Of a DNA stretch of 64,000 nucleotides, positions 1 to 64,000 are shown in pieces. Location of the stretch: contig CAYPDT010000001.1 of the NCBI GenBank assembly GCA_964409615.1, positions 307,880-371,879 of the forward strand. The letters run 5' to 3'. The position numbers and the translations under genes were made by a program. Position 1 is the stretch's first letter. Each line of letters starts with the position of its first letter. Origin of the DNA: an uncultured Candidatus Saccharibacteria bacterium (lineage in GTDB: Bacteria; Patescibacteriota; Saccharimonadia; Saccharimonadales; AWTP1-31). The notes under the pieces are model-generated. The model had not been told where the DNA came from, did no database searches, and saw only the letters and a program-made list of their open reading frames with translations.

Positions 1-35
1 AGTTGTTGTATTTTGGTATATTCTTCACCCCCGTT

Positions 36-54
36 TCCAAGGTCGGACCTTGGA
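36..54. repeat. 19-bp perfect palindrome TCCAAGGTC-G-GACCTTGGA, copy 1 of 5, abutting the ruvC stop codon
   Basis: Read directly in the sequence. The same 19-mer (centre base G or C) recurs at 5642, 43549, 55925 and 55969. Confidence 0.9.
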
Positions 55-528
55 CTAACGGAGGGTCATGGAGCAGGTAATGGCAGCAGCTAGAGCATCT
101 GCTGCATCGTCGGGCTGGGGAACTTCTTTGAGCTTTAGGATTACTCGAACCATTTCTTGAATCTGTTTCTTATCAGCCTTGCCGTAACCAGTTAGCGCTT
201 GTTTTATCTGCATAGGTGTAAACTCATGTAATTCTAGCCCGTGTTTTTGGCCAAGCAACAACACTACACCTCGAGCCTGCGCAACGGTCATGGCCGTAGT
301 CACATTTCGAGCAAAGAATAACTTTTCTACCGACATTACCGCTGGCTTATACTCTTGGATTATTTGCAATAGCTCTTCGTAAATTGTTAGGAGTCGTACA
401 GCATCAAGCTCTTTAACTGGGGTACGAATAACGCCCGCGTCGACTAGCTTTACGGCTCCGCCTGGTTCGATGTCGATGACACCGAAGCCGAGAATGCCCG
501 TGCCAGGATCAATCCCGAGTATTCTCAT
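55..528 (-). CDS. ruvC: Crossover junction endodeoxyribonuclease RuvC
   Basis: The N-terminus MRILGIDPGTGILGFGVID is typical of RuvC, as are the ~157 aa length and the C-terminal DAADALAAA motif. Confidence 0.9.
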   Translation of the reverse strand: MRILGIDPGTGILGFGVIDIEPGGAVKLVDAGVIRTPVKELDAVRLLTIYEELLQIIQEYKPAVMSVEKLFFARNVTTAMTVAQARGVVLLLGQKHGLELHEFTPMQIKQALTGYGKADKKQIQEMVRVILKLKEVPQPDDAADALAAAITCSMTLR

Positions 529-1360
529 AGTCTATCAGTGAGATTATTTCGCTGTGTACTGCCCCGTTGGTCATGATAAGACCTTCACCCCATGTACTGA
601 AATCTCGTGGTTGCCCAGCCATGTCGGTCACCTGGCCACCAGCTTCTTGGACTATCAGAGAAGCTGCAGCGGCATCCCAGGGTGAGCCGTAGACCATGCA
701 AGAGGCTACAAGACGCCCCTCGGCCACAAGCATGGCGGCATAACTAAAGCTGGCAAACATATACACTTTCGCACCAACTTCCTGCAAAGCATCGAACATG
801 CGATTCATACCGGTGTGGTTTGGCTTGGCAAGGGAACGGAAGGTCATAACATATTGCCCCTTGAATGTTTTGGTATTGGATACGTGGATGGCCACACCAT
901 TTAAAAACGCACCCTTGCCTTTTTGGGCAGTGAATAATCTATCTTGGAAAGGGTCAAATACAACACTTAATTGAACTGCACCTTTATGTACTAAAGCCAG
1001 ACAAAATGTCGAGATTGGGATTCCGAGACTAAATGGTGAAGTGCCATCAACCGGATCAACTACCCATACCCAGTCACGGTCTGATTCGTAAGATCCTTCT
1101 TCGCCAATAACTCCATGTGTAGGATAGTGAGTTTTGACCTTTTCAATTACAAGGTTATTGATGCTGTGATCGGCAACAGTTACGGGCGAATCGTCTTCTT
1201 TTAGTTGGATGCCGATATCACTGGCCTGGAAATAGCGCTTCATTATCACTCCGGCCTCTTGAGCAAGTGACTGAGCAAAATCAAAGGCTTTGGTAAGTTC
1301 GACTTCAGTCAAGCTGGATGTCCTCGGCGATATCAAAATTAACATGAGTGTTAGTGACAT
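509..1360 (-). CDS. Inositol monophosphatase family protein (SuhB-like)
   Basis: Carries the WVVDPVDGT and EEG metal-binding motifs and the C-terminal WDAAAASLIVQEAGG motif. The start is uncertain: the ORF overlaps the yebC 3' end, and a TTG at about 1312 is possible. Confidence 0.8.
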   Translation of the reverse strand: MSLTLMLILISPRTSSLTEVELTKAFDFAQSLAQEAGVIMKRYFQASDIGIQLKEDDSPVTVADHSINNLVIEKVKTHYPTHGVIGEEGSYESDRDWVWVVDPVDGTSPFSLGIPISTFCLALVHKGAVQLSVVFDPFQDRLFTAQKGKGAFLNGVAIHVSNTKTFKGQYVMTFRSLAKPNHTGMNRMFDALQEVGAKVYMFASFSYAAMLVAEGRLVASCMVYGSPWDAAAASLIVQEAGGQVTDMAGQPRDFSTWGEGLIMTNGAVHSEIISLIDYENTRD

Positions 1361-2036
1361 CGTCTAAATCATCAAGGGCATTCATAACCTTCATTAACTT
1401 GCGTGCTACATCAGCGTCGCTAACTTCGACTGTGTTGTTTGGCACGTAGGTAAGTTCGGCTTCAAGAATTTCTGAGCCAGCGTCTTTGAGGGTATCACGG
1501 ACCTTGGCCAGGTCTTTGTTGACGGTGTAAATAACCGTTTCGCCATCTTCTTCTTGGACATCTTCGGCGCCGGCATCAAGCGCTTGCAGCATTAGCTCGT
1601 CGCCCAAACCTTTGACTCGAATCATACCTTTATGATCAAACTGAAATGCAACGGCACCTTTTTCGGCAATATTACCGCCATTTTTTGAGAAGGCGAGCTT
1701 TACTTCGGGATACGTACGATTTAGGTTGTCGGTTGCGCATTCTACTAAAATAGCAACGCCTCCTGGGCCGTAACCTTCGTACATGACTTCTTGAATTTGT
1801 TCACCGCCCAACTTGCCACTACCACGGTCTATGCTTCGCTGAATGTTCGCCGAGGGCATGTTAGCCGCTTTTGCTTTATCGATTGCTAGCCGAAGGGTGA
1901 AGTTCATTTCTGGGTCGGCACCACTCCGTGCAGCAATGGCAATAGCGTTGCCAAGCTTAGTAAATACCGCACCACGTGCGGCGTCTTTGGCACCTTTTTG
2001 TCGTTTGATTGTTGACCATTTACTGTGTCCGCTCAT
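1305..2036 (-). CDS. yebC: YebC/PmpR family DNA-binding transcriptional regulator
   Basis: The N-terminus MSGHSKWSTIKRQKGAKDAARG is diagnostic. The ORF ends with TGA. Confidence 0.9.
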   Translation of the reverse strand: MSGHSKWSTIKRQKGAKDAARGAVFTKLGNAIAIAARSGADPEMNFTLRLAIDKAKAANMPSANIQRSIDRGSGKLGGEQIQEVMYEGYGPGGVAILVECATDNLNRTYPEVKLAFSKNGGNIAEKGAVAFQFDHKGMIRVKGLGDELMLQALDAGAEDVQEEDGETVIYTVNKDLAKVRDTLKDAGSEILEAELTYVPNNTVEVSDADVARKLMKVMNALDDLDDVTNTHVNFDIAEDIQLD

Positions 2037-2111
2037 GTTGCTCCTTGCTCTCAGCTATTAGAAGTTGGTCGATGACTATTGCCCCTCTCTTAACCCACAA
2101 TCGAATCATGA

Positions 2112-3587
2112 TTAGATTGAAGATGTAACAGTCTGTATGGGTACGATTTTACCATTTTTAGAGGCTTTTCGCCACCACGCATAAAGGGTTACCATCACCG
2201 CGCCGTACGCGAGCCCGACATGCCACCACGATAGATAGACTTGAATTGAAGCGCCTGGCACTCGTGAAAGTAAGCCAATCATATCTACCATATACGTCAT
2301 CAATAGCACCCCAGGCCACGAGAACCAACCGGCCAGTGCAGGCAGTAATAATCCGGCGCAACCAGCTATTGTTGTTAGCGCCATAGATAGTGGCACCAAC
2401 GGTACAACGAGCATATTAGCTGGCAGCGAGATGAGAGACAAGCGGCCAAAGGTTAATAAAATGACCGGCAGTGTCATTATCTGTGCCGCTGTTGTTTCGA
2501 TACACAACTGCAGAAAAATTTTGGGTTTTCTTTTCAAAAAACGAGCCTGAAATAGGGGAGTAATAACCAGCACGCCAAAAAATGCCAAAAACGACAGATA
2601 CCACCCTAGGTCACTCCACAGATATGGCGGGTACCACCCGGCCGTAATGCTTGCAGCTAACACGATAAGCAGGACAGGGCGAAAGCTGCGACCAAAATAG
2701 CCGGCCCAGATTGATAGCATACTCACTAAGGCTGCTCGAACGATTGAAGCACTCAGACCAGTGATTAACAAGAAGCCTGAAACGAGAGTAATAGTGATGA
2801 CAGTCGACTGAAATTTTGAACGATTTTTTAATAATCGTCGTACGGCATTAGTAATAATGGTTAGATTATATCCACTAACAGCCACAATGTGGGTTAGGCC
2901 GGTAATCGATAGATCATCGACAAGATTTTTAGGCAGGGTAGTTCGTTGACCTATAACAATACCCAAAGCGAGTGAGCCATGGGGTTCTGGCAAGCTAGAC
3001 AACATACCTGCGACCGCTTGCTGGCGCATTCGATTAAAGTGACTTGTGTCTGTATGTACTCTTTTCAGTTGGCTAAAACTCATACGTGCTTGCCGTGAAC
3101 CCCGAGCTGGATACAGCCTAGCGCGAACTTCAACTTCATCATCACGGTGTATCATCGGCTCACCGTAGCCTCTAATACCGATGACGCCTGGCAACTGAAG
3201 TTCCTGGGGCTCGATGAGCATCACATTGCCTACATCAAACTCAATCTGCCCCTTGTCTGCATATATTGCATCTGTTTTAGCAACGCCACGAATTGTCACG
3301 ACTTTTTGCGCATACGTCTGGTAGGGAAGCAGTAATTGTAAAAATATAGTTCCTCGCACTAAGCCAAACACCAGGCCTATTACGCTTACACTTAACACGC
3401 TAAGTATAGAACGTCGGAAGAGTAGGGGAATGCATAAAGCTATGCCCAGTATGTACCAATATCCAGTTATCGAAAACCGACGCGCTGCGGCAAGACCGAC
3501 CAAAAATGAGGTTAAGCCAACCAGCAATATAGTGGTCGTGCGGATTCGCCCCCTCTTGGCATGAATTCTAGCAATAGTTCTGCTCAT
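2112..3587 (-). CDS. comEC: ComEC/Rec2 family competence protein (membrane core only)
   Basis: A polytopic membrane protein with the GLTHIVAVSGYNLTI motif typical of the ComEC competence domain. At 491 aa it appears to be the membrane core only, and I did not recognise a C-terminal metallo-beta-lactamase domain. Confidence 0.8.
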   Translation of the reverse strand: MSRTIARIHAKRGRIRTTTILLVGLTSFLVGLAAARRFSITGYWYILGIALCIPLLFRRSILSVLSVSVIGLVFGLVRGTIFLQLLLPYQTYAQKVVTIRGVAKTDAIYADKGQIEFDVGNVMLIEPQELQLPGVIGIRGYGEPMIHRDDEVEVRARLYPARGSRQARMSFSQLKRVHTDTSHFNRMRQQAVAGMLSSLPEPHGSLALGIVIGQRTTLPKNLVDDLSITGLTHIVAVSGYNLTIITNAVRRLLKNRSKFQSTVITITLVSGFLLITGLSASIVRAALVSMLSIWAGYFGRSFRPVLLIVLAASITAGWYPPYLWSDLGWYLSFLAFFGVLVITPLFQARFLKRKPKIFLQLCIETTAAQIMTLPVILLTFGRLSLISLPANMLVVPLVPLSMALTTIAGCAGLLLPALAGWFSWPGVLLMTYMVDMIGLLSRVPGASIQVYLSWWHVGLAYGAVMVTLYAWWRKASKNGKIVPIQTVTSSI

Positions 3588-3716
3588 AATTCTAGCCTAC
3601 AGGTCGACTACCAGTGATACAAAAGCACCATACCCTACCATACAGACTAGTTTTACAATTGACTTTTTAGCCAAAATAGGGATAATGTAAGGAGTTAATT
3701 TAGCTATCGCATTCGC

Positions 3717-3793
3717 GGGTCCATAGCTCAGCCGGTTAGAGCACCTGCCTTTTAAGCAGGGTGTCGTGGGTTCGAGTCCCACTGGACCCTCCA
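3717..3793 (+). tRNA. tRNA-Lys (anticodon TTT), CCA encoded
   Basis: Cloverleaf parsed by hand. The acceptor GGGTCCA pairs with TGGACCC, the D arm is GCTC/GAGC, the anticodon stem is CCTGC/GCAGG with loop CTTTTAA, and the T arm is GTGGG-TTCGAGT-CCCAC. Confidence 0.9.
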
Positions 3794-3796
3794 AGT

Positions 3797-3830
3797 AAAA
3801 ATACCTACCTCGCCGTAGGTATTTTTATTT
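3797..3830 (+). terminator. Rho-independent terminator after tRNA-Lys
   Basis: Hairpin AAAATACCTAC-CTCGCC-GTAGGTATTTT followed by a T-rich run. Confidence 0.7.
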
Positions 3831-3890
3831 CCATCAAAAACATTCCAATGTGCATTTAGTAAGACCGCATAATGGTAAGATTAAAACTAG

Positions 3891-4463
3891 ATGAACGACG
3901 ACTATGATGTAATTCCCTTCTCTGCACCGGGCGACTGGCGAGCTTGGTTGGTCGCCCACCACGCTAACACTCAGGGAATATGGGTGCGTTTGTACAAAAA
4001 AGGTACATCCACGCCTTCAATCACCTATGCCGAAGCCCTCGATGAAGCATTGTGTTTTGGCTGGATTGACGGCCTTAAGCGTAGCTATGATAGCGAATCG
4101 TATGTTTTACGCTTCACCCCACGGCGAACAAAAAGTTTGTGGTCGAAGCAAAATATCGAGCATATCGAACGACTTACCAGTGCGAGTAAGATGGCTCCCT
4201 CTGGAATGGCCGAAGTTGAACGTACTAAACAAGACGGGCGTTGGCAAGCAGCCTATGACAAGCCAAGTGAGATGCAAGTACCGGATGAATTTTTAATAGA
4301 ACTCAAGAAACATCCTCGTGCTGCTGCATTCTTCAAAACCCTCAGTAAATCAAACACATATGCTATTGCTTGGCGATTGCAAACCTCCAAAACAGAAGAG
4401 ACTCGTCTACGCCGACAAGCCAAAATTATTGACCAACTGAACAATGAGCAAAAGCTCGTATAA
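3891..4463 (+). CDS. YdeI/OmpD-associated family protein
   Basis: The motifs FGWIDGLKRSYD and RFTPRRTKSLWSKQN and the C-terminal AWRLQTSKTEETRLRR resemble the YdeI family. Confidence 0.65.
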   Translation: MNDDYDVIPFSAPGDWRAWLVAHHANTQGIWVRLYKKGTSTPSITYAEALDEALCFGWIDGLKRSYDSESYVLRFTPRRTKSLWSKQNIEHIERLTSASKMAPSGMAEVERTKQDGRWQAAYDKPSEMQVPDEFLIELKKHPRAAAFFKTLSKSNTYAIAWRLQTSKTEETRLRRQAKIIDQLNNEQKLV

Positions 4464-4506
4464 GCACTGGCTTTAAAAGCTGGGCGGAATGCCGTACTAT
4501 GGCTAT

Positions 4507-4644
4507 ATGTTCCCTCCTCCTTTTCCAAACGATTCACTCAACGGCGGTGGCTATAGAAAAATGCTTGGCTGGGGCCTGGCAATCTTCTTTATTGCTTTGG
4601 CAATAATGGTATATATCGGCTATAAAGCGTACTCCAAGAACATG
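4507..4644 (+). CDS. Possible 45-aa small membrane protein
   Basis: Hand-translated ORF MFPPPFPNDSLNGGGYRKMLGWGLAIFFIALAIMVYIGYKAYSKNM with one clear TM helix. It is below the ORF-track size cutoff and has no homology evidence. Confidence 0.25.
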
Positions 4645-4673
4645 TGATACGCGTATTCGTAGTGTCGAGATAT

Positions 4674-5090
4674 CTAGTAAGCATTACTGCCGAAGAGTTT
4701 TCGTAGTTTTTGAAAAAAGCTAGCGCTAGCTGGTTGCAACCCATACACCCATCCTTTTTCTTTTTCGTCAAAATGCCAGTCTGGATTCCCCAATAGTAGT
4801 TGTTTAACCTCTGCATCAACAGGCATAAAATATGCGTCGATTGCTTCTTGTGATTTGGGAAAAATTAAATCTGCTTCAGAAAATTGAGTGGTTTGGTCTG
4901 AAGAGATCTGGCCCTGCGAATTTGGGTCATAGTACCATTGATTTTCTTCGATATTTTTAAACCAGCCCGGGCGTCCCTGTACTAAGACATCGAAGGCAGC
5001 GACCATCTGGTCGTCTTTATCGTAAGTACTAGCTAATATAGTTGGTCGAAGCAATTGTCGTGCTGGTTGTGGTTGATTCTGATTGTCCAT
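4674..5090 (-). CDS. Hypothetical protein
   Basis: A 138-aa ORF with no recognised motif. Confidence 0.5.
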   Translation of the reverse strand: MDNQNQPQPARQLLRPTILASTYDKDDQMVAAFDVLVQGRPGWFKNIEENQWYYDPNSQGQISSDQTTQFSEADLIFPKSQEAIDAYFMPVDAEVKQLLLGNPDWHFDEKEKGWVYGLQPASASFFQKLRKLFGSNAY

Positions 5091-5099
5091 ATTCTCCCA

Positions 5100-5609
5100 C
5101 TACTTGTGTTTACCCTTCTTACCATGTCGTGCAGAAGCGCCACTGGCCCACAGTTGACCAAGGCTGATCAGTGAGGCAGCCCCAACTAAAATGGATTGGT
5201 ACTGTACAAGCTCTGTCCATACGCTGCTAGCCATAATCGAACCGCTCACACCATCAGGAAGAACAGGGACCACCAAGTATAGCGTTACTATCCCGGTCAG
5301 TAAGGCCGGTAATAAGTTCATAATCATCTTGGACCCAGCTACCATTCTGCTCAAAAATAGCATTGTCAGCAGTGCAGGCAGTATGAGCAACCCGAGCTTC
5401 ACACCTGCCAAAGTAGTTTGACTGTAGCTACGCGTAAATAACTGGACCATATCGAGGGCGGTATCACCAACAAATGTCGTTAACACACTGCCGACACATA
5501 AAGCCATGAAAACTAATGCCGCTTTGGTACGAGTCAAGACAATCAGGATAGTGGGAGCAGCCACAATGAGGGCCATAAGAATAAGCGGATTCACTACCCC
5601 AGTATACAC
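5100..5609 (-). CDS. Hypothetical polytopic membrane protein
   Basis: Several hydrophobic helices and a basic C-terminal tail (HGKKGKHK). Confidence 0.55.
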   Translation of the reverse strand: MYTGVVNPLILMALIVAAPTILIVLTRTKAALVFMALCVGSVLTTFVGDTALDMVQLFTRSYSQTTLAGVKLGLLILPALLTMLFLSRMVAGSKMIMNLLPALLTGIVTLYLVVPVLPDGVSGSIMASSVWTELVQYQSILVGAASLISLGQLWASGASARHGKKGKHK

Positions 5610-5641
5610 TTTTACACCTTACAAAGAAAAACTAAGTTATT

Positions 5642-5660
5642 TCCAAGGTCGGACCTTGGA
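5642..5660. repeat. 19-bp palindrome copy 2 (divergent intergenic region)
   Basis: TCCAAGGTCGGACCTTGGA read directly, lying between the divergent starts at 5609 and 5706. Confidence 0.9.
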
Positions 5661-5705
5661 AAATAGGGGGAGATGGAGTAGTATGGTAAGCCCCAGGGGA
5701 CAAGC

Positions 5706-6470
5706 ATGAGTAAGCTTCTATCACCACCCGAAAATGGTTACGCCATAGTTGGCGATATTCACGGGCGTGCCGATTTATTGCTCCGTGCAACTGAGCTCAT
5801 CGACCCAGCTACAACGCGATTTGTCGTCCAAGACATGCTCGATAAAGGGCCGGAGGTGCGTAAAAGCTTGCAGATAGCTCAAGATATTGGTGCCATTGCG
5901 CTTGCTGATAATCATGGTTGGGTTTGTGCAAATGCATTGTCGTATCCCGAACATGGTGAACGACTTTGGCTTGATGGTTGGTACAGACATTATGAAGATT
6001 CCACCTTGGAGAGCTTCAGCATACCACGCAGTGGTCATGCAGTACGTGATGCACAACGCTTACGCGAACAACTGGAGAACGACGGATTATGGAGTCTGAT
6101 TTTCGAGACAACTCCCTACCTTGAGCCTACTGGAGATGATTTCATCGCAGTACATGGTGGGCTACTTCCGGGAGTACCCTGGGATACACAAAAAGTACGA
6201 CTTGATGTCACCGCCTACTCTGGCCAACGCTGGCAATATGCCCCCGAACAGATATTTGACGATGGTCACCTACTCTCAATGAGTGCCAGCATTTCTCCAG
6301 GTGTAACCAGCAAACGAGTTATCACCGGACATAGTCACTGTTGGCTGGGTGTTGCTGAACGAATGACCGATACCGGTCGACGCATTCGTTTAGCAAGTCG
6401 ACTTTGGCATGGTGATCCATTATTTATATACCTGACCAAGAGTCAAGAAATTATAACTATTGAGCAGTAG
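5706..6470 (+). CDS. Metallophosphoesterase (PPP/ApaH-like phosphatase family)
   Basis: Has the GDIHG motif, a variant second motif (QDMLDKG), DNHG in place of GNHE, and a C-terminal GHSH. Confidence 0.6.
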   Translation: MSKLLSPPENGYAIVGDIHGRADLLLRATELIDPATTRFVVQDMLDKGPEVRKSLQIAQDIGAIALADNHGWVCANALSYPEHGERLWLDGWYRHYEDSTLESFSIPRSGHAVRDAQRLREQLENDGLWSLIFETTPYLEPTGDDFIAVHGGLLPGVPWDTQKVRLDVTAYSGQRWQYAPEQIFDDGHLLSMSASISPGVTSKRVITGHSHCWLGVAERMTDTGRRIRLASRLWHGDPLFIYLTKSQEIITIEQ

Positions 6471-6482
6471 TATTGAATCTGC

Positions 6483-7385
6483 TTAGGCGCCGACGCGATC
6501 TTTACGCTGCTTGGCACGTGCGTTTTGCTCGATGTATTCAATGATTTTTTCAGCGACGTTACGCCCTGTAACTTTTTCGATACCAAAACCTGGGCTTGGG
6601 TTGACCTCTAGAACGAGAGGACCTCTTTCGGAGCGCATCATATCGACACCGCAAATAGATAAGCCCATGGCTTTAGCAGCCTTGATAGCAGTCTTACGTT
6701 CTTCGTCGGTCAGTTTCACGGTTGAGCCTTCTCCACCCTGATGTAGATTAGAACGGAAATCATCGTCGAGACTTTGACGTTTCATGCTGGCTACTACCCT
6801 GCCTCCAACCACAAATGCTCGTATATCTTCACCCGCAGACTCGGCAACAAACTCTTGTACCAAAAAGTTAACACCCTCTACATAAAAGGCCTGCATTACC
6901 GCTTGCGCAGCTTTTCTGGTTTCGGCCAGTACCACGCCATTACCGTGAGTGCCACGGGCAACTTTGATAATCAATGGCGCACCACCGGCTTGTTCGATAA
7001 CGTCTTCTAGGTCGCTTGTCTCGCGGGCAAACACAGTTTTTGGGATGCCAACATCAGCTCGGGCCAGAATTTGCATAGAGCGCAGCTTGTCGCGCGAACG
7101 ATTGATGGCAATCGAGCTGGCCGTAGTATAAACACCTTGCATTTCAAACTGGCGCACCATTGCTGTACCGTATTTGGTAATACTCTGACCAATGCGCGGA
7201 ATGATGGCGTCGATATCTGCTAGTGAGCCACCTTCGTAGCGCACCACTGGGCGACCTTTTTCAACCGTCACATAACATTCAGCATGATTAATTACACGGA
7301 TAGCATGACCACGCTTAGAAGCCTCTTCGATGAGTCGCTTTGTGGAATAGTTACCGGGGCCTTTAGATAGAATCGCGATATTCAT
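6483..7385 (-). CDS. rimK: RimK family alpha-L-glutamate ligase (ATP-grasp)
   Basis: The N-terminus MNIAILSKGPGNYSTKRLIEEASKRGH, an ATP-grasp core and a basic C-terminal tail match RimK, with an RBS AAGGTGG upstream. Confidence 0.85.
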   Translation of the reverse strand: MNIAILSKGPGNYSTKRLIEEASKRGHAIRVINHAECYVTVEKGRPVVRYEGGSLADIDAIIPRIGQSITKYGTAMVRQFEMQGVYTTASSIAINRSRDKLRSMQILARADVGIPKTVFARETSDLEDVIEQAGGAPLIIKVARGTHGNGVVLAETRKAAQAVMQAFYVEGVNFLVQEFVAESAGEDIRAFVVGGRVVASMKRQSLDDDFRSNLHQGGEGSTVKLTDEERKTAIKAAKAMGLSICGVDMMRSERGPLVLEVNPSPGFGIEKVTGRNVAEKIIEYIEQNARAKQRKDRVGA

Positions 7386-7394
7386 ACAGCCACC

Positions 7395-7811
7395 TTACGT
7401 TTTAAATCTCGAAGCGTCAACCACCATTTTATGGGTACGAAGGAATCGACGACCGATTAAGACTTGGTATTTCATGGCTTCACGGTTAGTAAGCGAAAGC
7501 AGCACGGGGTAGACTTCTCCATGTAATTCTACCTCGGTACTAATAATGTAGCGTTTTTCTCGGGTACCATTTGAGCTTTTTACAGTTTTTACATAAAAGT
7601 CAGTTGTTATCTGCTCGTGGTCGATATTTCCAAAAGGTACAAAGTAGACTGCTTTTCCCTCGGGAGTGTCGCGCTCTTCGATAGCTGTACAGTGTATGGC
7701 GCCGGTGTATGCACCGGTATCAATCTTAGCGACAATCTCTTTGACCCCAAAGCCAGGAAAACTGACAGTCTCGAAGGTGCTAATAACTTTTTTATCTTCC
7801 TGCGTTGACAT
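7395..7811 (-). CDS. RimB-like retropepsin-type protease ('putative ATP-dependent zinc protease' family)
   Basis: The KIDTGAYTGAIH motif and its position immediately upstream of rimK support the call. The start is placed at the MSTQEDKK ATG (7811), which is preceded by AGGAGG. Confidence 0.6.
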   Translation of the reverse strand: MSTQEDKKVISTFETVSFPGFGVKEIVAKIDTGAYTGAIHCTAIEERDTPEGKAVYFVPFGNIDHEQITTDFYVKTVKSSNGTREKRYIISTEVELHGEVYPVLLSLTNREAMKYQVLIGRRFLRTHKMVVDASRFKT

Positions 7812-9255
7812 ATTTGCCTCCTGTGGCTGCGTGCGCAATTGCTAAATGTGGTGGGTTTGTCGGATCGAATTTTCCGGCAAGTAAGAACTCAAACATCGTA
7901 TCATTACCGACGTGTTGATTCCAGAAATCAATAGCCCGAACTCGACCTACTTGATAGGCTAGGTCCTTGTTGTACGTAGCCACCGCCTCATCAACGGCCA
8001 TGCGTGCAATTGGCGTTCCACGATGCACTCGCAATGTAGAATCATAGGCCAAGCGTTGAGCTTTTTGCATTTCTTTTGGCGTAACTTCTGTGCCGTCTTC
8101 GGCCATCATCAAAGTACGAAGTTTCCAATTCTTGTCGTAGATACCACGATAGGTTAATCCTTTATAAGCCATGGCCGTGTTAAGTAAGTACGTAAAGTTA
8201 GCCATAGTCCAGCCTTCATTTTTGCCATTGGCTAATTCTTGGTACATGTTCGCAATGCCCTCTTCGAAGGGGAGCGACGTTGCCTGGACCTGTGGTCCGG
8301 CCGGTATGATGAGGCCGTTTCCAAAAATTGGGATTGAACTAGCCCGCCCATTGATAAAGCGTTCTTTATGCACGCCGCCTTCATGTACAGTTATTCCAAA
8401 GGCGTCTCCGTCTGATTCAAGCACAGCACGATCGCGGCCAATCTCTACACCTTCACGTTTTTGACTCCATGATAAAAAACTACCTGATTTCAAGAAAACA
8501 CCAACTTCATCAAGTTGGTCGCGTGTCTGTAAACCACGCATAAATACCTGCATTAACCGATATGGGTCGAAGGCAGTCTCACCCTCGTCTTCCATAATGG
8601 CTCGTGTTCGCGCCACCGCTTCATGTTCGGGCCAGAAAAAGGCCTCGATTCGCTCTTTTAGAAATGCTTCGGTATCGTCTGTGAGTCGGGGTAAGCCCTC
8701 GGATTCATTTCCAGAGGTAAGGCTCGTTAAGGTTTCTTGGACTTCATCAAAAATATCCTGGGTGTAGCCTTTGTAACCTTTTTGGCCGATTTTCCCACGA
8801 ATCTCAACAACGGTTGCGTCGATAAGTGCTTGGTCAGGTCGGCCATATAGCTCCTCGTTGCGTTCCTGAAAATTATAAATAGCATTCGTAAAGTCTGGCG
8901 TTTCTGGCCGGTTCAAATCACGGGCCATAAGCAAGAATTCGGCCTCCCGCCGACGATAGTCGATAGTACCTTGGTATGCTTCACGCTCTATATCACTAAA
9001 CCCATCAACATCACTAGCTACCTTACCCAATAGTGATAGTAGTTCTACTGTTTCTTCTAGCGGTGCCCATTCTAAAAGGGGATAGGCAATGTCGGGCTGA
9101 GTCGACCGAGATGCCATAAAATCGGCTTTTGCCTGATTGCGCAAACCTTGAGCATCATCAAAATACTCATAGGTTTGTAAGCCGACTTCAGGAATTCCAA
9201 GAATAAGCTGATTAAACTGGGGTGCATAGAGACTCATACTAGAAATATTATACAA
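7792..9255 (-). CDS. DUF1704 / MATCAP-like metallo-carboxypeptidase family protein (tentative)
   Basis: HEGGVH (an HExxxH spacing) is followed by NG. EEGIA lies where the family's QEGLA-type motif is expected. The gene is in an operon with the rimB-like gene and rimK. Confidence 0.45.
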   Translation of the reverse strand: MYNISSMSLYAPQFNQLILGIPEVGLQTYEYFDDAQGLRNQAKADFMASRSTQPDIAYPLLEWAPLEETVELLSLLGKVASDVDGFSDIEREAYQGTIDYRRREAEFLLMARDLNRPETPDFTNAIYNFQERNEELYGRPDQALIDATVVEIRGKIGQKGYKGYTQDIFDEVQETLTSLTSGNESEGLPRLTDDTEAFLKERIEAFFWPEHEAVARTRAIMEDEGETAFDPYRLMQVFMRGLQTRDQLDEVGVFLKSGSFLSWSQKREGVEIGRDRAVLESDGDAFGITVHEGGVHKERFINGRASSIPIFGNGLIIPAGPQVQATSLPFEEGIANMYQELANGKNEGWTMANFTYLLNTAMAYKGLTYRGIYDKNWKLRTLMMAEDGTEVTPKEMQKAQRLAYDSTLRVHRGTPIARMAVDEAVATYNKDLAYQVGRVRAIDFWNQHVGNDTMFEFLLAGKFDPTNPPHLAIAHAATGGKYVNAGR

Positions 9256-9398
9256 TTTTTTATATATTTTTCAATCTCATGTCTCATACGTACTTCCCTT
9301 GAACCGACGTCTCCAAAGCAGAATAAGCAAGCCTGAGAGGTAACCGTCTCGAGCCAACCAGTTCCTATCATTTTAAAAGCGAATGACTTCGGCGCCCC

Positions 9399-10064
9399 TT
9401 AAGTATCTATATTCTCCGAGACCACGATTACTCGGGCGTCATACGTTTTTGTAGTCTTGTTATATTTGCCCGCACAAGTTATAAGATTAAGTTGCTTAGC
9501 AATAGTACTGTCTTTTATAAAAAGAGCTTTATCCGCTTCTTTTGCAGATACAGTAGATACCGATTTTACCTTGAAACTTCGGACAGATTTATCGCCAAAA
9601 GTAACCCTAAAGGTGTCATCCTTTTTTAGGTTTCCAAGGTTATAAAAAACTCCTTTAGCGTATACACCATTTACATGACCGTCGATAATACTGAGGCCTG
9701 GGCCTCCTGGAAGCGATCCTTTAGCATACCACCCTGCCATATGTACATTGCCCGGTGCAACCATTCGATTTTGTTTATCTACGCCAACTTGCTGTATGAA
9801 CCCTTTAGCCTTAATCGATGGTAATTCTATAGATAATGGCTTATCTGCCGGAACGCTAAAGCTACCAGGAACCTTCTGTTCGCTAGGCGTATCAGACGTC
9901 TCAGATGCTACTACTTGAGCGGGTGGCACTCCTCCATTCCGAATCCCGTAAAAATCTCGAAGCATTAACAGACCATAGCCTACCAACAGGAGACCGATAA
10001 CAAAAGATAACCTCCGAATTGAGCGACGTGTGAGAAGTGGTAATCTTTTTTTACTACGAGGCAT
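9399..10064 (-). CDS. Sortase (class F-like)
   Basis: N-terminal TM anchor, catalytic His in IIDGHVNG, Cys in LNLITCAG, and Arg in YDARVIVVSE. Confidence 0.8.
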   Translation of the reverse strand: MPRSKKRLPLLTRRSIRRLSFVIGLLLVGYGLLMLRDFYGIRNGGVPPAQVVASETSDTPSEQKVPGSFSVPADKPLSIELPSIKAKGFIQQVGVDKQNRMVAPGNVHMAGWYAKGSLPGGPGLSIIDGHVNGVYAKGVFYNLGNLKKDDTFRVTFGDKSVRSFKVKSVSTVSAKEADKALFIKDSTIAKQLNLITCAGKYNKTTKTYDARVIVVSENIDT

Positions 10065-10068
10065 GAAT

Positions 10069-11826
10069 TTAATACTCCCGGTGCATGCTACTTCGAACAG
10101 CGTATGCTAAGGAAACAATTCCTAGTAGGCTGAAGATAACTTGTGCTAGCAAAGCGGATGGCTTAACACCAGTGTTAGGGGCAGCTGCATCGCCTGAAGA
10201 ACCAGCATTGGCGTTGGCGGTGGTTGCCACACATACTACACCTTCAAATTGGTAGGCTCCGACAGAGGGGCATGAATTTCGGGCTACGCCACGTGCGTCT
10301 GTACTAACACCGAGAACTGATGCACCAGCTTTGATCGCTGGACTACCATCTAGAAGCGCAATGGTATCTACGGAACCACCATTGTCCTGAAGAGGACCAA
10401 GTGTCGACATAACATTAGGAACTACTTTATAGCCAGTACAATTTGGATCATCAGTTATGTTATTACCGAGGTCGGAAGGCGTGAGATCTAAAAGCCCAGA
10501 TAGTCCAAGTACCGACTTATCTCCTTTAACGCAACTGCCGATAACACCGTTCCTGGAGTTTCCGGCTATTAAACTATTTTGTGCGCTTGACCCATTGACC
10601 ATATCTGGTGCAAAAGGGTCAACTCTATTTACAAAGAAGGTGGGATTATTGCCCACGATAAAGTTCTGGAAGAACGTGCTAGGCTGAGACTGAGTTGTTT
10701 CATTACCGACAATCGTTGCATTAGTAAATGTCAAGACAGCACTGTCGATCGGCAGACTTGAAGTAAAACCAGCACCAGTAAGTCTGTCATCGACATTATT
10801 TGTGATAGTGTTGAATGCTGCTGTTACGTTAGTAAAGTTCCGTGCACTTGCAATCCTGCCATTAAAGATGAAGCCCGAAACATAGGGCTGACTTTGGAGA
10901 GGATCACCCATTGGCTCTGCATTGATAACGTTGACTTCGTTCCCAGAAATAGTTACTGCGTCCAGTGTTAGATCGGTGCCAACTTCTGCAATCGTACCGC
11001 TATATTCACTAATAACGACTCCAGACCACTTTTCACCAGAATTGTCAGAAACTGTTGTTCGTGCCATGTGAAACTCTATGCTATCTACATTATCTGTGTC
11101 GGTCTCATAGGCCAGAAATGCTAAGATACCGGCAGATTCAGAACTGTTGCCTGTGATGATACTATCGGTGATGTCTATGGATGGAATGTCGCTAGGATCT
11201 ACGGGCTGAAGTGCTATCCCGAGACCTGCCATGTAGCTATTAAAATCGCTGTTAGGCATCATTCCTGGGAATGTAGAATTGGCGTTGTCGGTAATAGTAG
11301 AGTTCGAGACAATAACATGTGTCGCTTGAATGTATACTCCCATTGTTGAATTATGAACTTCAACATTATCGATAGTTACATTCGCAGAAGACAACGCAGC
11401 AATACCCGCAATAGATGCGCCAGTAATAGTAAAGTCTTTGAAAACATGGTCAAGTGTAGCTTGTGGGCCAGGATCTGGGTCGGCTAAGAATCCTGTATGG
11501 CCATCGGCATCTATTATCGTCATCCCCTTACCGGCACCGATTATGCTGACAGATTTGTTTATTATTGCTGGTAAATCTGCAGATAGTGTAATCGTACCTG
11601 CCGGAATAGCTATAGTGTCATTAGAATTGTAGCCGCCAACTGCAGAACATGTGTTTTCGTTAGCAGAGTTATTGACAGATGTGATGGCATCTTCCAGAGA
11701 ACAACTAGCCGACACAGTCAGAGTAGCAGCGTGAGCCCTACCAGAACCTAATGCCAGCACCACCACAAACGCGAAGACGGCCAGGATTAGTTTGTTTGTT
11801 TTGCTGATGTTCAAGATGTTTTGCAT
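10069..11826 (-). CDS. Secreted parallel beta-helix surface protein with choice-of-anchor-Q-like C-terminal domain and APNTG sorting signal
   Basis: Signal peptide ...GSGRAHAATL, beta-helix-like repeats rich in N, T, I and G, and LQDNGGSVDTIALLDGSPAIKAG...TDARGVAR...VGAYQFEG. The C-terminus is APNTG plus a hydrophobic helix plus a basic tail. Confidence 0.75.
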   Translation of the reverse strand: MQNILNISKTNKLILAVFAFVVVLALGSGRAHAATLTVSASCSLEDAITSVNNSANENTCSAVGGYNSNDTIAIPAGTITLSADLPAIINKSVSIIGAGKGMTIIDADGHTGFLADPDPGPQATLDHVFKDFTITGASIAGIAALSSANVTIDNVEVHNSTMGVYIQATHVIVSNSTITDNANSTFPGMMPNSDFNSYMAGLGIALQPVDPSDIPSIDITDSIITGNSSESAGILAFLAYETDTDNVDSIEFHMARTTVSDNSGEKWSGVVISEYSGTIAEVGTDLTLDAVTISGNEVNVINAEPMGDPLQSQPYVSGFIFNGRIASARNFTNVTAAFNTITNNVDDRLTGAGFTSSLPIDSAVLTFTNATIVGNETTQSQPSTFFQNFIVGNNPTFFVNRVDPFAPDMVNGSSAQNSLIAGNSRNGVIGSCVKGDKSVLGLSGLLDLTPSDLGNNITDDPNCTGYKVVPNVMSTLGPLQDNGGSVDTIALLDGSPAIKAGASVLGVSTDARGVARNSCPSVGAYQFEGVVCVATTANANAGSSGDAAAPNTGVKPSALLAQVIFSLLGIVSLAYAVRSSMHREY

Positions 11827-11897
11827 GTGGAGTGTTCCCTGTTTGTTGTTTACGCTTGTGGTTATTGTAGCATGTGGGCCTTGATCGTATGTGATTG

Positions 11898-14800
11898 TTA
11901 ACCTATAGGTGTGACTACGGTTGGGGCAAACCCTGTTGGGCTTGAATGACTTTGTGGAATCGTCACAGAAACGGTAGTGCCTTTTCCAGGAGTACTTTGG
12001 ACAGTTATGCCTCCGCCCAGTTTCTGCAGAATCATGCGGGTGATGTACAAGTTCAGTCCTAGCCCCGGGTGATCAAAAGTTGTCGAATCTGTACCGCGAG
12101 TTAAAGGTTCGAAAAGATGTGCCATTACCTCTGGTGACATACCGGCGCCATTGTCACGTACTGTTATGAGCGTTTTGCCACCAACAGATTTACTGCTAAT
12201 AGTTACTGCACTATTGGGATTGCTAAATCGAATAGCATTTTCGACTGTTGATCGAATAATCTGTGCCAGTTCTTCTGGCTGCATTTGCACAACAGAGTTA
12301 GAGCTAAGTAAATTGCTTACGGCCACCCCATTTTCGGCAGTCAGCTTAGACATTAACGGTGCAATATTTTGCTCGTAATCGTGTTTGACTGAAATATTTG
12401 GTGCGGGACCGCCCACTACACTAAAACGGTTTACCTTTCCAAGTGCCTCTGATAATTGGACTAATTGGCCGATTCCGTTAGTAAGCAGCTTGGTATCGGG
12501 GAACTGCTCTAGACCTGCTGTACCAGACTGTAGTGCGCTGGCGTGGGAAGCTAAACTGGTAGCAGCATCGGCTACAAAGGTCTTCTTTTGATCCAGTAAT
12601 TGCTGCTCGGTTGCTAGTTGTTGTTTTCTTTGGGCGTGAAGTTGTCGCTGTTTTTTCCAGGCCATAAACGTTACGAATATAGCAATCGCACCAAAGAATC
12701 CCCATATTAATTGATTCACGTATCGTCCCCAGCTATGATCGTAGGATTTATTAAAATACAATACCAGATCTGTTACTGCCACGACCCCAGCGATGCCAAC
12801 TAACGGCACCCACAACTGTTTGTTTGATATGGCCAGGACTTCGCCAGAAACTACCGAACGATCTCCAGATACTAATGCTTGCTCTGCCTGAAGCGTGAGG
12901 TTATTTGATGTTGCTTGCAGAGCGACTAGCTTAGCCTTGAATTGGGCAATAAATTCCGGCTGCAATGCATGCTTCGATGCAATCAACTCTAAAGCGCCGT
13001 TCATAATACTAAGCGGCGTATTAAGATAATGAGTAATTATAGCCAAGAAATCCGAGACTGATTGTCTGGTAGTAATAACTTTTGTCAGTAAGTCGTTCAT
13101 GACTTTCTGATAACGATATTCGCGCCATGCCCGGTAGGTATAGTACAGCGCCAACAGTAGCAACCAAGACAAAAAGAAGTACGGCAGCGGATTGACTTTT
13201 GGATCTCTAGCTATGCGAGGTAGGCCGAGAGGTAGTTCTTCTTCTGGAATCTTTGATATTTCTAGCAATTTTGGCTGATCTGGTTGTGGAGACTCTTCTG
13301 AAACGGGGCTGGGTGTGGTCGTAGTTGTTCTTGGACGAGATGGACGTGTTGGTCTGGTCGGGGTTGCTGGCGTGTTTGAAGTGGGGGCAGTAGGAGAAAC
13401 TGGTTGAGCTGGTGTGCTTGGCGTTTGCACATCGAATACCCCTAGCACCCAAGTGCTTTGACCAACCGCGTTTATAGCAGACACCTGGAAGTCATACCGA
13501 GTCCCGGGACTAAGACCAGAAACGATATATGACGTGCTGGTGCTTTGAGGATGGACGTATTCTTGCCATTGACCGGTAGAGTGTAGCCGGTATTGGATGC
13601 GGTAATCAATAATTGGCGTACCTCCATCATTGGCTGGCGGTTGCCAAGATAGTGCAATGCTGGATGTAGTTGGAGTTCCACCTAAATTACGTGGTGGGCC
13701 TGGCAGACTTTCGCCCAAAACGAATGTTGGGTAGGTCGCCACTTGGCTATACCATACCGGTGTCGTAAAGTCCCAGGTATTTAGGGGAGGGTTGGTTGTA
13801 TTATTCCTAAAATAATTTGGTGCCTGATTGTTGCTATTAACCGGTTTACAGACCGCGGCGTCATCATACTGGCTTGCTGTTACAACCGTATCGGCGCCAG
13901 GATTAATCTGATCCTCAACCTCTAGCCAGTTTGCGCATGGAGCACCCACCGTAAGCGATGCATCGAAATAGTTATTTATTAGGTAATTTGGGGCAGCGCT
14001 TGGAGCAACTGTACCTTCACCTTCGTTAAATATATGGAAGAACTGGCCAACAAAAACACCTTCCTTAACCCCACTTACATTTGTTATTATCGCGGCACTG
14101 AAAGAGTTACTTATACTACTTTGGAAGTCTGGGTTATTAGGATCGTCAATTATTCCAACTACCCCCACAAGACCTCCAGTATTCGACGAATAGAAGGCTT
14201 GCGCAACGGCTGGAATTTGGGTAGCAAACTGAGGCTCTTCGTTGCTAAGACTCCCTGATGCATATGACGAAGCAATATCTGTATGGTCTGCAACTCCAAC
14301 AAGGCCCCCGACAGACGAGCCAATCTCGATATAGCCACCTAAATCATCGTACGGAACGGTGGTAACAGCACCAGCAACCGAGCCCGTAGCATAGGTGTTA
14401 GTTAGGGCTATCCGAGTCTGCCCGTAGTCAACGCTGGAGGTACCTCCAATCAGCCCACCCGCCGCGTATCCACCCTGTACCGAACCCGTCGCGAACGAAT
14501 TTTGAACGGCCACCTGCCCCTGAGCAAAGCCTATCAAGCCGCCAGCACCAACACTGCCAGCACCATTTATTGCGTAGCCGGTACCGGATGCCGTACCAGT
14601 AGCAGAAGTGCGGTTAATCACGGCTGTTCCTGCCGTTCGTATGTCCCCAATCAAACCCCCAGCCCTAAAACCCGAAGATGCACTATCTATGAAATTATCC
14701 GAAGGTCCAACGCTACCCGTTGCATACACATCTTCAATTGTATGGTTATAACCTTGTAATGAGCCGATTGCCCCGCCAGAAAGCGCGCCACCATCCCGTC

Positions 14801-17800
14801 CTTCGATAATGACCATGCCAGTGGCATAGCTGTCGCGCAGGACACTGGCCGAAGCTGTCTGGGAAACCGCAATATTTGCACCAATCAAACCCCCAGCCAT
14901 TGCTATGACGCTATCGCATTCATCTATTTGACATGCCTGATTAATACTTGCTGTCACCAATCCTGTAGCGTAGACTCCTTCGATCTTAGACCAACCCACA
15001 ATCATTCCCACCGAACCACCAACAATCGGCCCTCCAACCGTATCAACCAGAGGACTTACGGCAGAAAAATCTATGACCCCAGTACTGTAAGAGTCTTGAA
15101 TTCGCAACGCACTAGTCAAGTTATTTCCGCCCGTTACGCCACCAACCAATCCTCCCGCCGCACCAGAAACTCCGCGCGCCGCTTGGTTGCCGTCTTCAAC
15201 AGTAATATCGCCCGTTGCAAAAGAGTCAGCAATATCAAGCAAAGTGGCCGAACCTACAAGCCCCCCGGCATAAGATACTGTGCCATTCGAAACGGTTACG
15301 TCCATCGATGAGCTAGAGTCTTGCACCTTAACACCCCTCACCAAGGAGGCTTCTGGATCGGCGGGGCTTACAGTTCCTTGATTGGTGCTAAAGCCAACAA
15401 GCCCACCGCCAGCCCCTTCGCCTAATTGAATCTGCCCCGTAGAGTTACCGTTCGTAATGGTCAGGGATGAGTCGTTGGAACCACCCACTAAACCCCCGGC
15501 AAATGCAGGATCGGAATTCCCACCAGAAGTTGGACAAGCAATTGTGCCGTCATATGCCGAATCTTCTATTGCAACCGTGCCGACCGCCGTTACTCCAATT
15601 AACCCTCCAGCCCCGTCGCTGCATGTCACAGTACTGTTCATATCGGAGTTAGCATTACGAAGCGAGATTGCAGCATCTGACATAGCACCCCCGATAATTC
15701 CCCCTGAAAGACTACTGTCTAAAATCGTGCCGTGCGATTGAACGTCCTGCATGGTAAGCTCGGATTGCTCAACATTTACGTATACCATACCCAATATGCC
15801 CCCACTGGTGCCAGGAGACTGCACCACCCCTGTATAGGCAATATCCTGCCATAATACCGACCCATCAAAGCCAGTACTATCAAAATCAGATAATGTGCCT
15901 ACAATACCTCCAGTAAAATCTTCCCCGATAACATCCCCGGCAACTGTAATGTTGTCTAAAATTGTGTCTGGAGAGGCAGAGGCAATCAGTGTCGCTGCAG
16001 GAACATCGTTGGACAACATGCTTGTAATAGAAGAATCTGTTAAAGTAAGGTTCCGAATTTCGGCACTTTGGGCAAAGGAAAACATGCCAACCGCTTGGTA
16101 GCTGGCATTTGCCGGAATATTCATTTGCAGGTCGCTAATAGTAAACCCTTGGCCGTCAAGAGTCCCCTGGAACGGCGTATTGGAATCTCCCACAGGTACC
16201 CACCCCTCGCCCCCATTCCAGGTCAGTGTATCGCTACAGTCAATATTGCCAACAAGATGGAAAACGCTGCCCCTATACTGATTTAGTGCATCTTGCATTT
16301 GCTGACAGTCACTTAAGCCAATAAATACTTGGAAATTCTGAACACCGCTCCATGCCCCTTGGCCGTAAGAGTTTACGGCAGCTATTCGAAAGTCGATACT
16401 TTGTATTACCCGTGCTTCCGCCTGAATAGCAAGTACAATCGCCTGTGCCAAATCGGTATCGGTTGTATTGGTGCTATCGAAACTCAAGTCTGTTCCGGTA
16501 CCATCTACAATAGTAGTCCACGTACCGTTATTGGCCGCCCACCCATAGTTTTGGAGCTCAGTTTGGGAAGCAGCCCAATCACTGCCAGGACGGGGTTTGA
16601 ACTGAATAACGTAATCGGTAATTGGGGCGCCAAGATATGGTACTTGCCAATCGAGCTTAGGGAAAGAAAACGGTGCAAACTGGTTGGTTTGTTCCACTCC
16701 ACTTACCACCATATTTCGCGGCTCAGATGGTAACTGACTAGTGCTAACGTTTTCTAGAACTTCCCAATCCCCTTGACCGATTGCATTAACTGCGGCAACT
16801 CTAACATCGTACATTTGACCAGCAACCAGCCCTGCTATTAGCTGAGACCGATCAGTCGATGGTGATCGACTAACACTATTCCAGGAACTATTGCTATGGA
16901 GCTTATACTGCACTGCGTAATCGGTGAGTGGGGTGTTGCCATTCAGTGTTGGTGCTAGCCACTGGGCAGTTAAACTCGTGGGATTTGCACTGCTAGTCGT
17001 TATAGCTCTCACCTTGCCAGGTAACGTAGGTGCCGCCGGCACCTGTGAGATAAAGACAGGGGTAGACGAAGTGACCACCTTCCAAACGTTTGTGAAATCC
17101 CACACTTGGTTTCCCCCGACCCTAAACGGTGCATTGGTAGAGTTATTATAAAAATAGTTTGGCTGCGAATTATTAACGTTAACCGCCGAGCAAAAACCAT
17201 TGGGCGTCTGCTCGGGTAAAAATGCACTGAAATCCCCATCGGTATTTGCTCCAATACAGGCACTTATTCCGATACGAGAGACGTCAATAAAATTTCCGCT
17301 GCCAGAAATATTTACACCAAATGGAGGATCGGCATTTTCTTCGTATATCACTACGCCAATGAATCCACCAAATGCCTCACGCTCCATTGGACCAGTCGAT
17401 ATCGTCTGTGATCCAATGGCAAATGAATTGTTGATTTCAGTCGCCCCTGCCATTGCTGCAAAACCACCTGCCAAAACGACAGAAGGGTCTAGCTCAGGAC
17501 TACGGGTAATTGAAATATCCATAGAACTATAGCTATTGTCTACTGTACCTCCTAATGCTTGGCCGAATAATCCGCCGGCAAACATGGTGATTGCCCCTTG
17601 GGTATAAGCACCGGATATCGTACCAGTAGAGTACGAATCAGAGATGCTCGAAGAGTAACTTACCAGCATCAAACCGCTAGCGATAGCCGCCTTACCACTG
17701 TCTCCATTACTATAACTATTGTTGGTAATATCCATATCGACTGATATCCTAGTTGCCGAACTAAACATAAACAGGCCAACAAATCCGCTGGCATGAATAT

Positions 17801-18728
17801 TTCCACCTGTACCCTCGCAGAAAACCGTCCCTGAAACTGAAACATCACTGAATGAGGAATTACTAGTCTGTGAAGCAATGGGCGCCAAAACAACATCAGC
17901 ATTGTCTGTTGCAAGATCTACATTGGTAAGTTTTACATTTGTAACCGAAGCACCGATAGCAAACCCGAGTAACCCTGACTCGGTATCGTCAGTAAGTATC
18001 CGCTGGTACAAACCATCTATTGCATAACCATTACCTTCCAATGTGCCGGTGAATTCTTGGCCGCCGCTGCCATTTCCAACCGCCACAAATCCAGCACCAC
18101 TATTCCAGGTACTTGTTGCCGTGCAATCTATTGGTCCGGTTAATTCGTAATGGCCCGCTCTATCGTCTTGCATTTCTTGTAGTTGTTCGCATGTCGATAC
18201 TTGGTATGGCTGTTCGGGACTTCCTAACCCACTTCCCGAAAAAGCCTGTGCTGCAGGAAAACCCACCATGGCGATAACTGCAATAAATACCGCTACACAC
18301 GCCTCAGCAACAGCCAGCCAGTAAAATGCAGGTCTCCAGCGGTAATGAAAACGTGGGAACACAACCACGCGCAAATGGTGCAATAAGCGATACTTAGTTT
18401 TTGGTGCAATTCTTATAAGTGGCTTCTTGTGGTGTTGGTAGTCCATCCACATATACAGAAGAGAACCTAAAGATAAAAGCACAAGACTAGACAGCGGCGA
18501 CCACAAGAACGAGAAATTTGTTATCTGGCTTTCGCTGGACTCAATTAACCGACTAACAAATTTACTATATTCTGGTTTGACACGTAAGTAGATCAAGGCA
18601 GCAATTGAGGCCAGCATAACAAAAATAGGCAACATCTTAACACGTTGCCGATACATCCTATCTCCAAAAGCGCCAGCCCTATCCGCTAGGCGTTTACGCT
18701 GAACAATTTTTACAGTCGTCTTCGTCAT
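11898..18728 (-). CDS. Giant (2276 aa) membrane sensor: GLUG-repeat/FN3 adhesin-like ectodomain fused to a histidine-kinase core
   Basis: One uninterrupted ORF. It begins with three N-terminal TM helices. Dozens of GGL[VI]G (GLUG-type) repeats follow, with three FN3-like domains (for example LPGPPRNLGG...YRIQYR...YDFQVSAINAVG). Next come a Pro/Thr linker and a TM helix, then an H-box-like segment (ITHYLNTPLSIM) and two more TM helices. The HATPase_c motifs follow: N box ENAIRFS, G1 VRDNGAGM, F FEPLTRG, G2 GLGLNL. Confidence 0.8.
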   Translation of the reverse strand: MTKTTVKIVQRKRLADRAGAFGDRMYRQRVKMLPIFVMLASIAALIYLRVKPEYSKFVSRLIESSESQITNFSFLWSPLSSLVLLSLGSLLYMWMDYQHHKKPLIRIAPKTKYRLLHHLRVVVFPRFHYRWRPAFYWLAVAEACVAVFIAVIAMVGFPAAQAFSGSGLGSPEQPYQVSTCEQLQEMQDDRAGHYELTGPIDCTATSTWNSGAGFVAVGNGSGGQEFTGTLEGNGYAIDGLYQRILTDDTESGLLGFAIGASVTNVKLTNVDLATDNADVVLAPIASQTSNSSFSDVSVSGTVFCEGTGGNIHASGFVGLFMFSSATRISVDMDITNNSYSNGDSGKAAIASGLMLVSYSSSISDSYSTGTISGAYTQGAITMFAGGLFGQALGGTVDNSYSSMDISITRSPELDPSVVLAGGFAAMAGATEINNSFAIGSQTISTGPMEREAFGGFIGVVIYEENADPPFGVNISGSGNFIDVSRIGISACIGANTDGDFSAFLPEQTPNGFCSAVNVNNSQPNYFYNNSTNAPFRVGGNQVWDFTNVWKVVTSSTPVFISQVPAAPTLPGKVRAITTSSANPTSLTAQWLAPTLNGNTPLTDYAVQYKLHSNSSWNSVSRSPSTDRSQLIAGLVAGQMYDVRVAAVNAIGQGDWEVLENVSTSQLPSEPRNMVVSGVEQTNQFAPFSFPKLDWQVPYLGAPITDYVIQFKPRPGSDWAASQTELQNYGWAANNGTWTTIVDGTGTDLSFDSTNTTDTDLAQAIVLAIQAEARVIQSIDFRIAAVNSYGQGAWSGVQNFQVFIGLSDCQQMQDALNQYRGSVFHLVGNIDCSDTLTWNGGEGWVPVGDSNTPFQGTLDGQGFTISDLQMNIPANASYQAVGMFSFAQSAEIRNLTLTDSSITSMLSNDVPAATLIASASPDTILDNITVAGDVIGEDFTGGIVGTLSDFDSTGFDGSVLWQDIAYTGVVQSPGTSGGILGMVYVNVEQSELTMQDVQSHGTILDSSLSGGIIGGAMSDAAISLRNANSDMNSTVTCSDGAGGLIGVTAVGTVAIEDSAYDGTIACPTSGGNSDPAFAGGLVGGSNDSSLTITNGNSTGQIQLGEGAGGGLVGFSTNQGTVSPADPEASLVRGVKVQDSSSSMDVTVSNGTVSYAGGLVGSATLLDIADSFATGDITVEDGNQAARGVSGAAGGLVGGVTGGNNLTSALRIQDSYSTGVIDFSAVSPLVDTVGGPIVGGSVGMIVGWSKIEGVYATGLVTASINQACQIDECDSVIAMAGGLIGANIAVSQTASASVLRDSYATGMVIIEGRDGGALSGGAIGSLQGYNHTIEDVYATGSVGPSDNFIDSASSGFRAGGLIGDIRTAGTAVINRTSATGTASGTGYAINGAGSVGAGGLIGFAQGQVAVQNSFATGSVQGGYAAGGLIGGTSSVDYGQTRIALTNTYATGSVAGAVTTVPYDDLGGYIEIGSSVGGLVGVADHTDIASSYASGSLSNEEPQFATQIPAVAQAFYSSNTGGLVGVVGIIDDPNNPDFQSSISNSFSAAIITNVSGVKEGVFVGQFFHIFNEGEGTVAPSAAPNYLINNYFDASLTVGAPCANWLEVEDQINPGADTVVTASQYDDAAVCKPVNSNNQAPNYFRNNTTNPPLNTWDFTTPVWYSQVATYPTFVLGESLPGPPRNLGGTPTTSSIALSWQPPANDGGTPIIDYRIQYRLHSTGQWQEYVHPQSTSTSYIVSGLSPGTRYDFQVSAINAVGQSTWVLGVFDVQTPSTPAQPVSPTAPTSNTPATPTRPTRPSRPRTTTTTPSPVSEESPQPDQPKLLEISKIPEEELPLGLPRIARDPKVNPLPYFFLSWLLLLALYYTYRAWREYRYQKVMNDLLTKVITTRQSVSDFLAIITHYLNTPLSIMNGALELIASKHALQPEFIAQFKAKLVALQATSNNLTLQAEQALVSGDRSVVSGEVLAISNKQLWVPLVGIAGVVAVTDLVLYFNKSYDHSWGRYVNQLIWGFFGAIAIFVTFMAWKKQRQLHAQRKQQLATEQQLLDQKKTFVADAATSLASHASALQSGTAGLEQFPDTKLLTNGIGQLVQLSEALGKVNRFSVVGGPAPNISVKHDYEQNIAPLMSKLTAENGVAVSNLLSSNSVVQMQPEELAQIIRSTVENAIRFSNPNSAVTISSKSVGGKTLITVRDNGAGMSPEVMAHLFEPLTRGTDSTTFDHPGLGLNLYITRMILQKLGGGITVQSTPGKGTTVSVTIPQSHSSPTGFAPTVVTPIG

Positions 18729-18830
18729 ATATACTCTTATGGTTAATCCAATTATACTTGAATTACCGACTTCTTTCAGACATTTTGTAATTTACTCCAC
18801 AATAAGTACAATTAATCACGAGGACTTACA

Positions 18831-19232
18831 ATGAAAGTTTCATCAAAATTCCGCCACTTAGCGCCATACATCTGCCTTGCATTAGTTGTAGTTGGGATGA
18901 CTACTTATGTCGGATATCACAAGAGATACACCAACAGGCAGGACGAATCGAGCAAGCAAGCTAAAGTACAAACCTTAGATAGCGCCTTCGAGAACTCAAC
19001 AAGCTTCTTCAAACGTAATATTACTGGTACAGTCAGTGAAGTCAACGCAAAACAGATTACTATTGTATCGTCTAATTCTACCGAACAAACCTTTAACTTT
19101 ACGCCAAAAACTATATTCCAACGTGCAGGCCAGAAAATATCCGTAACAGATTTAAAGAAAGATCAGCAAGTAACTGTCTTAAGAAGTCGAATTGACTATT
19201 CACAAGCGGCAGGAATTACAATCAATAAGTAG
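18831..19232 (+). CDS. Hypothetical membrane-anchored protein
   Basis: A 133-aa ORF with an N-terminal TM helix and no recognised motif. Confidence 0.5.
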   Translation: MKVSSKFRHLAPYICLALVVVGMTTYVGYHKRYTNRQDESSKQAKVQTLDSAFENSTSFFKRNITGTVSEVNAKQITIVSSNSTEQTFNFTPKTIFQRAGQKISVTDLKKDQQVTVLRSRIDYSQAAGITINK

Positions 19233-19233
19233 T

Positions 19234-19470
19234 CTAGTCAGCTAGCAGTAACATTGAGACATCTTGGAAAAGAGCATGGTCTTGTGCTGTACGCAAATCG
19301 AAGGGAATAGCACCTAGCCTTTCGAATTCACCCTGGGCCCAAGCCAAACTCTGCTCATAAGTCATGCCTATATTAGTTTCGAGCATTTCCGGGGTCAAGC
19401 TAATTATTGCAGGAGTGGCAAATCCATTGGCTGCTGCCGCAAGTTCCACTTCCCCAATCTGTTCCAACAT
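19234..19470 (-). CDS. Hypothetical small acidic protein
   Basis: A 78-aa ORF with no motif. Confidence 0.35.
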   Translation of the reverse strand: MLEQIGEVELAAAANGFATPAIISLTPEMLETNIGMTYEQSLAWAQGEFERLGAIPFDLRTAQDHALFQDVSMLLLAD

Positions 19471-19504
19471 GTTACTAGTTTACTATTCTTCTCGATATAT
19501 GCAA

Positions 19505-19790
19505 TTATTCTTTAGAGTATTTTTTGGCTGTAAAAACAAGCAGGCAAAATCCTGAAATCACCGCAAATACACCAATCAAGACAGACTCACGGCCCAAGCC
19601 AGTGTTCGGGGCGGCTGCATTAGTACCTGCATTATTAGTCGATGCCGAAGAGACCAATGCCCGAGTCGTAATAGCCCAGGGTAAGGGCAGGTTTGCACTT
19701 GCCAATGCTATTGCCGGTAACGGTGGCACGGAGATCTACGTTAACCAGTAGCTTCACAAGCCCCGGGCGAGGCCCCAAACTGCTCACTCG
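19505..19790 (-). pseudogene. Degraded 3' remnant of a choice-of-anchor-Q-like surface-protein gene (retains the APNTG sorting signal)
   Basis: The 74-aa ORF ends ...NAAAPNTGLGRESVLIGVFAVISGFCLLVFTAKKYSKE, which is the same sorting-signal architecture as the three full paralogs. The upstream sequence matches the conserved C-terminal domain only weakly and in shifted frames. Confidence 0.5.
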
Positions 19791-20327
19791 TAAAGTACTA
19801 ATGATTGCAGGAGAAACATCAATGGATATATTTGAACTTTTTTGACCTTGAAATTCTTTACGCTTTTATCACCAAAGGTAACGGTAAATTTTTCATCTGC
19901 TTTGAGTTTATCGATGTTATACAAAATCCCTTTGGCGTACAGGCCATGCACAAGGCCATCCAAGATACTGAGGCCATTTGCACCTACTAATACTCCACCG
20001 GTGTACCACCCAGCCATATGCACGTTGTTTGGCACCACCATTCGGTTTTCTTTATCTACCCCGACCTGCTGGATGAAACCTTCGGCTTTTATGGTTGGTA
20101 ACTGGATAGACAATGGCTTGTCTGCGGGAACGCTATAGTTTTTTTTGGGGGAGCTGCTTAGTCGGTTCATCTGTCGAAACCGTAGCCACGGCGTGCACTG
20201 GCGTTACGCCAGCATGCTGAATTTTGTACCATTTGCGTATGGCATTTACACCGACACTAATCAGCAATATGCCAACTACGGGTGCTACGAGCCGAGTTTT
20301 TTGCCGAATAAAAAGAGCCCGCCACAC
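19784..20327 (-). pseudogene. Sortase pseudogene (paralog of 9399-10064)
   Basis: Two ORFs in different frames. 20133-20327 encodes the TM anchor and 19784-20170 encodes the core, which aligns with the intact sortase (SVPADKPLSIQLPTIKAEGFIQQVGVDKENRMV...). The frames switch at a C5A8 homopolymer on the coding strand (20139-20151). IDGH is replaced by LDGL, and the TC/Arg-containing C-terminus is missing. Confidence 0.7.
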
Positions 20328-20378
20328 CCCTGCTAGATTTCTCGGTGTTTTTCTTTAAACATTTCTTGTTGACGGCCA

Positions 20379-21884
20379 TCAACCTATTTTTACCGCAAAT
20401 CGCTTGCGAAATGCATAGGCAATCATACTAATGCCGAGTGTGCTAGCAGCAAATGCCATCAAGCTCGAAGCAGTTTTTGCACCAGTGTTAGGGGCTGCAG
20501 CACCACCAGCATTGGCGTTGGTTGTGGTTGCCGCACATACAGCACCCTCGAACTGATAAGCACCGACGGATGGGCAAGTGTTAGGACGAGCGACGCCGCG
20601 GGCATCGGTGGTAACGCCAAGAACTGCGCTACCCGAAGCGATGGCAGGAGAACCTGCGAGCAGAGCTCGAGTTGGAACACTTCCACCGTTGTTCTGGAGA
20701 ACCCCCAGCGTTGAAAGGATACTGCTTATATTTTGTCTGTCGGATGGTTGGGTAAATGATGTACACGAAGCGTCATCAGATATATTGTGTCCCAGGGAGT
20801 TGACTACCACAACAACATCAGTTCCAGAGCCGCCTATAACATCCGTTAAATCTGCAACCGTACAGTTAGAGGACACACCATCATTTAGATTATCTGCCAT
20901 CAAGCTATTAGTAACCTCAACGGTGGCACGTGCTTGGTCGCCAGGAGAGACAGCACTACCGGCGGCATAAAAAGCAGCCGACTTAACACCAAGACTACCC
21001 CCTGTGCCAGTTTTACCCCTGAGACCAGTGATTGTGACATTCTGAACTTTAGTATTAACTGTCGCGCTTCCATCACTACCAAGCGCATAACTTCCAAATG
21101 GTATCGCGTTATCATCAGCTGTAAAGTCATCAACAGTCACATTGGTGACAATTGTATTGATGGTCGTATCAACAGAATCACCGTATGCTAAAGAGATAAT
21201 TCCGAATATACTGTCGCCGACAGCTGTACTATGTATGTCCGACAGCGTAATGTTATTCAGATTAGCGTTGATTATACCGTTACCCCGCTGCTCTACGCGA
21301 ACCAGGGATAATCCACCAGTGTTATTGATGTTATGCACGTATACATTATTTATTTCTATCTCGTGCGTCGCACTGTCACTGGCTATGGTAGTAATATGTT
21401 CTCCTGTAGTGGAGTCCGATCCTTGCCCGTCAACTTCTATGTTGCTTATGCGGATGTTACCGTTCTCTGTGCGTATTGCAAAGCTGCGGAATGCTGTTAT
21501 TTTTAAGTTATCAATTGAGATGTCCACACCTTGAGATGTAAATACTGCGTACTGACCTGCACCCCCACTAATGACAGTACTAGACATACCTGCCCCTTGG
21601 ATACGAACTGGCTCTGTAATGAGCGGCAGATCAACAGATAACGTGAATGTTCCTGCAGGAATGGTGATCGTATCGTTGGTTCCATATGCTGCACCGGTTT
21701 TTACACAACCATTTCCATCCGCGCCGTTATTGGTAGCCTCAATTGCTTCGTTGAGTGTACAGTTGGTATCTACTGCTAGTGTCGCAGCGTGAGCCCTACC
21801 GCTGCCCAAAGCAAGCACTGTCAGAAAGACAAAAGCGGCTAGGACAAATTTATTTGTTTTGCTTAGGTTGAGAATGAGTTGCAT
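20379..21884 (-). CDS. Secreted beta-helix surface protein, choice-of-anchor-Q-like, APNTG sorting signal (paralog 2)
   Basis: Shares the signal peptide (LSKTNKFVLAAFVFLTVLALGSGRAHAATL), the C-terminal domain (LQNNGGSVPTRALLAGSPAIASG...TDARGVARPNTCPSVGAYQFEG) and the APNTG plus TM plus basic tail with 10069-11826. Confidence 0.75.
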   Translation of the reverse strand: MQLILNLSKTNKFVLAAFVFLTVLALGSGRAHAATLAVDTNCTLNEAIEATNNGADGNGCVKTGAAYGTNDTITIPAGTFTLSVDLPLITEPVRIQGAGMSSTVISGGAGQYAVFTSQGVDISIDNLKITAFRSFAIRTENGNIRISNIEVDGQGSDSTTGEHITTIASDSATHEIEINNVYVHNINNTGGLSLVRVEQRGNGIINANLNNITLSDIHSTAVGDSIFGIISLAYGDSVDTTINTIVTNVTVDDFTADDNAIPFGSYALGSDGSATVNTKVQNVTITGLRGKTGTGGSLGVKSAAFYAAGSAVSPGDQARATVEVTNSLMADNLNDGVSSNCTVADLTDVIGGSGTDVVVVVNSLGHNISDDASCTSFTQPSDRQNISSILSTLGVLQNNGGSVPTRALLAGSPAIASGSAVLGVTTDARGVARPNTCPSVGAYQFEGAVCAATTTNANAGGAAAPNTGAKTASSLMAFAASTLGISMIAYAFRKRFAVKIG

Positions 21885-21926
21885 ACGGAATTCCTATTTT
21901 TATTTACGCTTGTGCTTAGTGTAACA

Positions 21927-23461
21927 CTATGCACGTTTTTTGAGAGCATACCCAAGGATGGATAGTTCAAGAACAGAGGCTATGCCAGCCATCGAGGTTG
22001 AGGCAGTTTTTGCTCCGGTGTTAGGGGCTGCAGCACCACCAGCATTAGCATTGGTGGTGGTTGCAGCGCAGACCGCTCCTTCGAACTGGAAGGCTCCAAC
22101 GGATGGGCAAGTGTTAGGACGAGCTACGCCACGAGCGTCTGTTGTTATGCCCAAGACCGATCCTCCAGAAGCTATGGCAGGCGAGCCTGGTAACAGTGCA
22201 CGGGTCGGCACTGCGCCACCATTGTTTTGAAGAGGACCGAGGGTGGAATATACGTTGGACACATTATGCTGATCGGTTGGAGAAGTAATCGAACCAGCAC
22301 AACTGTTATCGTCAAAAATGTTGTGACCCAGGGAATTGACCGAAACCACTCCTGTTCCAAGTCCACTAGCTAATGCTGTGAAATCTCCTATAGCACAGTT
22401 GTTTGATACTCCATTACTCTTGTTGTTTGCCAGAAGACTGTTACCTACCGAGATTGTACTTGTGGCAGTTGTGCCCGCTCCAACACCTAACGATGCTGCA
22501 TAAAAAGCTGCCGAAGCTGCTAATCCGGTTGGGTCTAGTGTACCGTCTGTCCCGGTGACAGTGACATTGTTAATGATTGTATTCACAATTGCATCACCAT
22601 TATTGGAATAAGCGTTATTGGAGAACGGCGCAGCAATTGTAGTAGTCGAATAGACATCATCGATTGTAATATTAGCAGCGTTAGCGTTGAGTGTACCAAA
22701 ACCACCAAAGACGTTATCCCACAAGCCGATTGAAAGCATTACCCCAATAGTACCGCCCCCAGATGTCGTATTTGAGATGTTTGCAATGGTAATATTTTGC
22801 AAGGATACATTTGACACTCCACCTTGCCCCTGGTTAATTAACAACGCTCCAACAACATTCGCCGAACCTACAATGTCATGTACATAAATGTCACTAAGAT
22901 TAACCGTTCTTGTACCCGAAGAAAGTGATTGCAAGAATATTGCAAGAATATTGCTTCAAATTCGCCACTTGATGGCAGGGCATCGCTACCATCTACTTCT
23001 ATATGATTGATATTTAGAGTCTCATCTGTGTTAGACAAGATTGCGTAGCCGCTATACGCGATAACCTTTAAGTTACTGATGGTCGCAGATATCCCAGTAC
23101 CGATTTCTATTCCATTATACTGTCCATTGTCACCATCAATAATTGTCTGACTCATGCCAGCACCGTTAATAACTATATCTTCGGTGATTACAGGTATGTC
23201 TGCAGTTAGTGTATAAGTGCCCGCCGGGATATTGATAGTGTCATCGGTGCCGTAACTGCCTACTGCCGTACACCCAGACTGGTCAGCTCCTGCGTTTACT
23301 GAATCAATTGCAATCGGAAGCGTGCAACCCCCTGTTACGTTTAAGGTTGCAGCATTTGCTCGTCCGCCACCGATTGCTAGCACCGCCAAGAATGCGAAGG
23401 CCGCAAGAATTAGTTTGTTTGTTTTACTGAGGCTAATGATCGATTCGTAAATGCTCTGCAT
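21927..23461 (-). pseudogene. Choice-of-anchor-Q-like surface protein paralog 3, frameshifted by an 11-bp tandem duplication
   Basis: The N-terminal half (ATG at 23461, MQSIYESIISLSKTNKLILAAFAFLAVLAIGGGRANAATL...) and the C-terminal half (21927-22934) lie in different frames. Removing one copy of TTGCAAGAATA joins them as ...EFEAIFLQSLSSGTRTVNLSDIYVHD..., giving about 507 aa. Confidence 0.75.
22929..22950. repeat. Perfect 11-bp tandem duplication TTGCAAGAATA x2 (followed by a partial TTGC)
   Basis: Read directly in the sequence. 11 nt is not a multiple of 3, and the duplication sits exactly at the frame break of the gene. Confidence 0.9.
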
Positions 23462-23511
23462 GGATGTTTCCTGTTTTTGTTTATGCTTGTGCTTATTGTA
23501 TAATCTTGGGT

Positions 23512-25833
23512 CTAGCGTCGGGCATAGCGAGCAAGGTGCTTCTTTTTTGATACGTACATGGCCATACCCGCAGACACAATCATTAACACCGCCAGCCCTC
23601 TGAGCGCTGTTTGGCCGGTAACCGCCAGTGGAGACGTACTGCTGCCACTGGGCTGAGTCGTTGCCGCCCCACAAACTTTGCCACTCGACAGTACTAAGCC
23701 AAGACTGTAGCTAGCAGTCTGTGTGTCGGTGGTGTCATCGTTCAGCTGCGTGGTAATACTGTTGGCAGTATTGGTGATAGTAGGTACATTACAGTCATCT
23801 TGCGCTACTGTTTGGTAGCAAATCTGGGCATCATCTCCCTGGAAGGTTACCGATGCCACGGGCACGACGTCGCCACTCCATGGATTGTTGTTGAGTGCCA
23901 CGAATAATACATCTACGCTAATGTCTTGGGTGTTACCCGAGTATGGCAATGATGAGATATCGAGCTCGCCTGCAGTAGAGACGATGTCAACCTGGTCGAA
24001 CCCAGACACAACTGCTCCCGTACTGTCGTGCACCGTTACCAGTATTTGCTGGAAGTCGGATAACGTAAGATTGCTGACTTTAATTTTGTCCCAGCCAGTT
24101 ACGTTACCATCACCCTCACAATAGTAAGCAGAGGGGTTGACAGTAACCGTCGAGATTGTACGCCGACACGGCACTGAACCGTTATCGGCAGAGAATGACC
24201 AGAGCCAACCCGAGTCTCCCAATCCTAGTAAGCACCCGGTTTCGTCAATGGCATAACCATAGTCCCGGGTATTACCCCCGTTCACGGCGGCTGAACCAGT
24301 CCATGCACTCCACAGTGTTTCGCCATCGCCGTTACTACCCCAGCCAGCGCATTCATCGGCTGCATCCCAGTTATAGCAACCGGCAGCCCCACTATTTGTA
24401 GCTGGTGCAAATTTACTGAACGGGAAAATAGTAATGTCGTCACCTGCACTGTTGGTAGTTTGAATCTCTTCGTACGACGCCATGAGTCCAGCCAGGCCAG
24501 TCGCATCTGCCACAACGTTAGTAACCAGATTAGCGTCTGCACTATAGTTAACCCCCGTAGATTTGTCGTAGCAGCGAGTAAGTGTAGTGACTGTGAATGC
24601 ATCTACAAAAAATACGCAAGGGTTGTTGGCGTTATTGGCATCCTTGAAAATGCCAGTGATTAGCTGCGTGAACGAACCTGATCCGCCAATACTTGGTGTC
24701 GACCAGCCCGAACAGGACCCATTGGACGCAGCTGGATCAAAACACACGAGGCGGCTATTCTCCCCTAAGTTTGAGGTAAAGATATCTGCCTTGAATGAAT
24801 AATTAATAGGGGCATAGATTTTGCCGTCGATAACTTCAGCTGAGCCAACCGGACCATATGTCGGAGAAATAGCGTTGTGTTGATTTGGGTCATAGGTAGG
24901 CAGGCTGTACGTCGTAGCTAGGTTACGATTGCCAAAACCTCCGCATGTTGTAGAAAAGGTTGCCGGGTCGAAACTGTACATAACTAGGTTAACATCCCAG
25001 GCGTGCAAGCATGATCCAGACTTAACTACACCAAGTAGTCGAGACGGCTGATCAGGCCCAAGTTTTGTGCCTGTCGCCGAGAGTTGAGTATAGCCATTGC
25101 CACTGCAAAATTGGTCATTTGCCAAATCCCAACAGACTATGCCATAGCCCGCGTCTCGCTGGGCCGCAAAAAATAGTCGGCTGTTCTGCACGTCGGTGTA
25201 GGTCATAGGATTAATTGAGGTATAGAAGTCGGTTTGACCAGACAAATTGAGTGCAACGGGATAGTTGTTGCAGGCATTCGGGATTTGCGATGAACAGACA
25301 ATTTCGTTTCCAGACAGCGTACTATGGTGTACTAAGCCGAAGTAGCGCCCTTTAAACGGAATTGGAATATAGGCATCTTCACCCGTACCAGACTGTGCGG
25401 TACTCGTAAGCGGTTCAGACGATATCTGACCAGCTCCATTACCAGGCTCGGAGACGACCGGATTACTAAACCGCAGGTTAGTTGTTGAAACACCAGTATC
25501 TGACGTGTTGTAGGTAGCTCCGTTATCTATTGAATACTCGCTGCTCCAACCCGGTGGCACCTGTGCGCTACCCGAAACAAACTTGGAGCCTGTTGGTATG
25601 GCATTGGTGATAGTGGCCGATGCTGGCCCGCCACTAGCATTGTTATAGCCCAATGCCCATGCTGCATTCTGCCCGGCTCGCACCTGGGTAGTATTGTTAT
25701 TGCCCGAATCCCGACCAGTCAGGCTCAACGAACTACTTGCAGCAAAGACTGATTGACCATTTGCGAAGACTAATACAGCCAATGCAAGCAAAAGCCAGAC
25801 CCTATGAATTTTTTCTAAAATTTTTGTTCTCAT
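23512..25833 (-). CDS. Large Cys-rich secreted surface protein with LAVTG sortase sorting signal
   Basis: Signal peptide ...ANGQSVFAASS. The C-terminus is PLAVTGQTALRGLAVLMIVSAGMAMYVSKKKHLARYARR, an LAxTG motif plus TM plus basic tail. Confidence 0.7.
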   Translation of the reverse strand: MRTKILEKIHRVWLLLALAVLVFANGQSVFAASSSLSLTGRDSGNNNTTQVRAGQNAAWALGYNNASGGPASATITNAIPTGSKFVSGSAQVPPGWSSEYSIDNGATYNTSDTGVSTTNLRFSNPVVSEPGNGAGQISSEPLTSTAQSGTGEDAYIPIPFKGRYFGLVHHSTLSGNEIVCSSQIPNACNNYPVALNLSGQTDFYTSINPMTYTDVQNSRLFFAAQRDAGYGIVCWDLANDQFCSGNGYTQLSATGTKLGPDQPSRLLGVVKSGSCLHAWDVNLVMYSFDPATFSTTCGGFGNRNLATTYSLPTYDPNQHNAISPTYGPVGSAEVIDGKIYAPINYSFKADIFTSNLGENSRLVCFDPAASNGSCSGWSTPSIGGSGSFTQLITGIFKDANNANNPCVFFVDAFTVTTLTRCYDKSTGVNYSADANLVTNVVADATGLAGLMASYEEIQTTNSAGDDITIFPFSKFAPATNSGAAGCYNWDAADECAGWGSNGDGETLWSAWTGSAAVNGGNTRDYGYAIDETGCLLGLGDSGWLWSFSADNGSVPCRRTISTVTVNPSAYYCEGDGNVTGWDKIKVSNLTLSDFQQILVTVHDSTGAVVSGFDQVDIVSTAGELDISSLPYSGNTQDISVDVLFVALNNNPWSGDVVPVASVTFQGDDAQICYQTVAQDDCNVPTITNTANSITTQLNDDTTDTQTASYSLGLVLSSGKVCGAATTQPSGSSTSPLAVTGQTALRGLAVLMIVSAGMAMYVSKKKHLARYARR

Positions 25834-25967
25834 GGTAACTTACGCACCTTTTCAACCTGTTTCAGGTTCAGTGTAGAATATTTTACAAACATAAGCAATA
25901 CATTTTACCAACATTCGACGTCTGTTGATGCACCGCAAATCGTTATATCCTAATTATTTGCGAAATT

Positions 25968-26078
25968 TTATGCCTGGGATTTAACTCGCAGAAACGCCAA
26001 CACAATCAAGCCGATAACGACTACTAAGATACAAATAAGCAGTGGAATGAGTCCCTCTTGATTAAGTTTACGCTTCAT
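25968..26078 (-). CDS. Possible 36-aa single-TM peptide
   Basis: Hand-translated MKRKLNQEGLIPLLICILVVVIGLIVLAFLRVKSQA. It is below the ORF-track cutoff and there is no other evidence. Confidence 0.25.
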   Translation of the reverse strand: MKRKLNQEGLIPLLICILVVVIGLIVLAFLRVKSQA

Positions 26079-26181
26079 TAGTTCTATAGTACTTATTCTT
26101 ATATAAGAAGTAAACCGTCTTTGATGCCTGTTAGCTGCAGGCTGTCATCTGTTATTATAGTTATGGTTAGTGAGGTAATAA

Positions 26182-28719
26182 TTGAACAACAAACAACTCT
26201 ACAATTTAGATATCAATCAAGCGTTAGCATCGTTACATAGCTCTCGGAGTGGGCTCGACCCGCATACCGCTGCCCAACGACTAAAACAATATGGCCCCAA
26301 TGAGTTGACTGCCAAAAAATCCCCACTGTGGAAACGAATTATCGAACCGTTTGCCAGTTATTTTGCAATGGTGATTATTGCAGCTGCCCTGCTGAGTGTC
26401 TACGAGCGTAAATGGTTCGAGGCGATTATTATTAGCGCCATCCTCTTGATTAACGCCATAATCTATTACTTCCAACAAATATCGGTTGGCCGAGTTCTTA
26501 AAACACTGCGTGCTCAAGACAAACAAAATGTAGACGTTATTCGCGCCGGCCATACGCAATCTATCGCAAGCAGTAAACTTGTGCCTGGCGACATCGTACA
26601 CGTTACCGAAGGCATGAAAATTCCAGCCGATGGGCGCTTGATAGACGTCAGTCATTTGCAAGCTGATGAATCGTTGCTGACCGGAGAATCATTACCCATT
26701 CACAAGATTGCCGGTGAACTGAATTCTGTAGAAGATTCCGTAAAGGAAGTCTACGACCAAAAGAATATGTTGTTTAAGGGCAGTTACGTGCGAGCTGGCA
26801 CGGGCCTACTGCTCGTCAGCCAGACCGGCAACAATACTCAATTGGGTACCATTAATAAACTTGCGTCCGAGGCAGATGAAGGCAAAACACCAATCGAACG
26901 AAAGATAGATGAACTAACCAAAAAACTACTGATTGGTATTGTGATAGTTTCGGTAGCAGTATTTATTCTGGCAATAGTCCGCGGTATTCACCTAGACGAA
27001 GCCCTGCGTTTTACATTGAGCTTAATTGTGTCGGCCGTGCCGGAAGGTCTGCCGGTAGCCATGACATTAGTATTGTTATTAAGTGCCAATGGTATGGCCA
27101 AACAAAAAGCCCTGGTTAAGAAATTGTCAGCACTAGAAACTCTCGGCGCCGTAACGCTTATTGTGACTGATAAAACAGGCACAATCACCAAGAATCAGTT
27201 GTCGGTAGCCGACCATTACACGCATCATACGGGTTCCGACAAATTTTTCCTGGCAGTTCGAGCCAGCCTGAATGGCACTAAAGATCACAGCCCCGATCCA
27301 CTGGATGCCTTGCTGGTTGGGGCAGCGGGTACTACAAAAATCCCTGCTGGCTGGAAGAAGATACATGAGTTTCCTTTTGATCAACAGCAACGCCTTAGTG
27401 GAGCTGTCTGGCAGAATGGCAAGCAATATCAATTGTTTGTTAAAGGTGCTCCCGAAAAAATCATGAGCCATACTCCACATCTGCGTGGCCTCAATGTGGC
27501 ACTTTCTGACTTTACTTCGAAAGGATATCGGACCATCGGCTTTGCTAGTAAAAAACTCTCGACCATCCCAAAAGAGTTAACAACCAGCACCTTAGCCAAT
27601 ATGCAGTTCGATGGCTTTGTTGGGTTGAGCGACCAACTGCGGCCGAACATTCAAAAAGCTATTGAAGAGGCTCACCGAGCAGGAATTAAAGTAGTGATGC
27701 TAACGGGCGACCATATGGAAACCGCCGGTTATGTTGGTAGACAAACTGGTATCATTTTTAACAATACCCAAGCAGCAGATAGTAGCAGTTTGGCGAGTGC
27801 GTCGGGCGACCGCATCCGCACCGCTTTGGAAACCACTACGGTATTTGGAAGAGTCTTGCCGGAGCACAAATATGCCTTACTGAAAGCCGTGAAGGGTCAC
27901 GAGATAACTGCCATGACTGGCGATGGTGTTAACGACATCCCGGCATTAGTTGAAGCGGATGCCGGGCTGGCCATGGGTAGTGGTGCCGATGCCGCAAAAG
28001 ACGCCAGCGATGTAGTACTGATTAATAGTAACTTCATGACGATAATCAACGCTGTTCGCACCGGTCGTACAGTCTTAGCCAACATCCGAAAGATGGTGGT
28101 GTATTTATTAGGAACCAGCGGTGGCGAAGTACTCACCATGCTATCTGCCCTGCTTCTTAATATACCGTTACCTATCACAGCAGTCATGGTACTGTGGGTC
28201 AACTTGGTGACTGATGGCGTGTCGGTAATACCGCTGGGCCTAAGTCAAAGCGAGACGTATCAAATGCGCCAAAAGCCCGACAATCCTAACGCGCCGTTAC
28301 TCAATAAGCTGCACATAAGCCGCGCACTTGTACTGAGCGTAACCATGGCAGTGACTGTGTTAATAATGTTCAAGCTCCACCTGCCGAAAGGCCTGGCCTA
28401 TGCTCAAACTATTGCTTTCTTGAGCCTAATTGTTATCCAGTGGGCAAACGCATTTAATATGAACTTCGAGCATCATTCTTGGCTTCGGAATTTCATAAAA
28501 CCCAATTTCAAACTATGGGCAGCAATTAGCGGTTCTATTGTTCTGAATATTATATTGTTCTGCACACCACTCCGTGGCTACTTCAGCCTTGCCACATTAG
28601 AATTAAGTGATGCCGTGCGCGCCATTGTCATACCCTGCGCCGTAGCATTTGTAATGTGTGACGTGCATAAATTGGTTAGCTGGAAGTTCCGTAGCCACCA
28701 ACTACAAAGCACAATTTAG
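26182..28719 (+). CDS. Cation-transporting P-type ATPase (type II-like)
   Basis: Has the DKTGTITKN phosphorylation motif, TGES, MLTGDH, TGDGVNDIPAL and about 10 TM helices. The start is TTG, preceded by GTGAGG. Confidence 0.9.
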   Translation: MNNKQLYNLDINQALASLHSSRSGLDPHTAAQRLKQYGPNELTAKKSPLWKRIIEPFASYFAMVIIAAALLSVYERKWFEAIIISAILLINAIIYYFQQISVGRVLKTLRAQDKQNVDVIRAGHTQSIASSKLVPGDIVHVTEGMKIPADGRLIDVSHLQADESLLTGESLPIHKIAGELNSVEDSVKEVYDQKNMLFKGSYVRAGTGLLLVSQTGNNTQLGTINKLASEADEGKTPIERKIDELTKKLLIGIVIVSVAVFILAIVRGIHLDEALRFTLSLIVSAVPEGLPVAMTLVLLLSANGMAKQKALVKKLSALETLGAVTLIVTDKTGTITKNQLSVADHYTHHTGSDKFFLAVRASLNGTKDHSPDPLDALLVGAAGTTKIPAGWKKIHEFPFDQQQRLSGAVWQNGKQYQLFVKGAPEKIMSHTPHLRGLNVALSDFTSKGYRTIGFASKKLSTIPKELTTSTLANMQFDGFVGLSDQLRPNIQKAIEEAHRAGIKVVMLTGDHMETAGYVGRQTGIIFNNTQAADSSSLASASGDRIRTALETTTVFGRVLPEHKYALLKAVKGHEITAMTGDGVNDIPALVEADAGLAMGSGADAAKDASDVVLINSNFMTIINAVRTGRTVLANIRKMVVYLLGTSGGEVLTMLSALLLNIPLPITAVMVLWVNLVTDGVSVIPLGLSQSETYQMRQKPDNPNAPLLNKLHISRALVLSVTMAVTVLIMFKLHLPKGLAYAQTIAFLSLIVIQWANAFNMNFEHHSWLRNFIKPNFKLWAAISGSIVLNIILFCTPLRGYFSLATLELSDAVRAIVIPCAVAFVMCDVHKLVSWKFRSHQLQSTI

Positions 28720-29594
28720 ACAATACAAGCGAGTTTTCGTTTATGAATGCCTACTGTTACTTTAGCTTTGCCCTTGATTTCAAATACTTCGCCGTCGAGC
28801 TGAACGGCCTGCTTACGGATAGTAGTAAAGTCGTAGTGGTCAGTTTGCTTGGTGTAGCGCAAGCCAACAGTTGCCGATTTTACAATCACACCCAACATAA
28901 ATGCCTTGCTTGGTGGAAGTGCAAAAACCTCAAATAACCCGTCATTTATCTGTGCATCTTTGGCCAACCCTATAACCTTAGACATCTTGGTTAGATTGCT
29001 CATCACGATACTTTGGTACTCTGCTTCTTTACCGTGTTCTTTAATTGTGAAGGGCTGAGATTTTAGAAGTGCTTTGAGTGAAATTATTACTTCATTGGCT
29101 TTGTTGAGTTCTGCCTGGTTCAATTCTTTGCCAATTTCTGGAGTTACCCCAAAGCCGATATAGGAATGGGCGTAGCGCCTCCAGGAATAACCAGGAGCCT
29201 CGGCAGTAACGGTAAGAACATCTATGTGATGGCGATTGCCCGTTGCCACGTGCTCAGCAGTGTCTCCACTGTGCAACTGATTATAATGGTCGTTAGCGTT
29301 TCCAGAGGGCAGTACACACGTTGTGGGGCTTGCTCCTTCGTCTTGAGCTCGCAGCGCACCATTAATAACCTCGTTGTAACCTCCATCGCCACTCGATGAA
29401 ACAATAAGGGGGTGAGTGCTGGCTTTGGCCAGCTCATAAGCGAGTTCTTCGGCATGGCCAGGATGGTCAGTAGCTTTTAACGTGACGTCACGTAATCCTT
29501 TTTCTTGTAGGGCAGCTTTAAATTCCTGGGCATTAGCCTTGCTATCGCCCGTACTATTAGGGTTGTACAGGATGGTAATCGAAGTGTATTGCAT
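28716..29594 (-). CDS. Diacylglycerol/lipid kinase family protein (YegS/BmrU-like)
   Basis: The N-terminus ILYNPNSTGDS and the SSGDGGYNEVINGAL motif (GGDGT-type) match this family. Confidence 0.7.
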   Translation of the reverse strand: MQYTSITILYNPNSTGDSKANAQEFKAALQEKGLRDVTLKATDHPGHAEELAYELAKASTHPLIVSSSGDGGYNEVINGALRAQDEGASPTTCVLPSGNANDHYNQLHSGDTAEHVATGNRHHIDVLTVTAEAPGYSWRRYAHSYIGFGVTPEIGKELNQAELNKANEVIISLKALLKSQPFTIKEHGKEAEYQSIVMSNLTKMSKVIGLAKDAQINDGLFEVFALPPSKAFMLGVIVKSATVGLRYTKQTDHYDFTTIRKQAVQLDGEVFEIKGKAKVTVGIHKRKLACIV

Positions 29595-29630
29595 TACATA
29601 CAGTGTATCATTGCTAACACAATTGCAGAG

Positions 29631-30002
29631 TTAAGTGACCGATTGCGCAGCTAGTAGGTCTAGTGCGTCGCCGACTACGCTGCCGATATTCTTCCAAGTC
29701 TTTATGCGTAACACGTCATTATAATCGTTGATTGCGTGGGCATAGCGCGTACTATTTTCAACCATCAAGATTAATGGCAGCCCAAAGGCCGTAGTTGGTT
29801 CTGCGATATTCTTCCAGCCGCCATGCATATCGCCAGCAAAGACTGCAGAGTAAAGTCCAGAGCCAATCTCTATTTCTGCAAAGGGGACACTCTCTACAAC
29901 AAGATGTGGTATTCCGCGCGTTTCGAGCTGGTGACCAACTTCATCTCGCCACCTTTGATGGACGTCGACTGCCAGGATATTGTGAGTTATCTGTTCTGCC
30001 AT
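29631..30002 (-). CDS. Hypothetical protein, weakly receiver(CheY)-like
   Basis: The start is placed at MAEQITH. ILAVDV..., ...AVFAGDMHGGW... and LPLILMVENS loosely follow the beta1, beta3 and beta4 pattern of receiver domains, but the acidic pocket is incomplete. Confidence 0.35.
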   Translation of the reverse strand: MAEQITHNILAVDVHQRWRDEVGHQLETRGIPHLVVESVPFAEIEIGSGLYSAVFAGDMHGGWKNIAEPTTAFGLPLILMVENSTRYAHAINDYNDVLRIKTWKNIGSVVGDALDLLAAQSVT

Positions 30003-30068
30003 AGTACAAAAATAATACCGTGCTCTAGCAGTTTTGCAAGCATAAGAATAGTGCAAATATAAAAATTG

Positions 30069-30401
30069 CTACTTAGAGCTACTGGTGGAACGGCTGGCGA
30101 GAATTGCCCGGATTACCTTTTCTGGCACTGGTTTATCCTGGGTAAATTGTACGGTCCCCCTACCCGACATCATAAAGTCGGCTAGCTCATCGGCAAACGC
30201 TTCAACATTGCCAAACAAACTCAAGTGGTTTTTAAAAGCCGCCATATTAAGTACTTGTTTGCCATCAACTTTGTAGGTTGGCATACCGTAGCTCATGACT
30301 TCTTCGCAGCCTGGTAATGCGTCTAGGACTATGTCGCGAACTCGCTGTAACGCTAGGCGCTGGCCTTCAGGAAGCTGTGCTAGATAGTCATCAACTGTCA
30401 T
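30069..30401 (-). CDS. DUF1801 (YdhG-like) domain protein
   Basis: MTVDDYLAQLPEGQRLALQRVRDIVLDALPG...YGMPTYKVDGKQVLNMAAFKNHLSLF is typical of DUF1801. Confidence 0.7.
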   Translation of the reverse strand: MTVDDYLAQLPEGQRLALQRVRDIVLDALPGCEEVMSYGMPTYKVDGKQVLNMAAFKNHLSLFGNVEAFADELADFMMSGRGTVQFTQDKPVPEKVIRAILASRSTSSSK

Positions 30402-30402
30402 G

Positions 30403-31428
30403 TTACTTGATATAACCGCCAGTTAGAGCCAGGATAATACCCAACACTGCACAAACTTGGCCAATAATCCAAAACCGCATGGTGACTTTGGTTTTGGGCC
30501 AGCCAGTTGCTTCGAGGTGATGATGGACAGGTGCAGAGATAAATATACGGCGATGCAGATACTTCTTCGATAAAATCTGCAGTAAGCTAGAGCCGGCCTC
30601 GGCAACAAAAACAACACAGATGATTGGCAGCAAGAATAGTGTATCGGTTAACATCGCCACTACACCGAGTGCGGTTCCCAGGGCAAATGATCCAACATCT
30701 CCCATCACAAATCGTGCCGGAGGAATGTTAAACCAGACGTATGAAAGTAGAGCCCCGACAACCGTGAAACAAAAAGCAGCGATGCCAAAGTTACCCTGAA
30801 GCGAAGCGATAACACCAAATGCCGAATAGGCACTCATCAGCAAACCGCCCGCCAAACCGTCGACGCCATCGCTAATGTTGACCGCGTTACTGGTACTAAC
30901 CACAACTAGAATAAATAATGGGATAAGCAACCACCCCAGCGAAATGTTGCCAGCAAATGGTACTAAGACAGTTTCGTAACCGAGCTTGTAATAAAAGAAC
31001 AATGCACAGGCACCAGCCACTGCGGTAATCATGGCGAATTTTAGCGGTGCACGAATACCAGCTACCGCACCACCTTTGCCACGAATATTAACAATATCGT
31101 CTAGCAGCCCTACAATACCGCCACCGACTAGTGCTGCAAGTAGCAGCCATGTTTGTTCGCGGCTTAAGTTGGCGACAAGTGTAACAATTGCAATAGCGGC
31201 GACTGTAATAACTCCTGCCATGCGTGGAATAGTTCGCTTAATGCGCAAACGGGCGATAACTTTTAGCTCTTCACCAGTTGTTGAGTGAGTACGGGTTTGC
31301 TTCCACCATTTATATTTATATGCAAAGTGCGTATAAACCGGAGTAAGTATCATGGCTACACAAAACGAGAAGAAACTCAGCACTGATATCTTTGTTGCTT
31401 CGTTTGTAAAGTGCTCAATAGAGAACAT
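30403..31428 (-). CDS. mraY: Phospho-N-acetylmuramoyl-pentapeptide transferase MraY
   Basis: A polytopic membrane protein with NAVNISDGVDGLAGG and the C-terminal PVHHHLEATGWPKTKVTMRFWII motif (the MraY HHH motif). Confidence 0.85.
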   Translation of the reverse strand: MFSIEHFTNEATKISVLSFFSFCVAMILTPVYTHFAYKYKWWKQTRTHSTTGEELKVIARLRIKRTIPRMAGVITVAAIAIVTLVANLSREQTWLLLAALVGGGIVGLLDDIVNIRGKGGAVAGIRAPLKFAMITAVAGACALFFYYKLGYETVLVPFAGNISLGWLLIPLFILVVVSTSNAVNISDGVDGLAGGLLMSAYSAFGVIASLQGNFGIAAFCFTVVGALLSYVWFNIPPARFVMGDVGSFALGTALGVVAMLTDTLFLLPIICVVFVAEAGSSLLQILSKKYLHRRIFISAPVHHHLEATGWPKTKVTMRFWIIGQVCAVLGIILALTGGYIK

Positions 31429-31528
31429 ATATAATCCTTTGGTTTTGACTTATTCTGCTTGTTAGTCTAGCACAAACGGCCTGGTGAAAGTTGGTTTTTA
31501 AGGCATTCTGCTTTACCATTAATCTGAT

Positions 31529-32119
31529 ATGACAGCAATTACCCACCCCGTACTCGTACTTGTTCGAGGCCTGCCCGGCAGCGGAAAATCGTATATTGCC
31601 AACAAGCTCCAAGAGCAGCTTCAAGCAAAGTACGGTACCGACAGCACTGTAATGCTAGACCCAGACGCTATAGATTATGAAAGTACTGAATATACCGCCT
31701 TGGTTGCAGAGCTGACCGCTCAGGGAGTAGACCCTAAGTTTTACCCATACCGCTCATTGCGCGGCCGAGCACATGCCGGAATTACATCTAACAAAGTGAT
31801 TATATGGAATCAACCCTTCACCAATTTTGATGGCTTCAATAAAACTGTCATCAATCTATCTGCCCATGCCGAAGAACATCACACAACCTTGCCAATCCTG
31901 GTGGTTGAGGTAATGACCGACCCTGCCGTTGCTAAACAGCGCGTGGTGCAACGCAAAAAAGCCGGCGGTCACGGCCCTTCGGATGCAACGTTTGAACGGT
32001 TTGAGCGAGAATACCAGAGCTTCGCCGACAAAGGCTTTACAACAATTACAGTTGATGGTGAAGACCAAGTAACAAAGTCTGTCGATGCAATCATGCAAGC
32101 AGTTACTCCGCTCGAATAA
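31529..32119 (+). CDS. P-loop ATPase/kinase family protein
   Basis: Has the Walker A motif RGLPGSGKSY. Specificity is unknown. Confidence 0.55.
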   Translation: MTAITHPVLVLVRGLPGSGKSYIANKLQEQLQAKYGTDSTVMLDPDAIDYESTEYTALVAELTAQGVDPKFYPYRSLRGRAHAGITSNKVIIWNQPFTNFDGFNKTVINLSAHAEEHHTTLPILVVEVMTDPAVAKQRVVQRKKAGGHGPSDATFERFEREYQSFADKGFTTITVDGEDQVTKSVDAIMQAVTPLE

Positions 32120-32120
32120 A

Positions 32121-32987
32121 CTACTCTCCAACAGATATTACTTGCTGAGCTAAACCAAAATTCAAATCTGTGCTAACAAATACCTGGCAAGGCTGGCCAT
32201 CTGCCTGACGACCCTGCAGCTTTTTGGTTGCATCATTTATGATTACCAAAATACTGTTTTGATTGGTAGCGTTTAGGCGGAATCCTTGATTTGCTAGCTT
32301 GCTACTTAGCTCGGGGTACACCGCCTCGGCAAGTTGAATATTCTGGCTGGATGCAAATTCTCGTACGCTATCTACAGAACAAGCTTTGTTTGGGTACGTG
32401 TACAGAGCGGCAATTGTGTCGGGAATATAAGCAACTGCAATTTTGGCACCAGATCCAGTGAGTTGTAGGCTATAGGAACTTTTATCTAAAACTAAGGTGT
32501 ACTCAACATTTTGTATCATCACCTTTTTTGTTGGATTACTATTTTCTAGCCATGCCTTGTTTAGCTTATACGTTTGGGCTACTGGCAACATTGCGACCGC
32601 TGGGCACGGAGCTCGTTTGTCGGTAACGGGCTGCCCGATATATGGTTTTTTATTTTGTGTAAGAATAATCTGCATGTCCTCGGGAGTGTTTTCACGTACC
32701 GTAATAGCACCCTTAAAGCCGGGCTGAACTGTCAGGCATTGCGATTTAGGAGCAAAACTATCGGTAAACTGCACATTTAGATAGTAGTCGACTTCCAGTT
32801 TTTCATTTGTGCGCCGCTCAAGCCCAATATTGTAACGCTGCGACTGATACGCGAGCTGCTTGTGATCTAAATTTTTAGTGTTTGAAGAATCTTTTCGATT
32901 GCTAATCATCACAACCCCCACTATAAGAACCAATAGTATTACACCTAGCAGCATGATTCTTTTTGATGACATCGGTAGGCTCTTCAT
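32121..32987 (-). CDS. Hypothetical membrane-anchored protein
   Basis: N-terminal TM helix, no recognised motif. Confidence 0.5.
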   Translation of the reverse strand: MKSLPMSSKRIMLLGVILLVLIVGVVMISNRKDSSNTKNLDHKQLAYQSQRYNIGLERRTNEKLEVDYYLNVQFTDSFAPKSQCLTVQPGFKGAITVRENTPEDMQIILTQNKKPYIGQPVTDKRAPCPAVAMLPVAQTYKLNKAWLENSNPTKKVMIQNVEYTLVLDKSSYSLQLTGSGAKIAVAYIPDTIAALYTYPNKACSVDSVREFASSQNIQLAEAVYPELSSKLANQGFRLNATNQNSILVIINDATKKLQGRQADGQPCQVFVSTDLNFGLAQQVISVGE

Positions 32988-33002
32988 ACCCTTCAGTATA
33001 GC

Positions 33003-33488
33003 CTACGACTGTGAAAGCACGGTGAATTGATGACCGCTTTGCTGGATAATTTGTGGTATGTCGCTGCCAGGAATAAAAACAGTCGCAGTATTGTCGTTGG
33101 GGTGGAATCCCACTTCTGGCGCAGTCAACAAATGACCATCTACCACAACCTCAACTTGCTTTGTTATGTCATTGCCCAGACTAAATAAGGAGACTGATCC
33201 TGGGCTAACACCCAACACCTCTTGCAATACCTCTGCAGGTGCAAAACTAAGCTTACGAGTTTGTAATAACCCAGCTATTTGTTTTACATCAAGTCTCACC
33301 GCACCATCCATGATGACTAGTATTTTTCGGCCGGCACCTTTTTCTTGCAGTAATAAATTCTTGACTGGTTGCTTGTCTTCGAGGTGTGCGAGCGATTCAG
33401 CAACAGTAAATACTGCTGCATGTTGCTCTATGTGGAATGAAATACCTAATGAACGAAGCATCTCACTAATTTTTGTTGTGTCATCCAT
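33003..33488 (-). CDS. YbaK/ProX-type aminoacyl-tRNA deacylase domain protein
   Basis: The pattern HIEQHAAVFTVAES...VKNLLLQEKGAGRKILVIM...LSFAPAEVLQEVLGVSPGSVSLF is typical of the YbaK/prolyl-tRNA editing domain. Confidence 0.7.
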   Translation of the reverse strand: MDDTTKISEMLRSLGISFHIEQHAAVFTVAESLAHLEDKQPVKNLLLQEKGAGRKILVIMDGAVRLDVKQIAGLLQTRKLSFAPAEVLQEVLGVSPGSVSLFSLGNDITKQVEVVVDGHLLTAPEVGFHPNDNTATVFIPGSDIPQIIQQSGHQFTVLSQS

Positions 33489-33492
33489 GCTA

Positions 33493-33756
33493 TTAGAAAC
33501 TGTATCCCCCGCCTAAGACGAGCGAGAGTACAAAGACAACACCGATAACTACATAGACTACAAGGCCTGCCTGCAAGATTCGAAGCGCTAATCGACCTAC
33601 CGTGCCGCGCACAACAAATTTTCCTTGCTCTTTATGCGTAGAAAAACCAATCAGGACTAAACACGTGACGAGACCCGCCTGCCATGCATATTGAAATAGC
33701 TGCTGATTCCTCGTGATTGCAACGATTGTATTGGTGGCCATAACCACAGTATACAT
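33493..33756 (-). CDS. Hypothetical small membrane protein
   Basis: An 87-aa ORF with 2-3 hydrophobic helices. Confidence 0.4.
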   Translation of the reverse strand: MYTVVMATNTIVAITRNQQLFQYAWQAGLVTCLVLIGFSTHKEQGKFVVRGTVGRLALRILQAGLVVYVVIGVVFVLSLVLGGGYSF

Positions 33757-34275
33757 CTATTGGAATTCTCTGGGCGGCACAGTAATGTCGTAACCCAAAG
33801 TGGTAGCAGTCCTGGGCGCCGGAATCGACATGTCACCAAATTCAGTGTCGGCCAACTCACGCAGGCCAGAGTTAAATTCTGTGACTACTTCCCTGCTGGC
33901 ATCGGGCTGTGGGTGCTGAAAATCGAAGTCATTGGTGTCTACATAGAACATTGCAATGTGCAATCGTCTTTCGGCTAGCAAAAGGTTGCCTGCACTACCC
34001 CGCAGCTTGCCGTTGTCTCGTGCGGGGTTATGTAGTTTGGGCATGCCGAATCGCAGTTCAAACCTTCTATCTTCGGTGAGCCTAGTAATAATATGGTCTG
34101 GGTAATCATGAGTGTCGGAGTAGCCATATTGCTTGCCAGTTACGCTAGCGTAGACATCCATGACACTGGAAGCTAGCGTGCGAAGCCTCTCATGCTCGAC
34201 ATCATCAAAAACAAAAACCCTGTGCAACAAATTACGGTTGTCGGGGTGGATAAGCGCCTCTGCAGGTTGGTACAT
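33757..34275 (-). CDS. Hypothetical protein
   Basis: A 172-aa ORF with no motif. Confidence 0.5.
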   Translation of the reverse strand: MYQPAEALIHPDNRNLLHRVFVFDDVEHERLRTLASSVMDVYASVTGKQYGYSDTHDYPDHIITRLTEDRRFELRFGMPKLHNPARDNGKLRGSAGNLLLAERRLHIAMFYVDTNDFDFQHPQPDASREVVTEFNSGLRELADTEFGDMSIPAPRTATTLGYDITVPPREFQ

Positions 34276-34341
34276 ACTCTACAAACTACGCTTCTGGTGA
34301 TAATTTATCAACTGCTTTAAACCGAGGATTATACTTATAGT

Positions 34342-34773
34342 ATGACTGATGAAAAATATTGGATTGGCGTGGTAAGCAAAAACCACGTACAACGTGGCAT
34401 AAAGGATGGCATCATGCAGCTGGGCCATGGCAAGCTCGCACCGTTAGCCCGCCTTAAAAAGGGTGATTGGATTGTGTATTACTCACCGGTAGAGGTTCTT
34501 GGCGATAAGACTCCCCTGCAAGCTTTTACTGCAATTGGCCAGGTACACGATGATGTAATTTACCAGCAAGAGGTGAGTGATACTTTTATACCTTTTCGTC
34601 GTCGAGTCGACTACTTACACGTTACAGATGCACCAATTCGGCCCTTGATACCCCAACTGAGCTTTATTACCTCCAAGGAACGATGGGGTTATGTATTCCG
34701 GTTTGGGCTGGTGCAAATATCGGCTGAGGATTTTGCAATTATTAAACAAGCAATGGTGTCTATCAATCACTAG
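34342..34773 (+). CDS. EVE (PUA-like) domain protein
   Basis: [44 protein letters not shown] matches the EVE-domain N-terminal pattern. Confidence 0.7.
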
Positions 34774-35395
34774 TGGTCGAGCTGCCTCTGTAAAAATATT
34801 CAGGATGAGCATAAAACACTTCAAGCATTTGCTCGAAGTACTCACTTATTTCAGGCGAACTTTTCACTTTTTGGCGTGACTTTTCAATGCCAGCCTTAAA
34901 CTGCTCGAGAGTTAGCTTCTTGCGCTCAAAGGGCTGCGGCTTAACTAACACCCTAAAGAAAAACGGCACTAACTTATCAACGGCATTTACGAACTTCGCT
35001 TCGGGCGAGCTTTTTGTCTCGTACTCAGTAATGTTCTGGATCAACCATGGGAAGTTGCTATATTTAGACTCAATTTTGTGCAAAGATTGTCGTTCGCGTT
35101 CTTCCTTTTGTGCTAGGTCAGCCTTAGATCCCCATATCGAAACATCACCGGCATAAATTTCTACTAAGTCGTGCACGATGGCTAGTTGCGCAATCTTACC
35201 TACATCTAACGTTTGGTCGATATGCGGCGCAATGGCACAAGCGACGAGCGCAATCGACCAGGCGTGTTCGGCATCGGTCTCTTTGCGATGTGCGGTGTCG
35301 GTAATTTGAACATCCATGTCACGGTTGATGAGGTAAAAGGGCACTACCATCTGGTGTACGAGTTTCTGGATATCTTGAAGTTGCAATTTTGCCAT
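34763..35395 (-). CDS. HD domain phosphohydrolase (YfbR-like 5'-deoxynucleotidase family)
   Basis: Has [11 protein letters not shown] (the H of HD) and [13 protein letters not shown]. Confidence 0.7.
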
Positions 35396-35415
35396 AGTGG
35401 TATTGTAGCAAAAGA

Positions 35416-36171
35416 CTACACCTCAGAGGCGGAATCGACAATTGCTGCCTGGAATCGATACGGGATAATTCGAGCAAAGACACTGGTTAGTAGCTTGTTA
35501 CGGAGACCGTGAGTAACTTCAATCTTGCCGGCCATCATGGCTTTGTAGCCCAGCCGAGCAACCGAGCTGGCCGAGGCGCCAGCCGTAAAACCAGCAGCAT
35601 TAGATGATGCAAAGAACTGCGTTTTTGTCACACCCGGGTGTAGTGCGGTAACCGTCACACCGGTGCCACGCAAGTTAAAAGCAAGGGCTCGGCTGAGACT
35701 CCTCACGAAAGCTTTAGTTGCATAATACACTGGTTGTTTTGGGCCCGGAAAGAATGCTGTTATCGAGGCAACATTCAGTATCTTGCCAGTACCTTTCTTA
35801 ACAAAATCTTTGCCAAAGAGCCGTGATAGCTCCATCAACGAGACCATATTGAGCTGGGCCATAGCTGTAGTTCGAGCCACATCATCGTTAAAGAAATCAC
35901 CTCGCAGTCCAACACCGGCGTTATTGACCAATATCTGAATCTTTTCTTTCTTTGTCTGGTCGTATAGTTTTTTAGCCGAGCCAGCTACCGATAAATCCAG
36001 AGCAATCACATCAACATGGGATGAAGTAGTAGCTTGAATATCAGTACTTATTGCGTTGAGTTCTTTTAAGTTGCGAGCAACCAAAACTAGGTCGTGACCT
36101 TTGCTAGCCATTACGTAGGCAAGTTCTTTGCCAATACCGCTGGATGCGCCCGTGATTAAAGCTTTTTGCAT
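35416..36171 (-). CDS. SDR family oxidoreductase
   Basis: Has TGASSGIG, NNAG and YxxxK (YYATKAF). Confidence 0.9.
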   Translation of the reverse strand: MQKALITGASSGIGKELAYVMASKGHDLVLVARNLKELNAISTDIQATTSSHVDVIALDLSVAGSAKKLYDQTKKEKIQILVNNAGVGLRGDFFNDDVARTTAMAQLNMVSLMELSRLFGKDFVKKGTGKILNVASITAFFPGPKQPVYYATKAFVRSLSRALAFNLRGTGVTVTALHPGVTKTQFFASSNAAGFTAGASASSVARLGYKAMMAGKIEVTHGLRNKLLTSVFARIIPYRFQAAIVDSASEV

Positions 36172-36192
36172 AGCCTCACTATAACAAACAAT

Positions 36193-36540
36193 CTAGCTAC
36201 GATGGCATAGAAAGGACTTCCAGGATATCGATGGTCGCCCCGTCTCTACCCATATGAGGATGGGTTTTAATGCAGCCGCCAATACCTCTTTAGATTCTGC
36301 CTCTGCAAAGGCATAATTTGATGCCTGATTTGAGCTATCTTGCAGCACATCTTTATCTACAGCACGAATAAGCCCTGCCGCCTGTACGACCGCACCAAAC
36401 TCGAAGCTTATTGTTTTATCTGCTTCTGTCTTCCAATCCGACCATGCTTGCATGCCAGCTTGACGTTCGTCTGGACTCAACTTAGCCATAAAGTCACTCA
36501 TAGATTCAGGAGCACTGAAGAGTATAAGAAATCGACTCAT
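36193..36540 (-). CDS. Hypothetical protein
   Basis: A 115-aa ORF with no motif. Confidence 0.45.
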   Translation of the reverse strand: MSRFLILFSAPESMSDFMAKLSPDERQAGMQAWSDWKTEADKTISFEFGAVVQAAGLIRAVDKDVLQDSSNQASNYAFAEAESKEVLAAALKPILIWVETGRPSISWKSFLCHRS

Positions 36541-36545
36541 AAAAA

Positions 36546-36962
36546 TTACTTGATAGCGTTAATAATTGCGGCGGCTGCCTGGAAACAAGCAAGCGAGCCA
36601 ATTGACATAATAAGTGCCTTTTGTACAAACCATTCCTTTTTGGTGCCACCAAAAATAATAGCCGCAACCTGGGTTGGAACCACAAAACCAATCCACAGTA
36701 GGCCAGCTAAGCTATAAAGAGAGTAGTCAGGGAGTAAGACATGCAGTTTTGCTAAGACCGACACCGTAATAAAAGTAACAATAAACTGGGCCACCAGAAG
36801 GGGCCCCATACCCTTCTGTGCTTCTTGCTGCTCTTTTTTGCTAAGCTTATCGTGACCATGGATTTTGCCCCATAGGTCTCCAAAAATTGGCATGTACCAG
36901 ATTGCACCAATTATAAAGTCGGCAACCGTTGCCACTAATACGGCCGTATAGTTAATATTCAT
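36546..36962 (-). CDS. DUF1761 family membrane protein
   Basis: The N-terminus NYTAVLVATVADFIIGAIWYMPIFGDLWGK is typical of DUF1761. Confidence 0.6.
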   Translation of the reverse strand: MNINYTAVLVATVADFIIGAIWYMPIFGDLWGKIHGHDKLSKKEQQEAQKGMGPLLVAQFIVTFITVSVLAKLHVLLPDYSLYSLAGLLWIGFVVPTQVAAIIFGGTKKEWFVQKALIMSIGSLACFQAAAAIINAIK

Positions 36963-37048
36963 AGCTAGTCTCCTTGGTTATGGATTATGCTTTTAGTGTA
37001 CGCCTACCGAGCATTAACTTACATACCAATAGTGCAAGAGTCTTTATG

Positions 37049-37507
37049 TTAGGAAGCCAAGTCGGCGATGATGATTTTCTTCATCTTCATCATGGCTTGT
37101 ATAGCTTCGGGCCTACCACCCATTAACTCGCCCATGTTTGCCGGAATGATTTGCCAGCTTACCCCAAATTTATCCTTACACCAACCACACTGTTCAGCCT
37201 CAGGCACGTGTGAAAGCTTTGACCACAAATTATCGATTTCGGCTTGATCTTCACAAGAAACCATTAGGGATATAGCTTCGTTAAAAGTGTATTGCGGCCC
37301 ACCATCGAGGCACATAAATTGCTGCCCTTGCAGTTCAAAAATCCCGGTAATGACCTTCCCCCTCATGCCCTTAAAGTGGTCGTCGAGTGACTCATCGGGA
37401 TACTTCTCGATATGTATAATTTTTGAATCTTTAAATACTGATGTGTAGTAGTTCATTGCTTCTTCAGCATTATCGTTGAACCATAAAAAGGGTGTAATCT
37501 TTTGCAT
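37049..37507 (-). CDS. VOC family protein (PhnB/3-demethylubiquinone methyltransferase-like domain)
   Basis: ITPFLWFNDNAEEAMNYYTSVF and the C-terminal GWCKDKFGVSWQI are characteristic. Confidence 0.75.
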   Translation of the reverse strand: MQKITPFLWFNDNAEEAMNYYTSVFKDSKIIHIEKYPDESLDDHFKGMRGKVITGIFELQGQQFMCLDGGPQYTFNEAISLMVSCEDQAEIDNLWSKLSHVPEAEQCGWCKDKFGVSWQIIPANMGELMGGRPEAIQAMMKMKKIIIADLAS

Positions 37508-37700
37508 ATCTGCAGTATAGCAATAATCCTAATGGCAGTAGTAATAGATATTATTAGTCACTCACTGAATCGTGAACTCGGTAACTTTTTTGTATAAATT
37601 GAGGTGTGTCTTGCATTAAAACTGTTTCACCAAGGATAGATGCTTTCTGTTTCTAGTATGCTGCCGATACTTTCAAAAAATTTGCTGTATAATACATAAT

Positions 37701-38261
37701 ATGTCTTTGTATCTCATTACTGGCTCTGCTGGCGCTGGCAAATCGACTATCCAACAAGAATTGGCTCGCAGGGGTTATTCGGCGTACGATACAGACGATC
37801 CCGAAAAGACCGGACTAAGCGCACTGCATGAAAAGGCTACTGGCAAAGAAGTTGCAAGATACAATGAGTTCAACTGGGGGCATGAGGGCATTGATTTTGA
37901 AACTCATGTTTGGGGTTTAACAAATTTAGGTTTTGCACGAGTAGTTGACGAATCGAGTGCAAGAGATGTTTTTCTTGTAGGCAGGCTTCGTGAGCCTATG
38001 AAAGAACTTCAAGATGCGTTAAACAAGACCTTCTTCCTTGAATTATCAAATGCTATCGTTGCTGAACGGTTAAGAACCAGAGCCGAACAAGCTAGAAATA
38101 ACTCTGAAATTGTCCTTTGGGGAATGGAACAATCTCAAATCGATTTTACTGTGGCGCAAAACCAAACTCTCACTGACCACTATAGGTCACTTGGCGCTGT
38201 AATGATTGATGCAACACCCGCACCTGCCGCCATAGCTGATGCAATAGAGAGGCATTTGTAG
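37701..38261 (+). CDS. P-loop NTPase/kinase-like protein
   Basis: Has the Walker A motif GSAGAGKST. Confidence 0.55.
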   Translation: MSLYLITGSAGAGKSTIQQELARRGYSAYDTDDPEKTGLSALHEKATGKEVARYNEFNWGHEGIDFETHVWGLTNLGFARVVDESSARDVFLVGRLREPMKELQDALNKTFFLELSNAIVAERLRTRAEQARNNSEIVLWGMEQSQIDFTVAQNQTLTDHYRSLGAVMIDATPAPAAIADAIERHL

Positions 38262-38347
38262 GAACTCAGAAGTCGCCACTTGATTGGAAGCAAGAAATTA
38301 TCTTTATCTGGGGCCTAATAGCCGTTATCACAACTAGAGTAATCTAA

Positions 38348-38815
38348 CTAAATTGAGCAGTATTTACGGATTGCCGAAAGGTCGACGCCATATCGACCCT
38401 TCCTAAATTGTCGTTCCCCTAGACTTGCTGGGATTTTGCAAGAGCTCGTCAATTTGCCATCCCAGTCGGGGTTTTCTACTTCGCCACCGTAATTTAGTGA
38501 ACAGATATTATTTTCTTTGCCCGTAATCTCTACTGTCGTCGAGCCAAAATTTACATCAAATCTCCTGACATCTGGTTTACACTTTGAGAAATCAATTAAT
38601 ACTTGGTCTTGATTGTCTCGAAGAGTGCGATCACCTGAAAGGTCGGGTTTAGTTGTCACGGCTATGCCGCCAGGGGTGTGCCGCTGACCGTTGCCAGTCG
38701 CTCTTGAATCGTACTTCGTTTTGTAAACAATCCAGCTTGTGACTGTAATCGCAGAAACCAAAACCGCCATAAGCAAGAGTCCTGCCTGACCAAAACCACT
38801 ATGGTTATGTTTCAT
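38348..38815 (-). CDS. Hypothetical membrane-anchored protein
   Basis: N-terminal TM helix, four Cys residues, no motif. Confidence 0.5.
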   Translation of the reverse strand: MKHNHSGFGQAGLLLMAVLVSAITVTSWIVYKTKYDSRATGNGQRHTPGGIAVTTKPDLSGDRTLRDNQDQVLIDFSKCKPDVRRFDVNFGSTTVEITGKENNICSLNYGGEVENPDWDGKLTSSCKIPASLGERQFRKGRYGVDLSAIRKYCSI

Positions 38816-38870
38816 AAACTAATAGTAACAAAAGCTCTTCTAGAAGAGGAACTCATACAATGCTTTGAAC

Positions 38871-38960
38871 GGAGGGCCAGGAGGGACAACCACACGACTG
38901 CGCTCATGCTCGGTGCAAGCACCTGCGCGTGAGCTTGTCGACCGAACCCTCGACTTGCAT
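38871..38960 (-). repeat. Degenerate copy of the 3' half of tRNA-Lys(CTT), interrupted by about 55 nt
   Basis: A 17-nt exact match GGAGGGCCAGGAGGGAC (38871-38887 against 39047-39063) plus a GTCGAGGGTTCG match at about 38944-38955. Confidence 0.6.
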
Positions 38961-39045
38961 ATTTTCTAAAGAAAATCTGCGTCGAGGAACTCAATCCTTC
39001 CGACGTCCAAATAAAAAGACCCATCTTGCGATGAGTCATTTTATT

Positions 39046-39122
39046 TGGAGGGCCAGGAGGGACTCGAACCCTCGACACCCTGCTTAAGAGGCAGGTGCTC
39101 TAACCAGCTGAGCTACTGGCCC
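39046..39122 (-). tRNA. tRNA-Lys (anticodon CTT), CCA encoded
   Basis: The reverse complement folds as follows. The acceptor GGGCCAG pairs with CTGGCCC. The D arm is GCTC/GAGC. The anticodon stem is CCTGC/GCAGG with loop CTCTTAA. The T arm is GAGGG-TTCGAGT-CCCTC. Confidence 0.9.
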
Positions 39123-39175
39123 ATCGTGATGTGTGACTGTAAAGTACGGCTCATTGTTACATCTGTGCATTTTTT

Positions 39176-39244
39176 GCTTAGAGCACAGGTGCTAATGATT
39201 CTTTTCGGTGCATTGCACCTAGGGCAGCTGAGCTACTGGCCCAT
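39176..39244 (-). repeat. Degenerate copy of the 5' half of tRNA-Lys(CTT), with an insertion of about 30 nt in the D-loop
   Basis: A 20-nt exact match CAGCTGAGCTACTGGCCCAT (39225-39244 against 39105-39124), plus TAGCACCTGTGCTCTAAGC resembling the D-stem and anticodon-arm region. Confidence 0.6.
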
Positions 39245-39291
39245 GAATAACGGGGTAAATAATAGCACGACACCTCTGTTTTTGCAATGAT

Positions 39292-40566
39292 TTAATGCGT
39301 TTTACTGCGCAGTGGAGCGAGGGATTCTCGCAGATCATGTAGTAAATAGAACGAGCCTGTTATAAGTTTATGTTTAGCACCAGACTGCATCAGCACTTCA
39401 AAGGCCTTTTTGTTGTCGGGCTCTATGCTAACGTTAGTGAATCCCTGCTGGTTACAGACTGTCACAATTTGTTCTGGTACAGTGGCATATTTGCGCAAGT
39501 CTTGGCCTGCAACAAAGTCAGTAATAATCAGCTCGTCTGTTATGGGTAGTAACTGCTCTAGAACCCCCTGCACACGAGCATCTCGGCTACGTAACAAAGC
39601 TAGCAAAACAGTGAATTTTTGGTTTGGGTAAGCTTGCTTCAAGCTTTTTACCAAGGCCTCCATTTTTTGTGGGTTATGGGCGGCATCTAATATTACTGTC
39701 GTACCATCGTCTTGCAGCACTTCCATGCGAGCCGGTATATACACCGTGGTACTCTTGTGTAACTGCTCTTCTGTAAGTTGCGTCATGCCATCACGTTGAC
39801 ACACGTACTGCACAACGGCATGGGCAAGGCTCCAATTACGCTGCTGGTATAACGGTAAATTTTGCGCCTCGCTATGTGCATCTTGCGTGATAACCGTTAG
39901 TTCAGCACTTCGTTTATTTGCCTGTTCGCGAAAAACTGAAATAACTTCAGCCGATTGTTCTAAACAAAAAGCTGAACTCCCAGGGAGAACAATGCCAGCT
40001 TTTTGGTAGGCAATATCTTGAATGTTGTCACCCAAAACATCAATGTGGTCGAGTCCAATATCGGTAAGTACAGAAACCTTATCGGCTCTGTTAATAACGT
40101 TAGTGCCATCCAGTAAGCCGCCTAAGCCGACTTCGATAACCGCGTAGTCAACTTGTGCTTGAGCAAAATACCAATAGGCAAAGGCTACTAGTAATTCAAA
40201 GTATGTCGGCTGAAAGCCGCCGTCTTTTACTAGCTGCATGTACTCGCTGAACGCCGCGCAGTATTCTGCTTCGTCGAGGGGCTGAAGATTAATTTGCACA
40301 CGCTCGCTGAGTACACTCACGTGAGGTGACACGGTTAATCCAATCTTCTTACCGGTTTGCAGTAAGAGTGACGCTGCAAAATATGCTGTAGAGGTTTTAC
40401 CCGAGGTGCCAGCAATATGTATAACCTTGTAGCTATCTTGCGGGTTGCCTAAGTGCTTCATCAGAGCACGCATGGTGTCGAGCTTATAATTAGCACGCAT
40501 CGAGCGAGCCGGAGGGATGTGCGCAGTTAGTGCCGCTTCAACATCGGCAAAGGTATGGTATGACAT
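39292..40566 (-). CDS. folC: Folylpolyglutamate synthase/dihydrofolate synthase-like Mur ligase (FolC)
   Basis: LGNPQDSYKVIHIAGTSGKTSTAYF...LTVSPHVSVLSERVQIN is the typical FolC N-terminal pattern. Confidence 0.75.
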   Translation of the reverse strand: MSYHTFADVEAALTAHIPPARSMRANYKLDTMRALMKHLGNPQDSYKVIHIAGTSGKTSTAYFAASLLLQTGKKIGLTVSPHVSVLSERVQINLQPLDEAEYCAAFSEYMQLVKDGGFQPTYFELLVAFAYWYFAQAQVDYAVIEVGLGGLLDGTNVINRADKVSVLTDIGLDHIDVLGDNIQDIAYQKAGIVLPGSSAFCLEQSAEVISVFREQANKRSAELTVITQDAHSEAQNLPLYQQRNWSLAHAVVQYVCQRDGMTQLTEEQLHKSTTVYIPARMEVLQDDGTTVILDAAHNPQKMEALVKSLKQAYPNQKFTVLLALLRSRDARVQGVLEQLLPITDELIITDFVAGQDLRKYATVPEQIVTVCNQQGFTNVSIEPDNKKAFEVLMQSGAKHKLITGSFYLLHDLRESLAPLRSKTH

Positions 40567-40580
40567 GCTGACTACCTTGT

Positions 40581-40967
40581 TTAGGACTTCCTCTTTCGGG
40601 CCTGATGGGTAGCTACCTTATCATGCATGCTACGAAAGTGATCACGCAGCTTATCAAGCTCGTCATCACTCATTTCGTCGAGGTCTAAAAAGGCATTAGA
40701 GGCTGTCTTCATGCTTTTAATAAGCTCGTCCAGCTGCAGATGCATACTGCGGGCATCGCGATTTTGGGTGTTTTGGATGACAAAAACCATCAGAAAGGTC
40801 ACGATGGTAGTGCCAGTGTTAATTACCAGCTGCCATGTATTTGAAAAGTGAAATAGCGGCCCGGTAATTGCCCAAATAACGATAACTAGGGCTGCTACAA
40901 TAAATGATTTTGCTGATCCAACGATGCTGGAAACATGAGCCGAAAACTTACGAAATGCTTCATTCAT
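40581..40967 (-). CDS. Low-affinity iron permease family protein
   Basis: MNEAFRKFSAHVSSIVGS..., two TM helices and FVIQNTQNRDARSMHLQLDELI match the family. The start is placed at ATG 40967 to avoid overlapping the divergent gene. Confidence 0.6.
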   Translation of the reverse strand: MNEAFRKFSAHVSSIVGSAKSFIVAALVIVIWAITGPLFHFSNTWQLVINTGTTIVTFLMVFVIQNTQNRDARSMHLQLDELIKSMKTASNAFLDLDEMSDDELDKLRDHFRSMHDKVATHQARKRKS

Positions 40968-41036
40968 GTGGTTAGCATACCACGCAAACTGCAGTGGCGC
41001 ACGGGCCTTTAGAACTGTAAAGCAATTTACAGTTTC

Positions 41037-41801
41037 TTGATAAGCATTAGTGTTATAATACCGACTATGCAAGTACCGTTGAACATACTGCATGATTACA
41101 TCGGTGTAGTCGTGATGACCGGTCTTTCTATCGATATCCTTAGACGCAACCGTCGTAAACCCAATCTCACTACTCTGTACTTTGGTCTCGCTACTGGCTG
41201 CTTCGCCCTCGCTACCGGTCTGTTCGGCATACCTGCACTTTTCACACGAGATGCTTTCTGGCTGAGCTTATTTACCTTTATCGGTGATATCTTCGTTTCA
41301 TCTGCAATGTTGTTGCTATGGTTTATCGGAATCCGGGCTTTTCTAGCAACACGACCACGCGCTACAAATATCGCCTACATAGCGGTTATTATCTTGACCA
41401 TTCTTTGCATGGCAGAAGCTATCCATCGCAACCTCACTCCACCCTACAGCACTATGGTCGCTGTTAGTGCGACTGGCAAGATTGCAGTTGAATACGTAGA
41501 TACTCTTCTATACAACATCCTCAACCCGATTGACAGTTTAGCCCTGGTGCTTATTGGCATCTACTTCTTTAGACAAGCAAATGTCCCCCCTCAGAAAAGC
41601 CAACGTATCCGCTTGCGAGGCGTTTCAATCGGTTTTGTGTTTGGTGCCCTCGCCTTCTTAGTTACACCAGCATTATCTACAGAAAACCAAGTGATATTTA
41701 CGGCAGTTACACTGAGTTGTGGTTTTTTGGTTATCGCAGTTGCAGGCATAATCAGCCTTATCTTGGTGCCACGTGAGCGAAAAGCACAACTTCAAGGCTA
41801 G
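41037..41801 (+). CDS. Hypothetical polytopic membrane protein
   Basis: About 7 hydrophobic helices. The start is uncertain and may be the internal M at about 41115. Confidence 0.5.
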   Translation: MISISVIIPTMQVPLNILHDYIGVVVMTGLSIDILRRNRRKPNLTTLYFGLATGCFALATGLFGIPALFTRDAFWLSLFTFIGDIFVSSAMLLLWFIGIRAFLATRPRATNIAYIAVIILTILCMAEAIHRNLTPPYSTMVAVSATGKIAVEYVDTLLYNILNPIDSLALVLIGIYFFRQANVPPQKSQRIRLRGVSIGFVFGALAFLVTPALSTENQVIFTAVTLSCGFLVIAVAGIISLILVPRERKAQLQG

Positions 41802-41817
41802 TGACAATAGTAAACTG

Positions 41818-43494
41818 TTAACTAAAGATGTTAGCGACTTCGTTTTTGACTACGTTTTTTTGGTCAACTGTTTTAACAGCTTGCACTGGCAAAATTATTG
41901 AAAAAGTGGAGCCTTCTTGTAGCTTCGATTCGAGCTTTAATTCTGCACCAATACGATTTGCTAGCTTGGCCGTAATAAATAGCCCCAGCCCAGTACCACC
42001 GGTAGAACGTGTGAGCGGGTCTTCACTTCGCCAGAATTTCTGATAAACCTTTGCTTGTTCGCTTTTGGAGATGCCGGCACCAGTATCGGCAACACTAATA
42101 ATAATGTGGTCTTTGTCGATGGCTTGGCCGGTTACGGTCAGGCCGCCTTTGGGCGTGTACTTAATGGCGTTGGTAATGAAATTCTGGAGAATCTCACGGA
42201 AGTACAGTCGGGATGTTGTAAGGGGTGGTATTGATGGTGCGATATCGACTTTGAGATACAGGCCTTTTTTGTCTGCTTGGGGTTTGTATGTTTCTTCGAG
42301 TTCTTTGAGCACCTCATCAACAGAGAAAGTTTCTACGTCCATGCTTTTGTCGTCACGTTGTGCCCGCGACAGTGCTGATAAATCGTTCACCATATCAGCC
42401 AAGAAGACTACTTGGTCATGTGCTTTTGTGACAGAGTTCTTAATTTCAGGGATATCCACCTGGGGCTTTTCGGATAGTAACACCGCCATCGACATCTCAC
42501 CTTCGGCGATAGTGATTGGAGTGCGTAATTCGTGACTAACCTCTGATATGAACAAATCTCGCTCTTCATCGAGCGACTTCTGGAGCGTTATATCTCTGAG
42601 CAAGAAGGTAAAGCCTTGCTGTTTGGCCAAAACAGTTGAGCGAGCAATACGGCTGATATTTATGTCTAGGGCAACTTTATCTTGGTCACCGAAATCTATA
42701 TACAAGTCACTTCGCCGTTGTAGATAATTTGTCTGCCGAGCAATTTCCATAATTCGCACCGGCCGGTCTTGGGCATCCTTAACTTTAAGATAATCATCAA
42801 TATTAAGGCCTGTGAGAGTTTTGTTGGTGTCGAGGAGGTCAAGTGCGGCAGCGTTATAGTTAAGAACCACACCCTTATCGTCGGTTGCTATCACCCCGTC
42901 ACTCATAGAGTTAATTAGTGCGACCATGCGCCCGTGTTCGAACTCGGCCCGAAGAGTTTTTTGCTGCATCTCTGCTCGTTTGCGGCGATTACCAAATGCC
43001 TGCCTAGTGATAACCGAGTTAACCGCAACAATGATTGAAAATTCAGCACCAATGCGAAACAACAAGTGGCGATCAAGCCCGTCATACTGGTACAGCGAGC
43101 CCATTATCATGGTAATTAATAACCCGATTGCACTCAAGATTGCACCTTTAGCCTGATAGAAATACTCTGCAAGGTACATAAACATCACCCACAAATAGAG
43201 GTAATAAGAGAGCGTTGGCACTATAAATAGCAGCATAAAACTCAGCAGCCAGTGGTACGTGAGCAAGTAAAAAGCATGGGCATGCCCAAAGCGAAACTTT
43301 GGCACAAAATGACTCAGGGCGAAGGCTGCAATTACCCCAGCGTAAGCTAATACGAATACAGGATTTTTGGCAAAAGTCTGATCAAAAGCGAAATTAATAG
43401 TAAGCAAAATAGCCACCCCAAGTGCAGCTGGGCTGATTATTTTGGGTGTTATAGCAATTTCTTCTTGGTCTGGTGCTGTCGGGCTCTGGGCCAT
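41818..43494 (-). CDS. Sensor histidine kinase (multi-TM N-terminus, PAS-like, HisKA, HATPase_c)
   Basis: H-box SHELRTPITIAEGE, N box ILQNFITNAIKYT, G1 VADTGAGIS, G2 GGTGLGLFI. No response regulator is adjacent. Confidence 0.85.
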   Translation of the reverse strand: MAQSPTAPDQEEIAITPKIISPAALGVAILLTINFAFDQTFAKNPVFVLAYAGVIAAFALSHFVPKFRFGHAHAFYLLTYHWLLSFMLLFIVPTLSYYLYLWVMFMYLAEYFYQAKGAILSAIGLLITMIMGSLYQYDGLDRHLLFRIGAEFSIIVAVNSVITRQAFGNRRKRAEMQQKTLRAEFEHGRMVALINSMSDGVIATDDKGVVLNYNAAALDLLDTNKTLTGLNIDDYLKVKDAQDRPVRIMEIARQTNYLQRRSDLYIDFGDQDKVALDINISRIARSTVLAKQQGFTFLLRDITLQKSLDEERDLFISEVSHELRTPITIAEGEMSMAVLLSEKPQVDIPEIKNSVTKAHDQVVFLADMVNDLSALSRAQRDDKSMDVETFSVDEVLKELEETYKPQADKKGLYLKVDIAPSIPPLTTSRLYFREILQNFITNAIKYTPKGGLTVTGQAIDKDHIIISVADTGAGISKSEQAKVYQKFWRSEDPLTRSTGGTGLGLFITAKLANRIGAELKLESKLQEGSTFSIILPVQAVKTVDQKNVVKNEVANIFS

Positions 43495-43548
43495 GATGTA
43501 TCTATTATAACGGTTACGCTTATGTTGGCATATCCGATTTTCTTATTT

Positions 43549-43567
43549 TCCAAGGTCCGACCTTGGA
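43549..43567. repeat. 19-bp palindrome copy 3 (divergent intergenic region)
   Basis: TCCAAGGTCCGACCTTGGA read directly, between the divergent starts at 43494 and 43637. Confidence 0.9.
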
Positions 43568-43636
43568 CAAACCATCAAAAAGAGATATGCAAAGTGCATA
43601 TGGTATTATGGAATACATAACACAGGGTTAATTAAT

Positions 43637-45415
43637 ATGAAGCTTCGCTTTCCTAACCTTCAAAAAAATACGCAACAAACAACATCAACCGGCTTCAAAC
43701 AAAAACTCACCCTTAAAAAAGGTTTAAGCTTTGGATTAATCGCCAGCTTTGCAGTAGTTGGCATTTATTTGCTGGTACAGAGTAAAGCTGCCGTACCGAC
43801 TGGCACCTACACTAACTGGACCTGGCCAGCCGCCCCAACTGGTAACTGGAACATTGAACATGGTTTGACTATCGAGGAAGTCACGCCTGATGCTACGTAT
43901 TTCTGGTCTCATCAGTTCAAGATTAACAGTGGTGATGGTGGCTATATTGGTTTGCAATCGCACGGTAACAGCGTAAGTGGTGCCATCGGTAAGACTGCAG
44001 TATTCTCAATATTTGGTGCTGGCATCGAAGCAACACCAGGTAATTGTAAAGTCGAGCAGGCTGGTTTTGATGGCTATCAAAACTCTGGCTCGAGCTGCCG
44101 CATTCCTTTCGATTGGGTTCTGGGGCGTAAATACCAACTCAAAGCCGGAATCACTGGTAGCGATGCAGGCGGAACGTGGTGGACCGGCACCATTCAAGAC
44201 ACGGCCACTGGCGCCGTGACAGAAGTTGGTCGCATCAAGGTACCCACCAGCTGGAAGGGTGTGGATACATGGTCAGTTATGTGGACCGAGTACTTTGGTG
44301 GCCAACCAGCAAACTGTAACGACCTAGCCTATTCTCGGGTGCGATTCTACACTCCAAGGGCTAATAACGGGGCCACTAGCCCGGTAGGCTCATCTAACAC
44401 CTACGCCTCTGGCGGAACCTGTAATAACTCCACCATCACCAATACTGGCGACGGTGTTATACAACAAATGGGAGCCCAAAAGGCCCAGCACGACCCCATT
44501 GGCTGGGTAGACGAAGCAAACTGCTCCTACATTGGCGGTTGGGCCAAAGATGAGGATACCGCTAACCCTATTGATGTACATATTTATTTCGAACAACCCG
44601 TGGGTGTACCCGGTTCGGTTGGCTGGAATATCGGTAGTGCTAATATAGATAGCTCAGATGTTGGCCGCCACCGCTTCCGCAGAGCTGTAACAGACCCAAG
44701 CATTCCCATTAACCCTTTTGACGGTCAAGTTCACAAAGTCTATGCTTACGGCATTAATGATGGCCCCGGAACAAACCCGGAATTATCTATGAATCCCCGA
44801 CCAGCAACCTTCGGCCCCTGCGCTGCTCCTGTTAAGGGCCCGGCAACTCCGCCCACTACGACCAATCCAACCCCGACCAATCCGACGCCAGCTCCCACAC
44901 CAACTAACACTGCCCCCGATGTCACGCTGGCATCGGTCAATCCGCCAGTTGCCCCAAGCACATTTACGCTCCGAGCCAAGGCTTCAGATAAAGATGGCAT
45001 AAAAGGCGTAACATTCTTTAGCCTCGACGCAAATGGCAACCTGCAGAAAGAAATAGGTACCGATACGGTTGCGCCGTACGAGATGACACTCACAAAGTTG
45101 CCAGCTGCAACCTATAGATACGCCGTTCGGGCCACCGATACTAAGGGTCTGAGCAGTACCTCTAAAGGAATTACCGTAACCGTTAATCCAGCACCTGCTG
45201 CCGTACCAAGCCCGGCGCCAAGCGTACAACAAGCGCCAACTGGCAAACCAGGTGATGTTAACGGCGACGGCGCCGTAGATGTGCTAGATTTAGCAACAAT
45301 ATTAATTAACTGGGAAGCCAAGAATGCTACAGCTGCTCAGGGCGACTTGACTGGGGACAAAACGGTGAACGTTTTTGACCTAGCACTCGTACTACTAAAC
45401 TGGACTGCCCAATGA
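43637..45415 (+). CDS. Secreted multidomain protein with C-terminal dockerin
   Basis: N-terminal TM/signal sequence, a Pro/Thr linker (PTTTNPTPTNPTPAPTPTN) and an Ig-like domain. The C-terminus has duplicated dockerin repeats GDVNGDGAVDVLDLATILINW / GDLTGDKTVNVFDLALVLLNW. Confidence 0.7.
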   Translation: MKLRFPNLQKNTQQTTSTGFKQKLTLKKGLSFGLIASFAVVGIYLLVQSKAAVPTGTYTNWTWPAAPTGNWNIEHGLTIEEVTPDATYFWSHQFKINSGDGGYIGLQSHGNSVSGAIGKTAVFSIFGAGIEATPGNCKVEQAGFDGYQNSGSSCRIPFDWVLGRKYQLKAGITGSDAGGTWWTGTIQDTATGAVTEVGRIKVPTSWKGVDTWSVMWTEYFGGQPANCNDLAYSRVRFYTPRANNGATSPVGSSNTYASGGTCNNSTITNTGDGVIQQMGAQKAQHDPIGWVDEANCSYIGGWAKDEDTANPIDVHIYFEQPVGVPGSVGWNIGSANIDSSDVGRHRFRRAVTDPSIPINPFDGQVHKVYAYGINDGPGTNPELSMNPRPATFGPCAAPVKGPATPPTTTNPTPTNPTPAPTPTNTAPDVTLASVNPPVAPSTFTLRAKASDKDGIKGVTFFSLDANGNLQKEIGTDTVAPYEMTLTKLPAATYRYAVRATDTKGLSSTSKGITVTVNPAPAAVPSPAPSVQQAPTGKPGDVNGDGAVDVLDLATILINWEAKNATAAQGDLTGDKTVNVFDLALVLLNWTAQ

Positions 45416-46386
45416 GCCGACGACTTACCGCCATCATATCGACAGCCGTAGCAGTATTATCGCTAGTTTTAGCTGTCATACCTGCACCCGTACAGGCTGC
45501 TGGCAATGCCACCATTAGCCTTACGCCAGTTACCTCAACACAGACGCTCGACTCGCAGTTTGAAGTATCGCTATACAGCAATAGCGGCGATGAGCCAGTA
45601 AACGTAATCCAAGCTGAAGTATCGTACGACCCAGCAAGTCTAGAGTATGTGGGAGTAAACGGCAAAGACAGCGCCTTTGAAAAAGAGATAAAAACCGTCG
45701 CAAGTGATGGCAAAATCACCCTACTCCGCTACCGCACTCCTGGCAGTGACCCGGTCACAGGCAAGCAACTCATCACTAAGTTAGTGTTCAAGGCACTGGT
45801 TGATGCTGGCAGTACTAAAGTTTCTAGCGGCCCTAGTTCACGGGTAGTCCGAGCGGGAAATGCCATTGATATATGGGATAAAGTAACCACCTCGAGCACC
45901 ATATCTTTTACACTAGGTAGCCCCACCAGCTCGACAACCAAAACCCCATCTACTGACTCGAGCGATGCAAATAACCTCGTAGCCATTCGCGTAGTAGATG
46001 CTAATAATAAGCCAGTTGCTGGTGTCCCAGTAGCGCTCGGCGGACAAAGAGTCAAAACTGATGCAACCGGTACTGCAAGCTTTACAAATATTAAGCCAGG
46101 CAACCAGACAGTGACCACTGGTAGTGGCTTTGACAGTGTAAAAAGCAGCGTCACCATTGCCTCCGACCAAAGTGGAGTAGTGCAAGAATACCAAGTACGC
46201 TCTCGGTCGAACCCACTTAAATATGTTATCCCTGTTAGTCTAGTCTTATTAGCTATTGCTTACGTGATTGGGCGTAAATTCCTCATCCGCAAACGCCGCC
46301 TTTCTGCAGAAGCTAACGAATACCACGAATCTGGCGCCGCCGGAGATGTAGTAGTCAGTCAGACTATCGACCCAAACAACCCATAA
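45412..46386 (+). CDS. Membrane-anchored cohesin domain protein
   Basis: Signal sequence, then a cohesin-like pattern ISLTPVTSTQTLDSQFEVSLYSNSGDEPVNVIQAEVSYDPASLEYVGV. A CarboxypepD_reg-like segment follows (RVVDANNKPVAGVPVALGGQRVKTDATGTASFTNIKPGN), then a C-terminal TM helix. The start overlaps the upstream stop (ATGA). Confidence 0.7.
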   Translation: MSRRLTAIISTAVAVLSLVLAVIPAPVQAAGNATISLTPVTSTQTLDSQFEVSLYSNSGDEPVNVIQAEVSYDPASLEYVGVNGKDSAFEKEIKTVASDGKITLLRYRTPGSDPVTGKQLITKLVFKALVDAGSTKVSSGPSSRVVRAGNAIDIWDKVTTSSTISFTLGSPTSSTTKTPSTDSSDANNLVAIRVVDANNKPVAGVPVALGGQRVKTDATGTASFTNIKPGNQTVTTGSGFDSVKSSVTIASDQSGVVQEYQVRSRSNPLKYVIPVSLVLLAIAYVIGRKFLIRKRRLSAEANEYHESGAAGDVVVSQTIDPNNP

Positions 46387-46404
46387 TTCTTCTGTAGTTT
46401 AGCT

Positions 46405-46965
46405 TTACGCGGCAAACAACTGGAGTAACTTGGTAGCAGTATTGTAATTACGAATCGTCATTCGTTTATAGATAGGATTACCAGCTAACTTGCCGCCCGT
46501 TGTGCGCCCGAATGCTTGTAATGACAAAGCTTGGTACAGCACCCCCTCACCAGCCTGCATGGCCTCTATATCAGGCTTGAGTTCTCCAACGGCCTCAACC
46601 ACTTGCTTCATGTCGAAGGGAGGCAGCAGCACGATAATATTGTGCTTCATAGTTTGGTCGGTGCCCCACCATTTTGGTGCCGCTGCGATAATCGCCTGCC
46701 AGTCGTGCTTGGTAAAGACTACGGTTGGAACCTGTAGATTAAAACGAGCCTGTATAACAGCTTCGATATCTTTAGCGAGCAACACCGTATCGGTTTTATC
46801 TGACTCAAAGAATATATTACCGGTTTGTATGTACGTACGAACGTTTTGTAGGCCCGCATCTTGCAGCGTCTGTCGTAGCTCTGCCATAGCAATTATGGTA
46901 TTACCGCCTACATTTATCCCCCGCAACAGTGCTAAGAACTCCGTCATCCTCTTACTATATCGCAT
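46405..46965 (-). CDS. DUF1697 domain protein
   Basis: LALLRGINVGGNTIIAMAELRQ...VRTYIQTGNIFFES is characteristic. Confidence 0.8.
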   Translation of the reverse strand: MRYSKRMTEFLALLRGINVGGNTIIAMAELRQTLQDAGLQNVRTYIQTGNIFFESDKTDTVLLAKDIEAVIQARFNLQVPTVVFTKHDWQAIIAAAPKWWGTDQTMKHNIIVLLPPFDMKQVVEAVGELKPDIEAMQAGEGVLYQALSLQAFGRTTGGKLAGNPIYKRMTIRNYNTATKLLQLFAA

Positions 46966-47033
46966 TATGGCACAGTCACTAATTCTAGCGGCAACTGCGT
47001 TATACTAAAGCTATATTAATAACAGGAACAACA

Positions 47034-47624
47034 ATGCAATACCCCCTAAACTTACGGTTCAAAATCGCTGCAATCGCTAGCCAAATCTACGCCACCGATG
47101 CTTCGGGCAATACCGTCTTTTACGTCAAACAAAAGCTTTTCAAGCTCAAAGAGAACATCGAAATTTTTTCTGACGCCACTAAGACGCAAAAACTTTTTAC
47201 CGTCAAGGCTGACCGCGTGATTGACTTTTCACCAGAATTTACCCTGTATAACGCCCAAGACCAGCCGCTAGGAAGTGTCAAACGGTTTGGCCGTAAATCA
47301 ATTTGGCGCTCAACATATGAATTAAAGGTTGGCCCTAGCATTAGTCTAAAAGTACAAGAGACGAACCCGTGGGTTAAAGTTGCTGATGCCTTCTTGAGTG
47401 AACTGCCTTTTGTTGGCCTGATTAGCGGCTATGTATTCCACCCTCGGTATGCCATAACCGATGGCGCCACGAATCAACAGGTAGCCTTTCTAGATAAGCT
47501 ACCTGCCTTCTTAGAGGGTAAATATCAGATTACCACCCCAACGACTACCTATGACGAAGGTGCTCAGCAAATCTTTGCAGCCCTGATGATGGTTGTCGTG
47601 TTGCGCGAACGTATGCGCGGCTAA
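47034..47624 (+). CDS. Hypothetical protein, possibly LURP-one-related/tubby-C-like (DUF567) fold
   Basis: Only a weak pattern similarity (...FKLKENIEIFSD...). Not secure. Confidence 0.35.
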   Translation: MQYPLNLRFKIAAIASQIYATDASGNTVFYVKQKLFKLKENIEIFSDATKTQKLFTVKADRVIDFSPEFTLYNAQDQPLGSVKRFGRKSIWRSTYELKVGPSISLKVQETNPWVKVADAFLSELPFVGLISGYVFHPRYAITDGATNQQVAFLDKLPAFLEGKYQITTPTTTYDEGAQQIFAALMMVVVLRERMRG

Positions 47625-48097
47625 CGAAGCCCATATAACTGCGCTCGAAGTTGCGGCGCGTCATGCTGATCGAGAATGTAAATATCTTCCAACTCAATAG
47701 TTTGCCGCATATCTTTAGACAAACTCAATCCGAAAGCAAACACCATCTCGATTAGATGGTCTGGGTCATCTCTTGCCACCCGGTTAATATTCACCTTTTG
47801 GCATGAACTACATATATGGATGAGCATTATCTCGCCGTACGTATCTGCGCCCGTCTGTTTGTATGTCAGGCCAACCGGCTGCATACCCCCGCCACAATTG
47901 GCTCGACAATCTCCAGTTTGCAGATCGACATGTTTTGACCATAAACAACTATTACAGTGGTTACGATTCGCCGTACCCATGTAGCCGTTAATAACTACAA
48001 AGCTTTTGCAGTGCCCACATCGAAAGCCACCTGCCTTGTGCTCTTTATTCCATAGTTTTACTGATTGTTTCTTACAATTATTTTCATAACGATTCAC
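47621..48097 (-). CDS. RNHCP domain protein (Cys-rich zinc-ribbon)
   Basis: FRCGHCKSFV...NRNHCNSCLWSKHVD plus further CxxC pairs. Confidence 0.55.
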   Translation of the reverse strand: MNRYENNCKKQSVKLWNKEHKAGGFRCGHCKSFVVINGYMGTANRNHCNSCLWSKHVDLQTGDCRANCGGGMQPVGLTYKQTGADTYGEIMLIHICSSCQKVNINRVARDDPDHLIEMVFAFGLSLSKDMRQTIELEDIYILDQHDAPQLRAQLYGLR

Positions 48098-48112
48098 GTA
48101 ATTTCCTTACAC

Positions 48113-48135
48113 TAAAAAACCAGCCACATGGCTGG
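48113..48135 (-). terminator. Rho-independent terminator (minus strand)
   Basis: Hairpin CCAGCC-ACAT-GGCTGG flanked by A6 on the plus strand, which is a T-run on the minus-strand transcript. Confidence 0.6.
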
Positions 48136-48163
48136 TCTACTGGATAGTAAAAGGAACTATTTT

Positions 48164-48259
48164 CTAGGTAATATTAACGAATTTTTGACCAGCCAAAAGA
48201 ACCCCTTCTGCAGGGGCTGCAGCGGTCGCAAAGGTCTTAGCATTAAATACGTTACTCAT
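48164..48259 (-). CDS. Possible 31-aa peptide ORF
   Basis: Hand-translated MSNVFNAKTFATAAAPAEGVLLAGQKFVNIT, lying between gene 48299-48760 and the terminator. There is no other evidence. Confidence 0.2.
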   Translation of the reverse strand: MSNVFNAKTFATAAAPAEGVLLAGQKFVNIT

Positions 48260-48298
48260 ACGTAAAATATTATATACGCTTTTGGTTATTTTACAACT

Positions 48299-48760
48299 TT
48301 AGTTATCTTGGTCATTTCGCATGAGTCGCAAGCGTGGAACAAAGCCCTTATGTTCCTGGGCGTACGCTGCTGCTCGCTCGGCTATCCTCTCAGGAGTCTC
48401 AAATTGAGCTGTTCTCTCCATAAGCTCTTCGTTTACTACATCCCTTCTTCGACCTGCATATACCGCTTCTGATATTCGATTGACGAGACTTGCGCTTCTA
48501 AACGGAATAGTTACGACGGGTACCTGATTGGCCTGCTCAATCTGTTCGGCCTCTAAATCGTCGACATTTGACACTACTACACCTTGCGCTTGCAAATCAC
48601 GCTCAAGTGCGTCGGAAGCCATTTCGCCTACTACCCCTGCTTTTCTGCTGAGGAAATCGGCAAGTTCGGTGTCTCCAGCCTCTAAAGCTCCGCTCACCCC
48701 AAGAATTGCATCATCGTATGTTAGAAACATATTTGAGCCTTCAATATGCATAATAAGCAT
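48299..48760 (-). CDS. Hypothetical acidic protein
   Basis: A 153-aa ORF with no motif. The start may be the internal MFLTYDD. Confidence 0.45.
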   Translation of the reverse strand: MLIMHIEGSNMFLTYDDAILGVSGALEAGDTELADFLSRKAGVVGEMASDALERDLQAQGVVVSNVDDLEAEQIEQANQVPVVTIPFRSASLVNRISEAVYAGRRRDVVNEELMERTAQFETPERIAERAAAYAQEHKGFVPRLRLMRNDQDN

Positions 48761-49004
48761 ATTATACTACTTTTTTATATTTTTGTCTATTCTTAGTATG
48801 TTCCGGCCGCTTCGCCCATTGCACTGTTGCTGATGCCATCGATGCGCATAGTTCTACGACTGTCAGAGCTTGGGTGCTGCCTTGCTAGTTGCTCGCTCCT
48901 GTTCTTAGGGTTATAATTCGCCATATAAAGAGTCTCGAGGTAACTAGCTCGTCGAAAGACGTTGCTATCTTTATTTCAGCAACTCATAATGTGAAAGGTA
49001 GTTT

Positions 49005-49439
49005 ATGGCTAATCAAGCAAAAAAGAATCTATATGTTGGCTGCGGCTTAACGCTTGCACCACAAGAATTTAAAGACAGAGTCGAAGAACTAAAAACCGCA
49101 TTGGGCCAGGACTGGCATGTCATGGAATTCTTAGGTCTCGTGGATGGTACTTCTGCAGACGTTTACCAACGTGACATTGTTGATAACGTAGGTGGCTGCG
49201 ATGCCTTTGTTGCTATTGCCGACGAACCAAGCATCGGCTTGGGTTATGAACTGGCCGTAGCCGCAGAAGTACATGGTATACCTGTTCTTGCTACAGCCCA
49301 CGTAGACTCTAAAGTCACTCGCTTACTACTCGGTGCAGCCGAGGTACTACCTAACGTTACCTTCACACCATACCAAGACATGGTGCATGACGTTCCCGGA
49401 ATTGTCAGAGCTCAGTTTGCTTCTGTCTTAGAAGCGTAG
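49005..49439 (+). CDS. Nucleoside 2-deoxyribosyltransferase-like fold protein (tentative)
   Basis: LYVGCGL...CDAFVAIADEPSIGLGYELAVAAEVHGIPVLA follows the family pattern of a flavodoxin-like fold with an acidic residue followed by a GxE-type motif. Confidence 0.4.
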   Translation: MANQAKKNLYVGCGLTLAPQEFKDRVEELKTALGQDWHVMEFLGLVDGTSADVYQRDIVDNVGGCDAFVAIADEPSIGLGYELAVAAEVHGIPVLATAHVDSKVTRLLLGAAEVLPNVTFTPYQDMVHDVPGIVRAQFASVLEA

Positions 49440-49513
49440 TTTTAACAAGCTCAGCCTTAACTATTCCGAACAGACCCAAGGTGCATACATGATATGTTCT
49501 GGGCTACTTAGAC

Positions 49514-50839
49514 CTAAGAGCGTGCTCTGTATACCCTACGTGTAGCATCTGAATACGGATGTACTTTTTCATCTGTCGCCGTGACGGCATCAATGGCAAC
49601 AAGTCCGCTAAGCAACACATGTATCCGGTGGTGCCCAATTTCGCGTCCGTACCGTTTTGCCAACTCACCACGCATGTCTTTGGACGTCTGCGGGCCTGTG
49701 CTTAAGATTTCTTTCATTTGCCTCATGAGCTTAGGGCTGCCGTGAAAATGCCCTGTTTTTACCGCCGAGAAGCGAGCTGCTTTTGCAGCTAATTCACGTA
49801 CTTGGTTAGTATTTTGTGCGAGTTGCTCGGCAGGCTTGGCATACATAGTCAGATTTTCACCAGCCAAAATCTCTCCTACTGCTGCCACTAACTCACCGAC
49901 TGAGTCTCGTATATCATCAGCTAAAGTGACTACACTCAAATCTGTGATTGGCATGCCATGTCGATCAACTAGCCTAAGCCCCGGAAAATGATTGGTATCT
50001 GTAGATAAACTTCCGATTATATAACGCCTCATCAGAACGGGGTTGATACTAGGTGCATGCTGAAGCGCTTTTTCTACCAACTCATTTACCGAGATACTTG
50101 TATTACTGCCAAGCTTTTCAAAAACAGCATAGGCTGCCTGGGTTTCTGGAGTTGTTTCAGACAGCTTAATTGCAACATGACGATATTCTGGGTCGGTAAT
50201 AGTAATAATCGGGTCGTGGTCAAACTTCTTGGTGCGGACCACTACAATACCCTCTTGCTTTAAGGTATCAATTTTAGTTGACAGTGTTCTTGGGTGATGA
50301 CCTTCTGTTGCCATGACGGCACCGAGACCTGCAATCGACTGCTCGGTACTTGCATCACCTAGTAAGTCGTATAAGCGATGCCTAACCATTGGCGACCGAG
50401 CATCATCACCGCCACCTACTCTGTAGAGTTTTTGTACTGATAAATCAGGATTGTCGAGGCCCCAAACAGTGAATAAGCCAATGAGAGCTTGGCGAACTAA
50501 CATCTCTTCGGGCGAACCAGCAGCCACCCATGCCGCAACTTCTTTCCCACGCTCGCCTGTGGTTATATCTTGCTCGACAATACCACCTTTAACTAGGCTA
50601 CGCTCGCTGTATTGAATAACATCTTTAGCAGTAAGTTTCCAAACTGGGTCTGGGCCTTGCCAGGCATTAGAAGTTCTGGCTACAGCGGTTGCAGTTAGTA
50701 ACCTGCCTGCTTCTTCCATATAGACATTGCTCACCACAGTTTTAAGTTCATGATTCGCAGCATAATCAATAAAACCAGCTACTGCGGCAATATTCGGTGC
50801 GTCTTGGTATGGTAAGAATTCCGTACTGGACATCACCAA
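49514..50839 (-). CDS. Hypothetical protein
   Basis: A 441-aa ORF with no recognised motif. Confidence 0.55.
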   Translation of the reverse strand: MVMSSTEFLPYQDAPNIAAVAGFIDYAANHELKTVVSNVYMEEAGRLLTATAVARTSNAWQGPDPVWKLTAKDVIQYSERSLVKGGIVEQDITTGERGKEVAAWVAAGSPEEMLVRQALIGLFTVWGLDNPDLSVQKLYRVGGGDDARSPMVRHRLYDLLGDASTEQSIAGLGAVMATEGHHPRTLSTKIDTLKQEGIVVVRTKKFDHDPIITITDPEYRHVAIKLSETTPETQAAYAVFEKLGSNTSISVNELVEKALQHAPSINPVLMRRYIIGSLSTDTNHFPGLRLVDRHGMPITDLSVVTLADDIRDSVGELVAAVGEILAGENLTMYAKPAEQLAQNTNQVRELAAKAARFSAVKTGHFHGSPKLMRQMKEILSTGPQTSKDMRGELAKRYGREIGHHRIHVLLSGLVAIDAVTATDEKVHPYSDATRRVYRARS

Positions 50840-50930
50840 ATTATATCATATTTATAGGGTTTTTACAACTGTCTTACCACTTAGAACAATGGCAACATCT
50901 GCGATTTCTCAGTATGTTATGTATGCATTG

Positions 50931-50964
50931 TGGTGTAGTACGCCCGGACGGATGAACGCTACGC
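50931..50964 (-). repeat. Degenerate copy of the 3' end of tRNA-Arg(TCG)
   Basis: TGGTGTAGTACGCCCGGACGGATGAACGC against the tRNA 3' end TGGTACACCCGGACGGATTCGAACCGC (plus-strand reading). The exact core is CCCGGACGGAT. Confidence 0.55.
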
Positions 50965-51057
50965 TACTCCCTGCGTCACTTTCTCGGAGCAAGCTCCTGC
51001 GATAGTGACTTGTGATCGAACCTGCGGTTCGGATTCGCGGTGCGAATCTACCAATTC

Positions 51058-51087
51058 AAAAGCCCTCCTTGCAGAGGGCACTTGAAT
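51058..51087 (-). terminator. Rho-independent terminator immediately after tRNA-Arg
   Basis: The minus strand reads GCCCTC-TGCAAG-GAGGGC-TTTTGAATT directly after the ACCA end. Confidence 0.7.
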
Positions 51088-51164
51088 TGGTACACCCGGA
51101 CGGATTCGAACCGCCGACCCTCTGTTCCGAAGACAGATGCTCTAATCCACTGAGCTACGGGTGC
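51088..51164 (-). tRNA. tRNA-Arg (anticodon TCG), CCA encoded
   Basis: The reverse complement folds as follows. The acceptor GCACCCG pairs with CGGGTGT. The D arm is GCTC/GAGC. The anticodon stem is TCTGT/ACAGA with loop CTTCGGA. The T arm is GGCGG-TTCGAAT-CCGTC. Confidence 0.85.
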
Positions 51165-51225
51165 GTACAACAGGGGTGATTATACAGGGTAAATAGGTTT
51201 GGGGCAACTGTAAGGCGTAAACAGC

Positions 51226-51798
51226 TTATTTATCTTTAGCGTCGGATTTGTCAGTTTGCTGCGGAGCGGGCTTGAGCATCTTGGTATCATACTGCTTCTC
51301 GGACTGCTTGAGCGACTTATCTAGAATATCTAAAACCGATTTGGCGTGCTCTTTACTCATGCCAATCCGTGCAACTGCTAGCGGCTGCGCACCCTGTTGA
51401 CCGGGCTGACCTGTCCCCTGAAAGAAGTTCATGACCACCCCAAAATCGTTAATCATCACATGTACCATGTCGGTATACACAACTCGCAGGTCCATGGGCA
51501 TCATCATAGCCACTGGCTGGCCAAGATCAAAAATAGTACCCTGCCCTTGTTTCGCATCGTTATAGCCGGCCAGTTCCCAGAGGGCAGCAGCGTCTTCTTC
51601 TTTAATTTCTAGATAACTAATCAAGACCATCAAGGTATCTTCGGCCGGGCGTTGCTCACCACGCTCAATTTGTTTAAAGGTTGCTTCGTCTAGTTCGATT
51701 GCGCCGGATGCTTCTGCAATAGTGCGCTTAAGGGAGAGTCGAGCTGCTTTAATTTTGGCACCAAGCGCCTGGTATGGGTTTCCCAAATCTTTGTTCAT
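51226..51798 (-). CDS. XRE-type HTH protein with C-terminal DUF3467-like domain
   Basis: The start is placed at MNKDLGNPY (ATG 51798). The HTH pattern is LGAKIKAARLSLKRTIAEASGAIELDEATFKQIERGEQ. The C-terminus VVYTDMVHVMINDFGVVMNFFQ...VARIGMSKEHAKSVLDIL resembles DUF3467. Confidence 0.6.
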   Translation of the reverse strand: MNKDLGNPYQALGAKIKAARLSLKRTIAEASGAIELDEATFKQIERGEQRPAEDTLMVLISYLEIKEEDAAALWELAGYNDAKQGQGTIFDLGQPVAMMMPMDLRVVYTDMVHVMINDFGVVMNFFQGTGQPGQQGAQPLAVARIGMSKEHAKSVLDILDKSLKQSEKQYDTKMLKPAPQQTDKSDAKDK

Positions 51799-51897
51799 CA
51801 GGCTATATTTTACTCTGATATGCAAACCTAAGCAACTTGAGTCGTAGGTTAGCCGTTGCGAGCATGCATGATGCGGTATGATATATACATAATGCAC

Positions 51898-52923
51898 ATG
51901 CTTAAAAATGTTTCTTTGGCCAAACACTCCACTATGCGTTTGGGAGGTAAAGCCAAATTCTTAACCGAAATAACCGACAAAGACCATATTGAAGAAGCCC
52001 TGGTTTGGGCAGCTAAAGAAAAATTACCCGTAATGATGATTGGTGACGGAAGCAATATTGTCTGGGGTGATGCCGGTTTTGCAGGCCTAATTCTAGTCAA
52101 TCGTATCAAGGGCATTAGCATCGCAGAGCATGATGAAGACGAAGTGTACGTACGCGTTGGCGCCGGTGAAAATTGGGACAAAGTAGTGGCACGAACGGTC
52201 AGTAAAGGCCTGCATGGCATTGAAGCCTTGTCGCTCATCCCAGGTACGGCCGGTGCAACACCCATCCAAAATGTTGGAGCTTATGGTCAAGATGTTTCTC
52301 AAACGCTTGTAAGTGTCGAAGCTTATGACGCTAAATTACAAACCCACATCACAATTCCCGCCGAGTCGTGCGGGTTTGGATATCGGACCAGTCGCTTCAA
52401 GACAAAAGACAGAGGTCGATTCTTTATCACCTCTTTGGTTTTCTGCTTGCAACGGACCAACCCAAAAAGACCGTATTATGATGCCGTGCAAAAGTATTTA
52501 GATGAAAAAAAGATACCAACCGTAACACCTAAAGTCATGCGCGATGCTGTCATCGCTATTCGCCGCGCAAAACTACCAGACCCAGCCAAAGTTGCCAACA
52601 ATGGCTCATTCTTTGCCAATCCTATTGTAAGTGAAGCGCGGTTTACTCGAGTTTCTGCCCAGTACCCCGATGTGGCACATTGGCCAATGCCTGGTGGCAC
52701 TTACAAGCTATCGGCAGCTTGGCTGATTGAAACTGCTGGCTACAAAAACTTCCACGACTTACGAACCGGCATGGCCACCTGGCCAACTCAACCACTAGTG
52801 CTTGTTAATGAAAAAGCTACTAGCACCGCTGATGTACTCATTTTCCGAAACCGTATCGTAAACGATGTCTATCACAAATTTGGCGTGCGACTACAACAAG
52901 AGCCAGAGCTCATCAACCCGTAA
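51898..52923 (+). CDS. murB: UDP-N-acetylenolpyruvoylglucosamine reductase MurB
   Basis: LAKHSTMRLGGKAKF, IGDGSNIVW and the C-terminal KLSAAWLIETAGYK support the call. The start is placed at ATG 51898 (MLKNVSL). Confidence 0.85.
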   Translation: MLKNVSLAKHSTMRLGGKAKFLTEITDKDHIEEALVWAAKEKLPVMMIGDGSNIVWGDAGFAGLILVNRIKGISIAEHDEDEVYVRVGAGENWDKVVARTVSKGLHGIEALSLIPGTAGATPIQNVGAYGQDVSQTLVSVEAYDAKLQTHITIPAESCGFGYRTSRFKTKDRGRFFITSLVFCLQRTNPKRPYYDAVQKYLDEKKIPTVTPKVMRDAVIAIRRAKLPDPAKVANNGSFFANPIVSEARFTRVSAQYPDVAHWPMPGGTYKLSAAWLIETAGYKNFHDLRTGMATWPTQPLVLVNEKATSTADVLIFRNRIVNDVYHKFGVRLQQEPELINP

Positions 52924-52940
52924 TCCATTAGCTAGGCCCA

Positions 52941-54206
52941 TTAGCTAGGCAATGGGAATTGGAGCGCGAATTCAGTAATTTCGCTGTGTAGTTTTGCGAG
53001 TAGCTTTTCGTCGTTGTGATGCTTTACGGCAGCTTCAATCCAATCTGCAACTTGCACCATCTCGGCTTCTTTCATACCACGCGTAGTTAAGGCTGGTGTA
53101 CCTAGACGAATACCACTTGGGTCAAACGGCGAACGTGGATCAAATGGAATGGTGTTTTTATTTACCGTAATACCGGCCAGGCCAAGAGCTTTTTCGCCTT
53201 GTTTACCACTTATGCCCTTATTGTTGAGGTCAACAACCATCAAGTGGTTGTCAGTACCACCAGTGACCAGATTAAAGCCGCGAGACATTAGTTCGTCGGC
53301 CAGCTTCTTGGCATTCTTGGCAATCTGCTTACCATACTCTTTAAATTCGGGTTGTAATGCTTCACGAAGCGCAATGGCGATGGCAGCCGTTTGGTGGTTA
53401 TGAGGGCCGCCCTGCAAGCCTGGAATAATGGCGCGGTCGATAAGTGAAGGGATGTTTTCGACAGTACGTTCTGGCTTCTTGAGCGGATTAGACGGGTTGC
53501 CGTTAGCCAGTATTAATGCGCCTCGCGGGCCACGCAGCGTTTTATGTGTAGTCGTCATAGTTACGTCAACAATACCAATTGGCGAAGGATGCACACCTGC
53601 CACGACCAAACCGGCAATGTGTGAAATATCTGCTGCTAAAAACGCACCGACCGAATCAGCTATTTCGTGTAGCTTCTGCCAGTCGATAATTCGTGGATAT
53701 GCAGTAGTACCGGCCATTATCAGCTTAGGCTTTTCTTTCAGAGCCAGCTCTGCAATTGCGTCATAGTCCATAAAGCCATCTTTATCCGTAGTGTATTGTA
53801 CCGAGCGATACAATGTACCAGAGAAGTTTACTTTAAGACCGTGGGTCATATGACCACCATAGTACAAGCTCAGACCCATGACAGTATCACCAGGGTCAAC
53901 AAGAGCGTAATAGATTGCTTGGTTAGCGGGACTACCTGAATACCCTTGCACATTCGCATGAGTTACACCGAATAGTTCTTTAGCACGATCACGGGCGATA
54001 TTCTCGACTTGGTCGACAAATTCACAACCCCCGTAATATCGTTGCCCCGGGTACCCCTCTGAATATTTATCTGTTAGGCGAGAGCCAAGCGCCTCTAAAA
54101 CATCGCCCGATGTATGATTCTCGCTGGGAATCATCTCTAATCCCTGTAGTTGTCGTTTAGTTTCAGCGATGATAAGTTTTTGTATGTCGGTATCTTTTAT
54201 TGCCAT
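52941..54206 (-). CDS. glyA: Serine hydroxymethyltransferase
   Basis: Has LEMIPSENHTS, YSEGYPGQRYYGGCEFVD and the PLP site TTTTHKTLRGPRG. Confidence 0.95.
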   Translation of the reverse strand: MAIKDTDIQKLIIAETKRQLQGLEMIPSENHTSGDVLEALGSRLTDKYSEGYPGQRYYGGCEFVDQVENIARDRAKELFGVTHANVQGYSGSPANQAIYYALVDPGDTVMGLSLYYGGHMTHGLKVNFSGTLYRSVQYTTDKDGFMDYDAIAELALKEKPKLIMAGTTAYPRIIDWQKLHEIADSVGAFLAADISHIAGLVVAGVHPSPIGIVDVTMTTTHKTLRGPRGALILANGNPSNPLKKPERTVENIPSLIDRAIIPGLQGGPHNHQTAAIAIALREALQPEFKEYGKQIAKNAKKLADELMSRGFNLVTGGTDNHLMVVDLNNKGISGKQGEKALGLAGITVNKNTIPFDPRSPFDPSGIRLGTPALTTRGMKEAEMVQVADWIEAAVKHHNDEKLLAKLHSEITEFALQFPLPS

Positions 54207-54380
54207 GGCAAGAGTCCTCTGTAGTTAGGTTGAATGGAAAGTAAAAGACACGTTAAATCATGCTTATATAGTACTGCATTTTTGACAATGTGGGTACGTA
54301 AATAATGCTACAAACAGTGCTCCCTACGCTACATATAGTGCTTGTATTTAATATCTCTCGTGATATACTAATCGCTGACT

Positions 54381-55904
54381 ATGTCGACAACCAACCAGAA
54401 AATCGGCCAACTAATTTACCAGATAAGGCAAGATCGGGGTCTAACCCAGGCAGCCTTCGCCAAACAACTCGGCACCAGCCAATCTGCTGTTAATCGTATT
54501 GAACACGGCAAACAAAACCTTAGCCTCGAGACACTTGGGCGTATAAGTGATGTGCTTAATAAGCCAATTATCCAGATTGGCAAAGCCGGCGTAAACCTTC
54601 GCGTCGAGGGTGGCCACGAACTACACGGTAGCATCACCCTTAAAAAGAGTAAGAATGCCGCCGTAGCCCTACTCTGCGCAGCATTACTCAACCACGGTGT
54701 CACACGCTACAAAGCATTCCCTCGAATCGAAGAAGTGAATCGAATTATCGAAGTACTAGAGAGCATTGGCGTTAAAATCAAATGGCTACCAGGCAACGAT
54801 ATCGAGATTCGTCGGCCAGCCGAACTAAACCTCAAAGCAATCAATGCTGAGTCTGCCCGCAAAACTCGCAGTGTCTTGATGTTGCTTGGCCCTCTGATGC
54901 ATGAGCTCAATTCTTTTAACATCCCTTACGCTGGTGGCTGTAAACTTGGCACCCGAACCGTCGAACCACACTTATTGGCACTCGAACAATTTGGGGTTGG
55001 TGTTGTGGCGCACACTGGGCACTACGAAGTAGTTGTCGACAAAAAACTACCCGAAGATCAAGTTGTGTTGTATGAAGCCGGCAACACAGTAACCAACAAT
55101 GCACTTATGGCCGCTGCTCGAAGTGAAGGCACTACCGTTATTCATGGGGCGAGTGCAGACTACATGGTGCAAGATTTATGTATGTTCCTTGTTAAATTGG
55201 GCGTCAAAATCAGTGGCATTGGTTCACCAGTCTTAACCGTTAAGGGTGTGTCGAAAATTAAGAAAAATCTTACTTTCGAACCGACCGAAGACCCCATTGA
55301 AGCAATGTTCTTTATCTCCACAGCCATAACCACTAACTCCCACATCACTATCTGCCGTGTACCAATTGACTGGATTGGGCTAGAACTCTTCAAGCTGAAA
55401 ATGATGGGGTTGCAGTACAAGACCACTCCACGTATTCGAGCTGCAAACGACGTTACCGACTTGGTAGACCTCGAAATCGAGAAGCACAACGGCAAGCTAA
55501 GCGCACCTCATGATAAGCTACATCCTAACCTCTGGCCTGGCATTAACCCCGACAATATTCCGTATTTTGTGCCAATCGTAGCGGTCGCAAAAGGGCGAAC
55601 TCTGATTCACGACTGGATATTCGAGAACCGAGCCATTTACTATACCGAACTGACAAAAATTGGCGCAAACATCGAGCTAGCCGACCCACATCGTATTTAT
55701 GTACAAGGCCCGACTAAGTTCACCAAAGCTGATGTGGTCTGCCCACCAGCTCTCCGGCCTGCCAGCTTATTACTTATTGGTATGCTTGCGGCCGAAGGAA
55801 CATCCATCTTACGAAACGTCTACACCATTAATCGTGGCTACGAAGATCTTGCCGAGCGACTGAATAGCTTAGGTGCTAAAATCACCGTTCTAAACGAAAT
55901 CTAA
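54381..55904 (+). CDS. murA: UDP-N-acetylglucosamine 1-carboxyvinyltransferase MurA with N-terminal XRE-type HTH domain
   Basis: The N-terminal ~65 aa is an HTH (IRQDRGLTQAAFAKQLGTSQSAVNRIEHGKQNLSLETLGRISDVL). A MurA/EPSP-fold body follows: LRVEGGHELHGSITLKKSKNAAVALL, the active-site loop AGGCKLGTRTVEPHL, and the C-terminus RGYEDLAERLNSLGAKI. Confidence 0.85.
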   Translation: MSTTNQKIGQLIYQIRQDRGLTQAAFAKQLGTSQSAVNRIEHGKQNLSLETLGRISDVLNKPIIQIGKAGVNLRVEGGHELHGSITLKKSKNAAVALLCAALLNHGVTRYKAFPRIEEVNRIIEVLESIGVKIKWLPGNDIEIRRPAELNLKAINAESARKTRSVLMLLGPLMHELNSFNIPYAGGCKLGTRTVEPHLLALEQFGVGVVAHTGHYEVVVDKKLPEDQVVLYEAGNTVTNNALMAAARSEGTTVIHGASADYMVQDLCMFLVKLGVKISGIGSPVLTVKGVSKIKKNLTFEPTEDPIEAMFFISTAITTNSHITICRVPIDWIGLELFKLKMMGLQYKTTPRIRAANDVTDLVDLEIEKHNGKLSAPHDKLHPNLWPGINPDNIPYFVPIVAVAKGRTLIHDWIFENRAIYYTELTKIGANIELADPHRIYVQGPTKFTKADVVCPPALRPASLLLIGMLAAEGTSILRNVYTINRGYEDLAERLNSLGAKITVLNEI

Positions 55905-55924
55905 CCCCGCACTTTACTCAACTG

Positions 55925-55943
55925 TCCAAGGTCCGACCTTGGA
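55925..55943. repeat. 19-bp palindrome copy 4
   Basis: TCCAAGGTCCGACCTTGGA, 20 nt after the murA stop. Confidence 0.9.
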
Positions 55944-55968
55944 AAACGAGCAACACAATACAATGGTT

Positions 55969-55987
55969 TCCAAGGTCGGACCTTGGA
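55969..55987. repeat. 19-bp palindrome copy 5, abutting the GT2 stop codon
   Basis: TCCAAGGTCGGACCTTGGA is immediately followed by CTA, the stop of the minus-strand gene. This is the same arrangement as copy 1 at ruvC. Confidence 0.9.
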
Positions 55988-57313
55988 CTAAACTGCGGTG
56001 CGGGCAGCACGCACGGGCGAAACCCAGCTGCTCTCGGAGTACCCTCTACGCAATACTTTATGGGGTTTAGCAACAACCCTAAATATCGCTACAATCTGCA
56101 CTACATCCATAATATAAAAGACAAAATACATCAGTGGCGCATACATACTCTGAACCACTTTTTGCCGACGTGTTAAGTGCTCGTCGGGCCAGATATTAGA
56201 CAAGACGTACGCCGTAATCGTAATGTATGCACCGATAAACAATACACCCGTCTGTTGACTGATTGATATGTACAATACATACCCTAAAATTATAGGTTCG
56301 AGTAGTAGAGCAACTTCACTCAAGAAAGCTACGGGCATTCGATAAATGGTGAGCATCTTCTGGTATTTACCACTGGCATTGCCGACAAGATTTCGGTACT
56401 TAAATAGGTTTTGAATCATACCTAACTTCCAGCGATATCGTTGCTTGAGTAAGTCTTTAAATGTCTGCACTGGCTCGGTCATAGCAAGCACATCAGCGGC
56501 ATAGACAATTCGCCCCGCTTTACCATAGCGAGTGATAATCTTCATACTCAAACCAATATCTTCGGTTTGAGTATCGGTGTCATACAATTTTACTGCTTTT
56601 AAAACTTCAGCACGATATGTAGAGGCAACCCCGCCAACAATAATCTCGCAATTTGTAAGAGTGTAGAACTTCTTTGAACGGTAACCAATCATATGCTCAA
56701 AGCGCTGCAATAAGCCAAGTACAGTTGGTGTTTCAAGCAGTTTTACATTAGCTGCAACACCTAGCACAGATTTATCGTCAAAATAGGCTACTGCGTTCTG
56801 GATAGCATGAGCCTCCAGCAGACAGTCGGCATCGAGTGTCATAATTAACTGGCCACGAGCATACGTCGTAATGCAGTAATTAAGGCCTGCGCCTTTGCCA
56901 ACATTTTTTCGTCGACTCACTAATCTCAACTGCATATCTGGATGAGCACGCTTAAAGGCCCGCACAATCTTGGCCGTAGAATCTGTACTTTTATCATCGT
57001 GCACAATTACTTCCACGTGACGATAGGTATTGTCATAGATTGATTGTAAACACTGCTCAATAGCAAGCTCTTCATTATGCGCTGGAATGACTACAGTCAC
57101 CAGCTTCTTAAAAGAAGGGCTTGCCCCGCGCAAACGGTTATGCAGCCACCAACTATACTGATTCAAAAATTCTTTAGCTTTAGAGGTTTTCTTCTGTCGA
57201 GCCACCTTAATGTCGTAGATATTTGCTCCGATAACAAAGAGCCCTAAATGTAAGAAATTCATGGTACCAACAACTAGGAAAATATAGACGAGGATTTCTT
57301 GTAGCAATCTCAT
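55988..57313 (-). CDS. Processive family-2 glycosyltransferase (PgaC/IcaA/cellulose-synthase-like)
   Basis: VVIPAHNEE, DADCLL, TEDIGLS and QRYRW (the QxxRW motif), with TM helices at both ends. Confidence 0.85.
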   Translation of the reverse strand: MRLLQEILVYIFLVVGTMNFLHLGLFVIGANIYDIKVARQKKTSKAKEFLNQYSWWLHNRLRGASPSFKKLVTVVIPAHNEELAIEQCLQSIYDNTYRHVEVIVHDDKSTDSTAKIVRAFKRAHPDMQLRLVSRRKNVGKGAGLNYCITTYARGQLIMTLDADCLLEAHAIQNAVAYFDDKSVLGVAANVKLLETPTVLGLLQRFEHMIGYRSKKFYTLTNCEIIVGGVASTYRAEVLKAVKLYDTDTQTEDIGLSMKIITRYGKAGRIVYAADVLAMTEPVQTFKDLLKQRYRWKLGMIQNLFKYRNLVGNASGKYQKMLTIYRMPVAFLSEVALLLEPIILGYVLYISISQQTGVLFIGAYITITAYVLSNIWPDEHLTRRQKVVQSMYAPLMYFVFYIMDVVQIVAIFRVVAKPHKVLRRGYSESSWVSPVRAARTAV

Positions 57314-57891
57314 TGCACGCGCACCAATTCAAAGCTAAATAATGTACGATTCTGCGACCAAACACCGGTGCAGGTTTGCAAGACTAATCGGGGTGAACCC
57401 TTATAGCCAAACAACGCCTGGTTACTTGGTGGCGTATCATAAGCAGAACGGAAGGTATACATAAAAACGTGATTGTTACTGGTTGATACATAGGCCACAC
57501 TCCCTGGTTTTATCCGTGGTAGTTTCTCGAATACATTAGCGTTGTTGTGCCCATATATAAAAGTATTGCCGAGCTGAGTGTTTGCTGGATAGCTAAGCGT
57601 TGCAAACTGAGCCTTGTCTTCGTTCAACGTCCAGTCTTGTTTTTTGGCATCATAGTAGCCATCTACGACCGGTAGATTTATTCCAAGTGATGGAATCTTG
57701 ATACGAACCGGCTTGCCACTTACCTGCTGGTCTGCATTTGCTAGTTTTACTGAGGTAGATGTTGTTGAAAGTGGACTATCAGCCATGGCGCCGGGCTGAG
57801 GTTTGGCGCCAAAGAAAACAGGCCAGCCAATAGCTAGCCCGAGTGCAACACAAAATACCGCTGCAATTAATTGAATGCGTGTGCGTGTCAT
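57310..57891 (-). CDS. Sortase family transpeptidase
   Basis: N-terminal TM helix, His in FIYGHNN, Cys in LVLQTCTG, and a C-terminal Arg (NRTLFSFELVRV). The stop overlaps the GT2 start (ATGA). Confidence 0.75.
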   Translation of the reverse strand: MTRTRIQLIAAVFCVALGLAIGWPVFFGAKPQPGAMADSPLSTTSTSVKLANADQQVSGKPVRIKIPSLGINLPVVDGYYDAKKQDWTLNEDKAQFATLSYPANTQLGNTFIYGHNNANVFEKLPRIKPGSVAYVSTSNNHVFMYTFRSAYDTPPSNQALFGYKGSPRLVLQTCTGVWSQNRTLFSFELVRVQ

Positions 57892-57935
57892 AAATAACCT
57901 AAGTGCAGGAACAGATGAGCCTGACGGTTATCGAA

Positions 57936-58100
57936 TTATCGATTAACGCGTTTTGCCACCGCACTGGCGATAGTCGTAACAAAAGCGATTGACCCAACAG
58001 CAATACATGCTGTTGCGATAATTGCAGTTACTTTTGAGCCGGTGGTCGGCAGGATAATTGCTGCAGGGATAACTGCAGCTGAAAGTACTTTTCCGTACAT
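57936..58100 (-). CDS. 54-aa mini-protein consisting essentially of an LPXTG cell-wall sorting signal
   Basis: Hand-translated MYGKVLSAAVIPAAIILPTTGSKVTAIIATACIAVGSIAFVTTIASAVAKRVNR, which is LPTTG plus a hydrophobic helix plus a basic tail. AGGAG lies 8 nt upstream of the ATG, and the ORF sits 44 nt upstream of the sortase. Confidence 0.55.
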   Translation of the reverse strand: MYGKVLSAAVIPAAIILPTTGSKVTAIIATACIAVGSIAFVTTIASAVAKRVNR

Positions 58101-58252
58101 TTTCACTCCTCTTATAGCTAGAGTCTCTCTAGCAGTTGATACCGTGTTGAACTAATGTTGTTAAATATTAGTCACTACAGAGGTGATTATACATCTTTAT
58201 GACATATTGTAAAGTATATTGTTTATTAGTGTTTATGCTTTGTATGATGCTA

Positions 58253-58281
58253 TTGACATTCGGTGTTTTTCCTGATACTAT
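58253..58281 (+). promoter_or_regulatory. Sigma-70-like promoter for the GGDEF operon
   Basis: TTGACA, a 17-nt spacer and TACTAT, about 140 nt upstream of ATG 58419. Confidence 0.4.
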
Positions 58282-58418
58282 ATGTACGTTTTAATGAATG
58301 TCAGCAATGACTTGTGATTTGTATCTGGTCGCTTGAATCACAACGAGCTAGTAGCGAACCCACGGCATACTATATGTTTTGCATATATATACCTTGGCAA
58401 GTCGACCGAGGTTTTTTT

Positions 58419-58940
58419 ATGTCAAGATTTAACTTCGACCCCAGCAAAACAACCCGCCCTTTTGAGAATCTGCCTGATATGTCAGATATCGACCCCGCAT
58501 TGGCTTTGACCGATAGCGTTATTACGAGTACCCTTCGTCGACGAGCAGATTTTCAGTACAACGGTGAAATGAATTTGATGGCTGCAGTGCACCTTTTACA
58601 GACTCCTGAGTGGCGAGATATCGACCAGCAAACTGCACATACAGTACTACGGGGAATTTGCACGTTTACTAAAGCTAGAGTAGTCTGCAGGGTTGCAACC
58701 ATATCCGACAGTACAACGGGCACCCTTCTCTTGTCAGAAAGCTCCTGGGCTGGGCACGAAGTGTTTGCTACAGAAGCAAACTTAGCAGTAATGGCCACCG
58801 ATACCATGCAGAACTATGCGGCAATGGATTCACGCTTTGCCGAACCATTTGAAAAGCTTTGGGGTGACGCTGGCATTGCAGTCAGTCAACATTTTCGCCA
58901 GGGTGCACTATCGGTAATAGAAGAGCAGGGGCAAGCGTAA
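58419..58940 (+). CDS. Hypothetical protein (translationally coupled to the diguanylate cyclase)
   Basis: The start is placed at MSRFNFDPSK, preceded by GAGG. The stop overlaps the next ATG (TAATG). No motif recognised. Confidence 0.5.
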   Translation: MSRFNFDPSKTTRPFENLPDMSDIDPALALTDSVITSTLRRRADFQYNGEMNLMAAVHLLQTPEWRDIDQQTAHTVLRGICTFTKARVVCRVATISDSTTGTLLLSESSWAGHEVFATEANLAVMATDTMQNYAAMDSRFAEPFEKLWGDAGIAVSQHFRQGALSVIEEQGQA

Positions 58941-59668
58941 TGGCAGCTAGCATAAATCATGGGCGGCGCGAATCAGACCATCTTAGTGACTTAACACAAC
59001 AGATATTGGCCGGTGGTGTTGGGGCGATTAACATTGAGCAGTTCGCTACTGACAGTGAAAAATTAGCATACACTAGGCAATACGCAAAAGCTATGCAGCA
59101 CATTTTGTCGCTCACAGCATATGTGTCACGATTTGAATCACTCGAACGAGAGCGTTCTATTGAAGCGCGAGCTGCAGCTGCCGAGCGACGGTCATATACC
59201 GATGAAAAAACCGGGTTACCAAACGCACACGCACTGCGATTCGCCTACGAATCTATGCCCCGAACAGGGAGTCTACTATTTATTGACCTTGATCATTTTA
59301 GTGCAACCAACGAAACACTAGGCCACTTCAAAGCAGATACTTTACTGGGCATGATAGGGGAACGCCTGCTGAATGCTGTACGTCGAGATGAAGATACTAT
59401 TGGACGGCATGGCGGTGATGAATTTGTAGGGCTATTGCCTCATACACCTGTCGAGACTGCCATGATTGTGGCGCAACGTATTTCTGATTCAATTGCAGCA
59501 ATAACAGATGTCGAGGGTATCCCAATTTCTCAGACTGCAAGTATTGGCGTAGCTGCTCACAACGGTGAGTTAGACTACAAGACTGCACTCGAACAAGCCG
59601 ACAGTGCTATGTATATCGCTAAAGCACAGGGTCGTAATCAGGTAGTACTGCTTCCTCAGCAACAGTGA
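58940..59668 (+). CDS. GGDEF-domain diguanylate cyclase
   Basis: LLFIDLDHFSATNETLGH, an intact GGDEF motif (RHGGDEFVGLL), an RxxD I-site (RDED) five residues upstream, and ADSAMYIAKAQGRNQ. Confidence 0.85.
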   Translation: MAASINHGRRESDHLSDLTQQILAGGVGAINIEQFATDSEKLAYTRQYAKAMQHILSLTAYVSRFESLERERSIEARAAAAERRSYTDEKTGLPNAHALRFAYESMPRTGSLLFIDLDHFSATNETLGHFKADTLLGMIGERLLNAVRRDEDTIGRHGGDEFVGLLPHTPVETAMIVAQRISDSIAAITDVEGIPISQTASIGVAAHNGELDYKTALEQADSAMYIAKAQGRNQVVLLPQQQ

Positions 59669-59745
59669 TCAACCCTACTGAGATTAGGCTTTACCTCTGT
59701 CCGTATTAAGATTATGCTTATACCATATAAGTATAAAGGATCTGT

Positions 59746-61749
59746 ATGGACCACGATACCAACAACGATGCCGACCAGGCCGAAAATAATAGCGCCGAGC
59801 TACCGACAGCGCCAGAACTAGAAACAACCAAAGCAGAAGAAAATAGTAATCCTGATACACCAGAACCAGAGGAAACATCAGCAGAACCATCTTCTACAGT
59901 AACCAGCCAAGTCGAGTCGGATACAGACCTAGCATCCGATACCAGCGACAAGGTAACGTCAGACAAAACTGGAGAAAAACCAAAGAAAGCACGTTTTGGA
60001 TGGGCAAAAGCGCATAAGAAAACTGCAATTGCTATAGCCGTCGTAATCATCGCCTTAGCTGTTGGTGCTGTTTTTTTGTTATTGCGAGATAAAAAGTCTA
60101 CGCCTTCAAGTACCGGCTCCAACAATACGAACAATAACACAAAGCTTCCCAGCAAAGAAGTTGGCGACTTAACGTTTTGGGATGAGGCTAAAACGGTTAG
60201 CCCATTGAAACTATTTACTGATACGAAATTCCTTGGCGGAGTTTGTGATACCGCAACAAGCTCTACGGGCTGTGACTTAAATACGGCAGAATCGATTACG
60301 ACCTACTCACAAATTGGCACCACCAAAGATGGAGGTAAATTGATAGCCCTTACTATCGACCAGGGGCTCGATTATAATCAATACCTCATCGTCGATCACG
60401 GCAATGATGACCTGACAATCATTAAAGAAGCCAGCAGCCCAAACAACCTTGATGCCAGCAATGGCCAGGTGGCAACTGACTTCTTGAATGCCCTTACCGA
60501 CAAAGTATCGATAGATACTAAAACTTCTATCCCTGAGTTCAATTTCGCAAAAGATGTTGAAGTTGGTGGCCAAAAAATGAAAATTCAAGGTGATTACGTA
60601 AAGGGATATTACATGAATGGCGGTCTAAAGGGCATTCGTGGTATCGGATTTGGTGGCGGTCAAGTAGACACCAGCAAGGTCAAGAAAATTGGTGAAAAAG
60701 ATGGCAAAACTTTCTATGAGGTTATCAGTAATGAACAATCGACATATAGCGTAAAAGCTTTCTATGCAGCCTACAAAAACATCGTTGGTTTTCGTTACTA
60801 CCAAAACGGCGAGATTGCCGGCGCGACCGATGCGCTGCCTATTAAATGGTCAGCCGGTGAACAAAATAGTTCAAAATACTTTAGCGCTGGTGCTGGCTGT
60901 GGCTCTTCAACGGGCTTCGTGATTGCCACTAACGTATCAAGTAGCGACTTAACTCAGGTTGGTACAAGTCCTGCTGGCCAAAAAGTCTACCAGCTATCCA
61001 ACAACCATCCGCTCGTCACTGAATTGTTTGATAAAGACTACGCTAAAGGCAGTATGCTCGAAGACAGCAGCCCCCTAAAAAATCTCAGCATTCAGCAGTT
61101 TGCCGACAAGCACGCATATTTCTTAGTAGAGAACGGCTTAGGTGAGTATGTGGTATTCCTACGTGACGACCTGATAGTTCGTGGTGGTTGCGCTAAACCA
61201 GTCATTTACTTGTATCCAACTCAAGCAACTACGGTAAGCGTTGCGGTTGGGGCAGACGTGACGGTCTCTGACCCACTATACCCGAAGGGCGGTTGGCGTA
61301 ATGTTTTGGCTCAACCTAACGGGCAGCTTCGCTACCAAAACAAATCATACGACTCACTATTCTGGGAGGGTTACGGTGAGGGTGCCTATCCTGATATCAC
61401 AGCCGGAACAGTTGTTACGCGCAACGATGCACCTGGCACTATGCGACAACAACTGGCCGCACAAGGTCTTGCTGGTAAAGAAATTGAAGACTTCATGACT
61501 TTCTGGGAGCCTCGCCTACCAAATACTCCTTATGTGCGTCTCAGCTGGCTAACCAACTCTCAGCTTAACAAGCTAGCACCACTTACGGTCAGTCCTAAAC
61601 CACAGACAAGTATTCGTGTCTTCCTAGACTTTGAAGGCCTCACCCAGCCTGTTTCTATGCGACCTCAGAAATTCAGTGCGCCAGTCCGTAATGGCTTCAC
61701 CCTTGTTGAATGGGGTGGCTTAGCCCGCACCGGCCTCCAAAACCTATAA
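59746..61749 (+). CDS. Hypothetical single-pass membrane protein with acidic disordered N-terminus and large ectodomain
   Basis: An N-terminal segment rich in D, E, T, S and P, a TM helix TAIAIAVVIIALAVGAVFLLL, and a C-terminal region of about 560 aa with no recognised motif. Confidence 0.6.
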   Translation: MDHDTNNDADQAENNSAELPTAPELETTKAEENSNPDTPEPEETSAEPSSTVTSQVESDTDLASDTSDKVTSDKTGEKPKKARFGWAKAHKKTAIAIAVVIIALAVGAVFLLLRDKKSTPSSTGSNNTNNNTKLPSKEVGDLTFWDEAKTVSPLKLFTDTKFLGGVCDTATSSTGCDLNTAESITTYSQIGTTKDGGKLIALTIDQGLDYNQYLIVDHGNDDLTIIKEASSPNNLDASNGQVATDFLNALTDKVSIDTKTSIPEFNFAKDVEVGGQKMKIQGDYVKGYYMNGGLKGIRGIGFGGGQVDTSKVKKIGEKDGKTFYEVISNEQSTYSVKAFYAAYKNIVGFRYYQNGEIAGATDALPIKWSAGEQNSSKYFSAGAGCGSSTGFVIATNVSSSDLTQVGTSPAGQKVYQLSNNHPLVTELFDKDYAKGSMLEDSSPLKNLSIQQFADKHAYFLVENGLGEYVVFLRDDLIVRGGCAKPVIYLYPTQATTVSVAVGADVTVSDPLYPKGGWRNVLAQPNGQLRYQNKSYDSLFWEGYGEGAYPDITAGTVVTRNDAPGTMRQQLAAQGLAGKEIEDFMTFWEPRLPNTPYVRLSWLTNSQLNKLAPLTVSPKPQTSIRVFLDFEGLTQPVSMRPQKFSAPVRNGFTLVEWGGLARTGLQNL

Positions 61750-61782
61750 CCACAGATTGCATTGCGGTAATTCCTAGCTGCG

Positions 61783-61916
61783 CATCAGATAGCTGGGTCA
61801 TTGACTCTCCGTCAGCGCAGCCGGGTTGGTATGACAAGGAAATGCGATAGTGTTATTGCAGTTCAGTTGTCATGCCATCCGCGCGTGAGCGGTCAATGAC
61901 TTCAGTTATCTGAATG
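61783..61916. repeat. 134-bp imperfect long inverted repeat between convergent genes
   Basis: The outer arms CATCAGATAGCTGGGTCATTGAC and GTCAATGACTTCAGTTATCTGAATG pair, as do the inner arms ...GGTATGACAA and TTGTCATGCC.... The central loop is about 29 nt. Confidence 0.7.
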
Positions 61917-61926
61917 AGAAGCTAGA

Positions 61927-63039
61927 CTAGCGGAAGATGCTACGTTTGTGGGTAGATTGAAATTGCTGCAAGAGTTCTTGCTGTTGCTTGCTGAGTTTGG
62001 TGGGTGTATCAACAACCAAGGTAACAATGTGTGCGCCACGGTTTGAGCCACGCAGATGTGGAACGCCATGGCCAGACAACTTGAAGTCTGTACCGCTTTG
62101 CGTGCCAGCTGGCACTTTCATACGGACCGGGCCATCAACAGTTTTTACATCTATTTCGGTACCAAGAGCCGCACTCACCATGTCGACATGTTCTTCGCTT
62201 AGCACTAAATCGCCTTCGCGGGTGAAGTGCTTATGTGCCTTAACGCGCACGTGCACATACAAATCGCCCTTGGGTCCATTCGCCATAGCCTCGCCCTGCT
62301 CGCGCAAGCGAATTGTTGCACCGTCATCAATACCGGCTGGAATCTTAATAGTTATATTCTGAGCCTTAACTTTTGTACCTTTACCATGACAAACGGTACA
62401 GGCTTTTTCTGGAATCTTGCCGGCCCCCTTACATATATGACAGATGGCAGCCTGCTGGATATTGCCAAAGACTGTTTGCATAACGCGCATGGTTTGGCCA
62501 CTTCCCTTACAAGTATCACAGGTTTTTAGTTCATAACCTGGCTCCGCGGTCGTACCTTTACAATGTTCACAAACATCTTCAATGCTAACCCTGAGTTCAT
62601 GTTCTTTGCCAAAGATAGCTTCTTCGAAGCTCAGGTCAACGCTTGTTTCTACATCTCGCCCTCGGCTGCTTCGTCGTTGACCACCAGAGGCACCACCGCC
62701 GAAGAAACTTCCAAAAATGTCACCAAGACCAAGGTCTCCAAAGTCGAAATTAACATTCTGCCCACCAAAGCCACCTGCCCCGCCGAACGGGTTGCCACCG
62801 GGGCCATCACTGGCTGCACTCGTACCTACACCAGCATGACCAAACTGGTCATATCGTTGTCGTTTACGCTCGTCCTTTAATACTTCGTAAGCTTCATTAA
62901 TCTCTTTAAACTTAGCTTCATCGCCCCCAGCTTTGTCGGGGTGGTGCTCGATAGCCTTTTTACGAAAAGCTTTTTTGATTTCATCATCGCTGGCACCCTT
63001 GCCTACACCTAATACATCATAGTAATCTCGTTTACTCAT
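61927..63039 (-). CDS. dnaJ: Molecular chaperone DnaJ
   Basis: A J-domain (YYDVLGV...HHPDK), a G/F-rich region and four CxxCxGxG zinc-finger repeats. Confidence 0.95.
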   Translation of the reverse strand: MSKRDYYDVLGVGKGASDDEIKKAFRKKAIEHHPDKAGGDEAKFKEINEAYEVLKDERKRQRYDQFGHAGVGTSAASDGPGGNPFGGAGGFGGQNVNFDFGDLGLGDIFGSFFGGGASGGQRRSSRGRDVETSVDLSFEEAIFGKEHELRVSIEDVCEHCKGTTAEPGYELKTCDTCKGSGQTMRVMQTVFGNIQQAAICHICKGAGKIPEKACTVCHGKGTKVKAQNITIKIPAGIDDGATIRLREQGEAMANGPKGDLYVHVRVKAHKHFTREGDLVLSEEHVDMVSAALGTEIDVKTVDGPVRMKVPAGTQSGTDFKLSGHGVPHLRGSNRGAHIVTLVVDTPTKLSKQQQELLQQFQSTHKRSIFR

Positions 63040-63665
63040 TACTTATGGCCTCCAAGTGCAACCTTAATGCCAAGGGCAATCAAGATACCGCCAAAAGTCT
63101 GCTCGACACGGTGTTTTATACGGGCGAAAGGTCGGTTAATTTTCTCGTGCGACAAAACGATTGCCACAAATGAAAACCAGATAAACGTAGCGATAATCAT
63201 CTCTAGGCCGTAGACCATTTTAAAACCAACTGCTGTCTTAGGATTAATAACAGTCGTAAACAGTGCCAAGAAATAAAGCGTGGCTTTGGGGTTGAGTATA
63301 TTGGTTAAAAGACCCATCCGAATAGCTTGCGCTGTCGTTAAGTCTTTTTTTGCCTCAGCTTTAAATTCTGTCTTTTCGGTGGCTGGCTTAGCAAATAATG
63401 ACTTGATACCGATAAATATTAGGTACAAGGCGCCTACCCACTTAATGACATTAAATAAGACTATCGAGCGAGAAATAATAAGGCCGATACCTAACAATGA
63501 ATAGGTTATATGAACCATCACACCTAAGGCCAGGCCAACAGCGGCTAATACGCCTGTACGTCGCGAATAAACAAGCGAGTTGCGCATCACCATGGCAAAA
63601 TCTGGCCCCGGGCTCATAACTGCCAACTGATGGATACCGGCGATAAGTAATAATTCTTGCCACAT
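63039..63665 (-). CDS. LysE/RhtB family amino-acid exporter
   Basis: The MSPGPDFAMV N-terminal motif and about 6 TM helices. Confidence 0.85.
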   Translation of the reverse strand: MWQELLLIAGIHQLAVMSPGPDFAMVMRNSLVYSRRTGVLAAVGLALGVMVHITYSLLGIGLIISRSIVLFNVIKWVGALYLIFIGIKSLFAKPATEKTEFKAEAKKDLTTAQAIRMGLLTNILNPKATLYFLALFTTVINPKTAVGFKMVYGLEMIIATFIWFSFVAIVLSHEKINRPFARIKHRVEQTFGGILIALGIKVALGGHK

Positions 63666-63710
63666 ATAGCCTCTATTTTAGCACTTGATAGGCTTGAGTG
63701 CCAGAACTAT

Positions 63711-64000
63711 TTATGCCTCGACAAGATCGTGGTATGCAGCAGCATAAGCCATGATTGAATCAGGACTAGTATGGTCAAGGTCTTGTGTTTGCCGAAGGCT
63801 GCTTACTGCAGCTTCATGACGCGTTTCGTCATCCATTGCCAGCTGAGAAGGCGCATCAACTAAGTCTGGGAAAACAACATCCGACCCAATAATCACGCCG
63901 CCAGCTCGCTTAACCCTGTCTTGCCAGACCTGTGGCTTACACTTTTTCTTGTTGGCGTTAGGGTTTGAGTAGCAATGGTAGTCAGTTTCGCATTGCCATG
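63711..64000 (-). CDS. Hypothetical protein, 5'-truncated by the window edge
   Basis: By hand translation the reading frame stays open upstream of the track's GTG all the way to position 64000 (...WQCETDYHCYSNPNANKKKCKPQVWQDRVKRAGGVIIGSD...). Confidence 0.4.
   Translation of the reverse strand, partial: WQCETDYHCYSNPNANKKKCKPQVWQDRVKRAGGVIIGSDVVFPDLVDAPSQLAMDDETRHEAAVSSLRQTQDLDHTSPDSIMAYAAAYHDLVEA

Follow-up and report, generated by a model that had tools for sequence, protein, structure and literature searches.

The gene at 11898..18728 on the minus strand of the 64-kb window (the whole stretch of 64,000 nucleotides that was analysed) encodes a conserved, genuine single-gene transmembrane sensor histidine kinase of 2276 aa with an intact ORF, in which a giant adhesin-type ectodomain is joined to a kinase core that is itself split. 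On balance we favor, with moderate confidence, a Saccharibacteria-specific sensor whose surface-displayed ectodomain would report binding, via a candidate phosphoacceptor (H1900), to a regulator encoded elsewhere. All parts of the kinase described below lie on the minus strand. The frame runs from an ATG through 2276 codons with zero stops, versus 130 and 140 in the other two minus-strand frames, so that the uninterrupted ORF of the initial annotation stands, with its strand set right to minus. Giant repetitive genes are generally prone to misassembly, and misjoined surface-protein and kinase genes, or a missed frameshift, would be the artefactual explanation; we found nothing in the assemblies or the ORF in its favor and give it a negligible probability. 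It is effectively refuted by the recurrence of the same 2276-aa protein, or of one >90% identical to it, in JGI, NCBI, ENA and Logan assemblies, the sources from which the cluster members were drawn, with one member on a 698,658-bp contig. Full-length identical or orthologous proteins (P0001-P0008, P0388, P0394, P0396 and P0397; 50–100% identity) are present in at least eight independent assemblies: P0001, P0002 and P0003 are 100%, 77% and 54% identical at 100% coverage each, the latter two being colinear with the kinase along their entire length, and P0004-P0008 (50–56% identical) share both ends and all contain HATPase_c, GLUG/M26_N and fn3. Because independently assembled orthologues keep the fusion, and the two parts are joined in one protein family-wide, the join is not a chimera, frameshift or missed stop; the orthologue search that the initial annotation had proposed thus recovered its adhesin-kinase gene in other Saccharibacteria.

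Catalytically, the C-terminus carries a HATPase_c catalytic (CA) domain at residues 2151–2259 (11952..12278; Pfam E = 7.7e-23, with 81.5 bits where the cut-off is 26.4), within the range (~2080–2276) in which the initial annotation had expected HMMs to detect it. Its N, G1, F and G2 motifs, those first quoted from the sequence, do not vary among orthologues, and N2164, D2192, G2194, G2196, G2222 and G2224 are 96–100% conserved across the family. Upstream, a HisKA-type DHp hairpin (hairpin 1, residues ~1885–1960; 12849..13076) holds the H-box AIITHYLNTPL with H1900 (codon 13029-13031), which is invariant in alignment A1 and found in 147 of 149 family members, its Y-L-x-T-P context being 87–98% conserved in >140 diverged sequences. 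Pfam HisKA detects this H-box only below threshold, at 19.5–23.2 bits with a cut-off of 26.9 (best E = 7.3e-5). Conservation of the ATP boxes and of H1900 in such diverged sequences indicates that catalysis and the acceptor site are both under purifying selection, and H1900 would be the phosphorylated histidine. The CA domain is carried on a second, degenerate DHp-like hairpin (hairpin 2, residues ~2025–2105; 12414..12656), which hhalign pairs with hairpin 1 (probability 94%, E = 1.1e-7), aligning H1900 with T2058, so that the canonical His position is a Thr; H2062, found in 41 of 149 family members, is conserved in the clade of the 2276-aa kinase only. Structurally, Foldseek aligned ~230–250 columns of an AF2 model of the core (a monomer of moderate confidence; pLDDT 78, pTM 0.70) to the DHp+CA cores of HK853, WalK, ZraS and CpxA, with the intramembrane-sensing BceS (8g3a_D) also among the matches.

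The core is thus atypical and split, the His-bearing DHp being parted from the ATPase domain by a family-wide transmembrane hairpin and a His-less DHp copy, ~170 residues in all. This is the most unusual feature of the kinase and was absent from the initial annotation; to our knowledge, no described kinase phosphorylates across a DHp-hairpin-CA separation of such kind. The separation, the loss of His from the hairpin adjoining the CA domain, the sub-threshold HisKA score and the failure to find a partner regulator in the 64-kb window or related loci would all fit a degenerate protein that has lost signaling, its CA domain being a pseudokinase or plain ATPase, but the 96–100% conservation of every ATP-binding box and the maintenance of H1900 in its context make such decay very improbable.

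Topologically, the protein begins with a three-TM module (residues 1–161; 18246..18728) whose hydrophobic segments at 30–48 (TM1), 73–91 (TM2) and 138–156 (TM3) agree with the three N-terminal helices first annotated. Its basic cytoplasmic loop is conserved and holds DYQHHKKPLI...YxxLHHL...P, and the invariant residues of the module are common even to the distant P0017 (alignment A2); a module HMM matches 31 of 155 family representatives, and a Pfam search with the module matched no family. Charge counts around TM1–TM3 fit a protein whose N-terminus is inside and whose ectodomain is outside. TM4 (residues 1849–1872; 13113..13184; family-mean hydrophobic segment 1849–1861) runs on into DHp helix 1, forming one unbroken helix through the H-box in the AF2 model. 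Between the H-box DHp and the ATPase domain lies a further membrane hairpin (TM5 1972–1990, TM6 2006–2024; 12657..12815), with family-mean hydrophobic segments at 1975–1989 and 2006–2017 and helices at positions 135–154 and 161 onward of the AF2 model of the C-terminal part; the single C-terminal helix of the initial annotation is accordingly kept as TM4, its count rising to three. Combining hydropathy with the positive-inside rule and the AF2 model, we infer that the chain would start inside, cross at TM1–TM3, expose residues 162–1848, and return through TM4 as one helix into the DHp bearing H1900, after which TM5-TM6 would re-enter the membrane and TM6 would lead into the second, His-less DHp copy with its CA domain. 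After TM3, an A-x-A-F-S-G motif (conserved form A-x-A-[FY]-S-G) could be a signal-peptidase site; if cut, the ectodomain would be held by the stalk alone.

The ectodomain (residues 162–1848), matching the stretch of ~1690 residues first delimited at nt ~13186–18250, resembles a Gram-positive surface adhesin, with a GLUG beta-helix of the IgA1-protease type plus FN3 in two tandem units, followed by a stalk. Unit 1 (162–569; 17022..18245), of the IgA1-protease N-terminal type, scores 23.5 bits for Pfam Glug (sub-sequence, cut-off 20.5) and under the cut-off for Peptidase_M26_N (E = 1.7e-4); the core of its AF2 model is all-beta (pLDDT 70–90), its best Foldseek matches (3n6z, 6xja_P and 7uvk) are every one an IgA1 protease, and a profile search against PDB sequences retrieved 7uvl_P (E = 9e-4). 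The ectodomain sequence contains no protease motif, HExxH being absent. After FN3 domain 1 (573–655; 16764..17012; E = 1.5e-12) and a weak FN3-like domain 2 with an insertion (~670–800; 16329..16721; E = 0.0065, under the Pfam cut-off; the segment is kept in orthologues), unit 2 forms a longer GLUG beta-helix (801–1672; 13713..16328) with 14 GGxxG repeats (Pfam Glug 29.8 bits, sub-sequence, against 20.5), into which P0004-P0008 have an additional NHL propeller inserted. Its start and end modules are those of unit 1, with Cys pairs 808/831 and 1598/1627 here and 180/202 and 491/513 at the ends of unit 1; all six Cys pairs of the kinase are confined to the part predicted to be outside. Statistically, the 16 GG[LIFV]xG motifs of the ectodomain, spaced ~30–50 aa apart, compare with 0.40 ± 0.64 (maximum 4) in 2000 shuffles. 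FN3 domain 3 (1678–1760; 13449..13697; E = 9.4e-18) leads into a Pro/Thr/Ser-rich stalk (1765–1845; 13194..13436; 49% P+T+S) whose proline-rich columns ahead of TM4 hardly vary among 23 family members. This stalk of ~80 residues is long enough to cross the wall, probably does so, and is probably flexible. Of the architecture first described, the GLUG repeats, the outer two FN3 domains and the Pro/Thr-rich stalk hold firm, and the middle FN3 is weak.

Evolutionarily, a profile of the C-terminal module without the CA domain matched 548 representatives (clusters at 50% identity) with a threshold of E <= 1e-3, a count that fell to 302 when the threshold was tightened to E <= 1e-10 and to 68 with E <= 1e-30. 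In every case the module lies ~150 aa short of the C-terminus, and by this sequence measure it defines a family of kinases with at least 302 clusters. Family ectodomains, ~150 to ~4000 aa long, are mosaics of FN3, NHL propeller, BspA/DUF285, DUF11 and GLUG; among 23 sampled members HATPase_c was found in 23, FN3 in 13–14, NHL/propeller in 11–13, DUF285 in six and Glug in three, and P0017, with both membrane modules in common with the kinase, has a BspA/DUF285, NHL and DUF11 ectodomain. The giant ectodomain is thus a swappable mosaic with GLUG a minority type (3/23 sampled), and the GLUG-adhesin/kinase fusion of the initial annotation, although real, is not a one-off, being one clade of this larger family. 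In GTDB representative genomes, each of the 11 loci belongs to Candidatus Saccharibacteria or Saccharimonadales, in keeping with the CPR bacterium first suggested, and as far as seen the family is confined to Saccharibacteria. Our literature search turned up no description of a histidine kinase fused to GLUG, nor did the initial annotation know of one, and as far as we have seen the family is previously undescribed.

Genomically, the kinase sits, as noted from the start, among sortase and sortase-substrate genes. A secreted 585-aa protein (10069..11826, minus) with a signal peptide, weak beta-helix similarity (Beta_helix) and a C-terminal sorting signal (AAAPNTG, hydrophobic, basic) begins 71 nt past the kinase stop, a gap in which no terminator-like site was found, and a sortase (9399..10064, minus; Pfam Sortase E = 3.9e-17) follows 4 nt further downstream; the three are probably co-transcribed. 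The kinase has a homologue of the 585-aa protein nearby in L001, L002 and L004-L007, and a sortase in L001, L004 and L005. Divergently, a membrane-anchored, DUF5666-like protein of 133 aa (18831..19232, plus; weak Pfam DUF5666, E = 4.8e-4) adjoins the kinase in identical position in L001-L009. Such a setting, with the homology of the ectodomain to giant surface proteins (GLUG-motif, hemagglutinin-like and BspA-family in sequence searches), the wall-spanning stalk, the missing nearby regulator and mosaic divergence typical of surface adhesins (versus P0002, the membrane modules are 86–95% and residues 601–1200 90–100% identical, but residues 201–600 and 1201–1900 merely 44–75%), would also suit a membrane-anchored adhesin or surface-layer component that the kinase part regulates or energizes from inside without reporting outside events, whether by "inside-out" control or by ATP-dependent control of adhesin conformation, turnover or sorting. 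We judge this distinctly unlikely: the nearly universal H-box His and complete CA domain are a phosphotransfer signature rather than an anchor, no histidine kinase is known to us to exert inside-out control, and short family members, of ~600 aa, retain the same core with an ectodomain of only ~150 aa, which means that the core does not depend on a giant adhesin as its accessory.

Mechanistically, contact or adhesion sensing by the kinase is plausible, and the ligand, partner, output and surface display that follow are what we infer for it. The ectodomain, displayed on the cell surface, would bind a polymer or surface belonging to another cell. How the six-helix membrane bundle packs would then change with occupancy, clustering or mechanical load and so alter whether the CA domain of hairpin 2 reaches H1900 on hairpin 1, and the phosphoryl group would pass to a response regulator encoded elsewhere, the likely output being the co-located surface-protein/sortase genes or pilus-based behavior. 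As observed, the pathway is incomplete, since neither the 64-kb window nor 12 related loci (~190 kb) yielded a response regulator, whose lack near the kinase had been remarked before; stand-alone CheY-like regulators are reported in Saccharibacteria, as are chemotaxis-type response regulators (10.1101/211649). If this contact-sensing reading is true, a tiny parasitic-type bacterium might sense surface contact through a giant adhesin-like kinase. Classical sensor kinases transmit by piston or rotation movements, of which the probably flexible stalk here would be a poor transmitter. This makes conformational coupling doubtful and lends some weight to a real kinase whose giant ectodomain is a separate structural or adhesive part, with the signal, a small ligand or else stress on the envelope or membrane, being read by the six-helix bundle, the short TM5-TM6 loop or the small DUF5666-like partner. 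The conservation of the hairpin and the N-terminal module while ectodomains are freely exchanged, the DUF5666-like neighbor kept in nine loci, and the structural match to BceS agree with this reading, to which we nonetheless assign a low probability: the 5-kb ectodomain is in frame with the kinase in every orthologue, its retention in genomes of ~0.7 Mb suggests that ectodomain and kinase function jointly, and in the AF2 model it is joined directly to the helix bearing H1900.

The giant adhesin-like sensor histidine kinase is encoded on the minus strand by one open reading frame (11898-18728) that begins with ATG and extends for 2276 residues, with no stop in the kinase frame, compared with 130 and 140 in the two remaining frames of that strand. 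A full-length search returned an identical protein (P0001) carrying the JGI name "signal transduction histidine kinase", two orthologues at 77% and 54% identity that are colinear across 100% of the length, and five orthologues of 2527-2596 aa (50-56% identity) that share the same ends and whose second beta-helix unit holds an additional NHL propeller. Clustering at 90% groups the window protein with others of 2276 aa from JGI, NCBI, ENA and Logan assemblies, one of them on a contig of 698,658 bp. The initial annotation had taken ectodomain and kinase to form one genuine gene, and this stands: the same fusion was recovered in Saccharibacteria, from independent assemblies and in colinear orthologues. 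An assembly artefact, whereby a chimeric join or a missed frameshift would account for the fusion, is ruled out for practical purposes by the many independent colinear orthologues.

Hydropathy places the N-terminal transmembrane (TM) helices at residues 30-48, 73-91 and 138-156, and the C-terminal ones at ~1849-1872 (TM4), 1972-1990 (TM5) and 2006-2024 (TM6), with TM5 and TM6 situated between the H-box and the ATPase domain. Given the charge counts, with 9 K+R at the N-terminus and 10 K+R versus 1 D+E in the TM2-TM3 loop, we infer an N-in topology in which this loop and the segments following TM4 and TM6 would lie inside and residues 162-1848 outside; all paired cysteines fall within the predicted outside part. 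The earlier description of the protein, as a GLUG/FN3 ectodomain preceded by three TM helices and joined to a kinase core, holds overall, with the amendments that the gene lies on the minus strand, that one of the FN3-like segments (~670-800) is weak, and that the C-terminal part contains three TM helices. Directly after TM3 there is a conserved A-x-A-[FY]-S-G motif (residues 159-164, window 18237-18254, minus strand) that resembles a signal-peptidase I site and could be a putative cleavage site; short relatives of the kinase carry, at the corresponding position, signal peptides that look ordinary and cleavable. Cleavage at the motif, if real, would split off the 3-TM N-terminal module as a membrane fragment of its own and leave the ectodomain tethered through its stalk alone, which would speak for force or clustering rather than for conformational relay.

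At the C-terminus, HATPase_c was detected by profile HMM as had been anticipated (Pfam PF02518, residues 2151-2259, E = 7.7e-23, with 81.5 bits where the cut-off is 26.4), and N2164, D2192, G2194, G2196, G2222 and G2224 are 96-100% conserved among 149 family members. The H-box "THYLNTPL" contains H1900, which is present in 147 of the 149, and Y1901, T1904 and P1905 are conserved in 91-95% of the family; Pfam HisKA aligns here (residues 1892-1928, model positions 3-41) at 19.5-23.2 bits, under its cut-off of 26.9, so that motif and conservation favour a HisKA-type domain while the curated threshold is missed. What the data show is an intact, selected kinase that has a predicted acceptor His and a complete ATP site, is fused to a surface-protein-like ectodomain and lies in a conserved neighbourhood of wall-anchored proteins and a sortase. 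A degenerate kinase, one that no longer signals, is an unlikely rival explanation, with the HisKA score on its side and the near-invariant residues against it. A second histidine, H2062, was considered as acceptor since it is clade-conserved and lies in the hairpin attached to the ATPase domain, but it occurs in only 41 of the 149 members, and in the profile alignment it is T2058 that occupies the canonical position.

Structurally, the core departs from the usual layout of the HisKA plus HATPase_c class, since the contiguous arrangement of the His-bearing helical hairpin domain (DHp) and the ATP-binding domain (CA) is absent. H1900 is separated from the N-box Asn, N2164, by 264 residues, in which two conserved TM helices and a second, His-less hairpin intervene; by mean hydropathy, TM5 and TM6 are found family-wide. 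An AF2 model of residues 1839-2276, built from an 18-sequence alignment (pLDDT 78, pTM 0.70), orders the core as TM4 continuing through the H-box as one long helix, a return helix, a disordered linker and TM5, followed by TM6 running into a second long helix, a second return helix and CA. In Foldseek searches, hairpin 2 and CA matched the DHp and CA cores of HK853, WalK, ZraS and CpxA (E ~1e-10, 230-250 columns). Profile-profile comparison of TM4 plus hairpin 1 (the hairpin with H1900) against TM6 plus hairpin 2 gave a probability of 94% (E = 1.1e-7, 105 columns), with H1900 paired with T2058, a score that may be inflated by helical and TM composition; the evidence that the two hairpins would be related is good but not conclusive. 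Evolutionarily, our reading is that the split core arose by duplication of a TM-DHp unit, with copy 1 keeping the His and losing CA, and copy 2 keeping CA and losing the His. No Pfam or NCBIfam model covers this layout, all named NCBIfam kinase families score far under cut-off (e.g., PhoR at 83 bits versus 334), and we know of no described kinase in which DHp, membrane hairpin and CA are split in this manner.

Compared with class-I transmembrane sensor kinases (EnvZ, PhoR, WalK and CpxA, with HK853 as prototype), the window kinase has in common a HisKA-type H-box (HYLNTPL versus consensus HELRTPL), the N, G1, F and G2 boxes of HATPase_c, a TM-flanked sensor, a TM helix running into DHp helix 1, and a DHp and CA fold that matches HK853, WalK, ZraS and CpxA. 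It differs in its ectodomain of ~1690 aa (up to ~4000 aa in the family), where those of characterised sensor kinases span ~100-300 aa, in the splitting of DHp and CA by a TM hairpin and a His-less DHp duplicate, in an extra conserved 3-TM N-terminal module, and in that no adjacent response regulator was found. Judged by these features, the protein is predicted to work like a class-I sensor histidine kinase and largely qualifies as one.

To place this core among its relatives, we defined a family by the C-terminal module (TM - DHp(H) - TM hairpin - DHp' - CA) and searched exhaustively with a profile of this module lacking the ATPase domain, counting cluster representatives; the profile was seeded from the window protein, whose own match is thus circular. 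At E <= 1e-3 the search returned 548 representatives, a number that fell to 302 at E <= 1e-10 and to 68 at E <= 1e-30; independent members covered profile positions 4-290 of 290, with E-values down to 1e-141. Member lengths vary from those of fragments to 4413 aa. The module is always ~150 residues away from the C-terminus, and it is complete, CA included, in 149 of the 155 best representatives. The GLUG kinase described in the initial annotation is one clade of a large family (the 302 representatives at E <= 1e-10).

The ectodomains vary widely around this core. P0017, a Saccharimonadales relative of 1836 aa, shares its N-terminal 3-TM module and its entire C-terminal module with the window kinase, and its ectodomain is wholly different, consisting of BspA/DUF285 repeats, an NHL propeller and DUF11. 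In a Pfam sampling of 23 family members, HATPase_c was present in all 23, FN3 in 13-14, NHL or other propellers in 11-13, DUF285 in six, Reg_prop in two, and Glug, Peptidase_M26_N, DUF11 and PKD in three each. There is also a short class of ~600-650 aa in which the same core follows a simple signal peptide and just ~150 aa of ectodomain. It follows from these swapped domains and the short class that giant adhesin-like ectodomains elaborate on the membrane-kinase core by which the family is defined, GLUG/FN3 being one of several versions. The exchange of ectodomains over conserved membrane modules also speaks for a less likely rival explanation in which the membrane bundle itself is the sensor and the ectodomain a passenger.

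When one genome per species was scanned, 11 loci came up, every one in a metagenome-assembled genome (MAG) of Candidatus Saccharibacteria or Saccharimonadales, with two paralogues in one MAG; because the scan relied on narrow H-box patterns, a wider taxonomic spread is possible. A second family member, P0405 (2013 aa), shares the 698-kb contig with the window protein's orthologue, and all named database members are from Saccharibacteria, annotated as "6-bladed beta-propeller" or "signal transduction histidine kinase". Word-indexed searches performed poorly: with the N-terminal module only two fragments were returned, the index being swamped by hydrophobic words, and with a diverse C-module alignment including CA one member was recovered, generic kinases swamping the rest. 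A literature search found no paper on the family or on GLUG-kinase fusions, though subscription journals were thinly covered.

Within the ectodomain of the window protein (residues 162-1848), GG[LIFV]xG motifs occur 16 times against 0.4 expected, and Pfam fn3 was detected at 573-655 (E = 1.5e-12) and 1678-1760 (E = 9.4e-18), with the FN3-like segment at ~670-800 weak. Pfam Glug (PF07581), whose cut-off is 20.5 bits, reached 23.5 and 29.8 bits on sub-sequences and 15.6 bits, below it, on the whole protein; Peptidase_M26_N reached 21.4 bits, under its cut-off of 27.7, and is precomputed as present in orthologues. The two beta-helix units (162-569 and 801-1672) are built alike: each opens with a GLUG/M26_N-type module containing a Cys pair (180/202 and 808/831; "PY.I...QL..M......Y.L..DIDC....W.PIG..F.G.LDG.G..I..L"), continues as a predicted GGLxG beta-helix, and closes with a second Cys pair together with a "VN.NNQ.PNYF...WDF..W" module, after which comes FN3. 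An AF2 model of unit 1 is all-beta (mean pLDDT 61, with a core at 70-90 and a poor C-terminal third), and its best Foldseek matches were the IgA1-protease structures 3n6z, 6xja_P and 7uvk (probability 1.00, marginal E-values of 1e-3 to 2e-2, TM ~0.4), followed by general right-handed beta-helix proteins including adhesins and tailspikes. Searching the PDB with the unit 1 sequence gave no match, and the unit 1 profile gave a single marginal one (7uvl_P).

Relative to GLUG/M26 proteins, such as the IgA1 proteases of S. pneumoniae and G. haemolysans and hemagglutinin-like giants, the window kinase has the predicted GGLxG beta-helix and the start module in common, and with many GLUG surface proteins the combination with FN3; it differs in lacking the M26 catalytic domain and in ending as an integral-membrane kinase. 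A protease function was considered and rejected: there is no HExxH anywhere in the protein and no match to Peptidase_M26_C, and since HExxH is absent nothing suggests protease activity. Sortase anchoring of the kinase itself was likewise rejected, with no LPXTG, PNTG or AVTG before TM4 and 400 residues following it. The ectodomain appears related to GLUG/M26_N surface proteins, and is neither protease nor sortase substrate. A regulated adhesin is a further, less likely rival explanation, with the adhesin-like ectodomain for it and, against it, the conserved kinase core, which the short class of the family also keeps.

Before TM4 lies a Pro/Thr/Ser stalk of ~80 residues, common to the kinase family, which resembles the wall-spanning segments of Gram-positive surface proteins. 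Identity to the 77%-identical orthologue P0002 is uneven along the protein: 86-95% in the membrane modules, 90-100% over residues 601-1200, and only 44-75% over residues 201-600 and 1201-1900. Such a mosaic is expected for recombining or diversifying surface proteins, and it suggests recombination or diversifying selection limited to parts of both beta-helix units and the stalk. A diversity-generating retroelement or repeat-mediated variation was also considered and rejected, as no template/variable-repeat pair was found in the window, where the only repeats are paralogous APNTG genes and tRNA-Lys genes.

In its genomic context, the kinase gene lies in a window that holds chromosomal core genes, e.g., those of RuvC, YebC, ComEC and a Mur ligase. 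Upstream and divergent is the gene of a 133-aa membrane-anchored DUF5666-like protein (18831-19232, plus strand), which adjoins the kinase at the same position in the related genome loci L001-L009, even at ~30% kinase identity, and is a candidate accessory or co-sensor. Downstream by 71 nt on the minus strand is the gene of a 585-aa secreted protein (10069-11826) that ends in "AAAPNTG" plus hydrophobic and basic segments, and 4 nt beyond it a sortase; past the divergent gene come two further APNTG paralogues, an "LAVTG" protein and a sortase fragment. The placement of the kinase among sortase and surface-protein genes is thereby confirmed, and APNTG proteins or a sortase were nearby in most related loci. 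Counts from a promoter and terminator scan were not above those of shuffles, so that neither the suggested operon nor a -35/-10 site upstream of the ATG is more than a weak hint.

The three paralogous secreted proteins (10069-11826, 20379-21884 and 21927-23674, all minus strand) have weak beta-helix similarity and each ends in "AAAPNTG", a hydrophobic helix and a basic tail, a non-canonical sorting signal; "PNTG" may be the sortase motif of the lineage. The third is split into two ORFs that overlap, 21927-22934 (the one ending in the sorting signal) and 22868-23674, as would be expected of a frameshift or pseudogene. The fourth surface protein (23512-25833, minus strand) ends in "LAVTG", a TM helix and KKK. 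A 128-aa ORF (19784-20170, minus strand) with weak sortase similarity is 85% identical to part of a sortase at related locus L004, and is probably a truncated second sortase gene.

We looked for a partner regulator by tblastn (CheY, PhoB, Spo0F, OmpR and hybrid kinases), which found no receiver domain, and by a 44-sequence HMM on six-frame ORFs of the window and of loci L001-L012, which likewise found none. That no response regulator is encoded near the kinase thus holds across the 64-kb window and the 12 loci. The window also contains a second histidine kinase of conventional PAS-HisKA-HATPase_c type (41818-43494, minus strand, 558 aa) with no adjacent response regulator, giving two orphan kinases and zero receiver domains within 64 kb. 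A GGDEF diguanylate cyclase (58940-59668, plus strand, 242 aa) has an intact GGDEF motif and a short N-terminus, which was considered as a receiver and is not one; its presence suggests c-di-GMP signalling in a small genome.

Several known systems resemble parts of this arrangement. The TIGR03785 kinase of the proteobacterial dedicated sortase system is likewise genetically linked to a sortase and its substrate, and that system includes a cognate response regulator; the window locus is from another phylum and has none, and the window kinase scores 49.3 bits against the TIGR03785 cut-off of 612.2, with only the generic CA region (2141-2258) aligning. Bacteroides hybrid two-component systems (HTCS; Reg_prop/Y_Y_Y) have large periplasmic beta-propeller sensors of ~700-800 aa, multi-domain and glycan-binding rather than small PAS or Cache modules, along with their own receiver and DNA-binding domains and a contiguous DHp-CA. 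The likeness is a large extracytoplasmic sensor, and propeller ectodomains also occur in the split-core family; the window kinase differs from HTCS in lacking a receiver, in its split core and probably wall-spanning stalk, and in belonging to a monoderm-like CPR cell. The giant proteins of Omnitrophota are very large and membrane-spanning, with extracellular adhesive domains and HATPase_c among the predicted intracellular domains (10.1101/2023.11.21.568195). They are likened here by description, come from another phylum, have very different sizes and architectures, and are not described as an H-box kinase family. Considering the large HTCS sensors and HATPase_c in Omnitrophota giants, ectodomain size alone is not unprecedented. 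In eukaryotes, adhesion GPCRs and receptor kinases with large adhesive ectodomains turn contact or pull into an intracellular signal; the logic of a long, repeat-built adhesive ectodomain on a stalk joined to a membrane signalling module would be common to both, as a functional analogy only, with no homology and other signalling chemistry.

Functionally, the ectodomain would cross the wall on its stalk and contact external surfaces, whereupon binding, clustering or tension could shift the packing of TM3/TM4 against TM5/TM6 and so change the access of CA to H1900, the phosphoryl group then passing to an unlinked regulator. Saccharibacteria are reported to have CheY-like regulators (10.1101/211649). 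We tentatively posit, as a possibility we consider rather doubtful, that the family serves epibiotic CPR bacteria as receptors for contact or force, with a wall-spanning, host-specific adhesin wired to a new histidine-kinase class. The acceptor DHp and the DHp with the ATPase would then each form a hairpin of its own within a single six-helix membrane bundle, host binding or pull would gate H1900 phosphorylation by bundle rearrangement, and the mosaic ectodomains would encode the host or surface recognised by each lineage. The weak points of the more general mechanism given first are the flexible stalk, the possible cleavage after TM3 and the partner regulator, none having been found in the window or the 12 loci.

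As host-attached cells with genomes under 1 Mb, Saccharibacteria and other CPR bacteria recognise and respond to a host surface by means that, to our knowledge, are largely uncharacterised. Kinases with adhesin-like, rapidly diversifying sensors of 1,500-4,000 aa would be an obvious candidate for the host-surface recognition step; each family gene takes up ~1% of the genome, and there are often several paralogues. The interest lies less in a single GLUG fusion than in the family, in which epibiotic CPR bacteria combine a split-core kinase with exchangeable sensors the size of adhesins. The split core also raises a question of signal transduction, namely how the ATPase reaches the histidine and whether the membrane bundle gates this step; if the protein were merely an envelope-stress kinase carrying an adhesin, the finding would shrink to a curious domain architecture. 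In a Tn-seq study of Saccharibacteria the emphasis is on adhesins, type IV pili and a type IV secretion system, with such kinases unmentioned, and Saccharibacteria are now genetically tractable (PMC10633639), so that the contact-sensing idea is open to experiment.

Elsewhere in the window, two adjacent plus-strand genes encode DUF3472, Big_7 and dockerin domains (43637-45415) and cohesin and CarboxypepD_reg domains (45412-46386), and form a cohesin-dockerin pair in a CPR genome. A minus-strand cluster (6483-9255) encodes a RimK ATP-grasp ligase, a putative ATP-dependent Zn protease (PF05618) and a protein of 487 aa whose match to MATCAP (tyrosine carboxypeptidase) is weak, and may be a module for adding and removing C-terminal peptide tails. 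Finally, an inverted repeat of 114 nt (3717-3830 and 39009-39122, 80% complementary) is made of two tRNA-Lys genes (anticodons TTT and CTT) and ~37 nt of common flank.

Follow-up and report, generated by a model that had tools for sequence, protein, structure and literature searches.

The closest described relatives of the locus reported here are pseudogenes produced by microhomology-mediated (slipped-strand) duplication. In these a perfect head-to-tail unit is bounded by a short direct repeat, the unit length is not a multiple of three, the duplication, as the gene's only lesion, has become fixed in a lineage, and sister strains keep the gene intact. Our locus shares these properties, with GCAAT as the direct repeat. 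Nothing essential differs from ordinary slipped-strand pseudogenes; what is particular is the host, an ultra-small Saccharibacteria genome, and the occurrence of the allele in many samples. Pseudogenes are comparatively scarce in Saccharibacteria genomes.

Simple-sequence contingency loci, such as Neisseria opa (CTCTT) and Haemophilus lic1 (CAAT), are a second group for comparison. There, as here, a repeat in the coding region sets the reading frame of a member of a surface family. Classical contingency loci contain many units of 1–7 bp, and their copy number varies between near-identical isolates. The present locus, in contrast, has two 11-bp copies, and no copy-number polymorphism was seen among assemblies.

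A third comparison is with cap3A of Streptococcus pneumoniae (type 3 capsule), where a perfect tandem duplication within the ORF likewise constitutes the OFF state and a surface structure is affected. The pneumococcal duplications are reportedly many and independent, of varied length and position, and revert measurably in culture. Our locus, in contrast, shows a single duplication that arose once and does not vary among assemblies, and no revertant was seen. As the work of Waite et al. (2001) is presented in PMC11163986, tandem duplication turns cap3A OFF and reversion of the duplication turns it ON. Ralstonia phcA is cited as a further tandem-duplication ON/OFF example in a preprint (bioRxiv 10.1101/2023.04.27.538605).

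The locus described here lies in a stretch of 64,000 nt from an uncultured Candidatus Saccharibacteria bacterium, referred to below as the window. We read it as an ordinary fixed frameshift pseudogene of a sortase-anchored beta-helix family in a wastewater Candidatus Saccharibacteria lineage, and assign this reading a probability of about 80%. To our knowledge, no contingency locus has yet been shown to exist in Saccharibacteria or any other CPR episymbiont; in these bacteria, surface proteins are the expected mediators of host attachment.

Structure of the duplication and its effect on the reading frame

Two perfect TTGCAAGAATA units stand in tandem at window positions 22929–22939 and 22940–22950 and are followed by TTGC. 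The + strand around the site reads GTGA-TTGCAAGAATA-TTGCAAGAATA-TTGCTTC, and the one-copy junction is GAAGCAATATTCTTGCAATCAC. Tandem Repeats Finder reports the repeat at 22928–22954 with period 11, 2.5 copies and 100% matches. A period-11 scan of the window gives 16 consecutive matched positions; by a simple estimate of our own, a run of 16 matches is expected by chance about 1e-5 times per window (~64000 x 0.25^16). The periodic run reaches 22928–22954 because of a 5-bp microhomology, GCAAT. With A before and TTGC after the duplication, the ancestral one-copy sequence must already have contained GCAAT (coding orientation) twice, as a 5-bp direct repeat with copies 11 bp apart.

The frameshifted gene is 1535 nt long (mod 3 = 2), and the unit has the same remainder (11 mod 3 = 2). 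The number of units in the ORF sets the reading frame, one unit corresponding to an intact ORF of 507 aa. Removal of one unit yields a 1524-nt ORF in which ...EFEAIFLQ is joined to SLSSGTRTV... and no further stop is met. The 11-bp duplication is the sole lesion of the gene. A sequence-only reading of this DNA had already described the tandem duplication at 22929–22950 as perfect and as the only lesion, with the same frame arithmetic and junction, and the direct sequence and Tandem Repeats Finder bear it out on each of these points.

The shift of frame at codon 175 falls midway through the beta-helix core (Table 1). The 197-aa fragment is the only one with a signal peptide and lacks both the choice-of-anchor Q domain and the sorting signal, and its product is presumably non-functional. 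The C-terminal ORF is probably not translated independently, because the local genes have AGGA-type ribosome-binding sites, the internal TTG has none before it, and the fragment carries no signal peptide. Internal re-initiation as a source of a second product was rejected on the same two points, the internal TTG without an AGGA-like ribosome-binding site and the C-terminal fragment without a signal peptide. An Rfam search of the whole window returned three tRNAs only, with no regulatory RNA near the duplication. Promoter and terminator consensus scans of 19500–26300 gave sites no more frequent than in shuffled sequence.

Table 1. Features of the frameshifted locus and its surroundings, in window coordinates.
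Feature	Position	Strand	Remarks
11-bp tandem duplication	22929..22950	-	perfect; TTGCAAGAATA on +, TATTCTTGCAA in coding orientation
Whole frameshifted gene	21927..23461	-	repaired form: 507-aa beta-helix protein, putative signal peptide, choice-of-anchor Q domain, APNTG sorting signal
N-terminal fragment ORF, 197 aa	22868..23461	-	174 native residues and 23-residue out-of-frame tail YSCNHFLRVQERLILVTFMYMTL; stop at 22868
C-terminal 335 codons, original frame	21927..22934	-	intact
Intact 501-aa paralog	20379..21884	-	C-terminal anchor region near-identical
Decayed sortase pseudogene	19784..20327	-	A8-tract frameshift; DGHV changed to DGLV; ~50 C-terminal residues gone
Upstream 773-aa protein	23512..25833	-	LAVTG-type sorting signal; independent anchor for sampling the locus; mosaic in some carriers
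Third family member, 585 aa	10069..11826	-	followed by intact sortase
Intact sortase, 221 aa	9399..10064	-	follows 585-aa family member

Protein family, predicted fold and selection

Over their full lengths, the repaired protein and the 501-aa paralog align with 52% identity (E 6e-143), and the repaired protein aligns in the same way with its intact orthologs of 505–507 aa. Repaired protein and paralog both match NF041518 (NCBIfam, choice-of-anchor Q) with E ~1e-16, above the cut-off; in the repaired protein the match lies at residues 403–456 (E 2.5e-16, 59.7 bits, cut-off 25). The parallel beta-helix model TIGR03805 is matched weakly, far under its cut-off, and Pfam gives zero matches for the repaired protein, the 501-aa paralog and the 773-aa neighbour. 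At E <= 1e-10 there are 117 homologs, whose named sources are mostly Candidatus Saccharibacteria, and one homolog is annotated as an LPXTG-motif cell wall-anchored protein. The C-terminus of the repaired protein runs APNTG...KKRA. P474, T476 and G477, which form the P-x-T-G of APNTG, are invariant or nearly so in an alignment of 59 homologs.

The AlphaFold (AF2) model of an intact ortholog with 90% identity (P0001) has a mean pLDDT of 84 and a pTM of 0.77. It is laid out as an N-terminal helix (9–27), continuous strands (~35–370), a disordered linker and a C-terminal helix (480–505). Every match of a Foldseek search against the PDB is a right-handed beta-helix, found in PL6 lyases, AlgE epimerases, pectin methylesterases and tailspikes. 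The matches to these beta-helix enzymes are weak (E at least 5e-3, TM at most 0.3) and generic, and therefore no enzymatic function can be assigned.

From domain matches and model, the gene product is predicted to be a sortase-anchored parallel beta-helix surface protein with a choice-of-anchor Q domain. Like other NF041518 beta-helix proteins, the repaired form and the paralog combine this domain with a signal peptide, a body folded as a right-handed beta-helix and an anchor at the C-terminus; they differ in that the anchor here is a sortase-type xPxTG signal. Two sortase genes, one intact and one a pseudogene, are located nearby (Table 1), and PF04203 genes adjoin family members in related loci. 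With the NF041518 match, the beta-helix model, the APNTG anchor, and a third family member and sortase in the same window, the earlier designation of the gene as a surface-protein paralog is a fair one, and the claimed collinearity of the repaired gene with the 501-aa paralog holds over the full length.

Comparison with one-copy orthologs gives a dN/dS of 0.12–0.13, which points to purifying selection on the gene before the lesion. Only four substitutions postdate the duplication, three synonymous and one non-synonymous (a radical G495E in the anchor helix), and they therefore carry no power to show relaxed selection; the comparison of SNP density between pseudogene and flanks has only 4 segregating sites and no power either. 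A second stop or frameshift in the gene was found in none of the carrier haplotypes. Since the ORF is otherwise perfect in every haplotype, one precise deletion would fully restore the gene.

The two-copy junction in other samples

Besides the window, 14 distinct contigs from as many samples (JGI, Logan, ENA) have the identical two-copy junction, although fully independent observations are fewer than 14, as some carriers are possibly from the same projects (the JGI 33000453xx and SRR237024/5xx series). The carrier samples are 3300045347, 3300045350, 3300045353 and 3300045354 from JGI; SRR12404947, DRR685533, SRR14234080, SRR24742820, SRR23702505 and SRR23702459 from Logan; and ERZ28614995, ERZ15184844, ERZ15186094 and ERZ965056 from ENA, the last being a wastewater metagenome. 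At the protein level, 14 contigs yield a called protein identical to the 197-aa frameshift product, out-of-frame tail included, and 2 further contigs yield a variant differing by one residue; the sources in the protein collection are NCBI, JGI, Logan and ENA. In all same-lineage loci that were fetched, the gene is 99.8–100% identical to that of the window, has exactly two units and has identical flanks.

Retrieval through the frameshift product is biased, and therefore a second retrieval was carried out through the exact neighbouring 773-aa protein (P0131, P0133). By this route, which is blind to the site, two copies were present in 7/7 contigs reaching the junction. One or three copies were seen in 0/15 distinct lineage sequences (the window and the 14 contigs), counted at the level of consensus assemblies, where a minority of one-copy cells within a sample would be invisible. 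In the 14 samples, the lineage shows no allele other than that of the carriers.

One-copy alleles

Intact one-copy alleles were found in other strains only. Of the 10 proteins in the 90% cluster that includes the ortholog, five derive from the frameshifted allele as C-terminal fragments (270, 296 and 335 aa), and the other five are intact one-copy proteins: P0122 and P0126 with 507 aa, P0001 and P0120 with 506 aa, and P0119 with 505 aa. A cluster representative more than 90% identical to the repaired protein was not found. The collection of ~15 billion proteins does not contain the repaired protein itself, whether with Glu or with Gly at residue 495.

The closest one-copy alleles, L011 (ERZ15186117) and L014 (ERZ28615239), are 95.7% identical overall. 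Their differences are concentrated in the paralog-conserved ends of the gene (positions 1–81 and 1313–1535), and the 1.2-kb core at 82–1312 differs by 7 SNPs and the 11-bp indel only. Gene positions 390, 397 and 426, 86–122 nt upstream of the junction, are among the sites that set carriers apart from L011 and L014. Other family members flank these alleles on both sides. Because of this different context, they represent a different strain and not revertants. Among the assemblies retrieved, no one-copy contig near-identical to the carriers was found. A variable-gap pattern that detects 1, 2 or 3 copies was also applied to metagenome and genome contigs and returned five one-copy loci, which are 88% orthologs; both contig collections are without the carrier lineage, and these scans consequently say nothing on polymorphism among carriers. 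Variants of the neighbouring gene (P0134, P0145, P0139) come from strains that are more distant; there, different family members occupy the place behind the 773/774-aa gene, and the loci are uninformative for the duplication site.

Origin, age and spread of the duplication

The ancestral one-copy allele reads, in coding orientation, GAA-GCAAT-ATTCTT-GCAAT-CAC, with a 5-bp direct repeat at 11-bp spacing. In the 88% orthologs the corresponding sequence is GCTAT...GCAAT, a 4/5 match. The GCAAT repeat 11 bp apart therefore argues for a single slipped-strand duplication followed by inheritance, and it supports the slippage or duplication origin that had been proposed for the lesion. During replication the nascent strand would have slipped back between the two GCAAT copies, and the 11-bp unit would thus have been duplicated once. 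The extra 11 nt would then throw the frame at codon 175, and a product that keeps the signal peptide without the choice-of-anchor Q domain and the APNTG signal would leave the cell with no anchored protein.

All OFF alleles share the unit, its position and the haplotype backbone, and therefore have a single origin. The allele originated a single time, later than the separation from the L011-type strain, and was then inherited unchanged, through SNP diversification, recombination in the neighbouring gene and a 10-kb deletion. At least five carrier SNP haplotypes are distinguished by gene positions 6, 426, 536 and 1495: the window type, G6A, G6A + A1495G, G6A + A536T, and G6A + G426A. Taking L011 as outgroup makes A6, A426 and G1495 the ancestral states. 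The duplication in L007 sits on the ancestral A426 and is therefore older than the substitution at position 426. The window haplotype has since gained two synonymous changes and the radical Gly495Glu in the hydrophobic anchor.

Rearrangement is evident around the gene. L007, L009 and L010 have a common boundary at window position 24262; past it, their 773-aa gene shows strong divergence, which falls mostly at every third base and extends over a different length in each. In the DRR685533 contig, window position 20505 is joined to 10272, a 10.2-kb deletion that lies between 72-nt paralog repeats and leaves the two copies in place. The lesion had been called very recent. This is right in so far as it is younger than the divergence from the closest one-copy allele, 7 core SNPs away, but it predates the diversification of the carriers into at least five haplotypes, mosaics and a deletion variant.

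Interpretation

An ordinary pseudogene accounts for the locus best. Compared with intact orthologs the ORF is broken, and two copies are present in all close contigs. Two general considerations count against a fixed pseudogene: short tandem duplications are intrinsically revertible, and surface-protein families are the classic substrate of phase variation. The sequence-only reading had held that two copies without variation, together with additional inactivating mutations, would mark a plain pseudogene; the copies are indeed invariant across assemblies, but further inactivating mutations are absent from the gene. As a pseudogene, the locus provides a clean and well-dated case in which a short microhomology led to a frameshifting tandem duplication, and it shows turnover of a surface-protein family in a reduced Saccharibacteria genome. 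In annotation, the two ORF fragments are best joined into a single feature marked as a pseudogene.

Selection may also have favoured the null allele. The gene would then be a host- or phage-exposed adhesin of an episymbiotic Saccharibacteria lineage, lost adaptively or held OFF by a slow reversible switch. The duplication allele is nearly unchanged (0–2 SNPs in 1.5 kb) beside strongly diverged or mosaic upstream genes, and also in the 10-kb deletion variant. An allele so little altered in varied surroundings could have spread between strains by recombination under selection. We regard such an adaptive loss, or a switch held OFF, as unlikely.

A reversible duplication-based phase switch resembling cap3A was the candidate put forward by the sequence-only reading. 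Two copies would be OFF, and precise excision of one unit through slippage between the 11-bp repeats would give rise to an ON subpopulation, which would serve bet-hedging for host attachment or phage evasion. The perfect duplication as sole lesion, with the remaining ORF intact in all haplotypes, and the membership of the gene in a multi-paralog surface family adjoining sortases are in keeping with a switch. Two copies of 11 bp are, however, a weak substrate for slippage compared with the classical multi-copy tracts of 1–7 bp. Precedents exist in cap3A (PMC11163986) and, as cited in the preprint, in Ralstonia phcA (bioRxiv 10.1101/2023.04.27.538605). At the assembly level the switch nevertheless finds no support, as the carrier lineage shows no one- or three-copy allele among the 15 consensus sequences, the repaired protein is missing from the collection searched, and the OFF alleles, with the same unit at the same position, go back to one event. 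The OFF allele has moreover persisted through several substitutions, recombination and a deletion. Precise loss of a unit is physically possible and would restore the gene, but no evidence was found that it takes place at a biologically relevant rate. We therefore consider a switch of this kind quite improbable. The locus would be of greater importance if reads showed ON/OFF heterogeneity; as it stands, it cautions that a duplication restorable in frame need not be a switch.

Full-length protein might instead be made from the two-copy gene by recoding, that is, by a programmed +1 or -2 frameshift within the 23 codons before the premature stop. The downstream frame is open and intact, but nothing speaks specifically for recoding. 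GCAATATTCTTGCAATATTCTTGCAATCACTTTCTTCGG shows neither a slippery homopolymer nor any known shift motif, and judging from the model the product would have an inserted or garbled segment within a beta-helix strand. None of the orthologs has the duplication, nor do the closest one-copy alleles, and it is therefore not a conserved recoding site. Recoding was rejected on this account and is very improbable.

That the two-copy junction is an assembly or sequencing artefact in the genome of the window, an option also raised from the sequence alone, is almost inconceivable: the window does come from one 698,658-bp NCBI contig, possibly long-read assembled, and a neighbouring gene has an A8 versus A9 homopolymer difference between assemblies, but the same junction recurs in 14 other samples, among JGI, Logan, SPAdes-style and MEGAHIT-style contigs, some two-copy contigs have private SNPs, and a perfect 11-bp duplication is atypical as a homopolymer-type error.

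Other decay at the locus

The sortase pseudogene lies 1.6 kb downstream of the frameshifted gene. Its frameshift falls at an A8 tract, which is A9 in L001; an A7 or A10 tract would keep the frame. The DGHV motif altered in it is kept in three intact sortases, and the C-terminal residues that it has lost include the LITC(A/T)G Cys motif. Since this sortase gene is multiply lesioned, decay at the locus is not confined to the duplication. It is another, older pseudogene of the same functional system.

Probable recombination within the surface-protein region

A rearrangement of the sortase-anchored beta-helix family was found in L038, a contig from sample DRR685533 that carries the two-copy allele of the 11-bp tandem duplication. 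L038 is collinear with the window from position 30817 down to 20505 and then from 10272 down to 3765, and thus has a 10.2-kb deletion relative to window 10272–20505. Its endpoints are 72-nt repeats in two family members, located in the conserved 3′ part of each gene. Both the giant protein of 2276 aa and the sortase pseudogene are missing from this contig, where a hybrid 503-aa paralog created by the deletion lies beside the intact sortase. An assembly chimera at this junction seems unlikely, since in the window the two copies of the 72-nt repeat share no exact match longer than about 17 nt.

Similarity is unevenly distributed along the genes of the family. The 5′ ends, encoding the signal peptide, and the 3′ ends, from choice-of-anchor Q to the anchor, are far more alike among the three family members than are the gene bodies. 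When the frameshifted window gene is compared with its closest one-copy allele, the differences are concentrated in the same 5′ and 3′ ends. Paralog-like ends that also hold most of the differences from the one-copy allele are consistent with paralogs exchanging their ends through gene conversion.

Upstream, the 773-aa surface-protein gene contains mosaic divergence tracts (window 24262–25231) in L007, L009 and L010, three further carriers of the two-copy allele. All three share a boundary at 24262, with near-identity to the window on one side; beyond it about one fifth of the positions differ, mostly every third base, over diverged tracts whose length varies among the three contigs. The mosaic tracts with their shared boundary indicate that the 773-aa gene has recombined with more distant strains. 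A mosaic divergence tract at window 27648–28311 is present in one contig, L030, where 23 SNPs are clustered at the 3′ end of a P-type ATPase gene.

Gene order and content of the region

In the related strains examined (L037, L041, L015 and L021), the order of genes around the family differs in each. For instance, L041 has the 773-aa gene followed by genes for proteins of 580, 497 and 565 aa, while L015 has the giant protein followed by the 505-aa ortholog of the window gene, DUF3800 and a 500-aa protein. A resolvase gene and a replication-relaxase-like gene adjoin the family array in L041. Together with the strain-specific gene orders, these point to a surface-protein region that probably turns over rapidly and may possibly be mobile.

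Features of the surface-protein region (window coordinates)
Feature	Position	Strand
Intact sortase	9399–10064	
Giant protein, 2276 aa	11898–18728	minus
Sortase pseudogene, several lesions	19784–20327	minus
Similar ends compared	21927–22250, 23380–23461 versus 20379–20715, 21781–21884, 10201–10272, 11723–11817	

The giant protein is an unusual surface-sensor architecture at the same locus as the frameshifted gene. Transmembrane segments lie at its N-terminus and a histidine-kinase ATPase domain at its C-terminus, and the protein also contains repeats of beta-helix-like and fibronectin type III segments; the Pfam matches (fn3, HATPase_c) are those of its 2271-aa ortholog in L015.

The sortase pseudogene consists of two ORFs (64 and 128 aa) broken at an A8 tract (20139–20146). 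The tract is A9 in L001 (JGI) and A8 in L002 and L039; A7 or A10 would restore the reading frame. The pseudogene also reads DGLV where three intact sortases keep the DGHV motif, and it lacks the C-terminal ~50 residues and with them the LITC(A/T)G cysteine motif.

A second tandem duplication

The window contains a second perfect tandem duplication, of 13 bp (CCATTAGCTAGGC twice, 52925–52950), which suggests that short tandem duplications are a recurring mutation type in this genome. It is placed between the stops of two convergent genes, 51856–52923 (plus) and 52941–54206 (minus); the stop codon of the latter falls within the duplication, and no ORF is harmed.
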